Shown piece by piece: positions 1-64,000 of a stretch of 64,000 nt of DNA; within the stretch, counting starts at the first letter, position 1; each line of letters starts with the position of its first letter. The stretch comes from Bryobacteraceae bacterium (lineage in GTDB: Bacteria; Acidobacteriota; Terriglobia; Bryobacterales; Bryobacteraceae). Under the pieces are notes generated by a model that saw only the letters and a list, made by a program, of their open reading frames with translations, was not told where the DNA came from and did no database searches. The DNA is taken from assembly GCA_041946965.1 (NCBI GenBank), contig JBHGBM010000017.1, forward strand, positions 8,534-72,533, in the 5' to 3' direction. The translations under genes were made by a program, and so were the position numbers.

Positions 1-720
1 CTGACCAAACCGTTCTTGCAGTTCCGCCAGTTGGGACACACCAGGGAGCGCATCGTCCCGAACCGCGCGGTCTGGGCGGTGACGGGCAACAACGTGGCCG
101 TCTCGCGCGACATGGTGCGCAGGTGCTTCCGAATCAGGATCGATCCGCGCTGCGCTCAGCCGCATCTCCGGAAGAACTTCAAGCACCCGAACCTGGTGCA
201 GTACTGCAAGGCGGAACGTCCCGCGTTGCTCGCGGCGCTGCTGGTACTGATTCGCGCCTGGTACGCGGCGGGTAAGCCCGCGTTCGGCGGCACGGCGCTG
301 GGGACGTACACGGCTTGGAAGGAGATGGTGAGCGGCATCCTCAAGAACGCCGGCTTCGAGGACTTCCTCGGCAACCAGCGCACCCTGTACAGCGAGATGG
401 ACGTCGAGAGCGAGGAGTGGGAGTCGTTTCTGGCGCAAATCCACGAGCGCTTCGTGGCCGTGGAGTTCAGCGTGGCCGACATCGTGTCCATGATCCACGG
501 CGGGACGATTACCACGCTTCCCCGCGAGGTCGCGCGGATCTACGGCCAGTCCACCTCCCACAAGGAGACGAAGCCTAATCCCTTCTTCGCCGTGCAACTC
601 GGCCACATCCTGCGCGCTCATCGGGGGACGCGCTACGGCGAGCAGGAGATGTACCTGGAGCGCGGCACGGAGGACCGGCACCGTAAGGTCGTGCGCTACC
701 GCATCCGCATGGGGCGGTAG
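1..720 (+). CDS. C-terminal part of a P4/D5-type primase-helicase-like replication protein (5' end off-window)
   Basis: Frame 1 is open from base 1 to the stop at 718-720 (track ORF 16..720). The TGNN...RRCFRIRID segment followed by a helical C-terminal region resembles the part downstream of Walker B in phage/plasmid primase-helicases. It lies directly upstream of the iteron-like array. Confidence 0.4.
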   Translation: MTKPFLQFRQLGHTRERIVPNRAVWAVTGNNVAVSRDMVRRCFRIRIDPRCAQPHLRKNFKHPNLVQYCKAERPALLAALLVLIRAWYAAGKPAFGGTALGTYTAWKEMVSGILKNAGFEDFLGNQRTLYSEMDVESEEWESFLAQIHERFVAVEFSVADIVSMIHGGTITTLPREVARIYGQSTSHKETKPNPFFAVQLGHILRAHRGTRYGEQEMYLERGTEDRHRKVVRYRIRMGR

Positions 721-729
721 ACGAAACGG

Positions 730-963
730 TGCGGGCCTGCGGGTACTTGCGGGCATCTGGCGGGTGTGAGCGCGGCCGATACTCGCGGGTCGGCGGGCCT
801 TCTTTTCACATGCTTGCGGGCTCCTGCGGGTATTGCGGGTATTCCCGCGTATCCATGTGTGAAGGATGTGGATATTGTGCGCGCGTGAAAGATAGAGGGG
901 AATATACGCCCCGCGCCATTGAAGGCTGCCGGACCGATACCCGCATCCCCCGCAATACCCGCG
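730..963. repeat. Iteron-like array: direct (T)GCGGG(TAT) copies followed by inverted CCCGC(A/G) copies; putative origin or regulator-binding region
   Basis: TGCGGG occurs at 730, 738, 748, 815, 825 and 834, with variants TGGCGGG at 758, TCGCGGG at 783 and CGGCGGG at 791. Inverted CCCGCG/CCCGCA occurs at 844, 940, 949 and 958, with CCCCGCG at 909. Spacing is mostly 8-10 bp. GCGGG-TATT-CCCGC forms a palindrome at 835-848. Confidence 0.6.
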
Positions 964-1073
964 AGTGGGTCCTTCCGGGCGATTCCCGGCGGCGCGTTAC
1001 GCGATTGCACGATTTCGCCAGCGTCAGCAGAAAAAACAGGTGGTCGGTTGCCACGGAGGGGAGGGTGGAGCAC

Positions 1074-1523
1074 ATGGGCGTCAGCATTCGAAGCTATGCC
1101 AGGCACCGGGGAGTGAGCCATACCGCCGTGCAGAAGGCGATTGCCGCCGGGCGCATCTCGACCTTGCGGGACGGCTCCATCGACGCCACCGCAGCCGACG
1201 TGGAGTGGGAACGCAACACGTTCTACCCGCGGCCCGGCGGCGATAGCGCCGAGTTCAATAAGACGCGTACCGTCCACGAGCACTACCGGGCGCGGCTGGC
1301 GAAACTCGCGTACGAAGAGAAGGTCGGAACGCTGGTGTCGAAGACCGAGGTACAGGCAGCCGCTTTCCGTGAGTACCGCCGGTTCCGCGATCGCGTGCTG
1401 AACATCCCGGATCGCGTCGCGGCGCAATTTGCCGCCGAGACGGACGAGGCCAGGGTGCACGAAATCCTGAAGCAGGAGATTCGGAAGGCGCTGAACGAAT
1501 ACGCCGATGGCGCCAGTTCATGA
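1074..1523 (+). CDS. HTH DNA-binding protein resembling a phage terminase small subunit
   Basis: ATG 1074 is preceded by GGAGGGGAGGGTGGAG. The N-terminus MGVSIRSYARHRGVSHTAVQKAIAAGRI is the HTH typical of small terminase/Nu1-like proteins, and the C-terminal half is coiled-coil. The upstream part of track ORF 729..1523 is the iteron region, not coding. Confidence 0.55.
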   Translation: MGVSIRSYARHRGVSHTAVQKAIAAGRISTLRDGSIDATAADVEWERNTFYPRPGGDSAEFNKTRTVHEHYRARLAKLAYEEKVGTLVSKTEVQAAAFREYRRFRDRVLNIPDRVAAQFAAETDEARVHEILKQEIRKALNEYADGASS

Positions 1524-1654
1524 CCGAGATTCGGGCTATCCGCAGACGCATACGCCGGCCGCCGGTGTGTGGGATGCCCGATTGGGCGCCGGAGCTTTCC
1601 TTCCCTTCACCCGGCGGAGCCGCCTCCCCGCGCGTTCTCCTTCGCGTGCACGGC

Positions 1655-1713
1655 GGCATAGCTTCCGAGGCAGAAAGTTGCACGTGCAACTTTTCATCCG
1701 CCTCGGCTATGCC
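1655..1713. other. Composite palindrome/hairpin (7+7+10 bp arms) with CACGTG core; possible bidirectional terminator or recognition site
   Basis: GGCATAG (1655-1661) pairs with CTATGCC (1707-1713). CCGAGGC (1665-1671) pairs with GCCTCGG (1700-1706). The inner element AAAGTTGCAC/GTGCAACTTT (1674-1693) is a perfect 20-bp palindrome, flanked by A-run and T-run. Confidence 0.5.
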
Positions 1714-1952
1714 CTGCAGCCACGGGACTGCCGCGCTTCGGCCCCACGGAGCCATGGGAACTGCGCATCGAGCAGGATGTTTGCTTCGTGGATCGTCTCC
1801 TCCCGCGGTTCGAAGGTGGCCGGTACGGGAGTGCGCATATCCGTTCGACGCAGCCGCAGATTGCGGGCGCGGGCGCGTCCGCCACGAGCGCCGGCGGCGC
1901 GGCAGGCGGCGGTGGTCAGGTTGAAGTACGGCGAAGTGTGATCCAGGTTCAT
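1707..1952 (-). CDS. Hypothetical small protein (81 aa), divergent from the 2139 operon
   Basis: By hand count, third codon positions are strongly G/C-biased in this frame. The overlapping + ORF 1520..1924 has G/C concentrated at position 2 and is Arg/Pro/Gly-rich, which marks it as a shadow frame. I recognise no family. Confidence 0.3.
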   Translation of the reverse strand: MNLDHTSPYFNLTTAACRAAGARGGRARARNLRLRRTDMRTPVPATFEPREETIHEANILLDAQFPWLRGAEARQSRGCRA

Positions 1953-2006
1953 GCCCCTTGATTCATTGATCGGGTCGGCCCGAACCTCAAGGGCGAACTG
2001 CGCCCA

Positions 2007-2075
2007 CTATCACCCTCTGTGATAGTCAACAGCCTCGCCGTCCGTTCGAAGCGCGGCTATCACCCTTTGTGATAG
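2007..2075. promoter_or_regulatory. Two copies of a palindromic operator CTATCAC-N5-GTGATAG spaced 50 bp apart
   Basis: Site 1 is 2007-2025 (ctatcaccctctgtgatag) and site 2 is 2057-2075 (ctatcaccctttgtgatag). Both are followed by YCAAC. They lie between the divergent ORFs at 1707-1952(-) and 2139(+). Confidence 0.6.
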
Positions 2076-2138
2076 CCAACGCCGCGTCCGGCAGTTCAGA
2101 TTTCGCGGTTGTTTCAAATCCAAGCAAAGGAGTAGATC

Positions 2139-2837
2139 GTGCTCTACAAGAAGAACGCACCCATTCCGATCGCGTCCGCCACGGTACTGTCCGAACCGTT
2201 GCAGGCGGCCGCTGATCGGGTTGACGAGAAGGTGAACGAGCGCCGCCACGTGGACGAGGTAATCGCGGCCACTGAGAAGGCGCTGAACGAAGCTCGCCAG
2301 GAGGCCGCGGACGTTCGGGGTCAGATGGCGCAGGCGGAAAGCGCCGCCGCCCTCGGGGGCGGCGAAGGTGACCGGGCCCTGCGCCGGCGTCATGCGACGT
2401 GCCGGGATGCTGTTGAAGTCATCGAAGCCCGGCTGGAAGGTCTCCACCAGAAACGTCTGGAGGCCCTCCAGGCCGAAAACCGGGCGCACCGGGATCTGGC
2501 GCGCGAATACGACGCCTGGCGCCGCGAGCAGTGCAGCGTCATCCGGGCCGATATGGAACAAGCCGTCCGGCGCTGCGTGGCCGAACTGACCCGGCTCTAC
2601 GCCGCGGCAACCGCGGTGGGCGACAGCAGGACCACCGGAACGATCGGCAACATGCAGGTCTACTTGCCGGGCGAGCAGCGCAACCTCTGCAACCGGCAGC
2701 GGCTGAACTGGAAAAGCGACCCGGCGGCCATGGAGGTTTACACCAAACTTTCGAACGTGCGTGCCGCCATCATCCCGAAGCTGGCCGAACTGGCAGATGC
2801 ACCCCCGCCGATGGAGCGCACCGATGACGCTGCGTGA
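2139..2837 (+). CDS. Hypothetical protein, coiled-coil rich (232 aa)
   Basis: GTG start at 2139 with AAGGAG 8 nt upstream; the frame is long and coherent. No family recognised. Confidence 0.6.
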   Translation: MLYKKNAPIPIASATVLSEPLQAAADRVDEKVNERRHVDEVIAATEKALNEARQEAADVRGQMAQAESAAALGGGEGDRALRRRHATCRDAVEVIEARLEGLHQKRLEALQAENRAHRDLAREYDAWRREQCSVIRADMEQAVRRCVAELTRLYAAATAVGDSRTTGTIGNMQVYLPGEQRNLCNRQRLNWKSDPAAMEVYTKLSNVRAAIIPKLAELADAPPPMERTDDAA

Positions 2838-3021
2838 ACGCCTCGAACGAAGCGCGGACCCCATTGCCGCCAGAAGACTGCTTGAGCGCCGTCCGGCCCT
2901 CCGGGGCCGGCGGCGCATCTCGGCCCGCCTGGTGCCGCCCGGCGAGGACTTCCGGCACTGGGCCCTGCGCCAGGGTTGTAGCGATCTCGCCGATCGCATC
3001 AACGATCAGGTTCAGCAATAG
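2824..3021 (+). CDS. Hypothetical small protein (65 aa)
   Basis: ATG 2824 overlaps the 3' end of the preceding gene (stop at 2835-2837) by 14 nt, consistent with translational coupling. It lies in frame within track ORF 2761..3021. Confidence 0.4.
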   Translation: MTLRERLERSADPIAARRLLERRPALRGRRRISARLVPPGEDFRHWALRQGCSDLADRINDQVQQ

Positions 3022-3030
3022 GAGGAAAGA

Positions 3031-3363
3031 ATGTACACCGAATATCCCGACGAGTTCTACACGCTGGTCGACCAGTACGTCGGCCGCTATGGCGGGCGCC
3101 CCGAAGCCGCCGACGCGGTTCGGCGGGCCCGGCCCGATCTGCGTCCCGCCCCGGCGACCCGGAACGTCCCGTCGCCCGGCCCTCACGCGGCGATCATGAC
3201 CGGCAGCGCCGAGCGCCAGTTGGACGCGCTTGCGAGACGGATCGCGGCCGAACGGCGGATCACCTACGCCCAGGCGTATGTGGAGGCCCTGCATGCGCAG
3301 CCCGCGCTGTACGCGCAGTATTTAAACGAGCACGAAGCGGCGATGGGCACCCGCCGTGGCTGA
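3031..3363 (+). CDS. Hypothetical protein (110 aa)
   Basis: ATG 3031 is preceded by AGGAGGAAAGA. No family recognised. Confidence 0.55.
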   Translation: MYTEYPDEFYTLVDQYVGRYGGRPEAADAVRRARPDLRPAPATRNVPSPGPHAAIMTGSAERQLDALARRIAAERRITYAQAYVEALHAQPALYAQYLNEHEAAMGTRRG

Positions 3364-3580
3364 GTTCATCACCCCCTCCACCATGACGAAGTTCGAAGGC
3401 ACGCCCGTCCGTGCCCTCGACCAGGACGACCTTGTGTTCCTGGCACGGCGATGCCAGCGTCATCCGCGATGGGCCCTATGCTGGAGGGCGAACCCCGCCG
3501 CCGTGCGGGTATGTGCCGGCGATACGGCGCACACTGTTGTCGTCTGCACGTCCTTCGCCGGCAATTCGGAGGGTGCCTGA
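3356..3580 (+). CDS. Hypothetical small Cys-containing protein (74 aa)
   Basis: GTG 3356 overlaps the previous stop by 8 nt, and G/C is biased to codon position 3. ATG 3383 is an alternative start. Confidence 0.4.
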   Translation: MAEFITPSTMTKFEGTPVRALDQDDLVFLARRCQRHPRWALCWRANPAAVRVCAGDTAHTVVVCTSFAGNSEGA

Positions 3581-3722
3581 GCAAGCGGTCGGAGCTCATC
3601 GTTCGCGCTTCGGAACGTTGCTGGGCAGATCGGGACCTGGAACTGCTGAAATCAGATATGATTACGGGTCTCGGTTATTTCGTGGTGCTTGTACGGACGA
3701 AGTTACGAATATAGGAGGCAGC

Positions 3723-5246
3723 GTGCCAGATCCACTAACGTTCGAGGTCTTAAAGGAGGCAGTCGCTGGCGGCTCGGCTGCGTTTCGTTGTCGAACGAAG
3801 CTCGGTGCCATTGGAGAAGATGGCGATAAGGTCTTCCCCAGTACTTATGCCGGGGGCGTGTATGCCGTCGAGGATCGACGCATCGATGGCCGCATCGTTC
3901 GTTGCGTGGTCCTCGATAGTGTTCAGAGCCAGGCGAACCGCATGGAAGAACTCCTGCAGGAAGCGTTCCTTCCCAACTGGAGGGAAATGCCGACCGACGG
4001 AGATCCTTCCGATTGCGATCTGCCAATCGTCGCCGTCCATGTCGGGCGTCACGGCTGGATCACGTCTCTGACCGCACCGCATCGCATCCATGACGCGATT
4101 CTGCGCGATAGTGAACTCAACAGGACACGATTTCGAGATTCCGCTATAGGACAGGCAATCGTCGCGGCCCGCCTGCATAACGCGACGGCGTTTTACCGGT
4201 TCTGCCCCACAAGCCTGATCTTCGGGACCTGGGACTCGACAGCTGGCGAAGGCCTGGAGTCCGCCAAGATCCCAAGGGCCGTGGTTTCGGAAATCGTCGG
4301 CATCGATATCACACCAGGGGTGCGTACGGCCAGCCGTATCGACCCACTGGGGATCGAGCGCATGGAGACGACGTTCTATCGAAGAGGGAAATCAGGCTGG
4401 ACGTTCGAGGAGTCGGAAGCCGACAAAAAATACAAAAAGGGAAAAGGGTGGACCGAAGACATCAACCAAGCCGACAAGGATCCGAGCGGGAAACCAATAG
4501 AAACGAAGCCGATCATCTGGGGGACGAAGCCGTCAGATATCAATCACGGCAACGTGGTGCCCAATATTCCCCGCTTCGAACAGAAAGAGGTCCGAGACAA
4601 CAACCTCGGGAGGCTTACGGACATTCTGGAGTCGAATTCCCTCAGGCTGCGGGTGGACTTGGATTCCGCTGATAGCCGCCTGGAGAGCCACACGGCGTTT
4701 GATAGCGACAGGATGAGAATTCGCCCAGGCGCCATTAAGCCGGGTGGAGTAACCATGGCGTATGCTCTCCATACGTGGACTCTGTCGCTGACCCAGTTGC
4801 GGCGATTGCGGTTTCCGCTAGACCAGTCGAAGGCGAATGAGGCCGAACAGCGCAACTGTGCAGCACGAACCGTTCTCGCCAGTTTGGCGATTTACGGCTT
4901 GGCGCTACAACAAGAGCAGGGCTACTGGTTGCGTTCGCGATGCGAACTCATTCCGATTGCTGCCAAGGAGGGCAACGGTGCAGTGCTCCAGTTGATCAAC
5001 GCCGATGGCACCACTGCCGATTTCCAGGTCCCTACCATCTTGGCCGCGAAGCAATTGTTCGAGAAGGCCGTCCATGAGGCCGAAAGCGAGTCCAACGCAT
5101 CAGCCATCCACTGGGAAAAGCAGATCATCCGACTGACGCCGTCACCGCAATTGAAAAAACTCGTAGAGATGAGCGAAAAGCGTCAGCCGACGGGAGGTGA
5201 AGAGGAAGAAGTCGCGGTGGCCGACGATGCTGGCGATCAAAATTGA
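3723..5246 (+). CDS. csb1: Type I-G/I-U Cas7-like protein (Csb1 / GSU0053 family), unusually long (507 aa)
   Basis: GTG 3723 has AGGAGG 5 nt upstream. KVFPSTYAGGVYAVEDRRIDG...VVLDSVQSQANRMEELL matches the Csb1/Cas7u signature as I remember it (VFPPTY...LDSVQSQANR.E). The track ORF 3411 start is an upstream extension. Confidence 0.75.
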   Translation: MPDPLTFEVLKEAVAGGSAAFRCRTKLGAIGEDGDKVFPSTYAGGVYAVEDRRIDGRIVRCVVLDSVQSQANRMEELLQEAFLPNWREMPTDGDPSDCDLPIVAVHVGRHGWITSLTAPHRIHDAILRDSELNRTRFRDSAIGQAIVAARLHNATAFYRFCPTSLIFGTWDSTAGEGLESAKIPRAVVSEIVGIDITPGVRTASRIDPLGIERMETTFYRRGKSGWTFEESEADKKYKKGKGWTEDINQADKDPSGKPIETKPIIWGTKPSDINHGNVVPNIPRFEQKEVRDNNLGRLTDILESNSLRLRVDLDSADSRLESHTAFDSDRMRIRPGAIKPGGVTMAYALHTWTLSLTQLRRLRFPLDQSKANEAEQRNCAARTVLASLAIYGLALQQEQGYWLRSRCELIPIAAKEGNGAVLQLINADGTTADFQVPTILAAKQLFEKAVHEAESESNASAIHWEKQIIRLTPSPQLKKLVEMSEKRQPTGGEEEEVAVADDAGDQN

Positions 5247-6675
5247 GTATCTCACCGGCGTGTGCATGGCGACACGCCACAATGATCCCAGCCGCTCCAG
5301 TCCCGAGTGGCCGCCCCATCCTGACCGACTGTTCTCGGCACTCGTGGCCGCGGCCGGTAGCATGAGCGCTCCTGACCTGGAGCCGCCTGACCTCGCTAGA
5401 CGTGCATTGAAGTGGCTGTTGGAGCCATACCCAACGGGTGCTGGTGGCGCGCCACAACTTTGGGCATCCGAGGCCCGGGTTCGTTCGGCGCCCGACGTGC
5501 ATCTGCCTGCCAATCCACATCCGGATGAGAGAACCGTCTTCGGGATGTTGCCGGTGTATCGCAAAAAGGCGGCTCTTCCGGTCCCCGCCGTTATACCCGA
5601 CGAACCGGTAGTGTATTTCATTTGGCCACATGCCGAACCCGCCCTACACCTTGATGAGCTTCGAGCGATTTGTGACCGCGTCACGTATCTAGGCCGCTCG
5701 CGTTCACTCGTTCGCGCCTCGATCGCTGAAGACCCGCCGGCGCCCAGCTACGTTCCAGGTGAGCCGGCGGACCTTGAACTCCGTGTACCGGATTCCAACC
5801 GACTTGAATACCTGCTCAACAAGTATGAGCGCGACGGCGGAAAACCTGTTCCGTCCTTGCCAAAACCGTATCGCCGGACCGACCGGCAACTTCATACGGA
5901 GAAGCCCGTTGACAGCGTATTTGAGCGCTTTTGGGTGTTCCGGCCTCGTCGAGGAGACCCGCCGTTGCCTCTTGTGTCGACGCTGAGGTTGACCCAAGCG
6001 CTACGGAGGGCTCTGATCGCCGCAATTGAGGAGGACCAACGATCGCGCGGCATCGATCCACACGTGCCCGAGATCGTCCACGGGCATGGCAAGCACCCAC
6101 ACTGTGCCTATGTCGCCTTGCCCTTCGTTGATCCGCGCCAAAGGCGGGCCGACGGGATGATCAAGGGTGTTGCGTTGGTGTTGCCCCGCCGCATCGAGAC
6201 AGCAACTCTCCATGAGATTGCTCGAGGACTGATGTGGCTGCAGCGGAACGGACTCGTCATACCTGAAGTTGGTACCTGGCATATCGAAGAGGTTCCGCCC
6301 GATGATGCTCCGATCACAACTCTCGACCCACGCACATGGACAAACGCGGCGTGGGTTTGGACGACGGCGACGCCTATGGTGTTCGGCCACTACCCAAAAC
6401 CAAACCGCGGTGGAGAGGCAAGGGTCATTCTCGACAGTCTGAACATGATCGGTGTCGATCCCGAGCGTGTTATCGAAATCGGCGTGGGACGGCATTCCCC
6501 TCTTCACGGTGCAGCCCCGAGTTGGTGCTTCAAACCGCGTCAGGAGACAAACGACGGCTCGAAGCTCTGGCTGCGTCATGTAACGCTGCGATTCGACCGG
6601 CCGCTGTGTGGACCAATCGTTCTGGGGCGCACCCGCTATTTCGGGCTCGGGCTGATGCGACCCATGGGAGTTTGA
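5227..6675 (+). CDS. csb2: Type I-G/I-U Cas5/Cas6-fusion-like protein (Csb2 / GSU0054 family)
   Basis: The N-terminus MLAIKIEYLTGVCMATRHNDPSRSSPEWPPHPDRLFSALVAAAG matches the Csb2 signature (..L.GRY.AT....AEWPPHPARLFSALVAA). ATG 5227 overlaps the cas7-like gene by 20 nt. GTG 5197 is an alternative start. Confidence 0.75.
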   Translation: MLAIKIEYLTGVCMATRHNDPSRSSPEWPPHPDRLFSALVAAAGSMSAPDLEPPDLARRALKWLLEPYPTGAGGAPQLWASEARVRSAPDVHLPANPHPDERTVFGMLPVYRKKAALPVPAVIPDEPVVYFIWPHAEPALHLDELRAICDRVTYLGRSRSLVRASIAEDPPAPSYVPGEPADLELRVPDSNRLEYLLNKYERDGGKPVPSLPKPYRRTDRQLHTEKPVDSVFERFWVFRPRRGDPPLPLVSTLRLTQALRRALIAAIEEDQRSRGIDPHVPEIVHGHGKHPHCAYVALPFVDPRQRRADGMIKGVALVLPRRIETATLHEIARGLMWLQRNGLVIPEVGTWHIEEVPPDDAPITTLDPRTWTNAAWVWTTATPMVFGHYPKPNRGGEARVILDSLNMIGVDPERVIEIGVGRHSPLHGAAPSWCFKPRQETNDGSKLWLRHVTLRFDRPLCGPIVLGRTRYFGLGLMRPMGV

Positions 6676-6677
6676 TA

Positions 6678-9600
6678 ATGCCGGATCTTGAAGCCGTGCA
6701 GTTCGCGGATTTCTATGAGGCTGTGCACGGCTACGAGCCGTTCGAATGGCAGAAGCGGCTGGCTAAAGACATTCTTGAACACCACAACTGGCGCGATGTT
6801 CGCGTTCCGACCGGATGCGGCAAGACAAGCGTGCTGGATATCGCCCTATTCGAACTTGCCCTCCAGGCTGACTTGGCTCCCGAAAACCGGACAGCCTCTC
6901 GTCGCATCTGTTTCGTGATAGACCGCCGCCTGGTTGTGGACGAGGTTACTGAACACGCGATGGAAATCCGCCGTGCTCTCGGAGAAGCGAGAGCCGGCCG
7001 ACGGCAGGAGACAGTTCTTTGTACCGTGTCTCAGCGGCTCACGAAAATCTCAGCCGACCGGGACCAAGTGCTGCGCGTCGTCCGGCTGCGAGGCGGGGTG
7101 TATCGGGACGACGGGTGGGCGGCAGATCCACTCACGCCGACGGTCATCATCTCGACCGTGGACCAGATAGGATCCCGTCTTCTGTTCCGCGGATACGGTG
7201 TGAGCCCACGCAGTCGCTCTGTCCAGGCTGGTCTGCTGGGCTTCGACACCCGCATCATTTTGGATGAGGCTCACCTGGCGAGTGTCTTCGCGACTTCGCT
7301 GCAACACGTGCGCAGTTACCAAACTGATGCGAAGCGTCCGCCCCTTGGCCGTCAACGCGGCGTAAGCCTTGTTCGGATGTCGGCGACTGTGCACGAGAAA
7401 GATTGCTTCGAGCTCACGCGGGAAGAGCGAAAGGACAGGCGACTAGCGGCTCGGCTCAATGCCCATAAATGTGCCGAGTTGATCACGGTCAACGTGGAAT
7501 CGATCAGCAAGGACGAGCGAAAGAAGCAGCCACGCAAAGCCAAGGAGGTAGAGGCCAAGAATCGGCAGCACTTCGGCACCAGTGTCGCCGCTCTTGCGGA
7601 AACGTTCGCTTACGAAGATCCAGGGAAGCAAACTGGGCCTCGTGTTATCGGCGTGGTCGTGAACCGCGTTTCGACTGCCAGGACCGTGTTTGCCCGTTTA
7701 AGCACCACGAGAGGCGGGTACGCGCGCGACGTGATCCTTCTCACCGGCCGAATTCGGCCTTTCGATCGAGACCGGCTACTTCAGCTTTGGTTGCCCAAGA
7801 TCCGCGCAGGCCGCAACACTGATTTGAACAGACCGTTGTTCGTCGTCGGTACACAGACAGTGGAGGTCGGCGCGAATCTCGATTTCGACGCTCTTGTGAC
7901 CGAGGCGGCACCGTTGGATGCCTTGCGCCAACGGTTCGGCCGACTGGACCGTCTCGGCAGGCGACACGAACGTGGCTTGGCCTCCCCGGCGGCGATCGTC
8001 ATTCGGAGCGATCAGAAAAGCAGTGCGTTTGACGATCCGGTCTATGGCACCGAAACCGCAGAGACCTGGAGGTGGCTTAACAGCAAGGAGGTTCTCGGGA
8101 AGGCGAAACGCATCGATTTCGGCGTGAACCACCTCGATCCGAAGCTCAGCAAGTTACAGCCGCCAATTTCGCCGGGCATCATGGCACCTTTGCTGTTCCC
8201 ATCTCATCTCGACGCGTGGGCGCAAACCAACCCGGAGCCGGATCCGGATCCCGACCTGGAGCCGTTCCTGCACGGTACTGCAGGATCTGCTGCTGACGTC
8301 CAGATCGTCTGGCGAGCGGATCTTATCGACAGCAACGAGCTCCAATGGCGAGAAATCGTCGCTCTCATGCCACCACGCACCCGCGAGTCGCTGCCGGTTC
8401 CGGTCTACGAAGTGCGGAGTTGGCTGCGTAAGCAAGCCGCAGGCGAGATTGCGGATCTTGAAGGGGGCGCGTTCGACGTATCGGCTGAAATGGGTGCGCC
8501 ATATCGTCGCGTGCTGCGATGGTTCGGTTCCGATGATAGTCGTACCCGTCTTGCCGGTCCCGATCAAGTGAGGCCGGGCGATACAATCGTCGTTCCGGCA
8601 AGCTACGGTGGCGCGGACACTTTCGGCTGGAATCCTGAATTCAGTGAGGCTGTTTCGGACGTGGCCGAACCTTGTCTCGTGCAACTCGTTAACTCCTATC
8701 CGAAAACCGCTCTAAGGCGTCCGAGAGTTCGGCTCCGGTTGCATCCACACCTTCTCCCCAGCGCTAAAGAATTGCCGCTTGACCGAGTTCGCGGATTCTT
8801 TCGCGCCGCCGTGGATGCGGTCCGAGCGCACGACCAAGACTCTTGGCCTGCAATTGAACGGATCTTGCGTGCCATTCGGCCTTATGTGAGGGAGGCGGAA
8901 CGCGCAGCGGCTATCGATGCAATCCTACAGGCAAAGGATCGACCACAGGTCCGTCTTTACCCGCAGCAGGATGCTTTCGTGTTGACCGCTGATGTACGAC
9001 TTCCCCTCGCCGCGCCCGAAGCTCCGGCATCAGAGAATGCGGAGTTTGAGGAACCCGAAGACGACGAGATGTCGTTCAGATCCGACGGCCACCCGATTAC
9101 ACTCCTGAAGCATACGGCTGCTGTGCGAAAGAGTTGTGCCAAATTCGCCCGAGCGTGCGGGCTGGAAAAGGAGGTGCGCCGCGCTCTACTGCTCGCAGCC
9201 TCCTGGCACGACGTGGGAAAGCGCGATGCGCGATTCCAGGCATGGCTTCACGGCAGCGAGGTAAAGGCCCTCGTGGCACTTGCAGGCGATGAGCCACTGG
9301 CAAAGTCTGGCCGCGATCCGCGGAACTGGAAATCTTCTGAGGTATTTGGGTATCCGAAGGGTTTGCGCCATGAGTTCGTTTCGGTGCGTCTGCTGGAGCA
9401 GGCGGTTGGCCTACGGTGTTCTGACCCTGACCTCGCGAGGCTCCTGGTCGGCACCCACCACGGCTATGGGCGAGCATTCGCGCCGGCAACTGAGGATAGG
9501 AAACCAGTCGAGGTGTCTGTTCGTGTGAACGGAAACCTGATCGCCGTCTCGACTGACCACCGACTCTACCGTGCTGATAGCGGTTGGACGGATCTGTTCT

Positions 9601-9692
9601 GGAGAATGGTGCGGCGGTATGGTTGGTGGGGGCTTGCCTTTTTGGAAGCCCTGCTCATTACCTCCGACCGACTCGTGTCAGCGCGAGAGTGA
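6678..9692 (+). CDS. cas3: Cas3 helicase-nuclease with C-terminal HD domain (type I-G/I-U architecture), 1004 aa
   Basis: ATG 6678 lies 2 nt after the csb2 stop. The protein has Walker A VPTGCGKTS, DEAH box ILDEAHLAS, and C-terminal HD motifs LLKHT...SWHDVGKRD...GLRHEF...VGTHHGYGRAF. Confidence 0.8.
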   Translation: MPDLEAVQFADFYEAVHGYEPFEWQKRLAKDILEHHNWRDVRVPTGCGKTSVLDIALFELALQADLAPENRTASRRICFVIDRRLVVDEVTEHAMEIRRALGEARAGRRQETVLCTVSQRLTKISADRDQVLRVVRLRGGVYRDDGWAADPLTPTVIISTVDQIGSRLLFRGYGVSPRSRSVQAGLLGFDTRIILDEAHLASVFATSLQHVRSYQTDAKRPPLGRQRGVSLVRMSATVHEKDCFELTREERKDRRLAARLNAHKCAELITVNVESISKDERKKQPRKAKEVEAKNRQHFGTSVAALAETFAYEDPGKQTGPRVIGVVVNRVSTARTVFARLSTTRGGYARDVILLTGRIRPFDRDRLLQLWLPKIRAGRNTDLNRPLFVVGTQTVEVGANLDFDALVTEAAPLDALRQRFGRLDRLGRRHERGLASPAAIVIRSDQKSSAFDDPVYGTETAETWRWLNSKEVLGKAKRIDFGVNHLDPKLSKLQPPISPGIMAPLLFPSHLDAWAQTNPEPDPDPDLEPFLHGTAGSAADVQIVWRADLIDSNELQWREIVALMPPRTRESLPVPVYEVRSWLRKQAAGEIADLEGGAFDVSAEMGAPYRRVLRWFGSDDSRTRLAGPDQVRPGDTIVVPASYGGADTFGWNPEFSEAVSDVAEPCLVQLVNSYPKTALRRPRVRLRLHPHLLPSAKELPLDRVRGFFRAAVDAVRAHDQDSWPAIERILRAIRPYVREAERAAAIDAILQAKDRPQVRLYPQQDAFVLTADVRLPLAAPEAPASENAEFEEPEDDEMSFRSDGHPITLLKHTAAVRKSCAKFARACGLEKEVRRALLLAASWHDVGKRDARFQAWLHGSEVKALVALAGDEPLAKSGRDPRNWKSSEVFGYPKGLRHEFVSVRLLEQAVGLRCSDPDLARLLVGTHHGYGRAFAPATEDRKPVEVSVRVNGNLIAVSTDHRLYRADSGWTDLFWRMVRRYGWWGLAFLEALLITSDRLVSARE

Positions 9693-9712
9693 TTCCGGAG
9701 CGAGATAGGAAA

Positions 9713-10657
9713 ATGAGCGACCTAGAACTTTCTGGCCTCCGAGGGCACCACCCTCTCGGGTTTCTTGCCGCGTGCGGAGTCTTGCGTTCTTGCACTGGGC
9801 CCACGGGTGACGGCAAGGTCAGCCTGTACTGGAAACACGCGGCTGATGGATCCGGGTGGATTGCGGTGCTACATCGGTATAGCAGTTTGCAGTCGAGATC
9901 TTTGTTACGGCTCCTGATCTGCAAAGCCGGAATTCAACGGAAATCGCCTGCGCTAAACTGGTCGAGCAAGATCGATGATCGAAAAAAATACCGCGAGGTG
10001 GGGCTCTCGCTAATTGAGAACCGATCGGATCTGGGCAATTCGGATGCGCTGGCTGTTCTGGCCGCACTCGCATCTGACATAGTCGCCGACGGCAAGGATA
10101 AGCTTGAAGCAACTTCGCTGGATCTGACCTCAGGCAACCAACGGTTACTGAAGTCATTGCAGGAACTCTCGGCGGATCTCTCCAAGTCGCCAAAACGTTC
10201 CGGCTATGTGCCGCCGGGCGCGGCTGCATTTAAGGAAGCGATCTTCGGTCCCTGGCGATATCAGGACACCGCGCACTCCTTGGGGTGGGATCCTCAGACG
10301 CAACGGTTGCATGCGCTCCGCCACAAACTGCCAGAACAGGACAAAGCAGGTCGATCTGTGCGTGCAGCAGTCTTCCTGGCCAGTCAAGCTTTCCCACTAT
10401 TCCCGTGCTTTGCTGTGAACGGGAAGCTTCGCACGACTGGTTTTCACCCGGAAGGTCGCGACGAATACTTTGCGTGGCCCATCTGGCGGGAACCGATCTC
10501 GTTGTGCGCGCTCAGATCATTGCTCGCCCTGCCGTTAAATGATCTGAGGATGCGGGGAGTTGAAGTCGTTTACCGCTGCCGGCGCGTACGCACGGGTGGC
10601 TCAGAGGGGAACTATCAGATCTTCAGTAATGCGGAGGAGTGGCCATGGCGCGCGTAA
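9713..10657 (+). CDS. Short Cas8u/Csx17-like (or Csb3-like) candidate subunit, 314 aa
   Basis: ATG 9713 lies 20 nt after the cas3 stop. The N-terminus LSGLRGHHPLGFLAACGVLR resembles the Csx17/Cas8u N-terminal motif (GC...PL..YLKALGVLRL). The C-terminus has a FAWPIW.EP motif. The protein is much shorter than the roughly 700-aa Csx17 as I recall it. Confidence 0.45.
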   Translation: MSDLELSGLRGHHPLGFLAACGVLRSCTGPTGDGKVSLYWKHAADGSGWIAVLHRYSSLQSRSLLRLLICKAGIQRKSPALNWSSKIDDRKKYREVGLSLIENRSDLGNSDALAVLAALASDIVADGKDKLEATSLDLTSGNQRLLKSLQELSADLSKSPKRSGYVPPGAAAFKEAIFGPWRYQDTAHSLGWDPQTQRLHALRHKLPEQDKAGRSVRAAVFLASQAFPLFPCFAVNGKLRTTGFHPEGRDEYFAWPIWREPISLCALRSLLALPLNDLRMRGVEVVYRCRRVRTGGSEGNYQIFSNAEEWPWRA

Positions 10658-10718
10658 TCCGTCCCGGCATTTTGCCGCGTTGTTCGATCCATCTCCGTGT
10701 GTCCGCGCGTTCTCTACG

Positions 10719-10963
10719 ATGGATGTGCGGGTGTCAACGGACAAGAGGCTGACGAAGCATGGCAACAGCTTGGCGCTGGTCATTGACCGGCCGATTTTGA
10801 ACTCCTGAAGATAGATGCCGAAACTCCGGTGAGTGCCACGAAGGATGGGCACCGCCTGAGCATCGAGCCCGCCGGACGATCCGAAAGAAGACAGAGGTTC
10901 GAGACGGCCCAAACGATGGCGCATGAGCATTACGGTAAGGCGTTCGAGAGGTTCGCTGACTGA
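10719..10963 (+). pseudogene. AbrB/MazE/SpoVT-type antitoxin gene disrupted by a 1-nt frameshift near 10799
   Basis: MDVRVSTDKRLTKHGNSLALVIDRPIL stops at 10806-10808. The +1-shifted frame continues ELLKIDAETPVSATKDGHRLSIEPAGRSERRQRFETAQTMAHEHYGKAFERFAD to TGA 10961-10963. Together they reconstitute a typical AbrB-fold antitoxin. There is no adjacent toxin partner. Confidence 0.5.
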
Positions 10964-11045
10964 TCGTTCCCGTCAATGACGCGGTTGGCGGTTCCCCGTG
11001 AAGGCGCGCCAACTGCGATACAATGTATCTCAGGAGGGACAAGCT

Positions 11046-11300
11046 ATGGCGACGACGATGGTTCACGTCCGCGTGGACGAAAGGACGAAGGATCGGGCCG
11101 CGAAGACACTGGCCGGGATGGGCCTGTCTGTGTCCGATGCCGTCCGCATGTTGCTGGTCCGCGTGGCCGCCGAGAAGGCGTTGCCCTTCGAGGTGAAGGC
11201 GCCTAACCCCACCACCGCAAAAGCCATGCGCGCCGCCGACCAGGGCAAGGGAAAACGGCACGGTTCTGCCGACGCACTCTTCAAAGACCTGGGGATCTGA
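11046..11300 (+). CDS. dinJ: RelB/DinJ family antitoxin
   Basis: ATG 11046 is preceded by CAGGAGGGAC. VHVRVDERTKDRAAKTLAGMGLSVSDAVRMLLVRVAAEKALPFEV...ADALFKDLGI aligns closely with E. coli DinJ. Confidence 0.85.
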   Translation: MATTMVHVRVDERTKDRAAKTLAGMGLSVSDAVRMLLVRVAAEKALPFEVKAPNPTTAKAMRAADQGKGKRHGSADALFKDLGI

Positions 11301-11303
11301 TCG

Positions 11304-11570
11304 TTGCGGACACCGATCAGCGGCGCCCAGTTCCGCCGCGATGCGAAACTGGCGCAGAAGCGCGGCAAGGACATGGCGAAACTGCGGGAAGTTATCCTGC
11401 TGCTTGTCGAGGGAAACCCGCTGCCGGCCCGGTACAAGGATCATCCGCTCAGCGGCGAGTGGAGCCACCACCGCGATTGCCACATCGAGCCGGACTGGCT
11501 GTTGATCTACAAGGTGAACGGTGACGACCTCTACCTGGTCCGCACGGGAACGCATTCGGACCTGTTCTGA
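11304..11570 (+). CDS. yafQ: YafQ/RelE family mRNA interferase toxin
   Basis: TTG 11304 lies 3 nt after the dinJ stop. FRRDAKLAQKRGKDMAKL...PARYKDHPLSGEWSHHRDCHIEPDWLLIYKV...RTGTHSDLF matches YafQ (KLAQKR.KDM...YKDHPL.G.W...RD.H.EPDW.LIYK...RTGTH..LF). Confidence 0.85.
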   Translation: MRTPISGAQFRRDAKLAQKRGKDMAKLREVILLLVEGNPLPARYKDHPLSGEWSHHRDCHIEPDWLLIYKVNGDDLYLVRTGTHSDLF

Positions 11571-11741
11571 GTCTGCCGCGAAGCCACGGATTGGGTCGGG
11601 GTCGAGTTCGACCCAAAGCAATCGTCTGTGGTTTGCGAGCGCGGCACCCGCCGCGCGGGAAGAAGCGTCACCTGCTTCATCGTTCTCGCCACGGGTCCAG
11701 GCGGTACGTGAGCGCGTGCGCCGGTGCAACCCCGCGAGTGC

Positions 11742-11765
11742 CAGGCACTCACGCAGGCACTCACT
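11742..11765. repeat. Tandem 12-bp repeat CAGGCACTCAC(G/T) x2 near the element end
   Basis: caggcactcacg at 11742-11753 is followed directly by caggcactcact at 11754-11765. Confidence 0.5.
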
Positions 11766-11824
11766 GGGTTAGAGCGAGCATAGCGGATGGAACGACTAGA
11801 AATCGGCAACCCATAACAAACAAA

Positions 11825-11860
11825 AGACTTAGCCGCAAACTACTGAATCTGCTAAGTCTT
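11825..11860. other. 10-bp inverted repeat (AAGACTTAGC ... GCTAAGTCTT) with 16-nt loop, adjacent to the att-like site
   Basis: Arms at 11825-11834 and 11851-11860 are perfectly complementary, and the surrounding sequence is AT-rich. Confidence 0.5.
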
Positions 11861-11881
11861 TGAAAACACGTCATCCCCACA

Positions 11882-11926
11882 TTCGTAATCAGCAGGTCGC
11901 CGGTTCAAGCCCGGCGGGTGGCTCCA
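11882..11926 (+). other. tRNA-Thr(CGU)-like 3' half only (anticodon loop to CCA); putative attR of the integrated element, not a functional tRNA
   Basis: The fragment reads ttCGTaa loop, tcagc, variable aggtc, T arm gccgg-ttcaagc-ccggc, acceptor 3' strand gggtggc, t, cca. The upstream 30 nt has no matching 5' acceptor strand (gccaccc), no D arm and no 5' anticodon stem strand. Confidence 0.6.
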
Positions 11927-12539
11927 TCGAATTGAAACGGAGTCCGTCCATCACAATCGCCGATTCCCAAGAAGTTGTACGCCCAAGACGATCCGTCCTT
12001 ACCAGCACGCGTTCAACGCGGCCGACATCCGGCCAGCGTTGAAATCCGGCGTGCCGGCGACGATGGAGAGCGGCCGCTTGAAGGCCATCCGCGCAAGGCC
12101 TTGCGCGGCGCCTTACAGTGAAGATGAAGTCCATGGTGCTGCGCTTTAACGAACGACGAGCGACCGAAGCTGCCGTGCGCTTCCTCAGATGGCGACGCGA
12201 TGATCGTGGATGCACGGCGGTTGGAGGCCGAGATCGCGGCCGGCCTGGCTCTGGTTCGCGAGAAGTGTTCAGCCGCCACCCTGAGACTTGTGCAAGACGG
12301 CGTGGTTGCATCGCTCTTCACCAGACCGAAAATCCTTCGTTCTTGCCGAGAACACTGGCGGCGATAGAGGCGCGGACTGCCTGGGCTCGCCGCGCGTCCG
12401 CGCGTTATGCCTGGTGCAGCCCCTACCCTACCCCACCACCAGACAAAACAGACCCCTTAAGCATTCCAGGGTGTATACTGTCCCCCGGGCCGGCTGCGAG
12501 AGCGGCATCCCGGCCCCGGATCGGTCTTCAGGAGGTTTT

Positions 12540-15500
12540 ATGCGGATTCAGTTTCTGTGCCCGATCCTGGCGCTGGCGAGTGTTCCCGGGTTGCAGGCCC
12601 AGGATGCCCGCGGCGACATCATCGGGCGTGTCAGCGATCCTACGGGCGCGGTGGTGGCCGGCGCCACCGTCCGCGTGGTGAGGACCGCCGCCAACGTTCA
12701 AAACACGGCGATCACCAACGAGACAGGCGATTACACGCTGGCGTTCCTGATCCCCGGCGAGTACGAATTGTCGGTCGAGGCTGCCGGCTTCAAGAAGTTC
12801 GTGCAGCAAGGCATCAGCGTGCGCGTAAGCGAGAGGATCACCATGAACGTCACGCTGGAGGTCGGCTCCATTACCGAGACGGTGAAGGTGGTGGGCGAGG
12901 CGCCCCTGGTGGAATCCGCCACGGCATCGCTCGGCCAGGTGGTCGATCAGAGACGCATCGCCGAACTGCCATTGAAAGACGGCAACCCGATGATGCTGGC
13001 GGATCTCAGTCCGGGCGTCTTTTTCACCGGCACCCTGGCGTGGTCGCGTCCGTTCGACAACAGTTCGCCGTCCTCCATGGCGACCAACGGCGCGCGGTCC
13101 GGCACGAACGAGTACACCATGGACGGCGCTCCCAACAACGGGGCGATGAACGGGAACGTGGCCTATGTGCCGCCCACGGCCGTGGTTGAGGAGTTTAAGA
13201 TCCAGACTTCCACTTTCGACGCCAGCGTCGGCTTCGCGACCGGCGCCGCGATCAACGTCAGCCTCAAGTCCGGCACCAACGACTTGCACGGCACCCTGCA
13301 CGAATTTCTCCAGAACACGTCCCTGGGGGCCAACAGCTTTTTCTCGAACACGGCCGGCCGGCCCCGTGACGTGAACCGCCAGAACCGCTGGAGCGCCTCC
13401 GGCACCGGGCCGGTGTACATCCCCAAGCTGTACAACGGCAAGAACGTGACCTTCTGGATGTATGGTTACGAAGGCATCGCGGACTACTTCCCGCGCGAGA
13501 CCCTGACCACCAGCGTGCCGAACGAGAAGCTGAAGCAAGGGGACTTCTCAGACCTGCTGAAGATCGGCTCGATCTACCAGATCTACGACCCCAAGACCAT
13601 CCAACTCGCGCCGGGCGGGCGCACCAGCCGCCAGGTCTTCCCGGGCAATATCATCCCCGCGAGCCGGATCGATCCTATCGCGGTCAAGCTCCTGCCGTTC
13701 TATCCAAAGCCCAACCTGCCCGGCACGGCGGACGGCACGAACAACTACACCACTCCGAATTCCGACACGGACAACTTCTTCAGTCACATCTTCCGCATCG
13801 ACCACAACTTCAGCGAGAATCACAGGGCCTTCTTCCGCGGGCACGCCAACCGGCGTTTCCAGCGCACCGCGCACCAGTTTCGCGGCACCGGCCTGCCTCC
13901 CACCAACGGAACCAACAACTGGCGGCAGAACCGGGGCGCCGTGATCGACGATGTGTACGTCTTCAGCCCGCAGTTCCTCATGAACACGCGCTACAGCTAC
14001 ACCCGTTACTTCGAGCCGGTTGACGCGCTGACCTCGGGCTGGAACCCGGCCGAGTACGGTTTCTCGCAGAAACTTGTGGACCAGATCAGAAGGGAAGATC
14101 CGCGGCGTCTCCAGTTGCCGGAAATCGCACCGGCGGGCTACTACGCCCTGAGCGCTTCCAACCGGGCCGCCAACCACGCTGAAATTCACGCGTTCGCCGC
14201 CAATTTCACCCGCATGGTGCGAGCCCACACGCTGCGTTTCGGCGCCGAGCACCGCATCTACCGCAACAACAACGCGGGGCTTGGCAGAGGTTCGGGAAGC
14301 CTGACCTTCAGCACGAACTGGACCCGGGGACCGTTGGACAACTCGCCGACGGCGCCCATGGGTCAGGGGCTGGCCAGCTTCCTGCTGGGATTGCCGACCA
14401 GCGGCTACATCAATGTCAACGACTCCCTGGCGCAACAGGCCACTGTTCCGTCGTTCTATTTCCAGGACGACTGGAAGATCACCCGCAAGCTGACCTTCAA
14501 TCTGGGCCTGCGCTACGAGATCGACCGCCCGCTGACGGAGCGCTTCAACCGCACGGTACGGGGATTCGATTCCGCCGCCGCCTTGCCCATCGAGGCGGCG
14601 GTGCAGGCCAACTACGCCCGCAGCCCGATTCCGGAGGTGGCCCCCGGCCAGTTCCGGGTGCGCGGAGGACTGACCTTCGCGGGTGTGGGCGGACAGCCGC
14701 GGACTCTCTGGAACACCAATACGAGGAACTTCTCGCCCCGCGCCGGCCTGGCCTACCAGATCAACATCCGTACGGTGGTCAGGGCCGGTTATGGCTTTTT
14801 CTACGACCTCGACCGCCAAAGCGTAAATCAGATCGGTTTCAGCCAGCAGACCTCCCTGGTTCCCACGGTGGATCAAGGCGTGACGTTCATAGCCAGCACA
14901 GCAGACCCCTTCCCGAACGGCTGGAGCCAGCCAACCGGCGCCTCGCTGGGCGTGATGACTTACGCCGGCCAGAGCATCAGCTTCTTCAACCCCGACCTGT
15001 TGACGCCTTACATGCAGCGGTGGCAGATCGGGGTGCAGCGCGAACTCGCCGGCCAGACGGTGGCGGAGCTGGCGTACGTCGGCAGCCGCGGGACCAGACT
15101 ACGGACAAGCCGGGCGCTGAACGCCGTGCCGCGGCAGTACTACAGCACGCTTCCGGCGCGCGATCAGCCGTGGATCGACTACATCACGGCGGCGGTCGCC
15201 AACCCGTTCTACCCGCTGCTGCCGGGGACCAGCCTGGCGGGGTCCACCGTCGGGCGTTCGCAATTGCTGAGGCCGTTCCCGCAGTTTACGGGCGTCAGCT
15301 ACACCACCAATGAAGGTTACTCCTGGTATCACTCGCTTCAGACGCGCTTCGAAAAACGGCTCTCCGCCGGTTACACCGTCTCCGTGGCGTGGACCTGGTC
15401 GAAGTTCATGGAGGCCACCGGCTTCCTCAACGAGACCGATCCGCGGCCCGAGCGGGTCATTTCGGACCAGGACCGCACCCATCGGCTGGTGGTCACGGGC

Positions 15501-16007
15501 ATTTACGAGCTGCCGTTCGGCAGGGGCAAGCGCCTGCTGGCTTCCACCAGAGGCGTGGCCGGAAAGCTGATCAGCGGGTGGCAGGTCTCGGGCATCTACC
15601 AGGGCCAGTCCGGCGCCGCGCTCGGTTTCGGAGACGCGATCCTTTATGGGAACCTGAAAGACATTCCGATCGCCAATTCCGCGCGGACCGCGCAGCGCTG
15701 GTTCAACGTCGATGCCGGCTTCGAGCGGGCTTCGGCGCGGCAGCGCTCCTGGGCCATCCGCACCCTGCCTTCGCGCTTCAGCGGCATTCGGGCCGACGGC
15801 ATCAACACTTGGGATCTTTCGGTCATCAAGAACACCCATTTCCGGGAGAGGGGCTACGTCGAGTTCCGGACTGAGTTTATCAACGCCTGGAACCACACAC
15901 AGTTCAGCGCTCCCAACACGACTCCGACCAGTACGGCGTTTGGGTCGGTGAATGCGGTCGCGGTCTTCCCGCGCATTGTTCAGCTCGCGTTGCGGGTGGT
16001 GTTCTGA
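12540..16007 (+). CDS. TonB-dependent receptor with N-terminal carboxypeptidase-regulatory-like domain (1155 aa)
   Basis: ATG 12540 has AGGAGG just upstream. A signal peptide MRIQFLCPILALASVPGLQA is followed by GRVSDPTGAVVAGATVRVV...TGDYTLAFLIPGEYELSVEAAGFKKF. The C-terminus ends ...LALRVVF. Confidence 0.85.
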   Translation: MRIQFLCPILALASVPGLQAQDARGDIIGRVSDPTGAVVAGATVRVVRTAANVQNTAITNETGDYTLAFLIPGEYELSVEAAGFKKFVQQGISVRVSERITMNVTLEVGSITETVKVVGEAPLVESATASLGQVVDQRRIAELPLKDGNPMMLADLSPGVFFTGTLAWSRPFDNSSPSSMATNGARSGTNEYTMDGAPNNGAMNGNVAYVPPTAVVEEFKIQTSTFDASVGFATGAAINVSLKSGTNDLHGTLHEFLQNTSLGANSFFSNTAGRPRDVNRQNRWSASGTGPVYIPKLYNGKNVTFWMYGYEGIADYFPRETLTTSVPNEKLKQGDFSDLLKIGSIYQIYDPKTIQLAPGGRTSRQVFPGNIIPASRIDPIAVKLLPFYPKPNLPGTADGTNNYTTPNSDTDNFFSHIFRIDHNFSENHRAFFRGHANRRFQRTAHQFRGTGLPPTNGTNNWRQNRGAVIDDVYVFSPQFLMNTRYSYTRYFEPVDALTSGWNPAEYGFSQKLVDQIRREDPRRLQLPEIAPAGYYALSASNRAANHAEIHAFAANFTRMVRAHTLRFGAEHRIYRNNNAGLGRGSGSLTFSTNWTRGPLDNSPTAPMGQGLASFLLGLPTSGYINVNDSLAQQATVPSFYFQDDWKITRKLTFNLGLRYEIDRPLTERFNRTVRGFDSAAALPIEAAVQANYARSPIPEVAPGQFRVRGGLTFAGVGGQPRTLWNTNTRNFSPRAGLAYQINIRTVVRAGYGFFYDLDRQSVNQIGFSQQTSLVPTVDQGVTFIASTADPFPNGWSQPTGASLGVMTYAGQSISFFNPDLLTPYMQRWQIGVQRELAGQTVAELAYVGSRGTRLRTSRALNAVPRQYYSTLPARDQPWIDYITAAVANPFYPLLPGTSLAGSTVGRSQLLRPFPQFTGVSYTTNEGYSWYHSLQTRFEKRLSAGYTVSVAWTWSKFMEATGFLNETDPRPERVISDQDRTHRLVVTGIYELPFGRGKRLLASTRGVAGKLISGWQVSGIYQGQSGAALGFGDAILYGNLKDIPIANSARTAQRWFNVDAGFERASARQRSWAIRTLPSRFSGIRADGINTWDLSVIKNTHFRERGYVEFRTEFINAWNHTQFSAPNTTPTSTAFGSVNAVAVFPRIVQLALRVVF

Positions 16008-16092
16008 AGGGAGAAGCACTGGAGTAGAAAGACCGGCCGGATAACGGCCTTCAGTCCCATAATTGCTGGTTCAAACGCTGAGAGGAGTCTAT

Positions 16093-17505
16093 ATGAATCG
16101 TCGAGATTTCGGACGCGCCGTCGGCGCCGGCGCGCTGGTTTCGCCCTTTTCGCAAGCGGCGAAACCCGCCTACATCGCGGCCCGCGGTCCCGCCGAACCC
16201 GTGGGGTCTGTGAAGGCGGTGTTCAGTTATCCGCCTACGTCGAAACTGCGCGAGGAAGGCTATTATAGCTGGCCCGGCAGCAGCTTTGACGCGGAGGGAC
16301 GCCAGAAGGAGTACTCCGCGGCGCTCCAGCGCGTGGCCGCGGAGTTGAATCTGCGGATGGAGATCGAGCGGAAGCCGATCGATACCAAGGCGGATGTGGA
16401 GAGCTTTCTCGCCTCGCTCAAGACCTCCCGCCCCGACGGGTTGCTGCTGATCCCGTTCAAGAAGAGCCACGCCGATAACCTGTTCCCGATTATCGACAAC
16501 GCCGGACTGCCCGCCGTGGTATTCGGCGTCGTGGGCGTGCTGCTCAATCCGCAGTTGCGCGAGTTCAGCGCCCGTCCGAAGACCATCCTGATCAACTCGC
16601 TCGAGGACATTACCTCCGTGCGCCAGGCTCTGAAGCTCATCCAGACCCGCCGGCGCATGGCCGACAGCACCATCGTGAATCTGGCCGGAACCGCACGCCG
16701 CGAATCCCGGGTTCCGCACCTCGGAACCAGGGTGCAGCAGGTGCCGCTCCAGGATTTCTACGATCTCTACGCCAAGATCGGCAACAGCGAGGAGGTGAAC
16801 GTGCGTGCTGCCCGGTACATGCGGGAGGCGGTGCGCATCCTGGAGCCCAGCCAGAAGGACGTGTACGAGTCGGCGAAGTGCTACCCGGTCCTTAAGGCGA
16901 TCGTCCAGCGCGAGAAAGCCGACGCCATGATGATGACCTGCCTGCCGGGGCTGCGGCAGCCGCACAAGCACGTCCCCCCGTGTATGGGGTTCATGGACAT
17001 GCGCGACGAGGGTATTCCCACGGGCTGCGAGTCCGATCTCGATGCGACGCTCACCATGATGTTGATCCAGTTCCTCTTTGACCGGCCCGCGTTCCAGCAC
17101 AACCCGACGGCGGACACGGAGCGGAACGTCTATTTCGGCGCGCACTGCACCAGCGCGGCGCGGATGCACGGACCGGACGGTCCGCGGGAGTCTTACGCGC
17201 TTCGCAGCCACGCGGAGGCGGGTTGGGGCTGCGTGCCCCAGGTGCTGTTCTCGGCTGGACAGAAGGTCACCTTCGGCAAGTACCACAGCCAGGCGAAGCC
17301 GCCCAACATGGTGATTTACTCCGGAACCATCGCCGGCTGCCCGGCCAATCCGCCCGCGGGAGGCTGCCGGACCAACCTGGAGGTCAAGCTCGACGGCGTG
17401 GAGCCGATGCAGGTCAAGAGCCACCACCTGTGCCTCTGCTATGGTGAGAACGCCGCGCAGCTCCGGGCCTTCTGCCGGATGCACGATATCACGGCCACGG
17501 CGTAG
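16093..17505 (+). CDS. Tat-signal protein of unknown function (possibly sugar-isomerase-like fold)
   Basis: ATG 16093 is preceded by GAGAGGAG. The twin-arginine N-terminus is MNRRDFGRAVGAGALV. The fold guess is weak. Confidence 0.6.
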   Translation: MNRRDFGRAVGAGALVSPFSQAAKPAYIAARGPAEPVGSVKAVFSYPPTSKLREEGYYSWPGSSFDAEGRQKEYSAALQRVAAELNLRMEIERKPIDTKADVESFLASLKTSRPDGLLLIPFKKSHADNLFPIIDNAGLPAVVFGVVGVLLNPQLREFSARPKTILINSLEDITSVRQALKLIQTRRRMADSTIVNLAGTARRESRVPHLGTRVQQVPLQDFYDLYAKIGNSEEVNVRAARYMREAVRILEPSQKDVYESAKCYPVLKAIVQREKADAMMMTCLPGLRQPHKHVPPCMGFMDMRDEGIPTGCESDLDATLTMMLIQFLFDRPAFQHNPTADTERNVYFGAHCTSAARMHGPDGPRESYALRSHAEAGWGCVPQVLFSAGQKVTFGKYHSQAKPPNMVIYSGTIAGCPANPPAGGCRTNLEVKLDGVEPMQVKSHHLCLCYGENAAQLRAFCRMHDITATA

Positions 17506-17527
17506 GCCGGACCCGTCCCCCGCCGGG

Positions 17528-18091
17528 TCAGAACTCCGGCCTGAGCTCGATCCGCCAGTGAAATTCGCGGCTGGGTTCGAGCGCCACGACACCCCGGCGC
17601 AATACGAGTGAATTTTGCAGCCCGGCCCACGGCTCGGGACTGAAATAGCCCCGGCCGGGATCGCCCCAGAGGTTGGACTGCACCAGCGGCGCCGGCGGCA
17701 GGGCGCTCGCCTCGTGGCTGATGGTCAACAGCGGCCCCGCCGGATCCTTCAATCGCAGGCGCGGGTTCCCGCTGTAGCCGCCCAGCGAAACCGCCGTGCG
17801 CGCGTCGAAATCGGCCAGGCGAACCGGCGGGGTGAGGCTTCGAGGCCGGCTCTCGCCTGCCGGGAGCCCTTCGGGAGTCTTCAAAGACTCGACCGTGGAC
17901 GGCGTTTCGAGTTCCATCGCCCCCGCCTCGCTGCCGGGCGCAAACGGCACGCGGAAGGTGATGTGGTTCCCGATGGAAAAGAACATCGCATCGCGGTTCT
18001 CCCTGGCAGCCGCCACGTCGTAGCGAATGGAGAGCCGGCCGCCCACTTCAGGAAATCTCGATAACCTCCCAGATCCCGAGCCTGCCGGCAT
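17528..18091 (-). CDS. Aldose 1-epimerase (mutarotase)-like protein, C-terminal half only; possibly truncated
   Basis: FFSIGNHITFRVPF...GYFSPEPWAGL resembles the C-terminal half of galactose-mutarotase-like proteins. At 187 aa or fewer it is short for the family. The annotated start overlaps the upstream gene by 44 nt; ATG 17986 is an alternative start. Confidence 0.4.
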   Translation of the reverse strand: MPAGSGSGRLSRFPEVGGRLSIRYDVAAARENRDAMFFSIGNHITFRVPFAPGSEAGAMELETPSTVESLKTPEGLPAGESRPRSLTPPVRLADFDARTAVSLGGYSGNPRLRLKDPAGPLLTISHEASALPPAPLVQSNLWGDPGRGYFSPEPWAGLQNSLVLRRGVVALEPSREFHWRIELRPEF

Positions 18092-20291
18092 CGATCCAGG
18101 TCCACTCGCCCTCGGTCTTCATGCGCAGCACGCGCCCGCCCGGCCGCGTTCGGGCAATCCCGGCAGCCAGCCCCCGGGCCAGCCGGATCCTCACGTCGTG
18201 GACGGGTATGGCTTCATGCATGGACGCGCCTTCGCCTTGCGCCAGTCCGGCGCCCGTGCGGTTCAGCAGGTGCACGATGGTGCGTTTCGCCGGCTCGTCC
18301 CGCCACAACACGGTTTCGACGGTTTCGGGCGCTACGGCCGAGATGGGAGGCTCCACGCCAGCCGCCCAGATGGCGGCGTTCACGATGAGCTGGCGCGTAT
18401 CGGTGTGACTGGTTCGGGCGTAGATGGACCCGAGCGGCGCGGCGGCATAGACCACCCGCCCTTTGCCGCAGCCTCGCGCAACCAGCGCCGGGATTTGCGT
18501 TCTTTCATGCGGCGGATAGCCCATGTGAAACCCGCGCAGGGGGTTTACGATCGTTCCGATGACTTCGGCGTCCGCCTGCGTCTTCGTTCGTGTTTGGAGC
18601 GTCTGGTACACGCTCATCGGGAAGTTCAGCGGGAGCCCTCCTGTGAGAGCGTGCTTACGTTCCAGGTTCACGAAGCTGTACCAGTGTTCCGTCATCCCCT
18701 GGTAATTCACGCCCGCCACCGCTGCGAGCGCGAAATCCCGCCGCAGGGCGCCGTCGCCGTTGCGCAGCGAGGTGCGGCCCGTCACCACCAGCCCGCCGCC
18801 GTCTCTCACGAACGATTCGAGCGGCGCGAGACAGGCTTCCGGCAGGCACTCGGCGGAATCGATCAGAACGACGCGGGCGCCCCGGAAACGGCCCGCGGCC
18901 ACGTCGCGCTCTGAGACGAGTTCCACAGGGACGCGTTTTTCCATCAGTGCGTGGTGGCATCCCTTCAGCCCGCTCGCGTGCAGGGATCTCGCCTCGCCCG
19001 GCGCCGAGCACTCGGTGGCCTTCGACCAGAGAACCAGCGCGTAGGGCACCCGCCGGCCCACGCCGCTCCACGGCTGCCGCGCGGCAACTTCCTCGAACGC
19101 GGGCTGGAGCGCCGCCAGGCTGCGTTCTTCCAGCGAGCCGTCCGGCCGGACCTGGTCGTAATACTGCGGGAATCCTCCGTGCGCGGCCACCGCGCTCATC
19201 TCCGTCAGCAGCGCGTCGGCGCCGCGCACCTGGTAGTCGCGCGAGGCGCTGCGGGCGCCTCCGGGACGATTGGCGAAACGCCAGATCTCGATTTCGAAGG
19301 GTGCTTCCGGCTTGTAGGCCCGGTTGCGCTCGCAAAGCAGCGAGAGCCCGCCGTAGGTCTCGGTGATGTGAAACTCCTGGGAAACGTAATCGTCTCCGTC
19401 GCAGACATCCCAGTCCGATCCGCCCGCCAGTCCCGCGCCGTTGTGCGTCACGGTGAGCTTCGGATTCACCGAGCGGATGTGATCCGAGAGTTCCTTAAGA
19501 ATTCTGGAATTCAGCTCGCGGCGCCACTTGGCGTAGGCGCGCCCCTCGGCCGAGCCGAGCGGGGGGCGCGGTATCTCCTTGCCCGTGGCCCGCCGGTAGG
19601 CCGTCTTGCAGGATTCGCAATAACACGGATTCACGCGCGCCCACCAGCCGAAGCAGTCCAGCCAGAAACCGTCGAAATCGTAATTGCCGGAGAGCTCGGC
19701 AAGAATGTCCTTGATGTACTGGCGGTGCGGGCCGTTCATACAAACCACCGGCCGCTCTTCGCGCGAAGCGAGCAGCGGGTTGTCGTTGGTCAGCAGAACC
19801 GGCCGGCCATCGGCTCCCACGGCGCGCCGCTCCGGCGCCAGAAACGACCGGCGCTCGCGCGAAAGTTGGACATAGAAGAGCAGGCTGAGGCCGCGCCGCC
19901 GGCACAGGCGGGAGAAATCGGCCATCAGGTCGCGGCTGCCCAGCCCCGAATGCTTGTGAACGATTTTGGAATTGTAGTAGGCGTTGCCCTGGTTGCACTT
20001 GGCGTGCACCAGCAGAACGTTGCTGTTCGCCGCCGCGACCTGCGCGACGATTCGCTCGGGATCGAGCTTCTCGAAGAAGCGCGGCATGCCGGGGACGCCC
20101 TGATCGAGCGGGTCCGGCATCTGAAAATCCAGGAGGAAAACGCGCGGCTGGTTCTTGTACCAGGGCAGGCGGGGCGGAGCGGGCGCGCCGGGAACGGGCG
20201 CAGCCGCCAAAGCCCCCATCTTGACCACCGTTCTGCGGTCGATCACGGGCATAATGGCATGCAACTTAGGTCCATTCCCGGCAAATGTCAA
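18048..20291 (-). CDS. Putative exported glycoside hydrolase (GHL6/GH42-like TIM barrel plus GATase1-like C-terminal domain)
   Basis: The N-terminus is Tat-like (IDRRTVVKMGALAAA). LLVHAKCNQGNAYYNSK...DFDGFWLDCFGWW...CYCESCK is typical of GHL6/GH42-type proteins. ATG 20252 is an alternative start. Confidence 0.55.
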   Translation of the reverse strand: MTFAGNGPKLHAIMPVIDRRTVVKMGALAAAPVPGAPAPPRLPWYKNQPRVFLLDFQMPDPLDQGVPGMPRFFEKLDPERIVAQVAAANSNVLLVHAKCNQGNAYYNSKIVHKHSGLGSRDLMADFSRLCRRRGLSLLFYVQLSRERRSFLAPERRAVGADGRPVLLTNDNPLLASREERPVVCMNGPHRQYIKDILAELSGNYDFDGFWLDCFGWWARVNPCYCESCKTAYRRATGKEIPRPPLGSAEGRAYAKWRRELNSRILKELSDHIRSVNPKLTVTHNGAGLAGGSDWDVCDGDDYVSQEFHITETYGGLSLLCERNRAYKPEAPFEIEIWRFANRPGGARSASRDYQVRGADALLTEMSAVAAHGGFPQYYDQVRPDGSLEERSLAALQPAFEEVAARQPWSGVGRRVPYALVLWSKATECSAPGEARSLHASGLKGCHHALMEKRVPVELVSERDVAAGRFRGARVVLIDSAECLPEACLAPLESFVRDGGGLVVTGRTSLRNGDGALRRDFALAAVAGVNYQGMTEHWYSFVNLERKHALTGGLPLNFPMSVYQTLQTRTKTQADAEVIGTIVNPLRGFHMGYPPHERTQIPALVARGCGKGRVVYAAAPLGSIYARTSHTDTRQLIVNAAIWAAGVEPPISAVAPETVETVLWRDEPAKRTIVHLLNRTGAGLAQGEGASMHEAIPVHDVRIRLARGLAAGIARTRPGGRVLRMKTEGEWTWIDAGRLGIWEVIEIS

Positions 20292-20342
20292 GGAGCTTCG
20301 CGGAAGCGCCCTCGCGCAGAACGTTCGGACGCGGCCTCTGTC

Positions 20343-21755
20343 TCAGGCTGCCGGCCGTATGTTCTGGTTCAGGCGGAACAGATTGCCCGGATCGTATTTC
20401 TGTTTGACCGCCGCCAGCCGCGCGTAATTGCCGCGGTAACTGGCCGCGATCCGGTCTTCGCCTTCGTCCATGAGGAAATTCACGTAGGCTCCCCCGGCGG
20501 AGTGCGGATGGAGCGCGGACCAGTAGGCGCGCACCCAGTCGCGGTATTGCGGCATGGGCGCCGGATCGGGACTGACGGCGGCCAGGATGTGAGTGAACTT
20601 TACGTCCCGGTAGGCGAACGCCGTCGCGTCCGCCGCCACGTCGTGAACGGCGCCGTCCAGCGGGTAGATATGCACGGCGGAGTGCACGGTCGGAATCTCA
20701 GGACCGTAGCGGACGTGCCCGGCGATCACCTGCTCATTGAGGCCGCGGACAAAATCGGCTTTCCAGTAATGGTGCAGTCCGTGCGGCAGCAGGGCGTCGA
20801 ACATGCTCTGCACGGAGGGATACGGCGCCGCGTGTCCCAGCGCGAACGCCGGCGGGCCGAACTCGCGAAGGGGGCGGGTCAAGCGCTCGCCCTTCTTCAA
20901 GTCCCCGGAATACACGTAGACAATGCCGCACATGGTCTTCATGTGCAACTCCTGAGGGAACGGCGGCGCCGGCGGAACCACCAGGTAGGCGAAGAACGCG
21001 CTCAGCTCGCGCGGCGCGCCGGCCATGAAATCCGCGAAGAACCGCAGCGCGTCCGCCCCCTTCTCCAGCGGATAAAGCACCGGCCCCGCATACACCGCGC
21101 CGACGGGGTGCAGCCGGAACTCGAATGAGGTCACAATGCCGAAATTGCCGCCCCCGCCGCGGATCGCCCAGAAGAGGTCGCTGTTCTGGTTCGCGCTGGC
21201 GGTGAGCATGCGCCCGCCGGCGGTCACCACATCCGCCGAGATCAGGTTGTCGCAGGAGAGCCCGTAACGCCGGGTGAGGTGGCCGAAACCGCCGCCCAGC
21301 GTGAGTCCGCCCACACCCGTGGTGGAAATCACGCCGCCGGGCGTCGCCAGCCCGAACACGTGGGTGGCATGATCCAGATCGCCCCAGGTGCAGCCGCCGT
21401 CCACGCGCGCGACGCGCTTCACCGGGTCCACGCGAATGCCTTTCATCCGCGAGAGGTCGATCACCAGCCCGTCGTCGCACGTGCCAAACCCCGGCACGCT
21501 GTGACTGCCGCACCGCACCGCGGGAGCCAGTCCCTCGTCCCTGGCGAAATTCACGCAGCCGATCACGTCCGCCACGTCCGCGCACTGCACTATCAGGCGC
21601 GGCCGGCGGTCGATCATGGCGTTGTATACCCGGCGGGCGGCGTCATAGGCCGCGTCCGCCGGACGGATTACCCTGCCGCGCAGCGTGGAAATAAAGCTTT
21701 CAACCGCGGCCTCCGCGGACCGGGTTGAAACCGGCGCGGCGATAGATGGTCCCAT
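20343..21755 (-). CDS. FAD-binding oxidoreductase (FAD_binding_4 / berberine-bridge-enzyme-like)
   Basis: RPRLIVQCADVADV...RCGSHSVPG..., GGLTLGGGFGHLTRRYGL and LFWAIRGGGGNFGIVTSFEF are hallmark motifs of the family. Confidence 0.85.
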   Translation of the reverse strand: MGPSIAAPVSTRSAEAAVESFISTLRGRVIRPADAAYDAARRVYNAMIDRRPRLIVQCADVADVIGCVNFARDEGLAPAVRCGSHSVPGFGTCDDGLVIDLSRMKGIRVDPVKRVARVDGGCTWGDLDHATHVFGLATPGGVISTTGVGGLTLGGGFGHLTRRYGLSCDNLISADVVTAGGRMLTASANQNSDLFWAIRGGGGNFGIVTSFEFRLHPVGAVYAGPVLYPLEKGADALRFFADFMAGAPRELSAFFAYLVVPPAPPFPQELHMKTMCGIVYVYSGDLKKGERLTRPLREFGPPAFALGHAAPYPSVQSMFDALLPHGLHHYWKADFVRGLNEQVIAGHVRYGPEIPTVHSAVHIYPLDGAVHDVAADATAFAYRDVKFTHILAAVSPDPAPMPQYRDWVRAYWSALHPHSAGGAYVNFLMDEGEDRIAASYRGNYARLAAVKQKYDPGNLFRLNQNIRPAA

Positions 21756-21859
21756 GTTGTCGCCCCTCCAAGGAAATGTGGGACCAGTTTCCCGCGATCG
21801 GATGCTCCCGTCAACTCCAGGGAGTATCCGCGAATACGTTCCGGATGTGAACGGAGTCC

Positions 21860-23269
21860 CTATTCGTTCAGCGGCAGCGGGAGGAAGTCCCAGTCGAGAA
21901 TCATCTTCTCCTGCAACGCCTCGACGAGCTTGCGTTCGACGGCGGCCACGTCCTTGCGTCCCGCGATGTTCTCCAGCTCGGCGGGGTCCTTTTCCAGGTC
22001 GTACAACTCCAGCACGGGGCGTGCGCCGAAATAAGCGCGATCGAATTTCGGCTCAAGCCGGCCCCACAAATGCTCATCCGTCATCTCGAGCCAACTGCGC
22101 TCCGTGTAGCTGTCCACGGGCGAGTACTTCATCTGCGGCGTGCAGTTGTAAATCAGCTTGTGGCGATCCGAGCGCGCCATGCGGGAGAGGTCGAAGGTGT
22201 GGGTGGTGGCGCCCTCTTTGAACGGCCGGCTGCCGTGCGTGAGCCGGGCCGCAAACACATGCTCGCGGGGGGCGCCGCCGCGATTCTCCAGCAGCGGCAG
22301 GAAACTGCGGCCGGACATCACGCGCGGTACCGGAAGCCCCGCGGCTTCCAGGAACGTCGGACCCAGGTCTTCTCCGGAAAGCAGGGAGTCGCTCGTGGAA
22401 CCGGGGCGGATCCGCCCGGGCCAGCGAGCCAGGCAGGGCACGTTCAGCCCGGGGTCGTAGAGAGTGCCCTTGCCGTGGGGGAAGGCGAAGCCGTTATCGC
22501 CCAAGAACAGCACCAGCGTGTTTTCGGCGAAGCCGCGCCGCTCCAGGGCGTCGAGTACGGTCTGAAATTCTCCGTCCATGCGCGCGATTTCGTCATAGTA
22601 GCGGCCGAGGTCTTCGCGCACGCCCGGCAGGTCCGGCAAATACTTCGGCACGGGAATACGGGCGCGGTCGTGCGGGTGCGGAATGGCATCCTTGTCCCAG
22701 GGATAATGCGGGTCGTTGAAGTTGACCCACAGAAAGAACGGCTTCTCCTTCGGCTTGCGGGAGAAGAATTCGTCGAGGCGCGCGACCGTTTGCCCGGGCG
22801 GCGAGATGTCCACGTAATCCATGCGCCGCGCCATGGTGCGAAGCCCGTACTTCTTGTAGATGGGACCGCTCACGGGGCCGCCTCCGGCTCCGTCGAGGTG
22901 GTGCTGGCGGCGGCAAACCCCGGTGAAGTAGCCGGCCGCGCGCAGGTCTTCCGCGAATGTGCGCACGCCGGCGGGCAGCGGCGAGGTGAACCGCCCCATG
23001 CGGACCGCGACCGGCGAGCGCCCCGTCAGGAAGGCCGCGCGCGAAGGCACGCATTGCGGCGCCGCCGTGAACATGCGGTTGCAGCGCATACCCTCGGAAG
23101 CGAAGCGATCCAGGTTGGGCGTCCGAATGGCCGGGTTTCCTGCCGCGCCCAGAAACTCCGCGGAGTGATCGTCAGAGAGGATGAGAACCAGATTCGGTCT
23201 GGACGCCGCCTGCGATTTCAGCAAGGCCGGCGCTAGCGTGGCGGTCATCTGCCGCCGTGTGAGTTTCAT
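21860..23269 (-). CDS. Sulfatase (formylglycine-dependent, CxPxR type)
   Basis: From ATG 23269: MKLTRRQMTATLAPALL...PNLVLILSDDHS...FTAAPQCVPSRAAFLTGR. Track ORF 21860..24157 is an artefactual upstream extension. Confidence 0.85.
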   Translation of the reverse strand: MKLTRRQMTATLAPALLKSQAASRPNLVLILSDDHSAEFLGAAGNPAIRTPNLDRFASEGMRCNRMFTAAPQCVPSRAAFLTGRSPVAVRMGRFTSPLPAGVRTFAEDLRAAGYFTGVCRRQHHLDGAGGGPVSGPIYKKYGLRTMARRMDYVDISPPGQTVARLDEFFSRKPKEKPFFLWVNFNDPHYPWDKDAIPHPHDRARIPVPKYLPDLPGVREDLGRYYDEIARMDGEFQTVLDALERRGFAENTLVLFLGDNGFAFPHGKGTLYDPGLNVPCLARWPGRIRPGSTSDSLLSGEDLGPTFLEAAGLPVPRVMSGRSFLPLLENRGGAPREHVFAARLTHGSRPFKEGATTHTFDLSRMARSDRHKLIYNCTPQMKYSPVDSYTERSWLEMTDEHLWGRLEPKFDRAYFGARPVLELYDLEKDPAELENIAGRKDVAAVERKLVEALQEKMILDWDFLPLPLNE

Positions 23270-23271
23270 AT

Positions 23272-24291
23272 TCACGTGACGTTCCTTTGCGCCCAGAGGA
23301 GACTGGCCTCCATGTCTTCGAGTTCCCGCGCGGCCATCTGTTCCTTGGCCACCTTGGGGACCTCCTGCGGCTTGCCGGTTTCGGCCAGGGCCAGAAAGCG
23401 CGAGAACTCCCACGCCGGCGTGCTTAGGTAAGCGCTCCAGAATGCCGGCTCCAGGCAGCGGAAAACGCGCGGCCCGGTCACAATCACCTCCAGCGCCAGA
23501 GCCTTGCCCGGGCAGAGCGCGGCAAACTTCCTGATGTAACCCAGGATGTCCACGTTGCCTTCCCCCATGCGCACCCAGCGGACCGCAACGCCCTCCGGCA
23601 CGCGCCACAGGTAGCTGTCGCGAACGTGGCTGGTGAGCGTGTAGGGCGCGAGCACCTCCAGCGCAAGGTGCGGATCTTCGATCGCCCACACCGGATTGCC
23701 GGAATCGAGGCACGCGCCCACGAATTCCCTGCCCGCGGCGTCGATCAGCATCTTCAACTCCCGCGCCTGCATGTCGCCGGAGTGGTTTTCGATGGCGATC
23801 CTGATTCCTTCGCCCTCGGCTTGCGAACGCACGTTGCGGAGCACCCGGATGGTGTTCTCGATGTGCCGCTCGATTCCGCCATCGCCCGCGCGGTCCGCGG
23901 ACGAACCCAGCACCGCGCGCACGATCGGCGAGCCGGCGGCCTTCGCGGCCCCTATCATGCGGCCCAACTGCGCTTCGGCCGTGCCCTGCGCGGCGTCGAA
24001 CATACGCGAGGAGGGGCAGATCGACTTCATGCCGATCTCGACGTCGAGCCCCAGTTTCGCGGCATGCGCGCGCACCTTGGCCAGGTGGTCTCTTTCCAGG
24101 CTGCCGAGAAAACGGATTTCGGAAAAGAACGCCACTTTCACCTTGCTGCGGGCGCAATAGTCCAGCATTTGAAACGGCGACCAGCCCTGGCTGCGCACGC
24201 TGAACAGGTCGATTCCGAGCCGGAGCGGCGCCGCGGCGCCCGCCCCCGCGGCGGCGGCGCTCGCCATGAAGACCCTGCGGTTCATCTGCAT
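23272..24291 (-). CDS. Xylose-isomerase-like TIM-barrel protein (sugar phosphate isomerase/epimerase family) with Tat signal
   Basis: The N-terminus is MQMNRRVFMASAAAAGAGAAA. IAIENHSGD...LDSGN are typical AP_endonuc_2-fold motifs. The stop lies 2 nt before the sulfatase start. Confidence 0.75.
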   Translation of the reverse strand: MQMNRRVFMASAAAAGAGAAAPLRLGIDLFSVRSQGWSPFQMLDYCARSKVKVAFFSEIRFLGSLERDHLAKVRAHAAKLGLDVEIGMKSICPSSRMFDAAQGTAEAQLGRMIGAAKAAGSPIVRAVLGSSADRAGDGGIERHIENTIRVLRNVRSQAEGEGIRIAIENHSGDMQARELKMLIDAAGREFVGACLDSGNPVWAIEDPHLALEVLAPYTLTSHVRDSYLWRVPEGVAVRWVRMGEGNVDILGYIRKFAALCPGKALALEVIVTGPRVFRCLEPAFWSAYLSTPAWEFSRFLALAETGKPQEVPKVAKEQMAARELEDMEASLLWAQRNVT

Positions 24292-24302
24292 CTGGGCTTA
24301 TG

Positions 24303-25070
24303 TTACCCCAACAACTCGCGCGCGTTCTCCGAGAGGATCCCCTGGGTTTCAGCCTCCCCGAGTCCCGCTTCTCTCATCTTCAGAAGCGCTGACTCGAAGT
24401 AGTAGAAGGGGAAGTACGAGCCGAACAACACGCGCCGGGGAGAGACCTGTTCCGCCAGCCGCGCCACGCCGCCGACACCCTCCAGCATGGCAATGTCGAA
24501 GAGGATGCCGGGCACGGCGGCAAGGGGCCGGATGGCCTGCGGACTGACGGCGCGAAGCCCGTTCAGCAGCACCAGCCGCAATTGCGGAACCGCGCCCGCC
24601 AGCTTCGGCAGTCCGGACAAGTCTACCGGCGGCGCCTGCATCAGCGGGTGCTGCACGCGGGCGTCTTCCATCTGCGCCGCAATCTGCACCACCAGGCCGC
24701 GCGCGCCTGCCATCCGCAGGAGTTCTCCGGCCGCCGGATCCTCCAGCGTGTAGCCATGGTAATTCGGATGCAGGCGGATGCCGCGCATCTTGTAGTCCTC
24801 ATGGCAGCGCCGCAGCTCCTCGCGCCAGTCGGGCAGTTTCGGATTCACCGAACCGAAGGGCGCGAGCAAACCCTCGCCGTGGCGGCGGCAGTCCCGGACC
24901 AGACGCGCATTCGCCCCGCCGATGTCCTTGTGAAAAACTCCTTCGAAGCTCCCGGTCCACGCCTGCGCGACGCCGTACCGCCGCAGCCGCGCCGCCAGCG
25001 CCGCGGGCTCGTCATCCGGCAGCCGGCGAAAGGGCCAGCGGCCAAGGTACACGTTGGCATCGACGATCAT
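24303..25070 (-). CDS. Amidohydrolase-2 family metal-dependent hydrolase (255 aa)
   Basis: From ATG 25070: MIVDANVYLGRWPFRR... with an amidohydrolase-like layout. The start forms an ATGA overlap with the upstream gene stop. Confidence 0.65.
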   Translation of the reverse strand: MIVDANVYLGRWPFRRLPDDEPAALAARLRRYGVAQAWTGSFEGVFHKDIGGANARLVRDCRRHGEGLLAPFGSVNPKLPDWREELRRCHEDYKMRGIRLHPNYHGYTLEDPAAGELLRMAGARGLVVQIAAQMEDARVQHPLMQAPPVDLSGLPKLAGAVPQLRLVLLNGLRAVSPQAIRPLAAVPGILFDIAMLEGVGGVARLAEQVSPRRVLFGSYFPFYYFESALLKMREAGLGEAETQGILSENARELLG

Positions 25071-25948
25071 ACGCTCATCCCCTTGGCCCGCATGATGGGA
25101 GCGAGCAGGCGCCGCAGGTTGCCCCCCAGGATGGCTGCGCGCGCCGCCTCGGGAATGTCCGCGCCCATCACCTTGGCGAGCTGCGAGGCGAAGCTCCGCC
25201 CACCCACGTCGCTGCCGTAGAGGACCCGCTCCGCGCCCAGTTCCCGCACCGCGGTCTCGGTGAACCCCGCCGAGGGATCCGATCCTGCCAGGTCCACCGT
25301 AACGTGCCGGAGCGGGCGCACCGAGCGAATGCCCCGCTCCCAATCCGCGCCCGTGTGTCCGAGGATCATTCTGGCGCGGGGATGGCGCCGCGCCAGTTCG
25401 GCGAATTCCTCCGGCGTGGATTCGCCAGGCAGGTTTCCCTGAATCTTCAGATAGGTGTGCTGGAAAACGATGGCTTCCAGCCCCGCGGCGCGCTCCACGA
25501 TGGGGTCGAGCTCCGGCGCGTTGCAGTGTTTCGCGATCCACAGCTTCACGCCGATCATGGGGCCGTCGCGCACGCAGCGGTCGAACTCGCGCAGGCTGGC
25601 CTCCACGTGGTTGGGATTCAGGTAGACTTTGCCCAGGATGCGCTCCGGAGCGCGGCGGATGGCCCGCAGCACCTGGTCGTTGGCCTCGCGAAACTGCTCG
25701 GGCGTGGGATCGGCCTCCACCGGCACAGACAGCACGCAGCGCTCCACCCCCATGCGGTCCGCGAAGCGGATCATGGCATCGGCGCGTTCCTCCGGCGTGG
25801 CGCCCGGAAACCCCATCAGATGGCAGTGCAGGTCCCAGATGCCGCGTGGCAGCTCAACCTGGGCGGCGCCGGCGAGCGGCGTCAACAGGCAGCCCCGCAG
25901 AAACCCGCGCCTTCTCAGGCTTTGGCCAGTTGCGAGCGCTTCGCCCAT
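25067..25948 (-). CDS. Amidohydrolase family protein with Tat-like signal
   Basis: RRRGFLRGCLLTPLAGAA is followed by IWDLHCHL (metal-binding HxH) ...GHTG...YGSD. The start may lie slightly downstream, because the ORF overlaps the DegT gene by 34 nt. Confidence 0.65.
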   Translation of the reverse strand: MGEALATGQSLRRRGFLRGCLLTPLAGAAQVELPRGIWDLHCHLMGFPGATPEERADAMIRFADRMGVERCVLSVPVEADPTPEQFREANDQVLRAIRRAPERILGKVYLNPNHVEASLREFDRCVRDGPMIGVKLWIAKHCNAPELDPIVERAAGLEAIVFQHTYLKIQGNLPGESTPEEFAELARRHPRARMILGHTGADWERGIRSVRPLRHVTVDLAGSDPSAGFTETAVRELGAERVLYGSDVGGRSFASQLAKVMGADIPEAARAAILGGNLRRLLAPIMRAKGMSV

Positions 25949-27219
25949 ACCTTCTCGAAGGCCTTCACGTACTGCTCGATCAGCTCGGGAGCGTCCACAC
26001 GGAACACCGGCAGCCGCACCGACTGCCGGTTCACCTGCGTGGTGCCCGCCAGGTCATTCGGGATCACGGGCGGATGGTGCCACCACTTGGCCTCCGAGTA
26101 CAGCGCGTACTTGTGCTGCTCGTCGTAGGCGCCCGGCCCGGCGGCGACGCCTTCGGCGCGCAGCGCTTTCACCAGCGTCTCCTTCGGGCAGCCGGCCTTG
26201 GCTTCGTCGATGAACACCATGTGGCTCCCCCAGTAGACGCGTTTGGCGTCCGGCCGGCAGTACGGCACGGAGAGGCCCGGCAACTCCACCAGCCGGGCGG
26301 TCAGCCGCCGCACCTGGCGGTCCTCGAGCGCCGTCTGCTCATCCATGCGGCGAAGCTGCCTTCGCGCCAGCGCCGCCGCCAGCGAATGAATGCGGAACTT
26401 CGGCCCCATGCCGGTGCCCTGGTACTTGCGATACGGGCTGTCGGCGGGGAAGCCGCCCGCGAGTTCATAGGCCCCGAACACCGTGGCGCGCTCGTAGTAT
26501 TCGCGCGTCTGGTACGTGCCGCTGCCTCCCTCGATGGCGGGGAGGATCTTCGACGACTGGTGGCTGAATATCCCCATGGCGCCCCACGTGCCCATGGGCC
26601 TGCCCTGGAGCGACGCCCCCTGCGCCTGTGCCGCGTCCTCCAGCACGATGAGGCCGTGCTTCCCGGCGAAGTCGCAGATCTGGTCCATGTCGCAGGGGTT
26701 GCCGAACGAGTGCATGGGGATCACTGCCCGCGTGAGTTTCGTCAGCCGCTTGGCGGCGTACTCCAGGTCGAAACACATGGTGCGCGGGTTGATGTCGATG
26801 AACACCGGCACGTACTGGAACAGGTGCATCGGCGCGGTCGTCGCCCAGGCCGTGTAGGAGGGCGCCATGATCTCGCTGCCCGGCGGAAGATTGAGCGCGA
26901 AGAACAGCGACATGAGCGAGGAGGTGCCGCTCGAATGCGCCTTCACGTAGGGAACCTTGAGGTACTCTTTCAGCTCTTTCTCAAAGGCGGGAATCTCGCC
27001 ATACCACCGGCCGTTTTCGAGCAGATCGAGTATCGCCTGCTTCTCTTCCTCGCCGTAGCGCGGCCACTTGGTGATCTTGGCGATTTCGGCCGCGGGCAGG
27101 GTCACCGCTTTCGGCCCGCCCTCGAGGGCCAGTGCTTCCTGCGCCCCCCGCGCCAACGCCGCCGCCGTGCCGCTTCCGACGAACAGCCGCCGGGTGCTGC
27201 CCCTTCCGTTGTTCGGCAT
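25915..27219 (-). CDS. DegT/DnrJ/EryC1/StrS-family PLP aminotransferase with Tat-like signal
   Basis: STRRLFVGSGTAAALA is the N-terminal signal. HSSGTSSLMSLFFAL...VIPMHSFGNPCDMD...EDAAQAQG...FSHQSSKILP carries the PLP lysine context. Confidence 0.75.
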   Translation of the reverse strand: MPNNGRGSTRRLFVGSGTAAALARGAQEALALEGGPKAVTLPAAEIAKITKWPRYGEEEKQAILDLLENGRWYGEIPAFEKELKEYLKVPYVKAHSSGTSSLMSLFFALNLPPGSEIMAPSYTAWATTAPMHLFQYVPVFIDINPRTMCFDLEYAAKRLTKLTRAVIPMHSFGNPCDMDQICDFAGKHGLIVLEDAAQAQGASLQGRPMGTWGAMGIFSHQSSKILPAIEGGSGTYQTREYYERATVFGAYELAGGFPADSPYRKYQGTGMGPKFRIHSLAAALARRQLRRMDEQTALEDRQVRRLTARLVELPGLSVPYCRPDAKRVYWGSHMVFIDEAKAGCPKETLVKALRAEGVAAGPGAYDEQHKYALYSEAKWWHHPPVIPNDLAGTTQVNRQSVRLPVFRVDAPELIEQYVKAFEKVWAKRSQLAKA

Positions 27220-27310
27220 AACGTACTCCTGTCTCGGAAGAAGGCTATCAATTCAAAGCCGAAAAGACAATGGCGCGGCGCGCGGGTAGAATCGTAGGCT
27301 CCGTTGGAAG

Positions 27311-27502
27311 CGCCTGGACGGCTTCGCTTCGGCTCACGCCGGATACACGGGCGGCGAGTTTGTCACCAGGCCCCTGGTCTTCAGCGGGTCCGAACTCGAA
27401 TTGAACTACTCCACCTCGGCCGCGGGCGGCATCCGGATCGAGGTCCGGGACGCCTCGGGACAGCCTCTCCCCGGCTTTGCGCTGGCCGACGCGCCCGAAT
27501 TG
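27311..27502 (+). pseudogene. Remnant of the C-terminal jelly-roll domain of a larger secreted (glycoside-hydrolase-associated) protein
   Basis: The frame containing track ORF 27401..27613 reads RLDGFASAHAGYTGGEFVTRPLVFSGSELELNYSTSAAGGIRIEVRDASGQPLPGFALADAPEL. It is preceded by an in-frame TAG at 27287-27289 and has no N-terminal body. The sequence pattern is typical of C-terminal domains of exported Planctomycete/Acidobacteria enzymes. Confidence 0.4.
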
Positions 27503-27548
27503 CTTCACGTGAAAGTCCTGACGCTGCGGCCGGGAGTAAAATGGTCCC

Positions 27549-28811
27549 GTGGAAAGCACAGCGGATCGTATGGAGTCGGCCCGCGCCGAGCTGCACCGCG
27601 TGCTCCAGAGTGAAGCGTTCCGCAACTCCGAGAGCCTCCGGCATCTACTCTCGTATCTCGGCGAAAAGTCCCTGGGCGAGCATGTCGAAGAGCTGAAGGA
27701 GTACACCATCGGCGTCGAGGGCTGCGGTAAGCCGCCCAGTTACGATCCGCAGAAAGACGCGTCGGTTCGGGTGCAGATGGGCCGCCTCCGGCAGAAACTC
27801 GACGAATATTACCGCGGGGAAGGCGCGGCGGACCCGGTCGTGCTCGATCTGCCTAAAGGCCGGTTCGTAATCCTGTATCACGCACGGGCTGCCGCGGCGG
27901 GCGCGCCCCGGCCGCGCCGTCCATGGCGGCCAGCCTCCATCTTGCCTGCCACGGCGTTGCTGTGCGTGCTGCTGATCGCCGCCGTAGCCTGGGCGGTCTG
28001 GCTGATGCGCAGGCTTCAACAGTACGAAGCCGAGTTGGCGGTCGCCAGCCAGGCGCATACCATGTCGGAAGCGTCCCCGTTGTGGGGGCCGTTTCTGTCA
28101 CATAAGGTACCTACCGTTGTGGTCTTCGGCAGCCCGCCGTTCTTCGCCAGCGGCAAGCACGGGCTGTTCGTCCGCTTTTTCAACCTAAGGGATCCCGACG
28201 ATGCACGCTCGAGCCCGGATTTCGCGGCTGTGGATGCCAGGGTGGGACCGCTGCTCGGACCGCGCTACGATTACGCCTCGATGGGAGATGCCGTCGCCGT
28301 TCAGCGGCTGACATCTTTCTTTGGCTCGGCGGGTTTCGCGCTCAAGGCGCTGCCCGCGCACCTGGCCGCCTGGAACTCGATCAAAGACGGCAACCTGATC
28401 TTCGTGGGTGCGTGGCGGATGCACCCGCAACTGCGCCGGCTTCCGGTGACGCAGGATTTCGAACTGGGCGCCGACGAGCAGATCCACAACCGGCGCCCTC
28501 AGCCCGGCGAGCAGCAGGTCTACACCACCCCGTCGCATCGCAACAGCATGACGTACGCCGTGGTGGGCGCCTTCCCGGGGCTGAATCCGGGCCGCGAGGT
28601 TCTGGTACTGACGGCTCACAGTTCGCCGGGAGCCATCGCGGCCGCCGAGTTCATCACCACGCCGGAGACGCTCCGGATTGCCCAAAGCCGCATGGGACTC
28701 TCCCACTCCGGACCGCGCAAACACTTTCAGATGTTGCTGCGCATCTATGTCGATAACGACGTCCCGGTCAAGACCGAATACGTGACCCACCACCTCAACA
28801 GCTCCCAGTAA
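27549..28811 (+). CDS. Membrane-anchored protein with N-terminal helical regulator-associated domain; function unknown
   Basis: LQSEAFRNSESLRHLLSYLGEKSL...LKEYTIGVEGCGKPPSYDPQKDASVRVQMGRLRQKLDEYY...LPKGRFV is a domain commonly fused to signalling proteins. It is followed by a TM helix (ATALLCVLLIAAVAWAVWLM) and a periplasmic domain of about 270 aa. Confidence 0.6.
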   Translation: MESTADRMESARAELHRVLQSEAFRNSESLRHLLSYLGEKSLGEHVEELKEYTIGVEGCGKPPSYDPQKDASVRVQMGRLRQKLDEYYRGEGAADPVVLDLPKGRFVILYHARAAAAGAPRPRRPWRPASILPATALLCVLLIAAVAWAVWLMRRLQQYEAELAVASQAHTMSEASPLWGPFLSHKVPTVVVFGSPPFFASGKHGLFVRFFNLRDPDDARSSPDFAAVDARVGPLLGPRYDYASMGDAVAVQRLTSFFGSAGFALKALPAHLAAWNSIKDGNLIFVGAWRMHPQLRRLPVTQDFELGADEQIHNRRPQPGEQQVYTTPSHRNSMTYAVVGAFPGLNPGREVLVLTAHSSPGAIAAAEFITTPETLRIAQSRMGLSHSGPRKHFQMLLRIYVDNDVPVKTEYVTHHLNSSQ

Positions 28812-28901
28812 GCTACCGTTACAAACCCTGGTAACGGGCGCGGGCACGGCGAACAGGCGTAGGATGGTTCTCACGGCGCTGTGTGGCGCCGGAGCCGAAC
28901 T

Positions 28902-30725
28902 ATGCGCAAAAGAATCCTGTTCACCTTCTGCCTTGGCGCCATGGCCTGTTGGGCGCAGACCCCCGACATCCCCGTCTCCATCCTGGCCGAGCCGGCGATG
29001 TTCGACGACGGCCAGGATGCGATGCACAGCCGCTTATTTCGAACGACAACGGCCCGAACCCAAGTCGATCTCGCCGGCTGGTGGGAGTTCGCCAGCGATC
29101 CCGGCGACGCGGGCGAGACGCGTGGTTACCCCGCCCGCTTTCCCCAGCCCGAAACCAGGCTCTGGGTGCCGGGGACGTGGAACTCGGTGGCGCGCTACTG
29201 GAACTACGTCGGGGTTGGGTGGTACCGGCGGCGGTTCGATCTTCCCGCCGGAGGCAACCTGCGCCTTCATTTCGGAAGCGTGTTCTATCGCGCCAAGGTG
29301 TGGCTGGACGGGCGCCTCCTCGGCGAACACGAGGGCGGGTACCTGCCCTTCTGGTTCACCGTCAGTGAAGCCGCCAAGGGCGCGCACACCATCGTGGTCC
29401 GGGCCGATAACCGGCTTGGCGCCGCTACCGTTCCGAAAAGCAACACGGATTGGTTTCCCTTCGGCGGCATCGACCGGCCGGTGTATGCCGAGATCGTGGC
29501 GCCGGTCTTCATCGAGCGGTTCCACGTGATCCCCTCGGCGATCACGGCGGCCAGGGCCGAGCTGGCGGTGAAGGTTTTCGTGCGCAACCTGGGCAGCGCG
29601 GAAGCGGCAAAGGATGTGGCGTTCAGTGTGGATGGCGCCGCGCTGTATTCGGCAAAACACCGCATCGCTCCGGGCGCCTCGGAACTGGAGTTCCGGGCAG
29701 CGCTGGACCAGCCGCGGATGTGGTCTCCGGCCGGCCCGAACCTCTATTCGGCCCGGCTGGCGCTCGGCACCGACGACCAGTTCACGCGGTTCGGCGTGCG
29801 GCAGATCCGGGTGGAGGGGGTAAACATCCTGCTCAACGGCGAGCGCATCAAGCTGCGCGGCGTCAATCGCCACGAGGATCACCCCGATTGGGGCTCGGCG
29901 TCGCCGCCGCACATGATCCGGCAGGATCTCGAGATCATCCGGCGCCTGGGCGCCAACGCGGTGCGCGCGCACTATCCGCTTCCGGAACTGTTCCTGGACT
30001 ATTGCGATCAGCACGGGCTGCTGTTCATGAGCGAAGTGCCCGCGTGGCAGCAATCGGCCGAGCAGCTTGCCAATGCCGAGGTTCAGCGGAAGATGCTCGG
30101 GAACTTCGAGGAGATGGTGGCGCGCGACATGAACCACCCCAGCATCCTGACCTGGAGCCTGGGCAACGAGTGGCCGCAGCCGGATCGCTCCTACGACGTG
30201 ATCCGAAGCCTGGCGGAGCGGGCACGCCCCGCCGACCGCACGCGCCTGTTTACCTTCGTGACCGGCGGCGGACGCGCCTTGCGGGTGCACGAGCTGGTAG
30301 ACGTCATCAGCGTCAATTGGGCGCGCTACCAGTGGTACGATCCCTTCACCGTACTGGACCGGGCCGAGGGCGAGAAGAGCATCGCCGAGCTTGCTCTGCT
30401 GCACGAGCGCTACCCCAACAAGCCCGTGATCATGACGGAGTTCGGCGGCGCCGAATCGCAGGCAGGCTGGCACAATTGGGGAAACGTGAAGTGGAGCGAG
30501 GAGTTTCAGGCGCGCAACGTGGAGGATTCCGGAAGATACGCGCTCGATCAGGAGTGGATTTCCGGCGGCTGCGTGTGGCAGTTCTGCGATACGCGCAGCG
30601 CGCCCGAACGGGTCCTCGCCGGCAGGTTGCACGGCTGGAACGGCAAGGGCGTGGTGGATGCTTACCGCAGTCCGAAGCTGGCGTTTTACCGCTTGCAGCA
30701 GGTATTCCGGCAGCCCGGGCGGTAA
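28902..30725 (+). CDS. Glycoside hydrolase family 2 (beta-galactosidase/beta-glucuronidase-like)
   Basis: ATG 28902 begins the signal peptide MRKRILFTFCLGAMACWAQ. VGWYRRRFDLP...HFGSVFYRAKVWLDGRLLGEHEGGYLPF...NGERIKLRGVNRHEDHP...WSLGNE are hallmark GH2 motifs. Confidence 0.85.
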   Translation: MRKRILFTFCLGAMACWAQTPDIPVSILAEPAMFDDGQDAMHSRLFRTTTARTQVDLAGWWEFASDPGDAGETRGYPARFPQPETRLWVPGTWNSVARYWNYVGVGWYRRRFDLPAGGNLRLHFGSVFYRAKVWLDGRLLGEHEGGYLPFWFTVSEAAKGAHTIVVRADNRLGAATVPKSNTDWFPFGGIDRPVYAEIVAPVFIERFHVIPSAITAARAELAVKVFVRNLGSAEAAKDVAFSVDGAALYSAKHRIAPGASELEFRAALDQPRMWSPAGPNLYSARLALGTDDQFTRFGVRQIRVEGVNILLNGERIKLRGVNRHEDHPDWGSASPPHMIRQDLEIIRRLGANAVRAHYPLPELFLDYCDQHGLLFMSEVPAWQQSAEQLANAEVQRKMLGNFEEMVARDMNHPSILTWSLGNEWPQPDRSYDVIRSLAERARPADRTRLFTFVTGGGRALRVHELVDVISVNWARYQWYDPFTVLDRAEGEKSIAELALLHERYPNKPVIMTEFGGAESQAGWHNWGNVKWSEEFQARNVEDSGRYALDQEWISGGCVWQFCDTRSAPERVLAGRLHGWNGKGVVDAYRSPKLAFYRLQQVFRQPGR

Positions 30726-30733
30726 CCGGGTGT

Positions 30734-33700
30734 TTAAAACATGAGCCGCAGGCGCGCCGCCAGAAAGCGTCCGGCGGTGCCCGCGTCCTGCGCGGCCTGC
30801 GAGCCCATCTCGCCGAACCGCCGCGTGGCCTGAATCTGCGCCACGGTGCTGGGCGCCGAGATGTTCGCCTGCGGCGGATTGAAATTCGGGTGGTTGAGAA
30901 CGTTCAGCATGCTTAGCTGAAAGTCGAGATGAGTATGTTCATTCACCCGCACTAGCCGCTTGGTGAAGTTGAGATGCTGGGTGTTGAGTCCCGGCCCCTC
31001 AATCGTATTCACGCCGCAGTTCCCGAAGCGCCCGATATTGGCCGGCGGCATCACGAACGCATCGGGATTGAACCAGCGGTTGATGCGGCGCTCCGAGGGC
31101 GGAAGGTTGGGATTCGCGATGCAATCCGGACGCAGGCCGCTCGTGGTGCCGATGCCGGCGAGGTCGCGCCCGCTCATGGTCGCGTTTACGTAGCGCCCGG
31201 TCTCCATGAAGAACATGGAGGATACGGTCCACCCTCCGGCGATCTGATTCAGCACTGCCGGCAGCCTGTGACGCCGGCCGGCGCCGAACGGGAGTTCCCA
31301 GATCACGGAGCCGTTGACCCTATGGCGGACGGCATACGGTTCGCGGCCGCGATCGCGGCGGCGGTCGAAGGGGTTCTCGAGAGTGGGGCCGAGATCCGAG
31401 CGCGCGTCGCCCACGTCCGAGATGAGGTTGCTCCAGGTCCAGGCCGCCTGGAAGTACAGCGCGCGTCCGAACCGCCGTTCCACCTCCGTCTGTAGCGCGT
31501 GGTAGATCGAGTTGCCGCCGTTCTCGGAGAACAGCAGGACCCCGTATTGCCGGTACGGCCGCCGGCTGCTGCTGAACGGCGTCGTACTCGGCAGCGGGAC
31601 GTTCACCTCCTTGGTGTAAACCAGGCTGGTTCCCTTGGTGCCGATGTAGGAGAGCCGCACTCCGACGTCGCCGAATTCGCGCTCGAGGGTCAGGTTCCAC
31701 TGCTGCGAGTAGGGATTGCGCAGGGCGACGTTGAAGCCGTTTGCCGTGATGGTGCCGCTGCTCCCCGATTCTCCGAACGGATTGGGAAACACGTACTGCG
31801 GCGCCCGCCTGTTGGTGTTCTGGAAGATCTCGCTGTAAGCGTACAGCGGGCCGGCGCTCGGGCCGGCGACCGAAAACCCGAAATCGTCGATGAACATGCC
31901 GTAGCCGGCGCGGATCACTGTCTTAGGGAGCGGCCGTATGGCCAGGCCAATGCGGGGCACGACGTTGTTCTTGTCAACGGCGCGCAGCGACTGCGGGTAT
32001 CCCGCTTCGCTCGCCTTCACGATGCTGATGCCCGGAAGCCGCGGGTTGATCTTGCCCGAGTTGAGCGCGGGGTCCGGCACCACCAGCGCCATGGTGCGGG
32101 GGTCGAGGTTGTACATCAGGCCTTCGCTGTCGGTCACCGGAGACTGGTACTCGTACCGGGCGCCCAGGGTGAGGGTGATCTTTGAACTGGCCCGCCACGC
32201 ATCCTCGAAGAAGTAATACCAGCTCTTCCCGCCGATGTCCTGATATTCGCGATAGGTGGCGCGGGTCGCGCGCTCGGGCAGGCCGAGGAGGAAATCGGCG
32301 TAGGAATTCCCGCTGAAGAACCCGTTGAAGGCGAAAGTTCCAAAAGTGCTCGATGACATATTCACACCCTCGGTGCCGTTGTGGACGAGATCGACGCCCC
32401 CTTTGAAGGTGTGCCTTCCGCGGATCCAGGTCAGGTTGTCCGCCAGGGTCCAGGAGTGGTAGCGGTCCACGGTGTGGTTGGTGGACTGTGCGGCGGTCAC
32501 CTGCCCGCCGCCGCTGAAGGTGAACGCCGGCATGCCGCGATAATCGCCCGGCGGCGTGAGACCCTGGATGCCGGTGTACCGCAGCACCTCGATGCCGCTG
32601 AGCGCGGCGAGTACCTGGTTGGGGCTGCTCTGTCTTCCGAACCGGAATTCGTTGATCAGCGAGGTTCCGAACGAATGCGTGTCGGAAAGCACGAACGTAG
32701 GGCCGCGGCGGTAGCCGTTGCGCACAGGGATAGTGGGCAGGTTTTCATTCGGCTCCTGAACCGCACCGCGCCAGGAATAGCGCGCGTACAGCATGTTCTG
32801 GTTGGAGAGTTTCTGGTCCAGGCGCGCCTCCCAACGGTTGGCGATGTTTCTCCCCAGCATCTGGGTACGGTGGTTGTTGGTGGTGAGCACGCCGGGGTCC
32901 CCGGAGTTCGGCAGCGGATAGAAGCGCTCCTGCACGCGTAGCGAAACGGGGCTGAAGCGGCTTGCCGGAATCGCGTTGCCGGGGAAGGGGATCCCCGTGG
33001 CGGGGTCGGTGATCGCGGCAAATGCGGAAAAATCGCCCTGGCGCATGGCGGGCGTCGGCACGGTGGCGTTCAGCGGGGTGGCGCCCGGAACGCGCTGGCC
33101 GAACAGAGAAATCATGAAGAACGTCCGGTCCCGGCCGTTATAGAGCTTGGGAATGAAAACGGGGCCGCCGACGACGGCGTTCGCCGTGTGGGTTTTCGAG
33201 CTTGGCTTCTTTGCGGTGAAGAAGTCCCGGGCGTCCAGCGCCGAGTTATTGTGCTGGTAGTATGCCGATCCGCGCAGTTGGTTGGTGCCGCTCCTGGTAA
33301 CAATGGAAACCACTCCGGGAGCTTGAAATTCGGCGCTGTTATTGCTGCCGTGCACGCGCACTTCCGCCACCATCTCGGTAGTGTTATGGGTTCCGGTCAG
33401 CGGAGTGCTGCTGCGCGGGGCGGCAATGCCGTCGATCATCGTGTCGGTCTGGGCCGCGCGGGCGCCGTTGAAGGCGTAAGTATTGATGCTGACGCTCTGG
33501 GCGCCGGGCATGGTGAGCAGATAGGCGAAGGTGGACTCGTTGCTCAGGATGGGCAGGTCGCGGAGCTGGCGAGCGCTCCGTGTATCGGCGATCTGGGCCG
33601 TTTCGGTCTCAATGACGGGCGTGGAAGCGCTCACCTGCACTTCGACAGACGTGCTCCCGACCTCCAACTGAACGTCGATGCGCACCACGGCGCGGCTTTC

Positions 33701-33982
33701 CACCACAATGCCGTCGCGGACCGTGGCTTTGAACCCCTGATGCTCCGCACGAACCCGATAGGTTCCAGGCAGGAGGTGAGTAACCTCATAGCTGCCGTTG
33801 GCGCTGGTGTGCGCCGTCTTGACGATGTTCGTCTCCGTATTGGCGACCGAAACGGCGCCGCCGACCACAACCGCTCCGGTGGCGTCCGTGACCACGCCGA
33901 CGATGCTTCCGTACGTGGATTGCCCGAAGCCAATGGCTGAAGCGAGCAAAACGCAGAACAAGACCCTAACGATGCAAAACAT
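30734..33982 (-). CDS. TonB-dependent receptor with carboxypeptidase-regulatory-like N-terminal domain (1082 aa)
   Basis: A signal peptide is followed by GSIVGVVTDATGAVVVGGAVSVANTETN...NGSYEVTHLLPGTYRVRAEHQGFKA. The C-terminus ends ...RLRLMF. Confidence 0.85.
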   Translation of the reverse strand: MFCIVRVLFCVLLASAIGFGQSTYGSIVGVVTDATGAVVVGGAVSVANTETNIVKTAHTSANGSYEVTHLLPGTYRVRAEHQGFKATVRDGIVVESRAVVRIDVQLEVGSTSVEVQVSASTPVIETETAQIADTRSARQLRDLPILSNESTFAYLLTMPGAQSVSINTYAFNGARAAQTDTMIDGIAAPRSSTPLTGTHNTTEMVAEVRVHGSNNSAEFQAPGVVSIVTRSGTNQLRGSAYYQHNNSALDARDFFTAKKPSSKTHTANAVVGGPVFIPKLYNGRDRTFFMISLFGQRVPGATPLNATVPTPAMRQGDFSAFAAITDPATGIPFPGNAIPASRFSPVSLRVQERFYPLPNSGDPGVLTTNNHRTQMLGRNIANRWEARLDQKLSNQNMLYARYSWRGAVQEPNENLPTIPVRNGYRRGPTFVLSDTHSFGTSLINEFRFGRQSSPNQVLAALSGIEVLRYTGIQGLTPPGDYRGMPAFTFSGGGQVTAAQSTNHTVDRYHSWTLADNLTWIRGRHTFKGGVDLVHNGTEGVNMSSSTFGTFAFNGFFSGNSYADFLLGLPERATRATYREYQDIGGKSWYYFFEDAWRASSKITLTLGARYEYQSPVTDSEGLMYNLDPRTMALVVPDPALNSGKINPRLPGISIVKASEAGYPQSLRAVDKNNVVPRIGLAIRPLPKTVIRAGYGMFIDDFGFSVAGPSAGPLYAYSEIFQNTNRRAPQYVFPNPFGESGSSGTITANGFNVALRNPYSQQWNLTLEREFGDVGVRLSYIGTKGTSLVYTKEVNVPLPSTTPFSSSRRPYRQYGVLLFSENGGNSIYHALQTEVERRFGRALYFQAAWTWSNLISDVGDARSDLGPTLENPFDRRRDRGREPYAVRHRVNGSVIWELPFGAGRRHRLPAVLNQIAGGWTVSSMFFMETGRYVNATMSGRDLAGIGTTSGLRPDCIANPNLPPSERRINRWFNPDAFVMPPANIGRFGNCGVNTIEGPGLNTQHLNFTKRLVRVNEHTHLDFQLSMLNVLNHPNFNPPQANISAPSTVAQIQATRRFGEMGSQAAQDAGTAGRFLAARLRLMF

Positions 33983-34074
33983 GTTGCCAGACTCCTCGCT
34001 GCGCTATTGTGAACCGGAAGCGGCGGCGGGACCAGTAGCAAACGGTAACGTAACAGTAGCAGACTGGGAGGCGG

Positions 34075-35733
34075 TTACTCGAAGGGCGCGACCCGCTCGC
34101 CGCCGAAGGCCACCCAGGTAACAGCAGCCTGTCCTTCGGCATCGGCGAGCACGACGTCATAGACCACCCGCGGCGGGGTGGTGCGGCGGTATTCCCGCAC
34201 ACGGGTCCAGGGCTGGCGCGTGTCGCCGCGCACAGCGCTGCCGTAAACCACCAGCACGTTCCCCGTCTTGGGCAACGGGCTCACGTCGCCCATGGCGAAG
34301 GTGTTGACGGTTTCGGGCTGGCCTTTGACATCCGAGGCCCACACCAGCCTGGCGGTGTGCGCCTTGGGGTCGATGGCGTATTCGAGCGCACCGCTGATCA
34401 CTTCAGAATCGGCCACGGGCGGGTTGAACGGGCGCGTCTTCATGATCCCGTTGTTGAAGACCATGAGGGTGCCGCGCGGCGTAAGGCGCGGCGCGTGATG
34501 ATGCCACGGCCATTCGCTGACGCCCGCCGGGTTGAACAGCAGCGGCCGGAACCGCTCCGGCCAGCCTCCCGGCTCGCCGAAGATCCAGGCGATGCGGCCG
34601 CTGGGGCGTTCGATCTTGAACACGGAACTCTGCTGGCGCGAGTTGAACAGGACGGAGTCATCGCGCTCATCGTGGAACACGCCGTTGCCGTGCGTCCAGT
34701 CCACCGTATCGGGGAAGCCGCGGATAACCCAGTACTGGTTGATGGTCAGGTAGCCCAGGCGAAAGACATCCAGGTGGTCGAAGGCGCTCCAGCGCCAGAC
34801 CACGCGGCCCGCGCGGTCGAACTCGACGATCTGGTCGCCCATCACCTTCTGGCGTTTGCGGGGGGCGCGGGGATCGGTCTCGCTGGTGTAATAGTTGTCG
34901 ATCTCGCGCAACTCTCCGCTCACCAGCAGAAAGTTCCCGTTGGGCAGTTCCTGGAAGCTGTGGTGCATGGTCAGGGCATCCACCGGGATGCCGGTGCAGG
35001 CGCCCTGCGGACGGCGGGCAGCGCACCACTCGCCCTTGATGTTGCCGAGCAGATCGGCCTCCACCAGCCGGTTGTCGTTGGTGATGAAAGCGATGTTGCC
35101 GTTGCGCAGGCGGTGTACGTCGGCGGTACGGTTGGGGCCACGGTAGTACCACACGACCTCGCCCTGTTCGTCGAGCGCGAGGATCAGGCCGTAGCCCGTG
35201 GCGAACGGGGCTTCGCCGGGAGGGCTGGCTGGGGCCTTCGCGGCGGCTTTGCCCGCGCCCTTCCTGACTGCCGTCCGGCCGGCGCCGCCCGCGCCGGCTG
35301 CCATGCCGCCGCGCCGCTGGCGCCGCACGCTTAGCAGCGTCCAGCCCGGCTCCATTTCTTGGGGAAGGGAAGCCTTCACCTGGATGGGCGGAAACTCCTC
35401 GCCCGCCGCGGGCAGCGCGGGCGCGGTGAACTCGAGCGCCTGCGGCGCGCGGGTCACGCGTCCCGCGGCGTCGCGGATCTGAACGCGCAGTTCGTGCTTC
35501 CGGCCCGCGCGGAAGCCGGCGATGGGCAGCCCGTCGGCCGGGTTGCGCGACCGGTCGAAGCGCACCTCCCATTTCCGCCGGCCGTCGGAAACCGTGACGA
35601 TGGTCTCCACCGGCGCGGCGGGAGTGAACCGCAGGATCGCGGCCAGGGGAGCCGCGGGGTTGGGATTGGGTTCGATCACGGGCGCCGACTTGAAACCGGC
35701 GGCGGCCAGCAGCAGAGCGAGCGGGATCATCAT
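34075..35733 (-). CDS. Arylsulfotransferase (ASST) family beta-propeller protein
   Basis: A signal peptide is present. ALDEQGEVVWYY...HHSFQELPNGNFLL...DWTHGNGVFHDERDDSVLFNSRQQSSVFKIERPSGRIAWIFG is typical of ASST. Confidence 0.7.
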   Translation of the reverse strand: MMIPLALLLAAAGFKSAPVIEPNPNPAAPLAAILRFTPAAPVETIVTVSDGRRKWEVRFDRSRNPADGLPIAGFRAGRKHELRVQIRDAAGRVTRAPQALEFTAPALPAAGEEFPPIQVKASLPQEMEPGWTLLSVRRQRRGGMAAGAGGAGRTAVRKGAGKAAAKAPASPPGEAPFATGYGLILALDEQGEVVWYYRGPNRTADVHRLRNGNIAFITNDNRLVEADLLGNIKGEWCAARRPQGACTGIPVDALTMHHSFQELPNGNFLLVSGELREIDNYYTSETDPRAPRKRQKVMGDQIVEFDRAGRVVWRWSAFDHLDVFRLGYLTINQYWVIRGFPDTVDWTHGNGVFHDERDDSVLFNSRQQSSVFKIERPSGRIAWIFGEPGGWPERFRPLLFNPAGVSEWPWHHHAPRLTPRGTLMVFNNGIMKTRPFNPPVADSEVISGALEYAIDPKAHTARLVWASDVKGQPETVNTFAMGDVSPLPKTGNVLVVYGSAVRGDTRQPWTRVREYRRTTPPRVVYDVVLADAEGQAAVTWVAFGGERVAPFE

Positions 35734-35749
35734 CGCGGGTTCCTTCCTG

Positions 35750-37129
35750 TTACTCTTGCGCCAGGCGCTTCAGCAGGTCCGCGGCCGTTTCCACGATCTT
35801 CTCGCCCGCGCCCGGGGCGAGCGGCGTGCTGGCCGGTTCGTAGCTTCCCTCGGCGTACGCCTGGCGCGTGGGAATGTAACCGATGGAGTCATTCGCCAGT
35901 TCCACAATGAACGTGTAGCGGAACGGCGATGCCTTCTTGATGCTCTGACCGAGTTCCACGAACAGTTCGCCCGGCACCGCTACAAAGGCCACCGGACCCA
36001 CCGCAATCACCTGCATCTCCGCGCGCACCGGCTCGCCGTTGCGCTTGTGAACCGCCATGACCTTGGCGGCTTTCACCCGCTCGATGGTGAAATCCACGTT
36101 CTGCGGCGGCGGCTCGGCGAGAACCTTGCGGGATTCCTCCACCTCCTGGGCGGTCACCTTCACCAGCGGCAGATCGATGGTCCGCGAGAGGGCCCGGACC
36201 CGCGCGTCCGGAACGCCTTCCATGTGGGTGTACGCCTTGGTGACGGCGGAACCCAGAACTTCGCCAAACCGCCGGGCCGTCTCGAAACCGCGCTGCGGCC
36301 CGGGACGCCGGATGTCGTAGTGGTTGATATTGCCCGCCGCGCCGATAGTGAACACCGTGGGCATGTCCTGGCCCTTGATCTTCGAAAGGAAGCGCCCCAG
36401 AAAGTAGGCGTAATCGGCGGAAATCCAGGTGCCGCCCACCGTGTCCTGGTGCATGGCGTAATTGACCCAGGTAACCAGCGGCTCTCCCGATTCCGTCTCG
36501 GCGTACACGACGCCGACATCCGGATCGGGAACGCCCACCGGCCGCACCACGTCGGGGTTGACATAGCCGGGCGGCGCGTTGGGAACCACCCACGGGTTCG
36601 TGCGCACACTGCCGTCCTTCATCACGTACCGGCGGTAGTGCGCGATGGAGGCTTCCTTTTCGAGCGCTACGAAGAGCCGCGCGGGACTCTTGCGGCCGTG
36701 GGCGGTAGTCACGCTATCGGCGATCCATCCGCCCAGCATCCGGGTATATTCCGGCGAGCTCACTACCGGCCCGGTGTGGGAGTGCGTCGCGCTGATCATC
36801 ACTTGGCCGGCGGGTATGCCCCACTTGGCCTCGAGTTTCTTGCGCGCGGTCTCCACCGCCTGCCGGCTCACGTGCACGATCTCGCAAGCCACCAGCGCCG
36901 CGCGCGTGCGCCCGTCGTCGAACACCAGCGCGCTGGCGTGCAAATCGTCATGGACGCCATCGGCGGCGCGCGGGTAGTAATACCCCGCCATGGGGATTTC
37001 GAGCGGCGGTGTGATGACGGTTCGTCCGACGCCGATCTTCAGAGCGGGCGGCGCCGCCAGGGACGCTCCGGCCATCAGCATGCCACACCCAAGCACCCTA
37101 CCCGGTCCACGCATGTTAATTCTCTTCAC
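35750..37129 (-). CDS. Neutral/alkaline non-lysosomal ceramidase-like N-terminal-domain hydrolase
   Basis: A signal peptide is present. KIGVGRTVITPPLEIPMAGYY...DLHASALVFDDG...ISATHSHTGP is the ceramidase_alk-like pattern. Confidence 0.65.
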   Translation of the reverse strand: MKRINMRGPGRVLGCGMLMAGASLAAPPALKIGVGRTVITPPLEIPMAGYYYPRAADGVHDDLHASALVFDDGRTRAALVACEIVHVSRQAVETARKKLEAKWGIPAGQVMISATHSHTGPVVSSPEYTRMLGGWIADSVTTAHGRKSPARLFVALEKEASIAHYRRYVMKDGSVRTNPWVVPNAPPGYVNPDVVRPVGVPDPDVGVVYAETESGEPLVTWVNYAMHQDTVGGTWISADYAYFLGRFLSKIKGQDMPTVFTIGAAGNINHYDIRRPGPQRGFETARRFGEVLGSAVTKAYTHMEGVPDARVRALSRTIDLPLVKVTAQEVEESRKVLAEPPPQNVDFTIERVKAAKVMAVHKRNGEPVRAEMQVIAVGPVAFVAVPGELFVELGQSIKKASPFRYTFIVELANDSIGYIPTRQAYAEGSYEPASTPLAPGAGEKIVETAADLLKRLAQE

Positions 37130-37296
37130 CTCGAACGGGATACCGCATAGTGTACACCCGGCCCGCCGCCGTGCCGGGGGAGCACGCGATATACAATTGT
37201 GCTTGCACTACGATTAAGCTTCAGGTTCCGAACCGGGACCGCCGCGCACACCGATTTGCCCGTTGTTGGAGGTTGAGATTGAAGCACCGTATCTAC

Positions 37297-38415
37297 ATGT
37301 ACCTGCGTTCCGCGACTCTGCTGGGGATCGCCTGCGCGGCGATGCCGGAGACCGCGCGCGCGTGCAACGTGCCGGTGTTTCGGTATGCGATGGAACGGTG
37401 GCCCGCGGACCCCTACCAGATCGTGGTGTATTATCGGCCGGGACAGAAGGGTGCGGCCTTCGGCTTGTTGCGGGACACCGCCAACTATTCCCTCCAGGGC
37501 GTCGATGTCACCAGGCCGGAGGGGAAGGCGCTCGCGGAGCGGCAAGGCGTTGCGGCGTACCCCTGGGTGGAGATCTACTATCCCGCGCAATCCCAGGTCC
37601 GCACACCCGTGTGGGCCGGGCCTCTGACTTCGGAAACGGCTAAGAACATCCTTAACTCCCCGAGCCGGTCCCGGCTGGCCGAAATGTTGCTGGGCGGAGA
37701 CGTCGCGGTTTGGGTGCTGGTCAAAAGCGGCCACGACGAGAAAGACCGCCGTGCGCTGGACTCGCTGAAGAGCAGCCTGGACCGCGCGTCGGCCGCTCTC
37801 CGGATTCCCGAGACCGGTGTGGACGCCAACGGCAATGCGGTCGATGTCACGGATTTCAAAACCTACCCGGTGCGTTTCGGTTTGATGGAGGTGGCGCGCC
37901 ACGACCTGCGGGAAGAGCTGCTGGTGAACGCCCTGCTGGCGTCGGAACCCGATCTCAGCGGCTACGACGAACCCATGGCTTTCCCCGTGTTCGGCCGCGG
38001 CCGCGCGCTGTACGCGCTGGCCGGCAACGGGATTCAGGAGAAGAACATCCGGGAGGCCTGCGAGTCGCTGCTTGCCTGGTGTTCCTGCGAGATCAAGGCC
38101 ATGAGCCCAGGCACCGATCTGCTGATTGCGGCGGATTGGTCGCGGCCGTTCGGCGGCCGGCTGGTAAAGGACCCGGAGTTGCCCCTCACTAGCGTGAGCG
38201 CTTTTCTTCCAGAGCGGAAGCCGGTGGAAACCGCGGCCGTGCAGCCGGGGGCGTTGTGTAAGATCACGCCGCCCGCGCGCTCAACCGCTCCGCCGGCGCA
38301 GGCCCCGGCGCCGCGCCGGAACCCGCTGGCGCGCAATCTGGTGTACCTGGCCGCGGCGGCCGGAGTGGCGCTGGCGGCGCTCTCCGTAGTCCTGAGGGTG
38401 AAGGCAAAGAGATGA
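37297..38415 (+). CDS. Secreted, C-terminally membrane-anchored hypothetical protein (CNVPVFRYAxERWP family)
   Basis: ATG 37297 begins a signal peptide ending ...ARAC, then NVPVFRYAMERWPADPY. There is a C-terminal TM helix (LVYLAAAAGVALAALSVVL). The stop overlaps the next start (ATGA). Confidence 0.65.
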   Translation: MYLRSATLLGIACAAMPETARACNVPVFRYAMERWPADPYQIVVYYRPGQKGAAFGLLRDTANYSLQGVDVTRPEGKALAERQGVAAYPWVEIYYPAQSQVRTPVWAGPLTSETAKNILNSPSRSRLAEMLLGGDVAVWVLVKSGHDEKDRRALDSLKSSLDRASAALRIPETGVDANGNAVDVTDFKTYPVRFGLMEVARHDLREELLVNALLASEPDLSGYDEPMAFPVFGRGRALYALAGNGIQEKNIREACESLLAWCSCEIKAMSPGTDLLIAADWSRPFGGRLVKDPELPLTSVSAFLPERKPVETAAVQPGALCKITPPARSTAPPAQAPAPRRNPLARNLVYLAAAAGVALAALSVVLRVKAKR

Positions 38416-39674
38416 GTGTCTGGCGATTGGTCATCAGGGAAATCACGCGCAGGAAGGCCAACTTCGTATCCGGCCTGGTTGCCGTCACGCTGGCGGTGGC
38501 GGTGCTCGCCGGGTCCATGACGGTCCTCAGGCTCCACGACCTGCGGACGCAACACATTGTGGCCCGTAAGGAGCAGGAAACCAGGAAGCGGATGGCGCTG
38601 CTCGAAGACGACTACCGGAAGATCATGAAGAATCTGGGATTCAACCTGCTGATCTTCCCCGCCAATCAGAAGCTCTCCGATTTCTACGCGGACGACGCTG
38701 TCACCGCCTACATGCCGGACACGTACGCCACCCGCCTGGCCGAAGCCAGGATCGTAACCATCCGCCACCTCCTGCCGAGCCTCCAGGAGAAAGTCCTGTG
38801 GCCGGAAAAGAAGCGCACCATCATCCTGATAGGGACGCGCGGCGAGGTTCCGTCGATGTTCCGCGATGCGCAGGAGCCCATCCTGACGGCGGTCGAGAAG
38901 GGCCGCGCGGTTGTGGGGTACGAGCTTGCCCGCAGCCTCGGCCTGAAGCCGGGAGACCGCATCACGCTGTTCGGAAGGGCGTTCATCGTCAGCGAGTGCC
39001 ACGAGGAACGCGGCACGCGCGACGATATCTCCATCTGGATCGACCTCTCGCAGGCGCAGGAGATTCTGGGGAAGCCCGGCCGTATCAACGCCATCCTGGC
39101 GCTGAAATGCCTCTGCGCCGGCAACGAGCTGGCCAATGTCCGGCGCGACGTCGCCGCCGTTTTGCCGGGCGCCCAGGTGATTGAACACGGATCCAAAGTG
39201 CTCACCCGCGCCGAAGCCCGGGAACGCGCCTCCAGGGAGGCCGCCGGCGCGCTCGCGGCCGAGATGCGCAACCGGCAGCATCTGCGCGACGAGCAGGAGA
39301 GATTCTCTTCCATCCTCGTGCCCCTGGTGCTTCTGGCCAGCGCCCTCTGGGTCGGCCTGGTGTTCTACACCAACGTGCGGGAACGCCGCGGCGAGATCGG
39401 AATTCTGAGAGCCCTCGGCGCCCGCACGCGCACCATACTCGGGATGTTTCTGGCCAAAGCCTTGCTCATGGGCATTACCGGCGGATTGGCCGGATACACC
39501 GCGGGGATCCTGGTGGGCCTGGGCCGGCAGACGGATACCACGCTTGCCTTTCTGGACGTGCGGCTGTTCCTTCTGGCGTGCTGCACCGCCGTGGCTCTGT
39601 CGTTGGCGGCCAGTTGGGCCCCGGCATATTACGCGGCTCAGCAGGATCCGGCCCAAGTCCTAAGGGAAGAGTGA
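38412..39674 (+). CDS. ABC transporter permease, FtsX/MacB/LolC-like
   Basis: It has an N-terminal TM helix, a large periplasmic loop, and a C-terminal FtsX domain (EIGILRALGARTRTILGMFLAKALLMGITGGLAGY). Confidence 0.85.
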   Translation: MSVWRLVIREITRRKANFVSGLVAVTLAVAVLAGSMTVLRLHDLRTQHIVARKEQETRKRMALLEDDYRKIMKNLGFNLLIFPANQKLSDFYADDAVTAYMPDTYATRLAEARIVTIRHLLPSLQEKVLWPEKKRTIILIGTRGEVPSMFRDAQEPILTAVEKGRAVVGYELARSLGLKPGDRITLFGRAFIVSECHEERGTRDDISIWIDLSQAQEILGKPGRINAILALKCLCAGNELANVRRDVAAVLPGAQVIEHGSKVLTRAEARERASREAAGALAAEMRNRQHLRDEQERFSSILVPLVLLASALWVGLVFYTNVRERRGEIGILRALGARTRTILGMFLAKALLMGITGGLAGYTAGILVGLGRQTDTTLAFLDVRLFLLACCTAVALSLAASWAPAYYAAQQDPAQVLREE

Positions 39675-39678
39675 GGGG

Positions 39679-40344
39679 ATGCTTCGGCTGGAGAGAGTGG
39701 TCAGGACCTACCCGAAAGGCAGCCGGCGGATCACGGCGCTGGCGGCGATGGATCTCACCGTCCGCGCGGGCCAGTTTGTCGCCGTCCAAGGTCCCAGCGG
39801 CAGCGGCAAGACCACCTGCCTGCTGATTGCGGGCGGGCTGCTGCACCCCGATTCGGGCAGAGTTCTGGTGGATGGCCACGATCTTTACGCCATGACGCGG
39901 GACCAGCTCGCGGCCTTCCGGTCGCAGAACATCGGATTCGTGTTTCAGCAGTATCACCTCATCCCTTATCTGAGCGTCCTGGAGAACATCCTCGCGCCGG
40001 AAGCCGCGCGTGGACCCAAGAGCGGTCAGGAACGCGGCCGGGAACTCGCCGCGCAGTTCGGTCTCGAGCACCGGCTCGATCACACCCCCGCCGAGCTCAG
40101 CTCCGGGGAGAAGCAGCGCACGGCCCTGGCGCGAGCGCTGCTGTTCCGGCCGAAAATTCTGCTGGCCGACGAGATTACGGGCAATCTGGACCGCGCGAAC
40201 GCGGAAATCGTTCTGGGTTATCTCAGGGAGTACGTCCACACGGGAGGTACGGTCCTCCTGGTGACACATGATCGTGAAATCGCGAAGCAGGCGGACGCGG
40301 TTGAATATCTGCCTGGGCATCAACAACAGGAGGGCCCCCGGTGA
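39679..40344 (+). CDS. ABC transporter ATP-binding protein (MacB/LolD-like)
   Basis: Walker A GPSGSGKTT, signature LSSGEKQR, Walker B ILLADEITGNLD (Ile where Pro is usual), and H-loop VTHD. Confidence 0.9.
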   Translation: MLRLERVVRTYPKGSRRITALAAMDLTVRAGQFVAVQGPSGSGKTTCLLIAGGLLHPDSGRVLVDGHDLYAMTRDQLAAFRSQNIGFVFQQYHLIPYLSVLENILAPEAARGPKSGQERGRELAAQFGLEHRLDHTPAELSSGEKQRTALARALLFRPKILLADEITGNLDRANAEIVLGYLREYVHTGGTVLLVTHDREIAKQADAVEYLPGHQQQEGPR

Positions 40345-43300
40345 AGTGGTTGTTCCTACCCGCAGTCATTGGAATGTTGATCTGTGCGGCGCTGCCGCAG
40401 TCGGCCGCGGCCGCTGACTGGCCCATGTGGCGGTATGACGCCGGAAGGACGGCTTCGTCTCCGGAAGAACTGCCCGCGCAACTTCATCCCCAGTGGATCC
40501 GGCAGTATTCGCAGCGGGAACCCGTTTGGGACGATCCGTTGAATCAGGACCTGATGCCGCTGGACCGCGTGTTCGAGCCGGTGGTGCTCGGCAACACCCT
40601 GTACATGGGCTTTAACGACCGCGACAAAGTCGTGGCGCTCGACATACGCACCGGCACGCAGAGGTGGGCCTTCTATGCCGACGGGCCGGTGCGCCTCCCG
40701 CTCGCCGGAAAGGGCAACCGCCTTTACTTCACCAGCGACGACGGCTATCTCTACTGCCTGGCCGCGGACACCGGCGCCCTGCTCTGGAAGTTCCGGGGAG
40801 GACCGGCCGGCCGCAAGATCCTGGGCAACAAGCGGCTGATCTCCACCTGGCCCGCGCGGGGCGGCGTGGTGCTGTACGAAGACGCGGTGTATTTCGCCGC
40901 CAGCATCTGGCCGTTCATGGGCACTTTCATTTACGCGCTGGACGCGGAGACCGGAAAGGTCATCTGGCGAAACGAAGGCACCGGCACGGATTACCAGCTC
41001 CAGCCGCACAACTCGCCCGCTTTCGCCGGAGTTGCGCCGCAGGGCGCCATGGTGGCCCTGGCGAACAAGTTGCTGGTCTCCGGCGGGCGTTCCGTGCCGG
41101 CCTGTTACGACCGGCGCACCGGCAAGCTGCTCTACTACCACCTGGCGGCGAACAACAAGACCGGCGGTGCGTTTGTGGCCGCCGATGAGCGTCGCTTCTT
41201 TAATCACTACCGCGACCGCGACACGGACCTGTACGACACCGAAACCGGCAAGATGGTGGCGCGCAAGGTTGGCCGATACCCGGTGCTCTCCGAGGAGGCC
41301 TACTACACCTCCGGCGACTCGATCACGATCCGCGATCCGCGGGATCCCTCCAAGCCGCAATTCACGCTGAAAGTGGATGCGACCGGAGACCTGATCCGGG
41401 CCGGCTCGCGACTCTACGCGGCGGGAAACGGACAGATCACCGCCGTAGACCTTCTCGCGAACTCTCCCGGCCTGAAGACGGCATGGGTGCGGAAAGTGAA
41501 CGGCAAGGTGGAGAGGCTGATCGCGGCTAACGGCATGCTTTTCGCCGTGACACTGGACGGCAAGTTGATCGCCTTCGGCAAGGAGAGCCGTCCCGTAAGA
41601 ACGCACGTGGCGAAAGCGGTTCCGCCGCAGATCCCGCCGCTGGCCGCGCAACAGGCCCGCGCCATTCTCGCACGAACGGGAGCGAAGAACGGCTACGCCC
41701 TGATGTACGGAGCCGGAACCGGAAACCTCCTTGCGGCCCTGGCGCGCGCGTCGGACCTCGATATCGTGGCCGTGGAACCTCGCGCGGAACGGGTGGCGGC
41801 GCTGCGCCGCCGCTTCGATGCCGCCGGGCTACTGGGAAAACGCATCCACCTGCTTCAGGGCACCCCCGATACGTTCGAGCCGCCGCCCTACATGGCGTCC
41901 CTGATCGTGCTCGCGGATGGAAGCCAGCGCTGGCAGAACGACGATTCGCTGAAGAAGATGGTCCGCTCGGTGAGGCCTTACGGAGGCAAGATCTGGCTGC
42001 CCGCCACCGCCGCGCGGCCGGCCTTCGTGAAACGGGTGCTGGGGAGCGGCGACGGCCCGAAGCTGACCGCCCGGACCCTGGCCTCGGGCGCGGTGGTGAG
42101 CAAAGACGGCCCGCTGCCCAAGTCCTCCAACTGGACGCACCAGTACGGCAACGTCGCCAACACCGTCAAGTCGGACGATGATCTGGTCAAGTTGCCGCTC
42201 GGGGTGCTCTGGTTCGGGGGCGTCTCCAACCTGGATGTCCTGCCGCGCCACGGCCACGGCCCGCCGGAACAGATCGTGGACGGCCGGCTGGTCATCGAGG
42301 GCGTGGACGGCATCAGCGCCCGGGACGTCTACACGGGCAGGCTGCTGTGGAAAGCGCCTTTGGACAGGTCGCACACTTTCGGCCTGTATTTCGACCAGAC
42401 GCACCAGCCTGAAATCCCGCTGAAGGTGATTACCAACCAGCAGCATATTCCCGGCGCCAACGCGCGCGGAACGAATTTCATCGCGACTTCCGACTGGGTT
42501 TACGTGATTCAGGGAAGCCGCTGCCACGTTCTGGATATGGCGACCGGGGAGAAGAAGAAGGTGTTCTCGCTGCCCGCCGAAAACGGCGCCGAGCCGCCCC
42601 AGTGGGGCTATATCGGCGTCTCCGGGAACCTGCTGATCGCGGGCAGGGACTTCGTGCCTTTCGCCACCGCATTCCCCGAGACCGCTCCCATAAGCGAGGC
42701 AAAAACGGGAGATTCGAGCCAACACCAACAGAAGAAGGCGAGCGTGTCCGCCGGTTACGACGTTACGTCCAGCAGAGCACTGGTGATCATGGACCGCCAG
42801 AGCGGCTCGACGAAATGGACCCTGAAGGCGCGCTACGGTTTCATCCATAACGCGATTACGGCGAGTGATAAAGTGCTGTACTGCCTGGACAAGCTGCCGC
42901 CGGCGCTCGAAAAGCGCATCCAGCGCCGCGGCCGCGAACTGCCCGCCAACTACCGCATGCTGGCGCTGGACCTGGAAACCGGGCGGGTGTTGTGGGAACG
43001 GAACACGGGCGTCTTCGGAAGCTGGCTGAGCTATTCCCAGGAACATGACCGCATCTTGCAAGCCACCCGGCCTTCCCGCGACATGGTCACGGACGAGCCC
43101 GGCGAACGCATGGCGGTGTACGTGGCCTCGAGCGGAAAGCTGGTGTGGGACAAGCCGGTCAAGTACAACAATCCGCCGATCCTCTACCACGACGAAATCA
43201 TCACCGACAACGCCGCGTACAAGCTGGCCACCGGGGAACGCAAGCTCAGCGCGGACCGGCTGACCGGAGAGGATATGCCCTGGAGCTACTCGCGCGGGTA

Positions 43301-44093
43301 CGGCTGCAATTACAACATCGCCAGCGAACACCTGCTGTCTTTCCGTTCCGCGGCTGCCGGATTTTACGACCTGCTCGCCGACAGCGGCACGGGAAATCTC
43401 GGCGGCTTCAAGTCGGGGTGCACCTCCAATCTCATAGCCGCGGGCGGCGTGTTGAACGCGCCGGACTACACCAGGACATGCCAGTGCTCGTATCAGAACC
43501 AGACGTCGCTGGCGTTCATCCACATGCCGGAGCTCGAGTACTGGACAACCAACGACTTCAAGTGGAACGGCAAGCGCGTGCGCCGGATCGGCATCAACCT
43601 CAACGCCCCCGGCGACCGGGTTGCCGCCGACGGCACGCTTTGGGTGGACTTCCCCAGTGTGGGCGGAAAGTCTCCCGATCTCCCGATCCAGTTCGATGCG
43701 GCACAGACCCGCGCCGTCCGGCGGCACGCCCTCTCTTTGCAGCCGAATGGCTATGAGTGGGTGGCGGCCTCCGGGTTCGCCGGACCGCTCAAGCTTGAAA
43801 TCACGCTGGCCGAAAAAGCCGCGGACACCGCCGCGTACACCGTCAAACTGCACTTTGCCGAGATCGAAGACAAGAAGCCGGGCGAGCGGCTCTTCCATGT
43901 CCGGCTTCAGGACCGCGAGGTGCTGCGCTCCTTCGACATCGCCCGCGAGGCGGGCGGCGCGGACAAGCCCATAGTCAAGACTTTCACCGGAATCCCGGTG
44001 AAAGACACCCTTAACCTCGAGTGCCTGCCGGCATCTCCCGAGGCTGGATCGCCGCCCTTGCTGAGCGGCATCGAGGTCATCGTTGAGAACTAG
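40341..44093 (+). CDS. Giant exported PQQ-like beta-propeller repeat protein with embedded class I methyltransferase-like domain and C-terminal malectin-like domain (1250 aa)
   Basis: GTG 40341 overlaps the upstream stop (GTGA). A signal peptide is present. DWPMWRYDAGRT...LYFTSDDGYLYCLAADTGALLWKF are PQQ/BamB-like repeats. GYALMYGAGTGNLLAALA...IVAVEP is a SAM-MTase motif I-like segment. YTVKLHFAEIEDKKPGERLFHVRLQDREVLRSFDI is malectin-like. Confidence 0.75.
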   Translation: MKWLFLPAVIGMLICAALPQSAAAADWPMWRYDAGRTASSPEELPAQLHPQWIRQYSQREPVWDDPLNQDLMPLDRVFEPVVLGNTLYMGFNDRDKVVALDIRTGTQRWAFYADGPVRLPLAGKGNRLYFTSDDGYLYCLAADTGALLWKFRGGPAGRKILGNKRLISTWPARGGVVLYEDAVYFAASIWPFMGTFIYALDAETGKVIWRNEGTGTDYQLQPHNSPAFAGVAPQGAMVALANKLLVSGGRSVPACYDRRTGKLLYYHLAANNKTGGAFVAADERRFFNHYRDRDTDLYDTETGKMVARKVGRYPVLSEEAYYTSGDSITIRDPRDPSKPQFTLKVDATGDLIRAGSRLYAAGNGQITAVDLLANSPGLKTAWVRKVNGKVERLIAANGMLFAVTLDGKLIAFGKESRPVRTHVAKAVPPQIPPLAAQQARAILARTGAKNGYALMYGAGTGNLLAALARASDLDIVAVEPRAERVAALRRRFDAAGLLGKRIHLLQGTPDTFEPPPYMASLIVLADGSQRWQNDDSLKKMVRSVRPYGGKIWLPATAARPAFVKRVLGSGDGPKLTARTLASGAVVSKDGPLPKSSNWTHQYGNVANTVKSDDDLVKLPLGVLWFGGVSNLDVLPRHGHGPPEQIVDGRLVIEGVDGISARDVYTGRLLWKAPLDRSHTFGLYFDQTHQPEIPLKVITNQQHIPGANARGTNFIATSDWVYVIQGSRCHVLDMATGEKKKVFSLPAENGAEPPQWGYIGVSGNLLIAGRDFVPFATAFPETAPISEAKTGDSSQHQQKKASVSAGYDVTSSRALVIMDRQSGSTKWTLKARYGFIHNAITASDKVLYCLDKLPPALEKRIQRRGRELPANYRMLALDLETGRVLWERNTGVFGSWLSYSQEHDRILQATRPSRDMVTDEPGERMAVYVASSGKLVWDKPVKYNNPPILYHDEIITDNAAYKLATGERKLSADRLTGEDMPWSYSRGYGCNYNIASEHLLSFRSAAAGFYDLLADSGTGNLGGFKSGCTSNLIAAGGVLNAPDYTRTCQCSYQNQTSLAFIHMPELEYWTTNDFKWNGKRVRRIGINLNAPGDRVAADGTLWVDFPSVGGKSPDLPIQFDAAQTRAVRRHALSLQPNGYEWVAASGFAGPLKLEITLAEKAADTAAYTVKLHFAEIEDKKPGERLFHVRLQDREVLRSFDIAREAGGADKPIVKTFTGIPVKDTLNLECLPASPEAGSPPLLSGIEVIVEN

Positions 44094-46620
44094 AACCACA
44101 CGGCGCGCCCTCCCATGGGTCTTTGTACTCTGCGGCCTGCCCGGCGCCGCGCAGGGGCCGGAAAGCATCAGCCGCATGCTGGCGCCGGTCTACCCCCCGC
44201 TTGCCGAACAGATCGTGAGCGATTTCGAGTTGACACAGAAGCAGGGGACGGGCATCGATCTCGGCGGCGGTCCGGGCGACCTCATCATCGAGCTGTGCAA
44301 AAGAACCAAATGGATGCACTGGGTCAACGCCGATGTTGACTCCAGGGTGTTTCCGGGATTCCTGCAAAGGGCGGAGGAGGCCGGATTCAAGGGACGGGTC
44401 AGCGCCATGCTGGCCGATGCCCACGCTCTTCCCTTCCACGACGCCTTCGCCGAGTTCGTCGTTTCCAGGGGATCTTACCCGTTCTGGAAAAACAAGCGGA
44501 AGGCCTTCGGCGAGATCTACCGGGTGCTCAAACCGGGCGGGATCGCTTTCATAGGGCGGGGATTTTCGGCAAACCTTCCTCTCGAGGTGGCGCGCCAGGT
44601 CAGGGACCGGCAGAAGCGGAGCGGAAAGGAGCAGGTCTACGACCTGGATAAGGCCGCGGAGGAACTCACCGCCATCATGCGGTCGCTGGAGATTGAGGAC
44701 TACAGGATCCGCATCCCCAGACGGGGCGAGGTCAATTACGGAATTTGGGTGGAGTTCCGGAAGCCGGCCAGGGGCAGGACGCCTCCCTCGCTGCTGGAGA
44801 GACCCAACCGTGAATCGGCCGGGCTGGAGCTTTCCACCACGGTGGTGGAGAAGTCCGAAATCGAGGAGCAGGGCGCCAAGACGCTGGTGGACGCGCTCCA
44901 GTTCGTGCCGGGCGCGTGGACCGAATCCCGCGGGCGAAAGGTCAAGCAGTTCGTGTCCTTCCGCGGCCAGAAGTACCCGTACCCGGAGTATGCCATCGAC
45001 GGCGTCCTCTTCCGGGAGTTTCACGAGGTTCCGTACTTCCTCTCCTCCGCCGAAATGGAACGCGTCGAGGTGATGCGCTCCGGCGCGGCCATGCTCTCCG
45101 GCAATGCCGGGCTGGTGGGGCTCATCAACGTGGTTCCCAGAGAGTACCGCGAACGGGAAACCTCGGTGAAGCTGGAGTACGGCAGTCTGGGCTCCGCTCA
45201 TGCGCGTGTTTCTCACGGCGGCCGCGCGGGAGGCTTTTCCTACGGCCTGGGCGTGGATGCGTACCGCACGGACGGTCCGGAGGGCCGGCACGGAGAGGAG
45301 CGCCTGGCGAACTACTACGCCGGCTTGAACTGGAAACCGTCCGATGCGCTGTCTTTCTCGACGCACCTGTTCCACATCGGCGGGCGCAGGAGCATGGTGC
45401 AGGCGCTTCCGCCCGCCACCCGCAGGCTCCAAACGGCGTTAGAGGCGTTCGATCCCGTCCGGAACAGCTTCGGCACGCTGAGCGCCCTGTACCGGCCCAA
45501 TGAGCGGCTGTCCACGCAACTGCGGCTCGGCTACAGCGACCGCCACAACGTCGCCCTCGCCACAACCGGGACCCTGACAACCTCCACGCGCGATTGGGAC
45601 CGCGAACTGACCGCCGGCGCGCTCCAGTCGATCGCCCTGACCGGCAGCAACGTGATGAGGGCTGGCGCCAATTACAACCACTGGATCGCGCCGTACGGCA
45701 AGAGGTTTTACACCGGCCGGCGCTGCGACCTGGAAACCTACTCGCTCGCGGTTACCGACGAGCAGCGCGTGGGGGCTCTCACCCTCGACGGTGGACTGCG
45801 TTATCACAGGACCTACATCAACGAATACGGCGCGTTCAACATCGACGAAAACGCCAACCCCTATCGCAACGTTCCGGCCGCCGTCAACGTGTGGGAGCCC
45901 CCGGCGTGGTCGGGGAACCTGGGCGCTGCGTATTCCCTCAGCGGCAGCCTCTCCCTGGTCGGAAACCTCGCCGGCGGGACCGTGGAGCCGCGGCGGGGCA
46001 CGCTGAATGCGGCCCTGGAGCCGCCCGGCAGCGAGCGGCGTTTGATGGCGGACCTGGGTTTCCGGCTCTCCGCCGCGCGCCTTGGCGCCGGAACCCTCTC
46101 GGGGTTCTTCGTGCAACGCAAGAACGGGATCGTTCTGAACGGCGGAATCAAGACCGTCAACGGGCGCCTGATGGAGTTGTACGAGAACCGCGACCAGGAC
46201 TCGAAGGGCGTGGAACTCGATCTTCGCTCGCGCCGGTTCGGGAACAGTCTCCAGGTGTTCCTCAACGTCACGGTGATGTCCGGACGGATCGAAAGCGGCG
46301 GCGCGATGCGGCGCGATCGCGAGATGCCTCGCGCCATCGCCGGCGGCGGCGTCTCCGCCTCCAGGTGGGGTTTCGACGGGAGCCTCTTCTGGAAATCCAT
46401 CTCCTCGTACGAAAGCCTGCGGTTCGCCGAGCCTGCCGTCTATCAGCCGCTTGGCGGTTTCAGCGCCTTCGACCTGGTCCTGGCGCGGCGCATCGGAATG
46501 CGCAAGCAGACCCGCCTGTACGCCGAGGTAAGGAACGTGGCGGACAATGCCTACTCGACGGTCGTGGGCTACCCGGACTACGGGCGTCGTGCCATGATCG
46601 GCATGGAACACAAGTTCTAA
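44083..46620 (+). CDS. Fusion protein: signal peptide + class I SAM-methyltransferase-like domain + TonB-dependent receptor (plug and barrel)
   Basis: TTG 44083 overlaps the upstream gene by 11 nt. GIDLGGGPGDL...LADAHALPFHDAFAEFVVSRG...EIYRVLKPGGIAFI is Methyltransf_11-like. GAKTLVDALQFVPGAW...ERVEVMRSGAAMLSGNAGLVGLINVV is plug-like. The C-terminus ends ...GMEHKF. Confidence 0.7.
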   Translation: MRTRTTRRALPWVFVLCGLPGAAQGPESISRMLAPVYPPLAEQIVSDFELTQKQGTGIDLGGGPGDLIIELCKRTKWMHWVNADVDSRVFPGFLQRAEEAGFKGRVSAMLADAHALPFHDAFAEFVVSRGSYPFWKNKRKAFGEIYRVLKPGGIAFIGRGFSANLPLEVARQVRDRQKRSGKEQVYDLDKAAEELTAIMRSLEIEDYRIRIPRRGEVNYGIWVEFRKPARGRTPPSLLERPNRESAGLELSTTVVEKSEIEEQGAKTLVDALQFVPGAWTESRGRKVKQFVSFRGQKYPYPEYAIDGVLFREFHEVPYFLSSAEMERVEVMRSGAAMLSGNAGLVGLINVVPREYRERETSVKLEYGSLGSAHARVSHGGRAGGFSYGLGVDAYRTDGPEGRHGEERLANYYAGLNWKPSDALSFSTHLFHIGGRRSMVQALPPATRRLQTALEAFDPVRNSFGTLSALYRPNERLSTQLRLGYSDRHNVALATTGTLTTSTRDWDRELTAGALQSIALTGSNVMRAGANYNHWIAPYGKRFYTGRRCDLETYSLAVTDEQRVGALTLDGGLRYHRTYINEYGAFNIDENANPYRNVPAAVNVWEPPAWSGNLGAAYSLSGSLSLVGNLAGGTVEPRRGTLNAALEPPGSERRLMADLGFRLSAARLGAGTLSGFFVQRKNGIVLNGGIKTVNGRLMELYENRDQDSKGVELDLRSRRFGNSLQVFLNVTVMSGRIESGGAMRRDREMPRAIAGGGVSASRWGFDGSLFWKSISSYESLRFAEPAVYQPLGGFSAFDLVLARRIGMRKQTRLYAEVRNVADNAYSTVVGYPDYGRRAMIGMEHKF

Positions 46621-46678
46621 ACGCCACTGTATTAATCCCGTATTCCTCCGGTGCAAACCCGATAACCTTCGACAAGGC

Positions 46679-46707
46679 TTGAAACGGAACTCAAAATCGC
46701 GCACAAT
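46679..46707 (+). promoter_or_regulatory. Putative sigma70-type promoter TTGAAA-17-CACAAT upstream of the DksA/TraR-like gene
   Basis: TTGAAA at 46679-46684, a 17-nt spacer, and CACAAT at 46702-46707, located 38 nt upstream of ATG 46745. Confidence 0.35.
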
Positions 46708-46744
46708 GCCGTTCTGAGATTCCCGCGTTGAAAGGAGGAGAACC

Positions 46745-47134
46745 ATGGGCCGGACTGAATTCAGGCGCTACAAGGCGATGCTCGAAGCCAAGCAGGCGGA
46801 GCTTGCCGCCGATCTCCTTCATCGCGAAGAGATCGCGATCGAAAACGCCGCGGATGCGCTGGACCAGGTACAACTCGCGGGCGCGCGCGAGCTGGCCATT
46901 CGCAACCTGCACCGGGAATCCGTTCTCTTGCGCAACATCCGCCTGGCGCTGGCGCGGCTGGAGGATGACAGCTACGGCGTGTGCCTGCGCTGCGAGTGCG
47001 AGATCAACGCCAAGAGGCTGAATGCCGTGCCGTGGACCCCCTACTGCATCCGCTGCCAGGAAGCCGCCGATCGGGACGAGTTCGACAGCGATTCCCGGGA
47101 TATCGCCTCGGAGTTGCTGTTCCGCGCCGCCTGA
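46745..47134 (+). CDS. DksA/TraR-family C4 zinc-finger protein
   Basis: ATG 46745 has AAGGAGGAG upstream. A coiled-coil N-terminus is followed by YGVCLRCECEINAKRLNAVPWTPYCIRCQ (CxxC-N17-CxxC). Confidence 0.85.
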   Translation: MGRTEFRRYKAMLEAKQAELAADLLHREEIAIENAADALDQVQLAGARELAIRNLHRESVLLRNIRLALARLEDDSYGVCLRCECEINAKRLNAVPWTPYCIRCQEAADRDEFDSDSRDIASELLFRAA

Positions 47135-47245
47135 GTTCTTCCCTCCTCGCGTTTGCGCCCGGCCCGCTGAACGAACAGCGTGGTGAAATAGCAAGAGCCA
47201 CCGATGTGCGCGGATGTGCGTCCGTGGCCAAAACAAGAGGAAACC

Positions 47246-48748
47246 ATGAAGCGGATTCTGACGTTCCTGACCTTCTCGACCCTGGCGGCGGCCCAGACCA
47301 GGCCGCTCGTGCTCAGCCGGTCCGAATACGAGGGCCGCGTCCACGGGGCCTGGATGGGCCAGGTCATCGGCACGCTGGCCGGTCTGCCGTTCGAGGGCAG
47401 GCCGGCCTCCAGCCCGCTGGTCCGGGTGGAGACTTTCAACAAACCCTACCAGTCCGCGCCCATTGACGACGACTACTACTACGAGTATCTGGCGCTGCTC
47501 GGGTTTGAGAAGTACGGCATTGGCATGACCGCCGATCAACTCGGCCAGGTGTGGAAGGAGCACGGCGCGGGCGCGTTCGGCTCCAGCAACGAGGCCCGCA
47601 TTCAACTGGCGAAGGGCGTGCCGGGCAGCCAGTCCGGTCACCCACGTTACAACCGCTACTGGTGGACTATCGGGCCGCAGTTCAGCGCCGATATCTACGG
47701 TATGATCGCTCCGGGCGATCCCAATCTGGCCGGCCGGCTGGCTCGCACATATGGTCACGTCAACGGTTACGCGGAGGGAGCGGACGGAGCGGTGTTCATC
47801 GCCGGGATGGTCAGCCTGGCTTTTCGCGAGAGCGATCCGAAGGCGGTGGTGCGCCAGGCCGCGCGCCTGATCCACCCCGCTTCCCCCTACCGCCAGTGCC
47901 TCGACATGGTGATTTCCATGGCGGAGAAGGGCGCCCCTCCCGAAAAGGTTTTCCGCGCCGTGGAAGACCGCTGGCGCCGCCAGTACGACCGCGTGAACAA
48001 CGGCGTCGCCAACGGCGGACTGGTGGCCGCCAGCGTCTGGTTCGGCGGGGGCGACTACCTCGAAACGGTCAACCTCGCCTTCCGTGCGGCCGACTTCTCC
48101 GACGCCGACTGCAACGCCGCCAACGCCGGGGCGGTCGCCGGCGCCCTGAAGGGGATCAAGGCGCTCCCGGCGGCCCTGGCCGACCCCCTTCACGACCGCA
48201 TTACGGGCGCGAGAATGGGCCGGCTGGAATTGAAGTTCCCGGTGGACGAGAGCATCTCCGGCATTGCCCGCCGGGTGGCCGCCGTCGGACTCAAGATGCT
48301 CGCCGCCCACAACGCCAGGGTGTCCGATGCGGGCATCACGGTTCCCTATCGCGCGATCGCGACGCAGCCGGCGGAGTTGTTCCAGGCGGCGGACTACATG
48401 CAGTACTGGAATCCCGACTGGAAACTCGAGCGCGCCGCGATCGGCGAAACCTACCTCGACGGCGACGTGCTGATCACCGGCCCTGCCGCCGAAAGCAGCG
48501 GCGTGCTGCTGCGCCGCCGCGCAAAACTCGGCCCCAATCCCGGCCTGGAGATCGAAGCCGGCGCCGGCGAGAGCCGCGGATGGCTGCTTGAGGCCACCGT
48601 CAACAACGAGAAGATCCTGGAGCGGCGCATCGAGGGTCCGGGCGTGAAGATCGAAGCGGATCTCTCCCGCTTCAGCGGGCAGGAGGTCGAGCTTCGCCTC
48701 TTCCAGCGCGGTCCGTCCGCGCGTTGGAAGGGCATCCGGCTGCGATAG
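47246..48748 (+). CDS. ADP-ribosylglycohydrolase family protein (secreted)
   Basis: ATG 47246 begins the signal peptide MKRILTFLTFSTLAAAQ. GAWMGQVIGTLAGLPFEG...DDDYYYEY...ADGAVFIAGMVS is the family pattern. Confidence 0.7.
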   Translation: MKRILTFLTFSTLAAAQTRPLVLSRSEYEGRVHGAWMGQVIGTLAGLPFEGRPASSPLVRVETFNKPYQSAPIDDDYYYEYLALLGFEKYGIGMTADQLGQVWKEHGAGAFGSSNEARIQLAKGVPGSQSGHPRYNRYWWTIGPQFSADIYGMIAPGDPNLAGRLARTYGHVNGYAEGADGAVFIAGMVSLAFRESDPKAVVRQAARLIHPASPYRQCLDMVISMAEKGAPPEKVFRAVEDRWRRQYDRVNNGVANGGLVAASVWFGGGDYLETVNLAFRAADFSDADCNAANAGAVAGALKGIKALPAALADPLHDRITGARMGRLELKFPVDESISGIARRVAAVGLKMLAAHNARVSDAGITVPYRAIATQPAELFQAADYMQYWNPDWKLERAAIGETYLDGDVLITGPAAESSGVLLRRRAKLGPNPGLEIEAGAGESRGWLLEATVNNEKILERRIEGPGVKIEADLSRFSGQEVELRLFQRGPSARWKGIRLR

Positions 48749-48751
48749 CGC

Positions 48752-50653
48752 TCAGCCCGCCAGTTCCACGCTGCTCAGCGTCACCACCGCGCCGGGTTCC
48801 ACGGTGACGGTCCCGGCCGGGGCCGGGCGGACCGCATTCTCCTCCTGCGGGCTGGCGGTTTCCAGATACTTGAAAGCCGCGCCGGGCCACAAGACGCTGA
48901 CGCGCCGCGGAGCCGTGCCGCAGTTCAGCAGGATGAGCGTCCTCGCCCCGCCCGCGCCTTCAAAAGCGGCGGTCAGAACATCGGGATCGGAGGCCGAAGC
49001 TTCCACGCGCGTCATGCCCTCGCGCACGCGACGGCTGAAGGCGCCGAAGACGCGCAACTGGTGGCTGGTCGCAGCGGGCACGAATCCGTGCTCGGCGTCG
49101 GGAACCATCAGAGTGCGGGTCCAGCCGTAGGAGGGCTGCTCCACGTTGAGCAGCGTCCAGCAGTACATGATGCCGCAGGCGTCCAGCAGCGTGAGGTTCT
49201 TGTGGTAGAGCTGCCCCATGGCGAACGCGATGCGGTAGCTGCGCGCCTGGAACTGGTCCGAGTTCACGGAAAGCTCGGTGGAGAGGAAAGGCTTTTCGCC
49301 GGTCACGGCCTTGAACTGGCGGATCACGGCGTCGAAACCGTCCGGGTCGAAGAAGAACCGCTGGTAGTCGTACATGTTCGAGGCGGCGTAGTCGATGGCC
49401 TTCCAGACCTCGGGCCGTTCGGTGAAGGCTTTGGCGCTGGCGATGCCGCCGGCCAGACTGCCGGAGTTCTGCATGTGGATCTTGACGCCGCCGAAACCGG
49501 CATTGTCGAGCGCCTTGCGCAACCCCAGAGCCATCTCCTGCCATACCGGCCCCGGTTGCGTCACTTCGTTCTGAATGCCGACGATGTCCGGCGGCGCGCC
49601 CGCCTTATCGCGCGAAACCTGGCAGTAGCGCACCATGGCCCTGGTGTAAGGCTCGATGTCGGCGACGCCCTGGTGCAGCTTCCCCGCGGCGTCGCGCCAG
49701 TCGCGTCTGGCCCATTCCGGAAGCTGCCAGAATTCGAAGATGACCTTGCCGCCAATGCGCCGGACCTCGCGGAGGTATTCGAAATCGCTGATCTCGCCGT
49801 TGGCGAAGTTGTCGCCGTAGTAGTGCGGAACCGAGTCCGCCAGCCGGTCCCAGTTGTCCATGGCGCGATTCAGACGCGCTCCGATCGGGTATTCGCGGTG
49901 AAGCAGCAGGTTGTACTCCCGGATCTTCCGCCACCACGCGCGTTTCCCCTCGGCGCTGAGCTGATGGTAGGCGTTGGGAATGGCGATGCCGCCGAAGCCC
50001 ATCATGCGCTGCCGCCGCGCGGCGGCGTTCACCGTGACCCGCGCCTGTTGAACGGAGGACGGCAGAAGCCGCCCGCGCGCCACGCCCGTGGCGCCGGTGA
50101 ACGCCAGTTGGTGCCGGTTGACGTCGATAAGGCAGTTCTGGTGCAGCGTGTCCTTCCCGTTCAACAGGACGGTGACACCCATGCGGTAGTCCACCCTCAC
50201 AGTGATGGCGCGCGGCGGGCCGCCGTACTCGGCGCTCGATTCCTCCCACAACCCCTCGGGATGCCGGGTAGGCCGGGTCTGCGCGGGCGGCGCTTTCCGC
50301 AAGCCCGGCGAGTCATAGTAGCGCTGCACCAGGCGCACCCGCGAGGGCCCCACTTCCACCGTGAAGCCCCCGTCGGGTCCGGTGAAGATCCATTCCAGGC
50401 GGTGGCCGGCGCCGAACTCGTCGATCGCCAGCGTTCGTTCAAACAGCGCCGGGAGAACCTCCGCAAAATACTTGCGCGGGATGCCCGGGACGCGCCAACT
50501 GACGCGCCCGGCCGGCTCCGGCGCGCCATCGAACCGGAACTCGTCGCCGCCCGCCGGCGCCGGCCGGGGCGACAGGCCGCCTGGCTGCGCCTGGGCAAAC
50601 AAAGTCAACAGCGCGGCAATCGCCGCGGGCCCGATCTTGCCGGTCATAATCAC
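48752..50653 (-). CDS. Glycoside hydrolase family 30-like (glucosylceramidase/xylanase-type) secreted protein
   Basis: It has a signal peptide, a (b/a)8-like core (GFGGIAIPNAY...IVGIQNEVT...LSTELS) and a C-terminal beta domain. The start is GTG 50653 (overlapping the ptsH stop) or ATG 50647. Confidence 0.5.
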   Translation of the reverse strand: MIMTGKIGPAAIAALLTLFAQAQPGGLSPRPAPAGGDEFRFDGAPEPAGRVSWRVPGIPRKYFAEVLPALFERTLAIDEFGAGHRLEWIFTGPDGGFTVEVGPSRVRLVQRYYDSPGLRKAPPAQTRPTRHPEGLWEESSAEYGGPPRAITVRVDYRMGVTVLLNGKDTLHQNCLIDVNRHQLAFTGATGVARGRLLPSSVQQARVTVNAAARRQRMMGFGGIAIPNAYHQLSAEGKRAWWRKIREYNLLLHREYPIGARLNRAMDNWDRLADSVPHYYGDNFANGEISDFEYLREVRRIGGKVIFEFWQLPEWARRDWRDAAGKLHQGVADIEPYTRAMVRYCQVSRDKAGAPPDIVGIQNEVTQPGPVWQEMALGLRKALDNAGFGGVKIHMQNSGSLAGGIASAKAFTERPEVWKAIDYAASNMYDYQRFFFDPDGFDAVIRQFKAVTGEKPFLSTELSVNSDQFQARSYRIAFAMGQLYHKNLTLLDACGIMYCWTLLNVEQPSYGWTRTLMVPDAEHGFVPAATSHQLRVFGAFSRRVREGMTRVEASASDPDVLTAAFEGAGGARTLILLNCGTAPRRVSVLWPGAAFKYLETASPQEENAVRPAPAGTVTVEPGAVVTLSSVELAG

Positions 50654-50913
50654 TCCCCGAACCGGGCCGCAACGAGCGCCGCAAGCGCCTCGACCGCTTC
50701 GCTCTCGTCGCCGCCCTCAGCTTCGACGGTAATCTCCGTTCCGGCCGTCACGCCGAGAAGCATCAGGCCGAGCACGCTTTTGCCGTCCGAACGTTTGTTT
50801 CCGTTTCTCACCGTGATGGTGGAGCGGTACTTCGAGGCCGTCTCGGCGAACAACCCCGCGGGCCGGGCGTGAAAGCCGGTCCGGTTTTGAATGACGAGAG
50901 TGCGGGAGAACAT
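50650..50913 (-). CDS. ptsH: Phosphocarrier protein HPr
   Basis: The sequence contains RTGFHARPA (His15 site) and GKSVLGLMLLG (Ser46 region). The protein is 87 aa. Confidence 0.9.
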   Translation of the reverse strand: MFSRTLVIQNRTGFHARPAGLFAETASKYRSTITVRNGNKRSDGKSVLGLMLLGVTAGTEITVEAEGGDESEAVEALAALVAARFGE

Positions 50914-52590
50914 TTATGCCGGCTCCGGGGCGGGAAGGCGTGCGGCGCGCTCCCGCAGGCATCGTTCGATTTCCCGGGCGCTTGCGAGCGCGAGCAACTC
51001 CCGCGCCAGCCGCGCCGCATCGTCGCGGCGCACGCGCCGGATGGCATCCTTCACGGCGGGAATCGCCGCCGGCGTCATGCTCAATTCGTCCACTCCCATG
51101 CCGGTGAAGAGCACCGCCGCATCCGGGTCCGCCGCCATCTCGCCGCAGACCGCCGCCGGCTTGCCTTCGCGGCGGGCCGCATCGCACACCGCTGCCACCA
51201 GGCGCAGCACCGCGGGGTGGAAGGGTTGATACCACCGCGCCGCCCGTTGACTGAGGCGGTCCGCCGCGAGCACGTATTGCACCAGGTCGTTGGTGCCGAT
51301 GCTCAGGAAATCCGCCTCGCGGGCGAGATCTCCGGCCATGATGGCGGCGGCGGGCGTCTCCACCATCACGCCGAGCGGCAGCCGCGCACCGAGCAGCGCC
51401 CTCGCCTCGCGCACCTCCGCGAGGTCCGTGATCATCGGGAGCAGAACGGCCACGTTCCCACACTCCGCAGCCCGCGCGATGGCCCGCAACTGGGCCGCAA
51501 GCATGGGCCTGTACTCCAGGCACAGCCGGATGCCGCGCAGCCCCAGGGCGGGATTCTCCTCGGCCGGAACCTCACAATAGGGAAGGTTCTTATCGCCGCC
51601 CAGGTCGAGCGTGCGGATGACCACGCGGCGGGGCGCCATGGCCGCCACGATCTCGCGGTAGGCCTCGAACTGCTCTTGCTCCGAAGGCATTTCGGCGCGG
51701 CCCAGGAACAGGAACTCCGTGCGCAGAACGCCCACGCTCTCCGCGCCGGCGGCGAGCGCGGCGGGCACGTCGCCCGGAGCGGCGATATTCGCGGCGAGCT
51801 CGACCCGGCGGCCATCCAACGTGACTGCCGGCAGGTTCCGCAGCCGCGCGGAACGCTCGCGCGCCGCCGCTTCCCGGCTCTGGCGCAGGCGGTACTCCTC
51901 CAGCGTGCCGGCCTCGGGGTTGATCACCACCTCTCCCCGCCCGCCGTCTACAACCACGGTGTCGCCCTCGCGCACTCGCGCCAGAATATCTGGCACGCCC
52001 ATGACCGCGGCGATTCCCAGCGCGCGGGCGAGGATGGCCGCGTGTCCGGTGGCTCCACCCTTCGCGGTCACGATCGCCGCGGCTTCCGCCGTCACGCCGG
52101 AGGGCGTCACTTCGGCGCAGATCAGAATTCCCGCCGCGCACTCCCGCGGCTCCGCCGGCGGCGACAGGTTGCGCAGCACGCGCTGCCCGATATCTTTCAG
52201 GTCCACCGCCCGCTCCTGAAAGACGGGATCGCCCAATGCCTCAAACTGCCGGGCGAGTTCGTCTACGGCCTGCTGCACGGCCCGTTCGGCGCGGCAGGCT
52301 TCGCGCTCGACCGCGGAGCGGAACGCGCCCAGCAGCAGCGCGTCGTCCAGCATTTGCGCGTGCACGCGGAAAATCGCGGCTTCCCTCTCCCCCGCCTTGC
52401 ACCGGATCGACCCGGCGATCTCGCGCAGTTGGACTCTGGAGAGCTCGAGCGCCCTGTCGAGACGCGCGAGTTCCACGACGGGGCTCGCCGGTTGCGTGTC
52501 GCCCACGGGCACGTACCCGGCCGCGCGGACCCGCGCCTTCCCGATGGCGATCCCCGGTGCGGCGGCTGCGCCCCTGAGCATCATCTCCAC
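50914..52590 (-). CDS. ptsI: Phosphoenolpyruvate-protein phosphotransferase (PTS enzyme I), no GAF domain
   Basis: GIAIGKA is at the N-terminus, TAKGGATGHAAILARALGIAAV carries the phospho-His, and a C-terminal PEP-utilising domain contains SIGTNDLVQY. The stop abuts the ptsH start. Confidence 0.9.
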   Translation of the reverse strand: MEMMLRGAAAAPGIAIGKARVRAAGYVPVGDTQPASPVVELARLDRALELSRVQLREIAGSIRCKAGEREAAIFRVHAQMLDDALLLGAFRSAVEREACRAERAVQQAVDELARQFEALGDPVFQERAVDLKDIGQRVLRNLSPPAEPRECAAGILICAEVTPSGVTAEAAAIVTAKGGATGHAAILARALGIAAVMGVPDILARVREGDTVVVDGGRGEVVINPEAGTLEEYRLRQSREAAARERSARLRNLPAVTLDGRRVELAANIAAPGDVPAALAAGAESVGVLRTEFLFLGRAEMPSEQEQFEAYREIVAAMAPRRVVIRTLDLGGDKNLPYCEVPAEENPALGLRGIRLCLEYRPMLAAQLRAIARAAECGNVAVLLPMITDLAEVREARALLGARLPLGVMVETPAAAIMAGDLAREADFLSIGTNDLVQYVLAADRLSQRAARWYQPFHPAVLRLVAAVCDAARREGKPAAVCGEMAADPDAAVLFTGMGVDELSMTPAAIPAVKDAIRRVRRDDAARLARELLALASAREIERCLRERAARLPAPEPA

Positions 52591-52591
52591 G

Positions 52592-53644
52592 CTACGCGCC
52601 TCCGTTTGCGGGCCGCACCACCACCTTCAGCACCTTGCCCCCGGCGGCTGCCTGCATCCCTTCCACGATCTTTTCGAGCGGCACGGTGAGGCCGAGCAGG
52701 GCGGACGCGTGAATGCGCCCGGCGGCCAGCAACGCCAGAGCCATGCCGTTGTGCCGCGGTTTCGAGCCGTAAGCGCCCACCACCGTAAGCTCCCGGTAAT
52801 GGACCAGGTTGGAGTTGAACGAAATGCACGGGCTGTTCTTGGGCAGGCCGCCGAAGAAACTGATCCGGCCTTGGCGTGCCGCCAGCGCGAGCGCGTCTTC
52901 CTGGGCTTTAGCCGAGGGCGCCGCCACGATGACCACGGAGGCCCCGGCGCCGTCCGTCTCTTCGAGCACGCGCCGCCGCAGTTCCTCGCGCCCCGCATCG
53001 ATCAGCGCATCGGGGGCGAACGCGGCGGCCAGCTTCAGCCGGCCCGGCTGCACGTCGGCGAGCATCACTTTGCGGGCGCCGCGAATCCTGGCAAGGTCGG
53101 CGTGCATGCATCCGAGCGGGCCCGCGCCGATAATGGCGACGACGTCATCCAACCCTACCGCGAGCAACTCCTGCCCGTTGATGGCGCAGGCCAACGGCTC
53201 GGCGAGGGTGGCCTCCTCGAAGGAAAGGTTGTCCGGAATGAAGTTCACACAGCCGGCCTGGATGGCGGACTCTGGAATCACCATGCACTCGGCGAATCCG
53301 CCGTCGAACTGGTAGCCGATGGAGCGGAGATTGTCGCACATGGTCTGAATGCCGCGCCGGCAGTAGGGGCATTCGCCGCAGGGCACCGCCGGCGCCACGG
53401 CCACCCGCTGGCCCGGCGTCCAACCACGTACTTCGCGACCCGCCTCGACAATCGTGCCGGTGACTTCGTGTCCCGTGACGACCGGTCCGGTGATGTTGCT
53501 TGCGCCGAAGCGGAAGGTGCGCACGTCGCTGCCGCAGATCGCGCAGGCCGCCACCTTCAGCAGCATCTCGCGCGGCGAGACGGCGGGAACCGCGCGCTCC
53601 TCTATGCGCAGGTCGTTAGGGCCATAGAACACAGCGGCTTTCAC
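52592..53644 (-). CDS. Zinc-dependent medium-chain alcohol/polyol dehydrogenase (sorbitol/threonine-DH-like)
   Basis: GTG 53644 (VKAAVFYG...) overlaps the EIIA stop (GTGA). CAICGSDV, GHEVTG, CGECPYCRRG (structural Zn) and the Rossmann motif IIGAGPLG are present. Confidence 0.85.
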   Translation of the reverse strand: MKAAVFYGPNDLRIEERAVPAVSPREMLLKVAACAICGSDVRTFRFGASNITGPVVTGHEVTGTIVEAGREVRGWTPGQRVAVAPAVPCGECPYCRRGIQTMCDNLRSIGYQFDGGFAECMVIPESAIQAGCVNFIPDNLSFEEATLAEPLACAINGQELLAVGLDDVVAIIGAGPLGCMHADLARIRGARKVMLADVQPGRLKLAAAFAPDALIDAGREELRRRVLEETDGAGASVVIVAAPSAKAQEDALALAARQGRISFFGGLPKNSPCISFNSNLVHYRELTVVGAYGSKPRHNGMALALLAAGRIHASALLGLTVPLEKIVEGMQAAAGGKVLKVVVRPANGGA

Positions 53645-54087
53645 GATGCTTTCTCCCCTGCGGTCAGAATTTCGATCACTTCGATGTCCTTCGCGGCGGA
53701 CCGCAACCGCGTGATGTTTTCGGGATTCTGCAAGACTCCGGCCAGCGTGGAGAGAAGGCCGATGTGCTGGTCGTCCCCGCGGCCCGCGAACCCGATGGCG
53801 ACATACACCGTTTTGCCGCCGCCCCAATCCACGCCACGGGGAAGCTGCACCACCACCAGCGCGTTGCGCAGCACCTGGTTCTTGACTTCGTTGGTCCCGT
53901 GCGGCAGCGCCACGCCCTCGGTCACCCACGTACTGTACTGCTGTTCCTTTTCAATCATCCCGCGCGCGTAAGCCGGCGCGACGTCCCCGGCCCGGACCAT
54001 CACGGCGCCGATGGCTTCAATCACCTCTTCTTTCGACGCAAACTCGCGCCCGAGCAGCACGTGATCCGGTGGTAGAGAAAAGCTCAC
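53641..54087 (-). CDS. PTS EIIA component, fructose/mannitol/Ntr (PTS_EIIA_2) type
   Basis: GVALPHGT carries the phospho-His. At about 148 aa from GTG 54087, the start lies 4 nt after the fruK-remnant stop. Upstream ATGs in track ORF 53641..54168 are less likely starts. Confidence 0.75.
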   Translation of the reverse strand: MSFSLPPDHVLLGREFASKEEVIEAIGAVMVRAGDVAPAYARGMIEKEQQYSTWVTEGVALPHGTNEVKNQVLRNALVVVQLPRGVDWGGGKTVYVAIGFAGRGDDQHIGLLSTLAGVLQNPENITRLRSAAKDIEVIEILTAGEKAS

Positions 54088-54091
54088 TGCA

Positions 54092-54810
54092 TCACCCCGT
54101 TGATCTGTTTGACAATTTCCTGGTGCATGTCCCATGATCGACGATCCCATGCCGGATTCGCAGACCAACCCGCGGCGCGCCGAGGTCGGCCGCGGACCCG
54201 TCCGTCTGAACCGTGGCCGCGGCGGCGGCGGCCGCCAGCCGCAAACCGTCGCCCAGCGATGCGTTGGGCACGGCCGAGAGCGTCAGGGCCGCGACCATGG
54301 CATCGCCCGCGCCAACCGCGCTGGCGCACGGGACAGCGGGCGCATGCGCCCTCCACATCCCGGCCTGCGACGCCGCGAGGGCGCCCGCCGCTCCCATCGA
54401 GATCACCACGGTGCGCGCTCCGAGCGCGCGGCGGCCTCCTCGCTCTTGCGCCCGAGCGCCTCGAAGGCGCCGGCCCCCACGGGCGGGCCGCTTTCGTTGA
54501 TCTCGGTCTCGGTATGGCCCAGCGGGTCTTTGATCTTGAGGTTGACGCGGGTTTCGCCCGGCGCCCAGACGAACTCGCCCGGGAAGGCGGCGGCCTCCAG
54601 CGCCCCGGCGACAGTGCAGCCGTTGTTTCCGGCGAGGAACCCGAGCGCCATCACCGGGCAGCCCAACTGCTTCAGCGCCTTGGCAACGTTGATGCCCTTG
54701 CCGCCCGCATCGATCCGTGCAATCTGCGCCCGGTTCGTCCTGCCTGCGGCGAAACCGGGAATCGACATGGTCTTGTCGATTGCGGGATTCACCGTGACCG
54801 TTGCGATCAC
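54092..54810 (-). pseudogene. fruK: 1-phosphofructokinase (PfkB family) remnant: internal deletion of about 90 aa plus a frameshift
   Basis: The N-part (54403..54810) reads MIATVTVNPAIDKT...DAGGKGINVAKAL...EINESGPPV. The C-part (54092..54409, different frame) reads (ALGART)VVISMGAAGAL...AVGAGDAMVAAL. The total span encodes about 239 aa against about 310 in FruK. The central sheet, the GSLP region and the KPN region are missing. The frames switch in a GC-repeat near 54410-54440. Confidence 0.6.
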
Positions 54811-54891
54811 CGGCCCTGCCCCAGGAGCGTGTTCATTGCTGAACGATCATTGTGCTCCAGCGCGGGCCGCGAATTCAAGTGCGCCGCCGCT

Positions 54892-55902
54892 TCAAGCCAC
54901 GTCGGTAAGGGCGGCGATCAGTGCGCCTCTCGCGGTGGCGGTCAGCGGGCCGGAGGCCAGCCGCACCTCGGAAACAGTCAGCGGAAAATCGCTGGCCCTC
55001 AGCGCCTGCTCAAAACGCCCGCAGAAGCCCTTGGGCATGGCCGTGCCTCCGCTGAGCACCAGCGGAACCGGGCGCGAGATCTTGGGCAGCGTGCGCGCCC
55101 CGCGGAAGGCGTTGTTCAGGGCGGCCACCAGCGACCCGATGACGTCGTCGTAGTACACCGTCAGCACCTGCGGGATGCGCTCGCTGCACTGGCCGTTCAG
55201 GTAGAAAGACTCCTCCTTGAAAAGGCGTATGCGGTTGGCGCGCTCTCCGGTAATGGAGGCCGCGCTGGCGTCGATGAAATCGCCGGCCTTCGGCACCGCG
55301 AAGCTCATCACCGGCACCGAGAGGTACGCGAGGCAGACATTGCACAGCCCGGCGCCGCAGCTCACGCCGATGCCCGTGTAATTGGAGTCTTCCATCTCCG
55401 CGTACACCACCGCCAGGCCTTCGTTGATGCTCTTCACCGCGTATCCCTGCTCGGCGAGGAGCTGCCGGAGGGTCGCCTCGTGATACGTCAGGTTTTCCTC
55501 CGCGCCCGGAAGGGCGGCCGGCACCGTGAAGCACAGCGGCTGTCCGGGCGATGCCGCTCTGCCGGCCATGGCCGCCGCAACCTGCCGTATGATCTTCAGG
55601 TTGTCCGGCTCATCCGCGTTGAGCAGCCCCCGCCTCATCGGACGCCGGACCTCCGTGTCGAGCAGCTCGGCAAACCGCTCGGACTCGTTGCCGTAGATGA
55701 CGATCTGCCCGTCCTCCACGGAGTGCGGTATGCGTTCCTTCGTGAGCGCCTTCTCCGTCATCTTCGAGTAGGGGACATTGACGAACGCGTTGAGCTGGAT
55801 GTCGTACTCGAAATCCTGCGCGGGCCCGCGGGCCGCCACGATATGGCTGGTGCCGATGTCCAGTCCCACGGCCTTTGCTTTTGCAGTCTCGGTGTCTTTC
55901 AT
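54892..55902 (-). CDS. Actin-like ATPase (ASKHA superfamily; MreB/ParM/FtsA-like), 336 aa
   Basis: ATG 55902 has GGAG 6 nt upstream. Phosphate-1 motif AVGLDIGTSHIV, then GIGVSCGAGLCNV and LSGGTAM. The start overlaps the upstream stop (ATGA). Confidence 0.65.
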   Translation of the reverse strand: MKDTETAKAKAVGLDIGTSHIVAARGPAQDFEYDIQLNAFVNVPYSKMTEKALTKERIPHSVEDGQIVIYGNESERFAELLDTEVRRPMRRGLLNADEPDNLKIIRQVAAAMAGRAASPGQPLCFTVPAALPGAEENLTYHEATLRQLLAEQGYAVKSINEGLAVVYAEMEDSNYTGIGVSCGAGLCNVCLAYLSVPVMSFAVPKAGDFIDASAASITGERANRIRLFKEESFYLNGQCSERIPQVLTVYYDDVIGSLVAALNNAFRGARTLPKISRPVPLVLSGGTAMPKGFCGRFEQALRASDFPLTVSEVRLASGPLTATARGALIAALTDVA

Positions 55903-57113
55903 GGGTTGCTCCATTGGTTTCGTTGTTGAATCGATTGCAGCGCCGCCGCCAGACGGCGGTAGCGTTCCCGCAGCGAGCGCCGGTGCACGGACAGGCTCAC
56001 GCCGCGCGAGAGGGCTTCGGTGCGGAGTTGCTCTTCGGCCAGCGCCAGCGAACTCCAAAGCGGCGCGCCGGTCACCTTGACGTATGAGGGATCGTAGGTA
56101 AATCCGAACAGGGAAATCGCCGCCGGCGGGCGCCCGTAGTTGTCCGGCAACCCGGCTTCGGCGAACACAAAACGGTTGCCGAAATCGGTGTGGTAGCCAA
56201 GCTGCCAGTTGCCCGGATTGACGGAAACCTGGGCATGGGTGACGCAGTTTTCCGCCGCTATGGCGTATCGCGAGCGAAGCATCTCCACCAGCATGCCGGC
56301 GCTTCGCATCTGCGCCTTGCTGGCCGGCTCGCCGGCTTCAGGATCGCCGGTCAGGGCCTCGAAGGAGACGCCGAAGAAGCTGTTATTCAGATCCAGGTAG
56401 ATCCACCGCGAGTCCGCCCAAACGGATTTCCCGGCGTGATTCGCTGCGTCGGTCTCGGCCACTATGCGATGCACCCTGGCAAAACGATCGATGACGAAGT
56501 GATACGACCGGTGCCGGCGCACGTAATGCAGCAGCGACTCGCCCATGTTCTTCAGCAGACGGTTCTTTTCGGGCTCGAACGGCGCCTGGTAGCTTTCGGT
56601 GGCGTGAAACACGATTCCGGCGGGCTCGTAGCGGGGCTCGCTCAGCCCCGCGGCCGGATTCCTCCGGTCGACGGGATGGTAGAGACGGGGCTGATTCGAG
56701 ACAGTCAGCCGGTTCTCAACCCGCAGGCCGTTGCTGTAGAGGTCGTACTCCAGCGTGCGCTCCACCAGCCACACGGACCCGGCGGCATCCTGACGGGGCT
56801 GCAAGTCCGGAAGCGGCGGCACGCGATGCGCCCGGTTCTGCACGTGAGCGTCGGAGACGATGGTGACCGGAGCGGCCGCCGCGAGGCATAGCAGGAGCAG
56901 CACGCGCGCGCGGCCGCGCCTCGCGGCGGTCCTCGGCTGCGGCCGGCGCGTCGCGCGAACCAGGTACCGGAGGCGGTCCAGCGGGTCGTGAATCCGGCTG
57001 GCGCGCCATTCGATCATGGCCGCGGCCACCTCACCGGGGAGAGCTTGCCCGTCGATGTTACCGAGGCTGCGCACTGGTTTGAACTCGTGTTGCAGCGCAC
57101 ACGGAGCCGGCAA
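55899..57113 (-). CDS. Membrane-anchored N-acetylmuramoyl-L-alanine amidase-like (Amidase_2/PGRP domain) protein
   Basis: A TM segment RVLLLLCLAAAAPVTIV is followed by GIVFHATES...SYHFVIDR...ANHAG...CVTHAQVS, typical of amidase_2. Several alternative starts exist. Confidence 0.6.
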   Translation of the reverse strand: MPAPCALQHEFKPVRSLGNIDGQALPGEVAAAMIEWRASRIHDPLDRLRYLVRATRRPQPRTAARRGRARVLLLLCLAAAAPVTIVSDAHVQNRAHRVPPLPDLQPRQDAAGSVWLVERTLEYDLYSNGLRVENRLTVSNQPRLYHPVDRRNPAAGLSEPRYEPAGIVFHATESYQAPFEPEKNRLLKNMGESLLHYVRRHRSYHFVIDRFARVHRIVAETDAANHAGKSVWADSRWIYLDLNNSFFGVSFEALTGDPEAGEPASKAQMRSAGMLVEMLRSRYAIAAENCVTHAQVSVNPGNWQLGYHTDFGNRFVFAEAGLPDNYGRPPAAISLFGFTYDPSYVKVTGAPLWSSLALAEEQLRTEALSRGVSLSVHRRSLRERYRRLAAALQSIQQRNQWSNP

Positions 57114-57245
57114 TGCGAGAGAGCAGGAGGGAACGCGCTTCCGGCGGCCGATTCGCCGCTATGAAGTGAATTCTAGGATTGCCGGGATGCCGAGTCCACG
57201 CTGCTTTTGGTTATGGTACGTCCGTAACACCAACGTGTGTCGCGA

Positions 57246-57275
57246 TTGACTTTTCCCGCGGGCCTTGAACATAAT
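57246..57275 (+). promoter_or_regulatory. Putative promoter TTGACT-18-CATAAT placed so that the TBDR mRNA would be leaderless or nearly so
   Basis: TTGACT at 57246-57251 and CATAAT at 57270-57275. ATG 57285 lies only 9 nt downstream and has no SD sequence. Confidence 0.35.
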
Positions 57276-57284
57276 TGCCGCATC

Positions 57285-60200
57285 ATGATTCGGTATTGCT
57301 TCTTAGCGACGTTGATCGCCGCCTCATGCGCCATGGCTCAGACGGGCGCCGGGCGTATCCAGGGAACCGTCAGGGACGCTTCCGGCGCTGTGGTGCCCGG
57401 AGCCAAGGTGACCGCCGTTCATCTGCCTACGGCCCGGGAATCCAGCACCACGGCCAACGAAATCGGTTTCTACCTCTTCCCCTCCGTTCAGAACGGGCCG
57501 TACCGGGTGACCGTCCAGGCATCGGGCATGGAGACCTTCAAGGGGGAGTTCCTGTTGCAGACCGGCGAAACGGCGGTCGTGGACGCGACACTGAAGATCG
57601 GTGCCACCACGACCGAGGTTACGGTCACGGCGGACGCCGCGCCGCTGGTGACGACCACCGCGCCGACGCTCGCGGCAATCACGGACCGCGCCCGCATCGA
57701 CCAGTTGCCCATCAGCGGCCGGATGTTCCAGACGCTGGTCAGCCAGACCACGCCGGGCGTCGAAACCGGGAATCGCGTGTGGGGCGTCCAGTGGGGCCTC
57801 GAATACGTGCAGGACGGCGCCGTGATGTTGAACCGCGACACCGGCTCGATGTCGGGCCGCCCGCCCGGAATGGATACCATCGAGGAATTCCGCGTCGAGA
57901 CCAGCGCCTCGTCGGCGAAGATGAATCGCCCCGGCGCGGTGATCGTGAACACCCGCTCGGGCTCCAACGATTTCCACGGCTCGCTGTTTGAGGTCATGCG
58001 CAACAACGATCTCGGTTTCGGCGTGGCGCGCCGTCGCGAGGACAAATGGAGCCGGCCCTCCCACATGGTCCGCAACGAGTTCGGCGCCTCGGGCGGCGGC
58101 CCTCTGTACCTGCCGAAAATCTACAACGGCAAGAACAGGACATTCGTGTTCCACGCTTACGAGGCGTACCGGAGCTTGAGCAGCAGCACGCTGGACGTCT
58201 CGGTGCCCAGCATGGCCATGCGCCAGGGTGATTTCAGCGGGCTCGTGGACAGCGCGGGCCGCAGGTATACGCTCTACGATCCCTGGACCACCGACGCCAA
58301 ATGGAGCCGGCAGCCTTTCCCCAACAACCAGATCCCCATGCAGCGGCAGAGCCCGCTGGCCAAATACCTCTACAGCGTGACGCCGGAACCGACGCTGCCC
58401 GCGATCAACCCGCTGATCGGCAGCAACTGGTGGGGCCAGCAGCCCGATAACCGGCTGGACTGGACCATGACGACCCGCGTGGATCACCGCCTCTCCGACC
58501 GCGACCAGATCTTCTTCCGCTACACCTACGGGCTGCGCGACGCGTTCGCGCAGTCCGGCAGTTCGCCCGTCACGCTGGACAATTCGGCCAACGCGCGGTG
58601 GCGTCCCATACGCGACAACACCGGTGTGGCCTCCTGGACCCACACCTTCTCGCCAACCTTCTTCAGCGAGACGCTGTTCACCGCCGCCGTTGAGGACATG
58701 GCCATCCTCAACATCGGCGACGACAAGAAGTGGGCCGACATGCTCGGCCTGCCGAATCCTTTCAACGAATACGGCTTCCCCACCATCGGCGGCACCGGCG
58801 TGGGAATGATCTACGAAAACCCCGACAACCGGCGCAACAACATCTCCCACATCTTCAACATCGACGAGAACCTGACCAGGATCCGCGGCCGGCACGAGAT
58901 CCAGTTCGGCGGGCGCTACCGCTTCGAGCAGATCGACGTGCTCCCGGACCAGCAGCAGCCCATGGGCGCGCACGACTTCGGCAGCCATGCCACCGGCTTG
59001 TACGATCCGGCGTCGGGCTCCACCTACGGCGCCGTGCCGCGCACCGGCCACGCTTCGGCCGACATGTTTCTCGGAGTCATCAACAGCTACGGGGCCCGCT
59101 TCGTGCGCAAGTGGTACGACTTGAGCGTCCGGGAGCTGGGCCTGTACCTCCAGGACAACTTCAAAGTAAACGGCCGGCTGACGTTGAACTTCGGTTTGCG
59201 CTGGGAACTGGCGACACCGCCGCGGGAGAACAGCAACTACCTGACGGGATTCGATCCGAAGACGAAATCCGTGGTGAACGGCGCGGACTGGGACACCATG
59301 TACAAGATGGGCGCCACCCTGCCCTCCATCGTGAAGATCTTCCAGGACATGGGGGTCAAGTTCATCACGCCGGAGCAGGCCGGTCTGCCGCGCGACATGG
59401 TGTATATCAACAAGTGGGATTTCAACCCGCGCGCCGGTTTCGCCTACAGGTTCAGCTCGGGCTCGCGGCCCATCGTGATGCGCGGCGGCTACGGACTTTA
59501 CGGCTACCCCATGCCGTTGCGCGCCTTCGATGCGCGCATGCGCTCGAACCCGCCCACGACCGCGCGGTTCACCTATCAGTTGTCGAACTCCGCCCAGACT
59601 CCCGACCGGCTGCCCAACTACGGCTTGCGCTCGGCGCCGTCCATCATCGCCGGAGTGAACAGCCGCGATGTGCTGGACCTGAACAACGCCACCGGCATCA
59701 GCCGCGGGTCGTTCGTGGTGAGCTACTTCGATCCGCACCAGCCCACCACCCGCGCGCACGAGTGGAACCTGACCTTCGAGCGTGAAATCCTGGAGAACAC
59801 GCTGGTCCGCGTCGGCTACAGCGGGACGCATGGAGCGCGGCTCGACATGTTTTCCTCCTACAACCAGGCGCCCAACGATTACATCTGGTTCACCAGGGAA
59901 GGCGTGCCCCTGCCGACCGGAACCTACGCGAGCACCGCGCGGCGCGGCTTCGAGAACACCACCTTCGGGGACATCGAAGTCTACCAGAAGAAGGGCTGGT
60001 CCAACTCGCAAAACGTCCAGTTCGAAGTGCAGCGGCGGTACTCGAAGGGTTACGGGTTCCAATTTTTCTATGTGTGGAGCAACTCGTTCAAGGCGGGCGG
60101 CGACGGGTCGAGCAACAGCCTGCCTCCGGTGAACGTCTTCATGCCCGGCGCCGTGCCCAGCGACGACGATGCGCGCATGCGGTTCCTGTTCTACTCGCGG

Positions 60201-60938
60201 GACACCGCCATCCCCAAGCACCGCTACAACTGGAACTTCATCGTGGACCTGCCGTTCGGGAAGAACAAGCGGCTCGCCGGCCAGGCCGGGCCGGTGCTGG
60301 ACCGGATCATCGGCGGGTGGCAGCTCGCCGGCAGCGGGTCGATGACCAGCAACTGGTGGTCCCTGCCGACCGGCAACTGGCTGTTCCCCAATCCGCTGGA
60401 GATCTACGGGACCAAGTATAAAATCCAGGACTGCCGCAGCGGCGTCTGCTACGACGGCTACCTATATTACAACGGCTACATTCCGGCGACCCGCATCAAC
60501 AGCTACGATCCGAAAACCGGCAAGCCGAACGGCGTAATGGGCGTGCCCTCCAACTACAAGCCGGCGCACACTCCGCTATGGCCGATCCCGGCCAACGGCG
60601 GAAGCCCGTCGGACCCGATGTACAACTTCTATGACAGCAACACGGTGTGGGTCCCGCTGAAGAACGGCGTGCAGCAGCGCACCACGCTCAATACCAACCT
60701 GCACCCCTGGAGAAACCAGTACAAATCGGGTCTGTACAGTTGGAATCAGAACGCTTCCCTGTTCAAGATCATCCGGGTCAACGAGCAGGTAAGGTTCCGG
60801 TTGAACATCGACTTTTTCAACGTGTTCAACATGCCGGGGATTCCCAAGACGCCGAACGCGAACACCGGCATCATCGACGCTCAGTATTCCGGCAATGGGG
60901 CGCGGGCGCTTCAGTTCGGGCTGCGCCTGAACTGGTAA
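57285..60938 (+). CDS. TonB-dependent receptor with carboxypeptidase-regulatory-like N-terminal domain (1217 aa)
   Basis: The signal peptide MIRYCFLATLIAASCAMAQ is followed by GRIQGTVRDASGAVVPGAKVTAV...GFYLFPSVQNGPYRVTVQASGMETF. The C-terminus ends ...FGLRLNW. Confidence 0.85.
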   Translation: MIRYCFLATLIAASCAMAQTGAGRIQGTVRDASGAVVPGAKVTAVHLPTARESSTTANEIGFYLFPSVQNGPYRVTVQASGMETFKGEFLLQTGETAVVDATLKIGATTTEVTVTADAAPLVTTTAPTLAAITDRARIDQLPISGRMFQTLVSQTTPGVETGNRVWGVQWGLEYVQDGAVMLNRDTGSMSGRPPGMDTIEEFRVETSASSAKMNRPGAVIVNTRSGSNDFHGSLFEVMRNNDLGFGVARRREDKWSRPSHMVRNEFGASGGGPLYLPKIYNGKNRTFVFHAYEAYRSLSSSTLDVSVPSMAMRQGDFSGLVDSAGRRYTLYDPWTTDAKWSRQPFPNNQIPMQRQSPLAKYLYSVTPEPTLPAINPLIGSNWWGQQPDNRLDWTMTTRVDHRLSDRDQIFFRYTYGLRDAFAQSGSSPVTLDNSANARWRPIRDNTGVASWTHTFSPTFFSETLFTAAVEDMAILNIGDDKKWADMLGLPNPFNEYGFPTIGGTGVGMIYENPDNRRNNISHIFNIDENLTRIRGRHEIQFGGRYRFEQIDVLPDQQQPMGAHDFGSHATGLYDPASGSTYGAVPRTGHASADMFLGVINSYGARFVRKWYDLSVRELGLYLQDNFKVNGRLTLNFGLRWELATPPRENSNYLTGFDPKTKSVVNGADWDTMYKMGATLPSIVKIFQDMGVKFITPEQAGLPRDMVYINKWDFNPRAGFAYRFSSGSRPIVMRGGYGLYGYPMPLRAFDARMRSNPPTTARFTYQLSNSAQTPDRLPNYGLRSAPSIIAGVNSRDVLDLNNATGISRGSFVVSYFDPHQPTTRAHEWNLTFEREILENTLVRVGYSGTHGARLDMFSSYNQAPNDYIWFTREGVPLPTGTYASTARRGFENTTFGDIEVYQKKGWSNSQNVQFEVQRRYSKGYGFQFFYVWSNSFKAGGDGSSNSLPPVNVFMPGAVPSDDDARMRFLFYSRDTAIPKHRYNWNFIVDLPFGKNKRLAGQAGPVLDRIIGGWQLAGSGSMTSNWWSLPTGNWLFPNPLEIYGTKYKIQDCRSGVCYDGYLYYNGYIPATRINSYDPKTGKPNGVMGVPSNYKPAHTPLWPIPANGGSPSDPMYNFYDSNTVWVPLKNGVQQRTTLNTNLHPWRNQYKSGLYSWNQNASLFKIIRVNEQVRFRLNIDFFNVFNMPGIPKTPNANTGIIDAQYSGNGARALQFGLRLNW

Positions 60939-60939
60939 C

Positions 60940-62406
60940 TCAGACCTTTTCCGGAATCACGTACGGCTTGCGGTACTCGCGCTTCACCAGGGCGTTGGCC
61001 TTCGCGGCGTGCGTCCCGGTGAAGCGCTCCGCGCGCGCGTCGATCGCGAGCCATGGGCCCAGCACCGCCGGCGTCCTGGAGAGATCGACCCCGTGCACCG
61101 CCAGGTGCTCCGTGAAGCGGGTCCAGGAGTCGAGCGCGTCCTTGTCGGCGGACATGGCCTCGCGGATCTCGCCCGGCTTTGCCGCCGCGCCGATGCGGTA
61201 CGAGATGTTCGCCGCGTGGCTCAGGCAGGCCGAGAGGTGCGCCGCTTCGATGTCGGTCTTGATGTCTTCGATCTTGCGGCTGCGGACGGCGCGGATGAAA
61301 CTCGTTTGCGGATCCACGCGCCCGGCGTTGTCGAATTTGCGGATCTCGCGGCCGCCGTAGTCGAAGGCCGCTTCGGCGTCAACATCGATGTAGCCGCCCT
61401 CGCACTGGAAGATGACGCCGGTGTTGGATCCCTTGCCGTCCCAGACATTGCGCAGGCGCACGCCCTTGCGCGTGACGGTGGTGAAGAAGTCCATCTCCTT
61501 GCCGCCGCGCCGGGCCGTCAGGCCGCGCACTTCGAAGATGACCGGCGCGGTGGGGTAATCGTACAAGGCGATCATGGTGTTCGGCACTTCGCCGGCGTCG
61601 TTGTGGACGAAACGGCCGCCCAGTCCCATGGCGCGGCGCGGCAGCCCCGGCTCGCCGAGCAACCATCGGATCTGGTCGAGCTGGTGCGGACCGTTGTTGG
61701 CGATCTCGCCGCCGCCGGTGTCCCACACCCAGTGCCAGTCGTAGTGCAGCTCCGCGCGGTCAATGGGACCCTTGCGCGCCGGACCGCACCACAGGTCGTA
61801 GTCCACTGTTTCCGGTATGTGCCCCTTGCCGGGGACCTTGCCGATGGAGGGCCGCGGCTTGTAGTTGAACCCCTGAACCACCAGCACTTTCCCGAGCGCG
61901 CCCGAGCGAAGGAAGGCAGCCGCCTGGTCACTGGCCGGATGGGAGCGCAAGTCGAGATCGCCCTGCACCACTCGCCGGTACTTGCGCGCGGCTTCCACCA
62001 TCTTGCGGCCTTCCCAAATGTTGTGCGACACCGGCTTTTCGACGCACACATCCTTGCCCGCCTGGCACGCCCAGACCGTGAGCAGCGCGTGCCAGTGGTT
62101 CGGCGTCGCCGTGGAGACGGCGTCGATATCCTTGCGCTCGAGCAGCTTCCGGATATCGACATATCCATCCACCTGGATGCCGCTCTTCTTCAGGTTCGCC
62201 ACCTCGCGGTCGAGAATAGCCCTGTCTGCATCGCACAGCGCGACAATGCGGACTCCGGGCATCTTCACGTAATTGCGGATGTGAGTGCGGCCGTGGCCGC
62301 GGAAGCCCGCCACCGCCACGCGTATGTCGCCGTTGGCGCCCAACACCCTGGCGCCGGGCAGCGCCAACGCCGCAGTGGATTGTTGCAGGAACGATCGCCT
62401 GTTCAT
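60940..62406 (-). CDS. Gfo/Idh/MocA family oxidoreductase with Tat signal
   Basis: From ATG 62406: MNRRSFLQQSTAALALPGA. The Rossmann segment is IRVAVAGFRGHGRTH...VALCD, followed by the EKP motif (VCVEKPVSHN). Confidence 0.85.
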   Translation of the reverse strand: MNRRSFLQQSTAALALPGARVLGANGDIRVAVAGFRGHGRTHIRNYVKMPGVRIVALCDADRAILDREVANLKKSGIQVDGYVDIRKLLERKDIDAVSTATPNHWHALLTVWACQAGKDVCVEKPVSHNIWEGRKMVEAARKYRRVVQGDLDLRSHPASDQAAAFLRSGALGKVLVVQGFNYKPRPSIGKVPGKGHIPETVDYDLWCGPARKGPIDRAELHYDWHWVWDTGGGEIANNGPHQLDQIRWLLGEPGLPRRAMGLGGRFVHNDAGEVPNTMIALYDYPTAPVIFEVRGLTARRGGKEMDFFTTVTRKGVRLRNVWDGKGSNTGVIFQCEGGYIDVDAEAAFDYGGREIRKFDNAGRVDPQTSFIRAVRSRKIEDIKTDIEAAHLSACLSHAANISYRIGAAAKPGEIREAMSADKDALDSWTRFTEHLAVHGVDLSRTPAVLGPWLAIDARAERFTGTHAAKANALVKREYRKPYVIPEKV

Positions 62407-62477
62407 GTGTGCCTCGGCAACACAGTCTAGCCGAATGGCGCTCCGGCGTCCACGCCGGCGTTGTGCCACGATGGAAC

Positions 62478-64000
62478 TTGGTTCCGCTTCCCATAGACCC
62501 GTTCGTGCCGGAGATTGCGGCCCGCCTGCGGCGCGAGCCGAACCTCGTCATCGAAGCGCCGCCCGGCGCAGGCAAAACCACGCGTGTGCCGCCCGCGCTG
62601 CTCGGGCTCGGCGGCGAAGTGCTGGTGCTGGAGCCGCGCCGGCTGGCCGCGAGGCTGGCGGCCCGGCGTGTGGCGTTCGAACTGGGGGAACGCCTCGGCG
62701 AAACCGTGGGTTACCAGGTGCGCTTCGAGGAAGCGGCGGGGCCGCGCACGCGGCTGCGCTTTCTGACCGAGGGCGTGCTCACGCGGCGCCTGCTCTCCGA
62801 CCCCGAGCTGCGCGGCGTACGCGCGGTGGTCCTGGACGAATTTCACGAGCGGCGCCTGGAAGGCGATCTCGCCCTGGCGCTGCTGCGCCGGTTGCAGCGC
62901 ACCGCGCGGCGGGACCTGCGCCTGGCGGCCATGTCCGCCACGCTCGAAGCGGAACGCGCCGCGCGTTACCTGGAGTGCGGCATGGTGCGCTCGGAGGGGC
63001 GGCTCTACGAGCTGAACATTGAGTACACCCCCTACTCCGCCGAGCCGCTCGAACGGCAGGTGGCGGCGGCGCTGGAACGTATCGGCCCGGGCGGCGGGCA
63101 CGTGCTCGTGTTCCTTCCCGGGGCGGCGGAAATCCGGCGCGCGATGGCTGCGTGCGGACCCGCGGCGCGGCGGCTCGGGCTTACGCCGCTGCCGCTCCAC
63201 GGCGATCAATCCCCCGAGGACCAGGAGCGCGCGGTGGCGCCCTCGGCCGAACGCAAGCTGATCCTCTCCACCAACGTCGCCGAAAGCTCCGTCACCATCG
63301 AGGGCGTCACGGCGGTGATCGATAGCGGCCTGGCGCGCGTTCCGAGCTACTCTCCGTGGTCCGGCCTGCCCACGCTGCAAGTGGCGCGCGTGAGCCAGGC
63401 CTCCTGCAACCAGCGCGCGGGACGCGCGGGGCGCACCGGGCCGGGGCGCGTGATCCGGCTCTACACGCTCGACGATTTCGTCCGGCGGCCCGCGCACGAC
63501 ACGCCCGAGATCCTGCGCGCGGACCTCGCGCCCGCCGCGCTGCAATTGCTCGCCATGGGCGTGACGCCGGCCGAGCTTCCCTGGCTGGATGCGCCGCCCG
63601 AAGCCGCTCTGGAAGCCGCCAGATCGCTCCTCGCCGCCATGGGCGCGACAGCCGGGAACAGCCTTACGGCCGTCGGGCGCGAGATGGCCCGCTATCCCCT
63701 GCACCCGCGCGTGGCCCGGTTGGTGGTGGAAGCGGCGCGCCACGGCGTGGGCCGGCGGGCCTGCGAGATCGCGGCGGTGTTGAGCGCGGGCGAGCGACTG
63801 CCCGCCGAACCGCGCCACGCGTCGCGCTCGGACCTGCTGGTGCTGGCGGAATCCGAGTGGCAGCCGCAGACGGCACAAGTGCTGCGGCAGATCGAGCGCA
63901 TGGCCGGCAGGCCGCGGCGCGGCGGAAGCGAGGACGATCTGCTGCTCTCCGTGCTGGCCGCGTTTCCCGACCGCGTGGCGCGGCGCCGGCCCAACGGCGA
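62478..64000 (+). CDS. hrpB: ATP-dependent RNA helicase HrpB (DEAH-box), N-terminal ~507 aa; 3' end off-window
   Basis: The frame with codon starts at positions divisible by 3 is open from at least 62400 to base 64000. It is absent from the supplied track because it has no stop in the window. It reads PIDPFVPEIAARL...VIEAPPGAGKTTRVP...LEPRRLAAR...VLDEFHERRLEGDLAL...MSATL...STNVAESSVTIEGV...QRAGRAGRTGPG. The start is uncertain (TTG 62478 or GTG 62463). Confidence 0.8.
   Translation, partial: MVPLPIDPFVPEIAARLRREPNLVIEAPPGAGKTTRVPPALLGLGGEVLVLEPRRLAARLAARRVAFELGERLGETVGYQVRFEEAAGPRTRLRFLTEGVLTRRLLSDPELRGVRAVVLDEFHERRLEGDLALALLRRLQRTARRDLRLAAMSATLEAERAARYLECGMVRSEGRLYELNIEYTPYSAEPLERQVAAALERIGPGGGHVLVFLPGAAEIRRAMAACGPAARRLGLTPLPLHGDQSPEDQERAVAPSAERKLILSTNVAESSVTIEGVTAVIDSGLARVPSYSPWSGLPTLQVARVSQASCNQRAGRAGRTGPGRVIRLYTLDDFVRRPAHDTPEILRADLAPAALQLLAMGVTPAELPWLDAPPEAALEAARSLLAAMGATAGNSLTAVGREMARYPLHPRVARLVVEAARHGVGRRACEIAAVLSAGERLPAEPRHASRSDLLVLAESEWQPQTAQVLRQIERMAGRPRRGGSEDDLLLSVLAAFPDRVARRRPNG

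Follow-up and report, generated by a model that had tools for sequence, protein, structure and literature searches.

A 16.7-kb integrative island at tRNA-Thr(CGU) in a soil acidobacterium combines a lone phage-type small terminase with an array-less type I-G cassette

The window analyzed here is a 64,000-nucleotide stretch (contig C67:8534-72533) from a soil acidobacterium of the Bryobacteraceae. Its first part, positions 1 to ~11.9 kb, makes up the right-hand 11.9 kb of an integrative, site-specific element 16.7 kb long (Table 1). A preliminary description, made from the sequence of the window, had listed an iteron array, a small-terminase-like HTH gene, small unknown genes, a cas-like cassette, and a DinJ-YafQ pair, and all of these are present. 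The small unknown genes lie at 1707-3580. The cassette (3411-10657) consists of Cas7g, Cas5/6g, Cas3g, and Cas8g-like genes, and the DinJ and YafQ genes are adjacent and both homologous to their namesakes. The co-orientation ascribed to the block holds from an excisionase-like gene through yafQ, all on the + strand, but not for a possible 81-aa gene on the minus strand. As described, the co-oriented genes end about 310 nt before a tRNA fragment, the yafQ stop codon lying 311 nt upstream of it.

Table 1. Features of the right-hand part of the island (window coordinates)
Feature	Position	Strand	Details
Replication protein, C-terminal 239 aa, D5-like SF3 helicase	1..720	+	Full gene C67:6848-9253, 801 aa
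Iteron-type origin	730..962		Direct TGCGGG(T/C)A(T) 730-843; AT-richer spacer 850-930; inverted copies 937-962
TerS homologue, 149 aa, N-terminal HTH	1074..1523	+	phrog_57 at 6e-34; full length; no partner TerL
Long imperfect palindrome between convergent genes	1647..1705		Sequence reading
Possible 81-aa gene, divergent from orf232	1707..1952	-	ORF list; no family match; weak
Two CTATCAC-N5-GTGATAG palindromes, 50 bp apart	2007..2075		Divergent promoter region
orf232, conserved backbone gene	2139..2837	+	Homologues (31-53% identity), same position in L127, L129
Small backbone ORFs	2834..3580	+	2834-3199; 3031-3363 (orf110); 3356-3580 (orf74)
cas7g (csb1)	3411..5246	+	Pfam Cas_GSU0053 2e-45; PADLOC Cas7g 5e-45; TIGR02570
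cas5/6g (csb2)	5197..6675	+	PADLOC Cas56g 4e-108; TIGR02165 6e-69, full length
cas3g, helicase with C-terminal HD nuclease	6336..9692	+	TIGR02621 1.7e-219; PADLOC Cas3g 1e-238; Cas3_HD residues 923-1054
cas8g-like gene	9584..10657	+	PADLOC Cas8g 2.7e-63; NCBIfam NF049934 8e-63
Antitoxin gene remnant	10880..10966	+	blastn 70% identity over 87 nt to L127:5499-5585; weak
dinJ antitoxin	10998..11300	+	phmmer vs PDB DinJ 4q2u_A and 4ml0_A, ~1e-16
yafQ toxin (RelE-fold mRNA interferase)	11304..11570	+	Pfam YafQ_toxin 3e-34; PDB YafQ 1.5e-26
Arm-type site (integrase binding inferred)	11741..11767	+	CCAGGCACTCACGCAGGCACTCACTGG, a tandem CAGGCACTCAC; exact 27-nt twin C67:3724-3750
Inverted repeat	11823..11863		AAAGACTTAGC ... 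GCTAAGTCTTTGA; 18 nt before core
attR core	11882..11927	+	Identical to tRNA-Thr(CGU) positions 31-76 plus one base; exact copy of C67:3628-3673

The fragment at the right end of the island is identical to positions 31-76 of a tRNA-Thr(CGU) gene. It lacks the 5' half, as had been described, since ARAGORN calls no tRNA there. An exact direct repeat of this core (46/46 nt), a match far beyond chance, lies 16,787 bp upstream, with a tyrosine integrase gene immediately after it. This repeat pair, with the integrase directly after the left copy, therefore delimits an island of 16.7 kb (C67:3674-20414), whose integration at tRNA-Thr(CGU) is near certain. The preliminary description had placed both an integrase and an intact tRNA-Thr to the left of the window; the integrase is there, but the left repeat is itself only a 3' fragment. 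It had set against integration the cases that no matching direct repeat or tRNA-Thr lies upstream or that the same gene block occupies this site in all relatives without a repeat boundary. The boundary exists, and the block was not found beside the fetched intact tRNA-Thr(CGU) loci of relatives (~1.5 kb per side where the contig allowed). An exact scan of metagenome contigs for the flanks found no match. The GC content of the island (61.9%) and of the cas cassette (59.1%) versus that of the genome (65.9%) reads as a foreign composition.

The left repeat is preceded by HsdM/HsdS of another island, whose type I restriction-modification genes end at this tRNA fragment, while the tRNA's intact 5' half is found at the end of a different contig (C7). 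The islands are therefore stacked in tandem, and the element is the second or a later one in the array, behind at least one other island; we infer the order C7, island A, and island B across an assembly gap. GCTAAGTCTTTGA, which forms one arm of an inverted repeat before the attR core, is also present at equal distance before the core ending island A. It is extremely improbable that an assembly or binning artefact accounts for the locus, through a misjoining of repeat and island or a contig of another organism in the bin. The assembly is a draft of 157 contigs with 4.3% estimated contamination, and C7 breaks inside the tRNA, but both repeats and the whole island lie on a single 78-kb contig whose flanks are chromosomal in type and genome-like in GC, and independent assemblies show the same geometry of integrase, attachment site, and tRNA.

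The integrase, which adjoins the att core, has a Phage_integrase domain (5.8e-29), a SAM-like N-terminal domain, and the catalytic motifs GLRxGE, HDTRH, and RYTH. Its gene shares one strand with that of an XRE-type repressor (HTH, 194 aa), and the other strand carries an HTH_17 gene, the helicase gene, and terS. The HTH_17 protein is of the AlpA/excisionase type (28.7 bits against a cut-off of 27). The arm-site 11-mer has four copies in the island and one elsewhere in the 6.2-Mb assembly, and the same tandem arm site occurs between the integrase gene and the intact tRNA in four sister loci (L121-L124). The integrase would bind the tandem arm sites flanking the core and recombine the latter with the 3' end of the tRNA, which would be regenerated, and Xis would direct excision of the island.

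The replication gene begins outside the window, 1,686 nt to its left. In an AF2 model (pLDDT 69), the C-terminal half of the protein matches the helicase regions of poxvirus D5/E5, ASFV PrimPol, and NrS-1, and the model also matches the SaPI5 primase-helicase (7ola). The protein has a Walker-type GSGKG motif followed by IVFDN and TGNN, and its PHROG matches include phrog_19930 ('DNA polymerase/primase'). The primase-helicase-like C-terminus described earlier is thus borne out as a D5/E5-type SF3 helicase, but residues 1-205 of this copy gave no sign of a primase domain. Homologues sharing 67-70% identity across the helicase part have a Prim-Pol fused or adjacent to them; no relative of the helicase was found in IMG/VR viral contigs. 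The iteron motif GCGGGTAT has seven copies in the window versus 1.4 expected, and four of the seven, in direct and inverted sets flanking the AT-rich spacer, fall within the origin. The same motif and layout occur directly 3' of a homologous helicase gene in five elements (L033, L054, L055, L056, and L129), which have no TerS homologue; no clustering of the motif was seen ahead of the phage TerS genes examined. The helicase may melt the AT-rich spacer that separates the iteron sets and then replicate the excised circle.

The small terminase gene is the 149-codon frame of Table 1, a longer ORF (729-1523) being an artefact. TerS shares 50-55% identity with the TerS proteins of IMG/VR phage contigs, is co-linear with them, keeps the conserved N- and C-terminal regions of the phage proteins, and has a good ribosome-binding site ahead of its gene. 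In the phage contigs checked by Pfam, a gpA-type TerL and a lambda-family portal lie 3' of the TerS gene, and gpA TerL sequence, degraded in four cases, comes after each of the 19 best TerS homologues from family genomes. No similarity to TerL or portal, and no TerL remnant, was detected in contig C67; searches with Pfam and PHROGs found no other virion gene in the island (large terminase, portal, capsid, or tail). No gpA TerL was found in the assembly itself (95.6% complete), and no helper prophage is present.

The order of integrase, repressor, xis, replication, and TerS genes is that of a temperate phage, and homologous arrangements of helicase, TerS, TerL, and portal occur in prophages of related genomes. 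The locus could accordingly be the immobile end of a decayed prophage, with integration, immunity, replication, and TerS retained and the structural genes deleted and replaced by unrelated ones. We regard this as quite improbable. The 46-nt cores and 27-nt arm sites are exact at both ends, the backbone genes are all intact, and no piece of a TerL, portal, capsid, or tail gene is present. Several sister elements (9-18 kb) in different assemblies share the backbone and the tRNA and are without structural genes; such recurrence fits a maintained element type rather than independent decay.

The integrases of these sister elements are 66-86% identical to that of the island, and several of the elements adjoin an intact tRNA-Thr(CGU) with the same arm sites. 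The backbone includes orf232, whose AF2 model is a long antiparallel coiled coil (pLDDT 90.5) without a significant PDB fold match; its coiled-coil match to P4 Sid falls short of significance (E = 1.2). In L127 and L129 the gene corresponding to orf232 is followed by homologues of orf110 (47-64% identity) and orf74 (48%); the small backbone ORFs have no family matches. A DUF3489 gene takes the position of the possible 81-aa gene in the same two elements. To judge from the sequence, the long palindrome is probably a bidirectional terminator, and the CTATCAC-N5-GTGATAG palindromes, which are not conserved in sister loci, are probably operators. Downstream of the conserved orf232-orf110 block, different members carry different defence genes, such as Avs2-like/radical-SAM and TPR-CHAT genes in sister elements. 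The island belongs to a modular element family with a variable defence segment, and the earlier reading of its cargo as defence-type is strengthened by the other defence genes at the same position.

Taken as a whole, the island is best explained, by a slight preference, as a mobile tRNA-Thr(CGU) island with satellite-type packaging and defence cargo. Since it carries an integrase and a replication origin of its own, together with a single phage gene for DNA packaging, a life as a phage parasite is plausible, with the chances about evenly balanced. TerS may redirect a helper-phage gpA-type large terminase to island DNA, as in SaPI/PICI satellites. The label 'satellite-like' in the preliminary description suits the architecture (integrase, repressor, Xis, helicase, origin, lone phage TerS, and no structural genes) but not the closest backbone relatives (L129 and sister elements L121-L127), in which no small terminase was found.

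The island was compared with PICIs, including SaPIs, by the criteria of de Sousa et al. 2023 (PMC10085698). It resembles them in size (10-20 kb), in having an integrase (C67:3744-5024) beside an att site, in the divergent regulator genes (an HTH_17 match and a divergent XRE-type protein, where PICIs have an AlpA, MerR, or Stl homologue), and in a replication protein with a SaPI5-like helicase fold, though no detected primase domain, followed by a cognate iteron origin. It also has its own small terminase, with accessory or defence genes after terS, and the island ORFs searched include no tail, holin, portal, head-tail connector, or lysis genes. This likeness is one of architecture rather than of demonstrated sequence kinship with known PICI genes. 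A capsid-morphogenesis gene was not found (no Pfam or PHROG match; orf232 without significant fold match), nor was a gene for capsid size or packaging interference recognized in the island; an element that misses one component can still count as a 'Type B' PICI (PMC10085698). The acidobacterial host, with no known helper phage, also differs, more than 99.9% of detected PICIs being in Proteobacteria or Firmicutes (PMC10085698), and the island's closest relatives have no TerS.

A second comparison is with the tycheposons found in Prochlorococcus and further marine bacteria (Hackl et al., bioRxiv 10.1101/2020.12.28.424599). Like them, the island has a tRNA-targeting tyrosine recombinase, partial tRNA flanks, and tandem stacking by successive integrations, and tycheposons too have swappable integration and replication modules, some members carrying cargo and others being PICI-like with terS. 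Hackl et al. (bioRxiv 10.1101/2020.12.28.424599) report that they never saw a PICI-like tycheposon bearing further cargo, whereas the island, from another phylum and habitat and likened by architecture alone, combines terS with ~8 kb of cargo. With P4-like satellites the island shares an integrase, an AlpA-type regulator, a primase-helicase-type replicase, and a variable defence locus fixed within a conserved backbone, but its replicase is unrelated and it has TerS, which P4 lacks. PHROG and Pfam searches of the island gave no matches to Psu, Delta, Sid, Epsilon, or the alpha-type primase-helicase. Rousset et al. are said to have described P4-like satellites and their defence hotspots in 2022. 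A further source on P4-like satellites is PMC13586616.

The island might instead be an integrative, self-replicating cargo element like a cargo-carrying tycheposon, moving by site-specific recombination and spread by another route such as vesicles, transformation, or generalized transduction, with TerS a passenger gained through recombination with a phage in which the helicase and TerS genes adjoin; we hold this to be possible, if clearly the less probable reading. TerS is lacking from the helicase-origin relatives (L129 and L054-L056) and from the sister elements sharing integrase, xis, and orf232, and could therefore be a recent passenger. In family phages a D5-like helicase gene and terS are co-oriented and can be adjacent (G126:C243), and joint capture would therefore be possible; a capsid-redirection gene was likewise not found. 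A mere passenger is harder to reconcile with a TerS that is full length, co-linear with phage TerS, conserved in both terminal regions, and served by a good ribosome-binding site, and with the absence, without detected remnant, of the TerL gene that comes after every homologue examined.

All four effector/interference genes of type I-G CRISPR-Cas (formerly I-U; Shangguan et al. 2022, PMC9638904) are present and intact in the island, in the order cas7-cas5/6-cas3-cas8, as in the complete I-G loci of this bacterial family. Unlike those systems, the island has no cas1, cas2, or cas4 and no CRISPR array, and its Cas7g is unusually long, a homologue in G147 aligning from residue 102. The true starts probably lie near 3720 (cas7g), 6690 (cas3g), and 9713 (the cas8g-like gene, whose product is named 'Cas3-extension family' in NCBIfam). 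No I-G-type repeat occurs anywhere in the assembly; the only CRISPR array in the genome belongs to a type II-C locus, and the only Cas1 is type II. The array-less module would be defence cargo, inert in its present host unless a compatible crRNA is supplied.

Type I-G is the common subtype of the family, with Cas3g over the cut-off in 58 of 151 genomes, and its repeats there are conserved (36 nt, ending ...ATTGAAGC). Array-less I-G modules recur, here and in G147 (45-57% identical) and G011, where the module sits between a tRNA-Thr gene and its 45-nt fragment, beside a PIN toxin. Both of the latter genomes hold an I-G-type repeat array elsewhere, which in G011 is within a complete I-G locus. 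One conceivable, though unlikely, scenario is that mobile islands at this family's tRNA-Thr(CGU) hotspot spread effector-only I-G cassettes that use crRNAs of resident I-G arrays. If so, the element would be a TerS-bearing phage satellite delivering extra interference capacity to new hosts, its I-G module being silent in the present one, which has only the type II-C array.

Between the cassette and the right end of the island, dinJ and yafQ, a type II toxin-antitoxin pair, are separated by a 3-nt gap. Another ORF (10976-11206) was rejected as DinJ in favor of the frame that matches DinJ in the PDB. The pair may stabilize the element or abort infection. No toxin gene partners the antitoxin remnant that precedes it; the counterpart of this remnant in L127 is the antitoxin of a Fic toxin pair.

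Island B, the 16.7-kb element (C67:3674-20414) whose right 11.9 kb open the window (C67:8534-72533), lies between two copies of a tRNA-Thr(CGU) 3' fragment. As the preliminary description had predicted, the 45-nt fragment in the window has one exact twin to the left, on the same contig (C67). Identity of the two extends to 46 nt, and these core copies have the same orientation and are 16,787 bp apart. No tRNA was called at either copy by ARAGORN, neither a tRNA nor a CRISPR repeat family was reported by Rfam in window 1-12500, and inspection of the sequence found the tRNA 5' half to be absent left of each copy. The missing half is located at the very end of another contig, C7, which contains 57 nt of the tRNA, runs 26 nt into the repeat, and then stops. 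Put together, the C7 half and the repeat give a tRNA of 76 nt with 100% identity to the gene of two related genomes; ARAGORN calls this gene tRNA-Thr(CGU) in G091, a related genome, and also in nearly identical sister loci. A 78-nt 'tRNA-Thr(cgt)' called by ARAGORN on contig C35 was a false lead, its sequence not matching the tRNA-Thr(CGU) gene.

The assembly is a draft (157 contigs, 6.23 Mb, estimated 95.6% complete). Contigs of two other relatives also end at nucleotide 56 of tRNA-Thr(CGU), the appearance expected of a repeat-induced assembly break. These shared breaks, at nucleotide 56-57 in three independent drafts (the end of C7 here, the start of C87 in G005, and the start of C66 in G019), suggest that islands at tRNA-Thr(CGU) are stacked or polymorphic in all three genomes. 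The left core of island B is the right end of a second element, island A. Neither HsdR nor a second integrase of island B's family was found in searches of the assembly, and thus the rest of island A is missing from it. The intact tRNA expected to the left is therefore probably one island further away, on another contig. Several relatives have 45-49-nt fragments of tRNA-Thr(CGU), either downstream of the gene or elsewhere, and the site is a hotspot in the family. Island genes have no paralogues elsewhere in the assembly, the only similarities being two weak ones to the integrase. The GC content is 59.1% in the cas cassette, 61.9% in the island, and 65.9% in the genome.

Features of island B, its flanks, and compared loci
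Feature	Position	Strand	Remarks
Part of island A	C67:1-3627	minus	HsdS and HsdM; ends at left core
Left core	C67:3628		twin of right core
Tyrosine integrase	C67:3744-5024	minus	Phage_integrase, 5.8e-29; directly after left core
XRE-type HTH protein, 194 aa			overlaps integrase start
HTH_17 excisionase/AlpA-type gene			divergent from integrase and XRE genes
135-aa ORF			after HTH_17 gene, before 801-aa protein gene
TerS gene	window 1074-1523		phrog_57, 6e-34
59-nt palindrome	window 1647-1705		between convergent genes; not conserved in sister loci
Two CTATCAC-N5-GTGATAG palindromes, 50 bp apart	window 2007-2075		divergent promoter region; not conserved in sister loci
Cas7g	window 3411-5246
DinJ	window 10998-11300
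YafQ	window 11304-11570
Right core, 45-nt fragment	window 11882-11926
Right-flank stretch, 76 nt	window 12110-12185		82% identical to flank of same tRNA hotspot in G005
Outer-membrane beta-barrel protein, 1,239 aa	window 12288-16007		CarboxypepD_reg domain; first gene right of island
dinJ-yafQ of sister element L127	L127:2868-3647		ENA metagenome bin
Type II-C CRISPR-Cas locus L024	C133:1-4300		Cas9 C-terminal part at contig start, type II Cas1, small ORF, ~23 repeats of 36 nt
Bracketed segment of L025 (G011:C25:289000-299500)	L025:675-8558		7.8 kb

The integrase has recognizable GLRxGE, HDTRH, and RYTH motifs. Near each of its ends, the island contains a copy of a 27-nt sequence with two CAGGCACTCAC units in tandem; one copy is 50 nt past the left core, the other 114 nt short of the right core. 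The arm-site 11-mer is found only once elsewhere in the genome. In a circular form of the island, the 27-nt sites would flank the core, by analogy with arm-type integrase sites. There is hardly any doubt that a tRNA-targeting tyrosine integrase inserted the island. At the right end of each island, A and B, the motif GCTAAGTCTTTGA is found 18 nt before the core, and this shared placement suggests that the two use related recombination machinery.

Within ~1.5 kb of the intact tRNA-Thr loci that were retrieved from relatives, there is neither an integrase nor any other island gene. The comparison with empty sites proposed in the preliminary description was uninformative by flank synteny, with all relatives compared belonging to other genera and having nonsyntenic flanks, and an exact scan of metagenome contigs with the right flank gave 0 matches. 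The 76-nt stretch is the only part of the right flank with a match in G005. The flank beginning with the beta-barrel protein gene is of chromosomal type.

Integrases 66-86% identical to that of the island are present in many metagenome assemblies. In four of these sister loci (L121-L124), the predicted geometry of integrase, same tandem arm site, and intact tRNA-Thr(CGU) is seen directly. The sister elements have in common Xis (47-82% identity), a repressor, orf232, and orf110, and have a different replicase (Prim-Pol/PriCT/VapE) and no TerS. One of them, L127, is ~17.6 kb in length, ends in a 46-nt fragment, and carries an Avs2-like STAND NTPase, a radical-SAM protein with weak similarity to pVip, and a Fic toxin pair; the cargo of L124 is a TPR-CHAT protein. 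The closest relative of the helicase-ori-orf232-orf110 segment, L129, also has no TerS and has a 947-aa gene at the position of the island's cas genes. The segment that follows orf110/orf74 is therefore a hotspot for cargo, and elements of this kind exchange their modules for integration, replication, and packaging. Island B is shown to be one of a family of modular elements that have a defence hotspot. The orf232 product has a confident coiled-coil model, with no significant fold match. The DinJ-YafQ pair recognized earlier was confirmed. In L127, dinJ-yafQ (88.7% identical in DNA) is located just outside the att fragment and adjoins copper-resistance genes, whereas the pair in the window is inside the island; the L127 copy may be left over from an older stacked element or from an event that was imprecise.

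The last 239 residues of an 801-aa protein open the window. This protein has no match in Pfam or NCBIfam, while PHROGs matches residues 353-795. AlphaFold modelled it with confidence from residue 205 to the end, and this part resembles SF3 helicases of the D5/E5 type as present in primase-helicases, that of SaPI5 among them. The first 205 residues, a region that is not modelled, show no primase domain; in homologues with 67-70% identity across the helicase part, Prim-Pol domains are fused or adjacent to it. The helicase has no relatives in IMG/VR and one match, an Acidobacteriota MAG, in the species-genome collection. Between the helicase and TerS genes is an iteron array of repeat TGCGGGTAT, consisting of direct TGCGGG(T/C)A copies, an AT-richer spacer, and inverted copies. 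Its position upstream of the TerS gene raised the possibility of a cosB-like TerS-binding site. This was rejected because, in those related phage contigs that were examined, the motif shows no clustering ahead of TerS, and because it travels with the helicase gene in elements lacking TerS; no cos-like sequence in common was found. The same motif in the same layout follows a homologous helicase gene in five other elements without a TerS homologue. Judging from the conserved motif and layout beside the helicase gene, the iteron array is the cognate origin of the helicase, and this conserved helicase-origin pair can be tested in vitro.

A longer ORF (window 729-1523) was rejected as the TerS gene, as it runs through the origin. 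Along its whole length, TerS is co-linear with, and 50-55% identical to, its counterparts on IMG/VR phage contigs of 33-49 kb; in those checked with Pfam, TerS is followed by a gpA-type large terminase and a lambda-family portal. A TerS homologue occurs in 45 of 151 genomes of the family, and a gpA TerL sequence follows TerS in all of the 19 best homologues (19/19), being degraded in four. No TerL follows the island TerS or occurs in the whole assembly, and no other phage structural genes were matched in the island. A lone TerS without TerL resembles the SaPI/PICI pattern, a likeness of architecture and not proof. The lone intact phage TerS in a PICI-like layout makes a satellite lifestyle plausible; against it, the nearest relatives have no TerS and no helper is present. 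By the functional criteria for PICIs (PMC10085698), the island has four of five core components if its helicase is counted as the primase-replicase module, and it has none of the genes that those criteria forbid. The description of tycheposons (bioRxiv 10.1101/2020.12.28.424599) fits it too, except that it combines terS with cargo. Five prophage-like regions of related genomes (L115, which is in G126:C243; L116; and L118-L120) have a D5-like helicase homologue with 33-38% identity, followed downstream by TerS and gpA TerL, all co-oriented. L118 and L120 have a portal match as well, and in G126 TerS comes directly after the helicase gene. Such regions may have supplied the helicase-TerS block of the island, or may be candidate types of helper.

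For Proteobacteria, Firmicutes, and marine cyanobacteria there are good descriptions of phage satellites and of defence islands borne on tRNA genes. No description of either was found in the literature searched for Acidobacteriota, a dominant soil phylum. We classify island B as a known kind of element in a phylum for which that search yielded no satellite description. It is cleanly delimited by exact cores and arm sites, and stands among sister elements that show module swapping and a defence hotspot.

As cargo, the mobile island B carries a type I-G interference module that is complete but has no array. Its Cas7g, Cas5/6g, Cas3g (which has an HD domain), and Cas8g-like protein of the 'Cas3-extension' kind are each intact, the cas gene starts being approximate. 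The island has no array, cas1, cas2, or cas4, and the only array and only Cas1 of the genome belong to a type II-C Cas9 locus on another contig (C133). Repeats of I-G systems in the family are conserved, 36 nt in length and ending in ...ATTGAAGC; neither a mini-array nor a solitary I-G repeat was found in the island or the assembly. One match of 21 nt, on contig C72, falls within coding sequence and does not continue into the remainder of the repeat. In a sample of 20 I-G loci of the family, most of those that share the island's gene order come with cas1 and an array. The module's nearest relative (G147:C70, 45-57% identity) has neither in its 25-kb contig. In a genome of a different genus (G011), an intact tRNA-Thr(CGU) and its 45-nt fragment bracket cas3g, a 310-aa ORF, cas7g, cas5/6g, and a PIN-domain gene, with no integrase or array in the segment. 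This module is distantly related to the island's, array-less, and accompanied by the PIN toxin. Both G011 and G147 have an I-G-type repeat array elsewhere, that of G011 in a complete I-G locus (C76). With the island's module, the role of orphan Cas effector modules becomes directly testable. The island Cas7g is much longer than the Pfam/TIGRFAM Cas7g models, which match residues 126-307 only, and its extra C-terminal part is also present in the array-less G147 homologue (57% identity over ~500 residues).

Follow-up and report, generated by a model that had tools for sequence, protein, structure and literature searches.

A predicted type I-G CRISPR-Cas interference module without neighbouring array or adaptation genes on a putative phage-derived island in Acidobacteriota

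Four adjacent genes in a 64-kb stretch of acidobacterial DNA (the window) resemble the effector genes of a type I CRISPR-Cas system, and no CRISPR array or adaptation gene accompanies them. This raises the question of what kind of system the cassette belongs to, how it came to stand alone, and whether it could still act, and with which guides. The genes (3723-10657) are co-directional on the + strand (Table 1), with a 17-nt overlap between csb1 and csb2, a 2-nt gap between csb2 and cas3, and a 20-nt gap between cas3 and gene 4. Csb1 matched TIGR02570 (74 bits, cut-off 38), PF09617 (1.4e-45), and the PADLOC Cas7g model (3e-45), and Csb2 matched TIGR02165 over residues 1-479 of 481 (231 bits, cut-off 45) and PADLOC Cas56g (1.8e-107). 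Csb2, a Cas5-Cas6 fusion, is the signature gene of type I-G (formerly I-U). Cas3 scored 732 bits against TIGR02621 cas3_GSU0051 (cut-off 400) and was also matched by PADLOC Cas3g (6.5e-239), PF22590, and PF18019; its helicase motifs lie at residues 44-50 and 196-199, and its HD domain (residues 809-940) is C-terminal. These scores, far above the curated cut-offs, uphold the identities that a sequence-only reading of this DNA had proposed for the three proteins.

Table 1. Positions of the cassette and of the island features around it, in window coordinates.
Feature	Position	Strand	Remarks
Phage-type DNA primase/polymerase-like gene, 3' part	1..720	+	Island gene, cut by window start
Terminase small-subunit-like gene	729..1523	+	phrog_57 'terminase small subunit' 6e-34
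Conserved leader before csb1	3646..3722	+	Probable promoter/5'UTR with AGGAGG ribosome-binding site
csb1 / Cas7g	3723..5246	+	507 aa; backbone subunit; long variant
csb2 / Cas5-Cas6 fusion	5230..6675	+	481 aa; predicted crRNA processing and 3' handle binding
cas3g	6678..9692	+	1004 aa; N-terminal SF2 helicase, C-terminal HD nuclease
Gene 4, short Cas8g-like large subunit (Cas8u1-type; 'Cas3-extension family')	9713..10657	+	314 aa
RelB-family antitoxin	10998..11300	+	PF04221 RelB 1.8e-19; island cargo 3' of cassette; start codon likely ATG 11046
YafQ/ParE-family toxin	11304..11570	+	PF15738 YafQ_toxin 3.2e-34
tRNA-Thr(CGU) 3' fragment	11881..11926	+	46 nt, anticodon loop to CCA; att remnant, island right end

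The fourth protein matched NF049934, 'type I-G CRISPR-associated protein, Cas3-extension family' (213 bits, cut-off 65), and PADLOC PDLC01514 Cas8g (1.7e-63), and its 209 homologues are likewise ~300-330 aa long. Searching its AlphaFold2 model (pLDDT 77, pTM 0.83) against the PDB with Foldseek returned a single significant match, the type I-G effector 8b2x (E 6.7e-4, probability 1.0); the label Cas8u1-type follows the family HMMs and this match rather than any named Csb3 or Cas8u1 sequence. The window thus holds Csb2, Csb1/Cas7g, Cas3g, and a large subunit of the Cas8g family, and its gene content assigns the cassette to type I-G CRISPR-Cas, as an interference module of the short-Cas8g (Cas8u1-type) variant. 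The csb1 gene starts with GTG, preceded by AGGAGG, and the leader forms the left edge of the unit shared with an 87%-identical relative (L080), blastn homology with which begins at window position 3646. No sigma-70 consensus was matched upstream of csb1, so the promoter there is a putative one.

The gene order, which the sequence-only reading took as a departure from canonical I-G, proved to be a known one: csb1-csb2-cas3-cas8u1 is one of two published I-G layouts, reported in myxobacteria (PMC11237760), and the order was kept in every fetched locus that spans the cassette, across Acidobacteriota, Planctomycetota, Pseudomonadota, Nitrospirales, Thermoplasmata, and others. A M. heckeshornense locus reads csb1-csb2-cas3-hyp-IS1380-cas1-cas2 (PMC10333696). 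Nor does the small size of gene 4 set the cassette apart as had been suggested, since it belongs to a curated I-G family and Cas8g is known in three size variants (PMC9638904). The window shares with the published layout all four effector genes, their order, and their curated HMM families, but it lacks an adaptation module and array, and its cassette is carried by an acidobacterial island that has phage-like genes and is integrated at tRNA-Thr. The Thioalkalivibrio sulfidiphilus effector (Cas8g1/Csx17; 8b2x; PMC9638904) likewise combines a Csb2 Cas5/6 fusion with a Cas7g backbone and a Cas3 with a C-terminal HD domain, which is held stably in the complex via Cas8g. The gene 4 model aligns to its Cas8g chain with only moderate structural overlap (TMq 0.47), whereas the two large subunits differ in length (314 aa against 649 aa in T. 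sulfidiphilus) and have no detectable sequence similarity, and the gene order differs as well.

The reported lack of an array and of cas1, cas2, and cas4 was borne out by every search of the window. Tandem Repeats Finder, a direct-repeat search, and a k-mer chain finder detected no CRISPR array in the 64 kb, including no adjacent array of 36-nt repeats ending ATTGAAGC; a pattern search found no I-G repeat, an nhmmer profile built from 15 related repeats gave a best E of 1.2, and Rfam returned no match. Cas1, Cas2, and Cas4 gave nothing by tblastn, and family HMMs trained on related loci (18 Cas4-Cas1 fusions, 26 Cas2 proteins) found no adaptation module (Cas4-Cas1 fusion plus Cas2) among all six-frame ORFs of the window (best E 0.12). 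The sequence free of arrays and adaptation genes extends 3.7 kb upstream and 53 kb downstream of the cassette, and Pfam scans of the predicted genes past 12.3 kb returned only housekeeping families.

A mobile-island context had also been proposed and is well supported. The ORF at 1-720 has no Pfam match but resembles phrog_10537 (4e-30) and phrog_19930, 'DNA polymerase/primase' (1.3e-18), and the ORF that follows it matches phage TerS genes by tblastn, e.g., those of Rhodobacter phage RcKemmy and Acidithiobacillus phage AcaML1 (4e-28), so that phage-type replication and packaging genes are both represented. Phage structural genes are missing between these ORFs and the att site, as might be expected of a satellite or prophage remnant. 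The sequence-only reading spoke of tRNA-Thr islands, but ARAGORN found no full tRNA gene in the window; there is only the 46-nt fragment, which occurs once, agrees at every position with the 3'-terminal 46 nt of an entire tRNA-Thr(cgt) gene (L083, 103-178), as expected of an att repeat derived from a tRNA 3' part, and recurs as the same partial fragment in a 56-kb IMG/VR contig (L082). Because the fragment is on the + strand with no full tRNA to its left, the island continues beyond position 1, and an integrase next to the intact tRNA would be expected there. The low GC content noted earlier is real but milder than the ~53% against ~65% first given: the cassette has 59.1% GC against 66% for the chromosome, and a GC3 of ~0.64 against ~0.84. 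Its low GC3 shows the cassette to be of horizontal origin, and it is low-GC cargo at the distal end of a phage-derived island.

The sequence-only reading had suggested a survey of homologous cassettes for consistent absence of the array, and comparison with relatives shows that the absence is not consistent. Around half of the close relatives and nearly all distant loci carry cas2, a cas4/cas1 fusion, and an array of 36-nt repeats (5 to 97 repeats, ending TTGAAGC) beside the cassette, usually downstream of gene 4, with adaptation genes there in, e.g., L001, L052, and L081. L080 has no cas2 after gene 4, and its homology to the window is limited to 3646-10682. On the Cas3 phylogeny, the window and L080 fall inside a group with L081, L001, L052, L056, and L058, each of which carries cas2, cas4/1, or an array on the downstream side, and this nesting indicates that the missing adaptation module and array are a derived loss. 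Across the clade with long Csb1, about half of the loci are without neighbouring array or adaptation genes; they do not form a single separate lineage but are dispersed among array-bearing relatives, one clade (L009/L071/L013) consists of array-less loci only, and some adjoin tRNA genes or lie on islands.

The array-less cassette shows no inactivating lesions relative to its homologues, a possibility the earlier reading had allowed for. All four ORFs are full length, and of the alignment columns with a conservation of 95% or more among array-bearing relatives, 90 of 93 are retained in Csb1, 55 of 56 in Csb2 (including the C-terminal glycine-rich loop), 156 of 159 in Cas3, and 34 of 35 in gene 4. 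The residues implicated in pre-crRNA cleavage (Csb2 H450, Csb1 H120/R121) are all present. The Cas3 motifs that had been described as intact, Walker A (P44-T50), DEAH (196-199), and HD (844-845), are indeed conserved with array-bearing relatives, as are H898 and HH 927-928. Between the window and L080, dN/dS is 0.10-0.22 for the four genes at dS 0.31-0.73, and other array-less pairs (0.14-0.27) fall in the same range as array-bearing pairs (0.14-0.19). The four genes therefore evolve under purifying selection, although much of this selection may be older than the array loss, should the arrays of the window and L080 have disappeared in separate, recent events.

We consider it probable that the cassette still works, providing interference only and drawing on I-G crRNAs from other parts of the genome. 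By analogy with the I-G systems of T. sulfidiphilus and B. animalis (PMC9638904; bioRxiv 10.1101/2022.08.19.504415), Csb2 would cleave I-G-type pre-crRNA and remain on the 3' hairpin, about seven Csb1 subunits would coat the guide, and the short Cas8g would link the complex to Cas3, which would nick and unwind guide-matched DNA. Because no guide is encoded near the cassette, crRNAs would presumably have to be supplied in trans, either by I-G-type arrays at other places in the genome or by the part of the island to the left of the window. The host or the island would thereby gain additional or substitute interference capacity, with no adaptation machinery in the module itself. Such borrowing of crRNAs is plausible and agrees with both the purifying selection and the conservation of crRNA-processing residues, and the use of arrays in trans is an accepted explanation for many cas clusters with no CRISPR within 20 kb (PMC7145637). 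Such clusters, either separated from the nearest CRISPR by over 20 kb or without one altogether, make up about 12% of cas clusters (Bernheim et al. 2020, PMC7145637). The cassette likewise has no CRISPR within 20 kb; its placing as 'distant' (array elsewhere) or 'orphan' (no array in the genome) depends on the whole genome, of which the window covers 64 kb.

The same derived loss could instead have left a recently orphaned remnant, in which the adaptation genes and array were deleted, or the effector operon alone was transferred, the genome has no compatible array, and the four genes are still intact but functionless and due to decay. The array-less state did arise inside an array-bearing clade, its presence in about half of the long-Csb1 loci suggests that loss is easy and frequent, and a minority of cas clusters are known to be orphans (PMC7145637). 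The cas3 gene of one array-less relative (L051) is in two ORFs, which may reflect decay or a long-read assembly error. We nevertheless regard a remnant as rather unlikely, given four full-length ORFs with essentially every conserved residue and the low dN/dS against L080, which has the same array-less junction region; the array-less L009/L071/L013 clade and the L007/L057 pair are also constrained like array-bearing pairs. Less probable still is an ordinary split locus, complete but rearranged, whose array and cas2-cas4/1 would lie on the same tRNA-Thr island to the left of the window. The island does reach past position 1, and among the relatives L018 and L032 have adaptation genes or arrays, and L012 and L031 mini-arrays, upstream of csb1. 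Against this, the 3.7 kb before csb1 hold the phage-like primase and TerS genes and small ORFs without any cas gene or repeat, and the adaptation module sits 3' of gene 4 in the large majority of relatives that have one.

The sequence-only reading also put forward an exapted effector with a different guide or trigger. In this view the complex would need no guides from CRISPR arrays, or would respond to some other RNA or trigger, and would serve as a novel kind of defence or weapon between elements; it found no support. Array-less cassettes do recur and stay under selection, and this one is located on a mobile island, but flank comparison found no conserved gene common to the array-less loci beyond the four cas genes, repeat searches, Rfam, and nhmmer found no conserved structured or repeated non-coding element, and the array-less loci are interspersed with array-bearing relatives. 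The pre-crRNA cleavage residues and all Cas3 motifs are conserved, and the insertions in Csb1 (one of ~50 aa and smaller ones) are also present in array-bearing L001. Type IV-A on plasmids (bioRxiv 10.1101/2023.06.23.546257), type III-G (PMC12669027), and Tn7-associated I-F/I-B systems (bioRxiv 10.1101/154229) are, like the window cassette, mobile, adaptation-less, and presumed reliant on arrays or adaptation machinery elsewhere. They are, however, fixed distinct lineages whose nucleases have been lost or replaced and which have typical partners (DinG, Tns proteins), whereas the window has an intact Cas3, no conserved partner gene (Pfam scans of its predicted genes found neither Tns nor DinG), and complete canonical loci as its closest relatives. 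It thus shows neither the loss or replacement of the Cas3 nuclease nor the Tns or DinG linkage of Tn7-CAST and type IV systems, and we judge exaptation highly improbable.

Taken as an interference module that borrows guides, the cassette has precedents. I-G arrays lie dispersed in myxobacterial genomes, and adaptation modules are missing from some I-G loci (PMC11237760); the array- and adaptation-less state is thus already described for I-G, and the window is a fairly ordinary partial locus. The long-Csb1 array-less loci are under the same evolutionary constraint as complete loci, and it is possible, though we hold the idea tentatively, that interference-only I-G cassettes with a fully active Cas3 represent a stable, recurrent lifestyle in which an island exploits the crRNAs of others against competing phages and elements. 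If so, the island would draw on the crRNA repertoire of resident I-G arrays or of arrays on other elements, and such cassettes would be a type I equivalent, with a competent nuclease, of the type IV and III-G systems that borrow guides.

Four co-directional plus-strand genes make up the cassette (3723-10657), whose type I-G identity is virtually certain. Csb1, Csb2 and Cas3, assigned in the sequence-only reading, were borne out by curated HMMs with scores well over the cut-offs. The fourth gene encodes a 314-aa protein that matches type I-G models and no Pfam family. An AlphaFold2 model of it built with 29 homologues (pLDDT 77, pTM 0.83) had a single significant match in the PDB, the type I-G effector 8b2x (E 6.7e-4, probability 1.0, TMq 0.47), whose aligned chain of 649 residues we take to be Cas8g. 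Sequence searches of the PDB with the gene 4 product and with Csb1 matched nothing. Gene 4 therefore encodes a short, divergent Cas8g-type large subunit. A promoter scan upstream of csb1 found no match to the sigma-70 consensus. The best matches of the cas genes are Bryobacterales-like.

Table. Features of the cassette and its surroundings in the window
Feature	Position	Strand	Matches and remarks
Phage-type primase/polymerase-like gene, 3' part	1-720		upstream of cassette; phrog_10537 4e-30, phrog_19930 1e-18
Terminase-small-subunit (TerS)-like gene	729-1523		upstream of cassette; phrog_57 6e-34; tblastn matches to phage TerS genes
csb1 (gene 1)	3723-5246	+	GTG start, AGGAGG four bases upstream; PF09617 1.4e-45; TIGR02570 74 bits (cut-off 38)
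csb2 (gene 2)	5230-6675	+	17-nt overlap with csb1; TIGR02165 231 bits (cut-off 45), end-to-end alignment
cas3 (gene 3)	6678-9692	+	2-nt gap after csb2; TIGR02621 cas3_GSU0051 732 bits (cut-off 400); residues 809-940 match Cas3 HD models
gene 4	9713-10657	+	20-nt gap after cas3; NF049934 'type I-G CRISPR-associated protein, Cas3-extension family' 213 bits (cut-off 65); PADLOC PDLC01514 'Cas8g, CAS-I-U effector_LS' 1.7e-63
RelB/YafQ toxin-antitoxin pair	10998-11570		between cassette and putative att remnant
tRNA-Thr(CGU) 3' fragment	11881-11926	+	46 nt, anticodon loop to CCA; identical to the 3' end of a complete gene in viral contig L083

As a type I-G locus it is partial and belongs to the Cas8u1-type variant. 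Its gene order and short fourth gene had been read as departures from canonical I-G loci, but these features are known: the order csb1-csb2-cas3-cas8u1 has been published for I-G, whose adaptation module is sometimes absent and whose arrays (36 bp, tail TTGAAGC) lie adjacent to the cas genes and also scattered over the genome (PMC11237760). Cas8g occurs in three size variants (PMC9638904), and a locus of M. heckeshornense reads csb1-csb2-cas3-hypothetical-IS1380-cas1-cas2 (PMC10333696). We found at least 209 gene 4 homologues of about 300-330 aa and compared 46 loci from GTDB species representatives, 28 from JGI metagenomes, and three from exact look-ups. Every locus covering the cassette has the order csb1-csb2-cas3-gene 4, and the groups represented include Acidobacteriota, Planctomycetota, Pseudomonadota, Nitrospirales, Thermoplasmata, Paceibacterota, and Mycobacteriaceae.

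Neither a CRISPR array nor cas1, cas2 or cas4 was detected in the 64 kb, as the sequence-only reading had claimed. Tandem Repeats Finder, a direct-repeat search (copies up to 120 nt apart), and our own k-mer chain finder returned no array in the window, and the chain finder detected arrays in 20 related loci. Repeats in these loci are 36 nt long and of the form xTTTCCGCG...CGCGGCCxCATTGAAGC; I-G-type 36-nt repeats match ...GGCCNCATTGAAGC, and the repeat of the array-bearing locus L001 is of the type AATTCCGCGGTCGCGCGACCGCGGCCCCATTGAAGC. Neither the motif nor the closest relative's repeat occurs above chance in the window, a profile of 15 related repeats gave a best nhmmer hit of E 1.2 within a coding region, and Rfam had no match. 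Searching the window by tblastn with the adaptation proteins of five related loci found no Cas1, Cas2 or Cas4, and HMMs of 18 Cas4-Cas1 fusions and 26 Cas2 proteins reached at best E 0.12 against six-frame ORFs of at least 50 aa. Nor did a decayed cas2 5' end emerge after gene 4, where the local alignment score was reached by 304-962 of 2,000 shuffles; in L080, a close relative of the window cassette, it was reached by 80-232 of 2,000, which is only marginal. From 12.3 to 64 kb, predicted genes and their Pfam matches (TonB-dependent receptors, glycosidases, PTS, oxidoreductases) indicate ordinary chromosome. Within 50 kb there are genes for three large outer-membrane proteins that resemble TonB-dependent receptors and have N-terminal CarboxypepD_reg domains (12288-16007, 30734-33982, and 57237-60938); taken with the Bryobacterales-like matches of the cas genes, they suggest that the host belongs to the Acidobacteriota.

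The four genes are intact. At columns at least 95% conserved among array-bearing relatives, the window keeps 90/93 in Csb1, 55/56 in Csb2, 156/159 in Cas3, and 34/35 in gene 4, and all departures are conservative. Cas3 retains Walker A (P44-T50), DEAH (196-199), HD (844-845), H898, and H927/H928. Judged by position, the conserved Csb2 H450, located in the Cas6-like C-terminal region, probably corresponds to the catalytic H520 of B. animalis, and the conserved Csb1 H120/R121 to the implicated B. animalis H122/R123 (bioRxiv 10.1101/2022.08.19.504415). Nei-Gojobori dN/dS between array-less cassettes, i.e., those with no I-G array or adaptation genes beside them, was 0.10-0.22 for the window and L080 (dS 0.31-0.73), 0.14-0.23 for L009 and L013, and 0.19-0.27 for L007 and L057. 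These values are near those of array-bearing pairs (0.17-0.18 for L001 and L081, 0.14-0.19 for L056 and L058), so the array-less cassettes show no visible decay. On one array-less Pseudomonadales chromosome (L051, 6970-10004), the cas3 gene is annotated in two pieces, ORFs of 378 and 567 aa, a sign either of beginning pseudogenisation or of a frameshift from long-read assembly.

We scored loci with enough flanking sequence for cas2/cas4-1, an I-G array, or both next to the cassette. In the window's clade, characterised by a long Csb1 of about 500 aa, 13 loci have them (L001, L052, L054, L055, L056, L058, L062, L065, L066, L068, L081, and, counted for repeats directly downstream, L063 and L064) and 14 do not (L004, L006, L007, L009, L010, L011, L013, L043, L057, L071, L073, L075, L080, and the window). 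The distant clades with a short Csb1 (about 385 aa) comprise 24 loci with and three without, so that the array-less share is 14/27 versus 3/27 (Fisher p about 0.003). Closed or isolate genomes with array-less cassettes include OY762824.1 (Pseudomonadales), OZ244051.1 (Vicinamibacterales), Roseospira goensis JA135, and R. visakhapatnamensis JA131. In a Cas3 neighbour-joining tree the window pairs with L080, to which it is 87% identical in nucleotides over 3646-10682 with unrelated flanks. This pair is nested among L081, L001, L052, L056, and L058, all with adaptation genes or arrays, so that the array-less state of the window is derived, through loss. Further array-less loci occupy several separate positions, including a small all-array-less clade (L009/L071/L013).

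Reduced architectures are graded between complete and fully array-less loci, as mini-arrays in relatives indicate. Two-repeat I-G mini-arrays occur in L012 (1799-1893), L031 (2840-2945), L063 (4647-4756), and L064 (2896-3023); in some relatives the mini-array lies upstream of csb1, or right after gene 4 without intervening adaptation genes. Among PLSDB plasmids a gene 4 homologue occurs solely on Azotobacter chroococcum pAcX50e (L084), which encodes cas7u-csb2-cas3u-hypothetical and no cas1/2/4. Directly downstream (10018-10233) it has three 72-nt units with a repeat part ending GTTGAAGG; their "spacers" are nearly identical to each other and therefore look like copies of one spacer, not like a series gained by acquisition.

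By its composition the cassette is foreign. The lower GC noticed in the sequence-only reading amounts to 59.1%, compared with 66% in the chromosome, and GC3 in the cassette is 0.63-0.65 versus 0.76-0.91 in every neighbouring gene. Some elements with tyrosine integrases are known to target the 3' halves of tRNA genes, and the tRNA-Thr fragment looks like the att remnant left where such an element ends distally. An Rfam search of 11.6-12.1 kb at the E-value threshold did not report the fragment, which was confirmed by its identity to the full tRNA-Thr gene; ARAGORN found no complete tRNA gene in the window. With a plus-strand 3' fragment and no complete gene to its left, the island runs left past position 1, and its integrase and intact tRNA therefore lie beyond the left end of the window. 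The primase/polymerase C-terminal fragment is followed directly by a TerS-like gene, with no structural genes over the roughly 10 kb from there to the att site, a layout that recalls PICI- or P4-like phage satellites. The element's left portion falls outside the window, and the island may be either a satellite or a prophage remnant. Copies of the tRNA-Thr(CGU) sequence are present in two viral contigs, as a partial, tRNA-less copy in the 56-kb IMG/VR contig L082 (6111-6155) and as a complete gene at the end of L083 (103-178); the tRNA thus appears to be a recurrent integration site of phage-like elements. The cassette itself is not generally phage-borne, as gene 4 had no match in GenBank phages or IMG/VR and one plasmid match in PLSDB.

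At the position of the RelB/YafQ pair, L080 has a different RelE/HTH gene on the minus strand, so cassette neighbours have been swapped between close relatives. A stretch at 10708-10963 spotted by eye as a frameshifted AbrB/MazE-type antitoxin was dropped; its repaired translation had no Pfam match. None of the fetched loci has a homologue of the window's flanking ORFs. Islands linked to tRNA genes may be a frequent location of array-less cassettes: in two array-less Roseospira loci, gene 4 is followed after about 125 bp by an opposite-strand tRNA-Gly(GCC) gene (L010 3193-3267, L011 11089-11163), and in the array-less L013 a tRNA-Ser is located 2.2 kb upstream of csb1.

We consider it probable, though by no means assured, that the cassette is an interference-only type I-G module, still intact, which resides on a phage-derived island, has shed the adaptation genes and array it once had and is guided by I-G crRNAs in trans. 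We infer guidance in trans because the genes are constrained, the processing residues are retained, and there is published precedent. Such a module would function only with I-G-type crRNAs transcribed elsewhere; by analogy with characterised systems (PMC9638904), Csb2 would process the pre-crRNA, Csb1 subunits would build the backbone along the guide, and Cas8g would tether Cas3, which would degrade guide-matched DNA. The same intact genes could belong to a functionless orphan, an appreciable minority possibility to set beside the low dN/dS of the array-less pairs. That the locus is complete but split, with an array in the portion of the island left of the window, is improbable, although the island does run past position 1: in related loci array and adaptation genes mostly lie downstream of gene 4.

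The sequence-only reading had also offered an exapted, guide-independent effector, for which we found nothing in support and which is very improbable; its observation of an array-less cassette was confirmed and its interpretation partly supported. Outside the four cas genes, the flanks of array-less loci have no conserved gene or element in common. In the window's clade Csb1 exceeds that of other I-G clades by about 120 aa, owing to one lysine-/acidic-rich insertion and another, of about 50 aa, preceding the conserved GGVT motif (residues about 210-250 and 290-340). These insertions are common to array-bearing and array-less members, and we rejected them as the mark of a new array-independent lineage because the array-bearing L001 carries them too.

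The main value of these results is corrective: the appropriate annotation is that of a partial (interference-only) type I-G locus, short-Cas8g variant, and not of a new effector class. Current understanding is not overturned, since adaptation-less I-G loci, scattered I-G arrays, and distant cas clusters have already been published. Two points are of modest interest. Array-less cassettes kept under selection are significantly enriched in one I-G clade, and the present one rides on a tRNA-Thr island alongside phage primase and TerS genes, which exemplifies carriage of a Cas3-containing module by a phage-related element in Acidobacteriota-like soil bacteria. That array-less cassettes are under purifying selection argues that type I-G effectors are often retained for use with arrays in trans.

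Follow-up and report, generated by a model that had tools for sequence, protein, structure and literature searches.

A widespread envelope module with a MacB/FtsX-type motor, and its five-gene version in a Bryobacteraceae bacterium

The predicted operon and its features

The window analysed here is a stretch of 64,000 nucleotides from a Bryobacteraceae bacterium, in which five co-oriented genes, all verified as open reading frames, occupy positions 37279-46620 of the + strand. The features of the locus are the following.

37130..37278, + strand: intergenic region between a divergent ceramidase-like gene and gene 1, with GGAGG at 37268-37272
37279..38415, + strand: gene 1, 378 aa, of a family without Pfam or NCBIfam model
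37279-37362, + strand: gene 1, signal peptide
37363-37365, + strand: gene 1, mature N-terminal Cys, which opens C-N-V-P-V-F-R-Y-A-M-E-R-W
38080-38088, + strand: gene 1, invariant C-S-C, after two predicted thioredoxin-like domains
about 38323-38409, + strand: gene 1, C-terminal membrane anchor, after a disordered linker
38412..39674, + strand: FtsX/MacB-type permease, 420 aa (FtsX domain; MacB and LolE are PDB matches), in the order TM1, periplasmic domain of ~260 aa, helical stalk, TM2-4
39108-39116, + strand: permease, invariant C233-x-C235, in the periplasmic domain
39679..40344, + strand: ABC ATPase, 221 aa (ABC_tran)
40341..44093, + strand: giant exported protein, 1250 aa (Pfam PQQ_2, Methyltransf_25, Malectin)
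40341-40412, + strand: giant, signal peptide, followed by PQQ-type propeller 1
about 41631-42110, + strand: giant, Rossmann/pseudo-methyltransferase insert (Methyltransf_25, residues 454-548)
about 42120-42275, + strand: giant, invariant block NWTHQYG...LPRHGHGP, followed by propeller 2
43479-43487, + strand: giant, CxC of the invariant block with C989, C1027 and C1047-x-C1049
about 43788-44090, + strand: giant, malectin domain
44083..46620, + strand: TonB-dependent receptor, 845 aa (Plug and methyltransferase domain)
44083-44157, + strand: receptor, signal peptide
44158-44787, + strand: receptor, class I SAM-methyltransferase domain (Methyltransf_11/25)
about 44833-45120, + strand: receptor, Plug, followed by the barrel

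A sequence-only reading of this DNA had described overlapping or 4-nt-spaced genes, and the junctions are as it described them: the stop of gene 1 at 38415 and the FtsX ATG at 38412 form ATGA, a 4-nt gap separates the FtsX end (39674) from the ABC ATG (39679), the giant GTG at 40341 and the ABC end at 40344 form GTGA, and the receptor TTG at 44083, with GAGG 7 nt upstream, lies in an 11-nt overlap with the giant, which ends at 44093. The same reading had placed the start of gene 1 at ATG 37297; TTG 37279 is likelier (GGAGG 7 nt upstream; the public gene call is also of 378 aa). The domain content that it had assigned was recovered with Pfam/NCBIfam (FtsX, ABC_tran, PQQ_2, Methyltransf_25, Malectin, Methyltransf_11/25, Plug). 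Its distribution of the products over every envelope layer also stands: cytoplasm, inner membrane, periplasm and outer membrane.

We presume that the operon promoter lies within 37130..37278. A promoter scan found no sigma-70-like match in this region and no promoter-like site on the + strand inside the operon; terminator-like sites inside the operon were at background level (10 found vs 8.6 expected). There is no Rfam match (riboswitch or leader RNA) near the module in the window or in the loci of 11 relatives.

Conservation of the gene order

The synteny sample comprised 81 species-level loci and covered at least nine phyla. Gene 1 is followed by the FtsX permease in 57 of 75 loci, and the ABC ATPase comes next in order in 47 of 71; an orthologous giant is found on the same strand in 33/81, the TonB receptor in 10/81 and its methyltransferase in 5/81. 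The gene order repeats across at least nine phyla at 35-80% identity, with Acidobacteriota, KSB1, Calditrichota, Latescibacterota, Bacteroidota, Planctomycetota, Verrucomicrobiota and Hydrogenedentota among them. A cultured carrier is Puteibacter caeruleilacunae JC036, in which gene 1, FtsX, ABC and giant are consecutive; Akkermansia muciniphila was rejected as a carrier, the MAGs so labelled belonging to a 7.3-Mb genome. The sequence-only reading had proposed a gene-neighbourhood comparison and named a lack of synteny as the outcome that would speak against it; synteny across phyla is what was found. To the idea that these are chance neighbours with unrelated functions we give practically no credence, because the same order repeats in dozens of distant genomes, which puts the arrangement far beyond chance; together with the start/stop codon overlaps, this synteny effectively refutes it.

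As judged from sequence, the conserved core is made of four genes only: gene 1, FtsX, ABC and giant. Of the five-gene set originally described, then, the four-gene core stands, while the receptor does not hold as a fixed member. Composition also varies within the core: many loci have gene 1 but no giant within 10 kb, and one genome has giant and gene 1 with no FtsX match. In 7-9 PVC loci the module is followed by a tandem ModA-like binder, a ModB-like permease, a WtpC-like ATPase and MoeB/ThiF; the tandem ModA-like binder is absent from the window's own genome. Behind one Acidobacteriota copy come genes for a FAD oxidoreductase and a NapH-like polyferredoxin. Glycoside hydrolases and sulfatases surround the module in the window and in several relatives, but these glycan and sulfatase neighbours do not recur as partners across loci; by a rough estimate, sulfatases, Gfo/Idh/MocA enzymes, DUF1501 proteins and RND pumps are likely to be genomic background. 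A reductant supplier of the DsbD/CcdA type is not part of the module.

The motor

The permease scores 56.3 bits against PF02687 (FtsX; cut-off 25.5), with the four helices of an FtsX domain, and 22.6 bits against PF12704 (MacB_PCD), below the cut-off of 27; between its first two hydrophobic segments lie ~260 residues, and in the PDB it matches MacB and LolE. The ATPase scores 103.8 bits against PF00005 (ABC_tran), and in its translation the Walker A (GPSGSGKT), signature (LSSGEKQ), Walker B (ILLADE) and H-loop motifs are intact. Its best NCBIfam matches are LolD, FtsE and MacB, none of which reaches the equivalog cut-off (LolD 187 vs 308, FtsE 177 vs 265; for lolCE the score is 59 vs 362). The motor is therefore a MacB/FtsX-type (type VII) ABC system that falls outside these equivalogs.

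With FtsEX-EnvC/PcsB/RipC, LolCDE-LolA and MacAB-TolC the module shares the four-helix FtsX permease, a putative large periplasmic domain between TM1 and TM2, the separate ABC ATPase, the long helical stalk and the translational coupling of the genes for periplasmic partners. It differs from them in that its partners, a predicted tandem thioredoxin-fold anchor and a 1250-aa double propeller, are of no known partner type, in the invariant CxC of the periplasmic domain of its permease, in equivalog scores far under the cut-offs, and in lacking an adaptor, TolC, LolA/B or an amidase activator.

These differences bear on the function first suggested for the set, a trans-envelope machine for a glycan or small molecule, when it is taken as a MacAB-TolC-like exporter that spans both membranes and expels or modifies its substrate. 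A component in each envelope layer and the resemblance of the permease to MacB are in its favor, but no MFP adaptor (MacA/HlyD type) or TolC-type duct was found among the five genes or the conserved neighbour clusters, the outer-membrane part is a plugged TonB-dependent importer confined to the 10 loci mentioned above, and PVC versions are paired with an importer instead. Nothing points to glycan export, the glycan neighbours being unconserved, and we regard the exporter as highly improbable.

Gene 1, a predicted thioredoxin-fold anchor protein

The family of gene 1 comprises about 3,650 clusters at 50% identity, and gene 1 itself gave no match to Pfam or NCBIfam. Its AF2 model (pLDDT 79) was matched by Foldseek to PDI a-b domains, calsequestrin and QSOX with probability up to 1.0, at low TM-scores (0.2-0.3); a profile search against PDB sequences returned only 8ubh, a circadian oscillation regulator, as a weak match (E 0.027). 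On the strength of the model, gene 1 is predicted to be a C-terminally anchored periplasmic protein of two thioredoxin-like domains. It is thus similar to PDI, calsequestrin and Sco-type proteins in its match to tandem thioredoxin domains, but it differs from them in having no CxxC or CxxxC, with a Cys at the mature N-terminus and a C-terminal C-S-C helix instead.

In the family alignment C268 and C270 are present in 244/244 relatives and C29 in 242, with gaps in the other two, and the CxxC of thioredoxin/PDI active sites is absent from the whole alignment. Ahead of C29, Ala occupies position -1 in 215/242; small residues predominate at -3 (A, S, V, T or G in about 190/242, with Leu in 34), and at -2 the usual residues are Q, R, W, L, F and H. 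We rejected the possibility that gene 1 is a lipoprotein, since there is no lipobox L-[AS]-[GA]-C and the -3/-1 residues fit signal peptidase I; the cleavage site obeys the AxA rule and therefore the Cys is a free N-terminus. Selenocysteine at the CxC was also rejected: only one homologue has an in-frame TGA, and its conserved region is free of stops.

The giant propeller protein

AF2 and Foldseek assign to the giant two 8-bladed PQQ-type propellers with generic matches, and searches against PDB sequences and profiles likewise recognize generic propeller blades only. The fold of the two halves is that of PQQ-dependent dehydrogenases, BamB and tetrathionate hydrolase, but the scores are far below the family cut-offs (36 for TIGR03075, cut-off 480; 47 for TIGR03300/BamB, cut-off 285). 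Across 26 orthologues 162 residues are invariant, including C139, C989, C1027, C1047 and C1049, and H223, H600, H637, H639 and H702. The most conserved blocks are exactly those with pLDDT below 50 in the AF2 model, and for LPRHGHGP and NAPDYTRTCxCxYQNQTS no counterpart was found in any solved structure by PDB sequence/profile search.

Of the two exported class I methyltransferase-like domains recognized in the sequence-only reading, the one in the receptor is upheld, and for the one in the giant the label says too much. Motif I of the giant's insert is YGAGTGN in the window and GTEKAD, GLQDKE, DADSVD, GVEDGQ and others in the orthologues, without a conserved GxGxG; the insert thus appears from its sequence to be a degenerate pseudo-methyltransferase that has lost the SAM motif in most relatives. 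Paralogy of the two domains was rejected, as BLASTP gave only E 0.02.

The invariant His and Cys residues of the giant raise the possibility of a periplasmic maturation machine, in which the giant would be the only real enzyme of the set and would receive its cofactor (metal, metal-sulfur or Cys-derived) through assembly by the motor and gene 1. The model for this is NosDFY-NosL, in which an ABC motor and a small membrane-tethered periplasmic chaperone serve the NosZ propeller (CuZ assembly), and the likeness would be one of logic only, a motor and a tethered periplasmic protein beside a propeller rich in invariant His/Cys. That AF2 does not place the top-conserved blocks is expected if folding needs a cofactor; thioredoxin-fold, membrane-anchored periplasmic metallochaperones are known in the Sco family; and the oxidoreductase and polyferredoxin genes next to one Acidobacteriota copy would fit as well. 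However, the motor is of another ABC class than NosFY, a NosD beta-helix and a cupredoxin domain are both lacking, no sequence relationship was detected, and neither the many loci with gene 1 and no giant nearby nor the genome without an FtsX match is what such a machine predicts. We consider it unlikely.

The receptor and its methyltransferase

The receptor has a Plug (53.3 bits) and a Methyltransf_11 domain (52 bits) in Pfam, and an aromatic-ended barrel (...MEHKF, with a final Phe); its plug region matched ShuA and CirA, and close homologues carry PF00593. The best PDB match of the methyltransferase domain is 3dlc (E 6e-24), and G55, D59, G61, G63, G65, D84 and D112, which cover motifs I-III, are at least 95% conserved in 63 homologues. 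The signal peptide, periplasmic N-domain, Plug and barrel are arranged as in TonB receptors with STN or CarboxypepD_reg/SusC-like N-domains, with the difference that the extension in this receptor is a class I SAM methyltransferase in which every cofactor motif is preserved. At the same position KSB1 and other phyla have CarboxypepD_reg on the orthologous barrels, and in the 10 loci with such a barrel beside the module the N-domain is either a methyltransferase or CarboxypepD_reg. The fusion is conserved in about 55 proteins, six proteins have the same domain fused to ModA-like binders, and in every architecture seen (TonB receptor, ModA-like binder or lipoprotein fusion) the domain is extracytoplasmic. 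Our literature search found no paper on a TonB receptor extended by a SAM-methyltransferase. To our knowledge SAM has not been reported from the periplasm, and a catalytic role there would have no known methyl donor.

The domain is absent from 201/201 Planctomycetota sampled, 28 of them module-bearing (the positive control worked), and from 5/8 module carriers checked. Since it is missing from most module-bearing genomes, it is not part of the core mechanism, and the receptor-fused methyltransferase is a lineage-specific accessory.

A proposed cysteine-based hand-over

All three periplasm-exposed core proteins, gene 1, FtsX (C233 and C235 kept in 51/51 relatives) and the giant, have an invariant Cys-x-Cys. 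This is the most telling feature that they share, and one that the sequence-only reading had missed. Type VII ABC proteins are not inner-membrane pumps; ATP hydrolysis moves their periplasmic domain, so a cysteine-to-cysteine hand-over appears the most likely task. Our preferred reading, to which we assign a probability of roughly 0.4, is that the five genes form a single operon and that this operon is a lineage-specific form of an envelope module that is widespread but undescribed; in it, a MacB-type motor would pass a thiol-loving ligand to the giant by way of cysteines. The motor would power transfer of this ligand (a metal, metalloid, or reactive sulfur or selenium species), or of a mixed disulfide, among the permease's periplasmic domain, gene 1 and the site in the giant that is rich in His and Cys. 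In the Bryobacteraceae copy the dedicated TonB-dependent receptor would bring the ligand or a substrate through the outer membrane, and its periplasmic methyltransferase, with the SAM motifs intact in sequence, may modify it there; in PVC bacteria the ModA-like binder and an oxyanion-type ABC importer would replace the receptor. Against a hand-over, the periplasm is oxidising and the invariant cysteines could serve as structural disulfides there, the module brings no DsbD/CcdA-type reductant supplier, and the AF2 model gives its lowest confidence, pLDDT below 50, to just those blocks of the giant that are most conserved.

Structural disulfides are also part of an FtsEX-like mechanical activation, in which the motor and gene 1 (in the place of EnvC, PcsB or RipC) would control the on/off state of the giant, here taken as a propeller enzyme that acts on glycans and locates them via malectin. 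This is consistent with a type VII motor that has no efflux partner, with the malectin domain and the near-100% conserved, active-site-like blocks of the giant, and with the glycoside hydrolases and sulfatases around the window and several relatives. It is rather unlikely in our estimate: a CxC in all three proteins, the periplasmic domain of the motor included, is hard to reconcile with independent structural disulfides, the glycan genes do not recur as partners, no glycan enzyme is singled out by the matches of the propeller fold, and the link to the ModA-like binder is left unexplained.

The hand-over can be extended to a new class of envelope machine, in which a type VII motor powers a Cys-x-Cys relay from the permease to the thioredoxin-fold shuttle to the giant propeller for a thiol-loving periplasmic ligand, coupled in some lineages to genuine extracytoplasmic SAM-dependent methylation, with the methyltransferase attached to the receptor or binder responsible for import. 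In this full form the proposal is distinctly unlikely; if true, SAM or another methyl donor would have to reach the periplasm by a route as yet undiscovered.

Implications

The sequence-only reading knew of no described function for this combination, and we found none in Pfam, NCBIfam, PADLOC or the literature searched; a defence system was rejected, as PADLOC gave generic domain matches only. New here are the predicted tandem thioredoxin fold of gene 1 with its invariant Cys, the CxC in FtsX and the giant, the loss of the SAM motif in the giant's insert, and the architectures of the receptor methyltransferase. A methyltransferase whose SAM-binding motifs appear intact in sequence, placed on outer-membrane receptors, periplasmic binders and lipoproteins, would challenge the assumption that SAM chemistry is cytoplasm-only, and MacB/FtsX mechanotransmission motors would gain a new type of partner and a new task. 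The module is present in phyla that dominate soils, sediments and waters, and the gene 1 family, for which we found no family model, name or paper, represents common envelope biology that has been left unannotated.

Layout and borders of the predicted operon

Five long ORFs lie on the + strand of 37150-46620, and encode in order gene 1 (a 378-aa anchored periplasmic protein), an FtsX permease, an ABC ATPase, a 1250-aa exported propeller protein (hereafter the giant) and an 845-aa TonB-dependent receptor. The sequence-only reading had described them as a translationally coupled operon, and all four junctions that it named are found in the sequence.

Junctions and start codons in the operon (window coordinates, read from the sequence)
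38413-38415, +: TGA of gene 1, overlapping the FtsX ATG at 38412
39674, +: end of FtsX; ABC ATPase ATG at 39679
40341, +: GTG of the giant, overlapped by the ABC ATPase stop
44091-44093, +: TAG of the giant, 11 nt within the receptor ORF
44083, +: TTG start of the receptor, with GAGG 7 nt before it

The start of gene 1, which the same reading had placed at ATG 37297, is more likely TTG 37279: this codon is preceded by GGAGG at a spacing of 7 nt and yields MKHRIYMYLRSATLLGIACAAMPETARA followed by CNVP, in agreement with the public gene call, whose 378 residues are identical. A scan of the + strand found no promoter-like site within the operon, and terminator-like sites inside it only at background level. 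Upstream lies a divergent ceramidase-like gene; 124 nt downstream, a 129-aa DksA/TraR-type C4 zinc-finger gene (46745-47134, +), with its own Shine-Dalgarno sequence AGGAGGAG and two promoter-like sites at 46669-46707, marks the 3' boundary of the operon.

Conservation and spread of the module

Three distant relatives (38-44% identity) carry, in this order, a TonB receptor, gene 1, FtsX, the ABC ATPase and a 1246-aa PQQ/malectin giant. Gene 1 matched no family model in Pfam or NCBIfam; a word-indexed search gave more than 698 relatives, and an exhaustive one 3,653 clusters at 50% identity, of which 2,439 had E < 1e-30. At least 574 matches came from scanning species-representative genomes, and the 80 loci kept belong to Acidobacteriota, KSB1, Calditrichota, Latescibacterota, Bacteroidota (Marinilabiliaceae, Prolixibacteraceae, Puteibacter), Planctomycetota, Verrucomicrobiota, Kiritimatiellae, Hydrogenedentota, Omnitrophota and others. 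The gene order of the predicted operon recurs across these phyla, with gene 1, FtsX, the ABC ATPase and the giant as a conserved core (the module).

Features among 81 distinct loci (fractions have as denominator the loci with enough flanking DNA)
57/75: FtsX immediately after gene 1
47/71: ABC ATPase after FtsX
33: orthologous giant (22 downstream, 11 upstream), on the same strand in all
10: orthologous receptor barrel
5: receptor-type methyltransferase

Within phyla the module is patchy: it occurs in 3 of 301 Acidobacteriota genomes (0 of the 2 same-family genomes among them), in 28 of 201 Planctomycetota, and in 6 of 201 genomes from the phylum to which locus L084 belongs. The window's own genome has one copy, and all but a few carriers are MAGs. 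The giant and gene 1 are also present in MAGs labelled Akkermansia muciniphila (L056, L068, and L084 in genome G301, where no FtsX orthologue was found at E 1e-20); for these three MAGs (7.3-Mb assembly) the label is almost certainly wrong.

The motor

The permease has an FtsX domain, with the MacB periplasmic core domain falling below the Pfam threshold, and the ATPase is LolD/FtsE/MacB-like with intact motifs. C233 and C235 of FtsX (A-L-x-C-x-C) are the sole invariant cysteines of its periplasmic domain (51 of 51 sequences). The motor belongs to the type VII ABC family, and differs from LolCDE, FtsEX and MacAB alike in its equivalog scores and partners; FtsEX-like switching of a glycan-active giant, with the cysteines serving as structural disulfides, is in our judgement unlikely. 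At two loci (G396:C5:13369-15848 and G447:C48:3197-5688) gene 1 is followed by two tandem FtsX permease paralogues, an arrangement that suggests for some lineages a heterodimeric motor resembling LolC/LolE.

Gene 1 and the giant

In the AF2 model of gene 1 (pLDDT 79), two thioredoxin-like domains are followed by a disordered linker and, at the C-terminus, a transmembrane helix; Foldseek matched it best to PDI a-b domains, calsequestrin and QSOX. An alignment of 244 diverse relatives shows no variation at C268 and C270 (W-C-S-C-E-I-K), nor at K273 and G278; C261 is found in 222, and C29 in 242, the remaining two rows being gapped there. The residues before C29 in these 242 relatives do not follow the lipobox pattern: Ala occupies position -1 in 215, small residues predominate at -3, and bulky or charged ones stand at -2. 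Since this obeys the signal peptidase I rule, the mature protein opens with a free Cys, which is followed by [NSD]-V-P-V-F-R-Y-A-L-E-R-W.

Pfam and NCBIfam agree with the domain identities first read from the sequence; in the giant these are, after a signal peptide, repeats of the PQQ_2 propeller, a match to Methyltransf_25 at residues 454-548 and malectin at the C-terminus. Its AF2 model (residues 25-1110, pLDDT 72) matches only 8-bladed PQQ-type propellers: alcohol dehydrogenases, tetrathionate hydrolase and BamB. Among 162 residues invariant in 26 orthologues are the cysteines C139, C989, C1027 and C1047-x-C1049 and the histidines H223, H600, H637, H639 and H702, which cluster in sequence blocks that are near-identical between phyla (motifs NWTHQYG..., LPRHGHGP, YGCN...FRSxAAGFYD and NAPDYTRTCxCxYQNQTS).

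Near-identical blocks of the giant (window coordinates)
42120-42275, +: residues 593-640
42387-42461, +: residues 683-707
43389-43550, +: residues 1017-1070

Precisely these blocks have AF2 pLDDT < 50, while the less conserved propeller blades are modelled well, and they have no counterpart among solved structures in the PDB. Another reading of the module, as a NosDFY/NosL-like machine that assembles a cofactor in the giant, we regard as quite unlikely. At locus L049 (Verrucomicrobia, 2362-9989) two paralogous giants lie upstream of gene 1, one with an N-terminal Methyltransf_25 and the other with Laminin_G_3 replacing malectin.

The methyltransferase-like domains

Two exported class I methyltransferase-like domains had been proposed, and both are present; that of the giant, however, is without motif I in most relatives. 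Its Rossmann-like secondary structure is kept, but GAGTG as motif I is confined to the window and its closest relatives, with TEKAD, LQDKE, ADSVD, VEDGQ and so on elsewhere; in most family members the insert is thus a pseudo-methyltransferase. The receptor comprises a signal peptide, Methyltransf_11/25, the TonB Plug and a barrel. In its N-domain (residues 26-236), motif I (G55, D59, G61, G63, G65), the motif II acid D84, D112 of motif III, SRGS and VLKPGG are all at least 95% conserved in 63 homologues, and the nearest solved relative is the SAM-methyltransferase-like 3dlc (E 6e-24); judged by its sequence, this domain should bind SAM. We know of no periplasmic source of SAM.

The extracytoplasmic site of the receptor-type domain is robust, as in every architecture it lies behind a signal peptide or within an exported protein: about 55 proteins have it fused to the receptor N-terminus (one of them with an additional CarboxypepD_reg domain), six have it joined C-terminally to a ModA-like SBP_bac_11 binder, and it also occurs in a lipoprotein together with PAP2 and as a fusion with an esterase domain. 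The public gene call P0152 joins the module ABC ATPase and the exported methyltransferase in a single ORF; it looks like a merged gene call or read-through, because the methyltransferase half has its own Met and signal peptide. The receptor-type domain had no match in 201 Planctomycetota, 28 of them carrying gene 1, and was missing from five other module carriers; these absences rule it out as a core part. As a control, the search recovered it from the window's genome, from one Latescibacterota and from one other Acidobacteriota, where it stands alone 270 kb away from the module.

Recurrent neighbours

All-against-all clustering of the ORFs from the 81 loci revealed, outside the core, a recurrent set of a ModA-like tandem binder (scoring above the TIGR01256 cut-off), a ModB-like permease, a WtpC-like ATPase and a MoeB/ThiF enzyme, which in 7-9 loci of Planctomycetota and Verrucomicrobiota comes immediately behind the ABC gene. 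By a rough estimate, ModA-like binders would be expected by chance in <1 of 81 windows, and their fusions with the methyltransferase tie them independently to the system. None is found in the window's genome; we infer two alternative branches of supply, one through the receptor and the other through the binder-importer. Further repeated neighbours, namely sulfatases, Gfo/Idh/MocA enzymes, DUF1501 proteins and RND pumps, belong to families that are abundant in these phyla and were treated as background; the genes for glycan functions, sulfatase and ceramidase that flank the window's copy are not conserved partners.

Some neighbourhoods are particular to few genomes. At L096 (G157, Acidobacteriota, 15328-17861) the giant is followed by an FAD-dependent oxidoreductase and a NapH/NosR-like membrane polyferredoxin (Fer4_5 and Fer4_7), which in this one genome hints at electron supply to the periplasm. 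Ahead of the receptor in the related genomes of L001 and L004 (1-7700) lie genes for a CobW GTPase, a B12-binding-domain protein, a Metallophos phosphoesterase and a metallo-beta-lactamase-fold protein, and the KSB1 copy (L002) also has a Metallophos gene upstream.

A proposed mechanism

Nothing described in Pfam, NCBIfam, PADLOC, the PDB or the literature searched corresponds to gene 1, the conserved blocks of the giant or the methyltransferase-receptor fusion, and we rate the module as a type VII ABC system with an unprecedented partner set. In MacB/FtsX-type ABC systems such as MacAB-TolC, LolCDE and FtsEX-EnvC, ATP-driven movement is passed to a periplasmic domain in order to expel, extract or activate something there, and we know of none that moves a substrate across the inner membrane. 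The module contains neither adaptor nor duct, and a trans-envelope exporter is very improbable.

An invariant CxC is common to the periplasmic domain of the motor, the thioredoxin-fold gene 1 and the giant. Our preferred reading, to which we assign a probability of about 0.4, is that the motor powers a cysteine-based hand-over among these three. As cargo we envisage a thiophilic ligand (metal, metalloid, persulfide or selenide), or else a mixed disulfide; a ligand would be supplied by the receptor or by the ModA-like importer, and the His/Cys-rich blocks of the giant would be its destination or reaction site.
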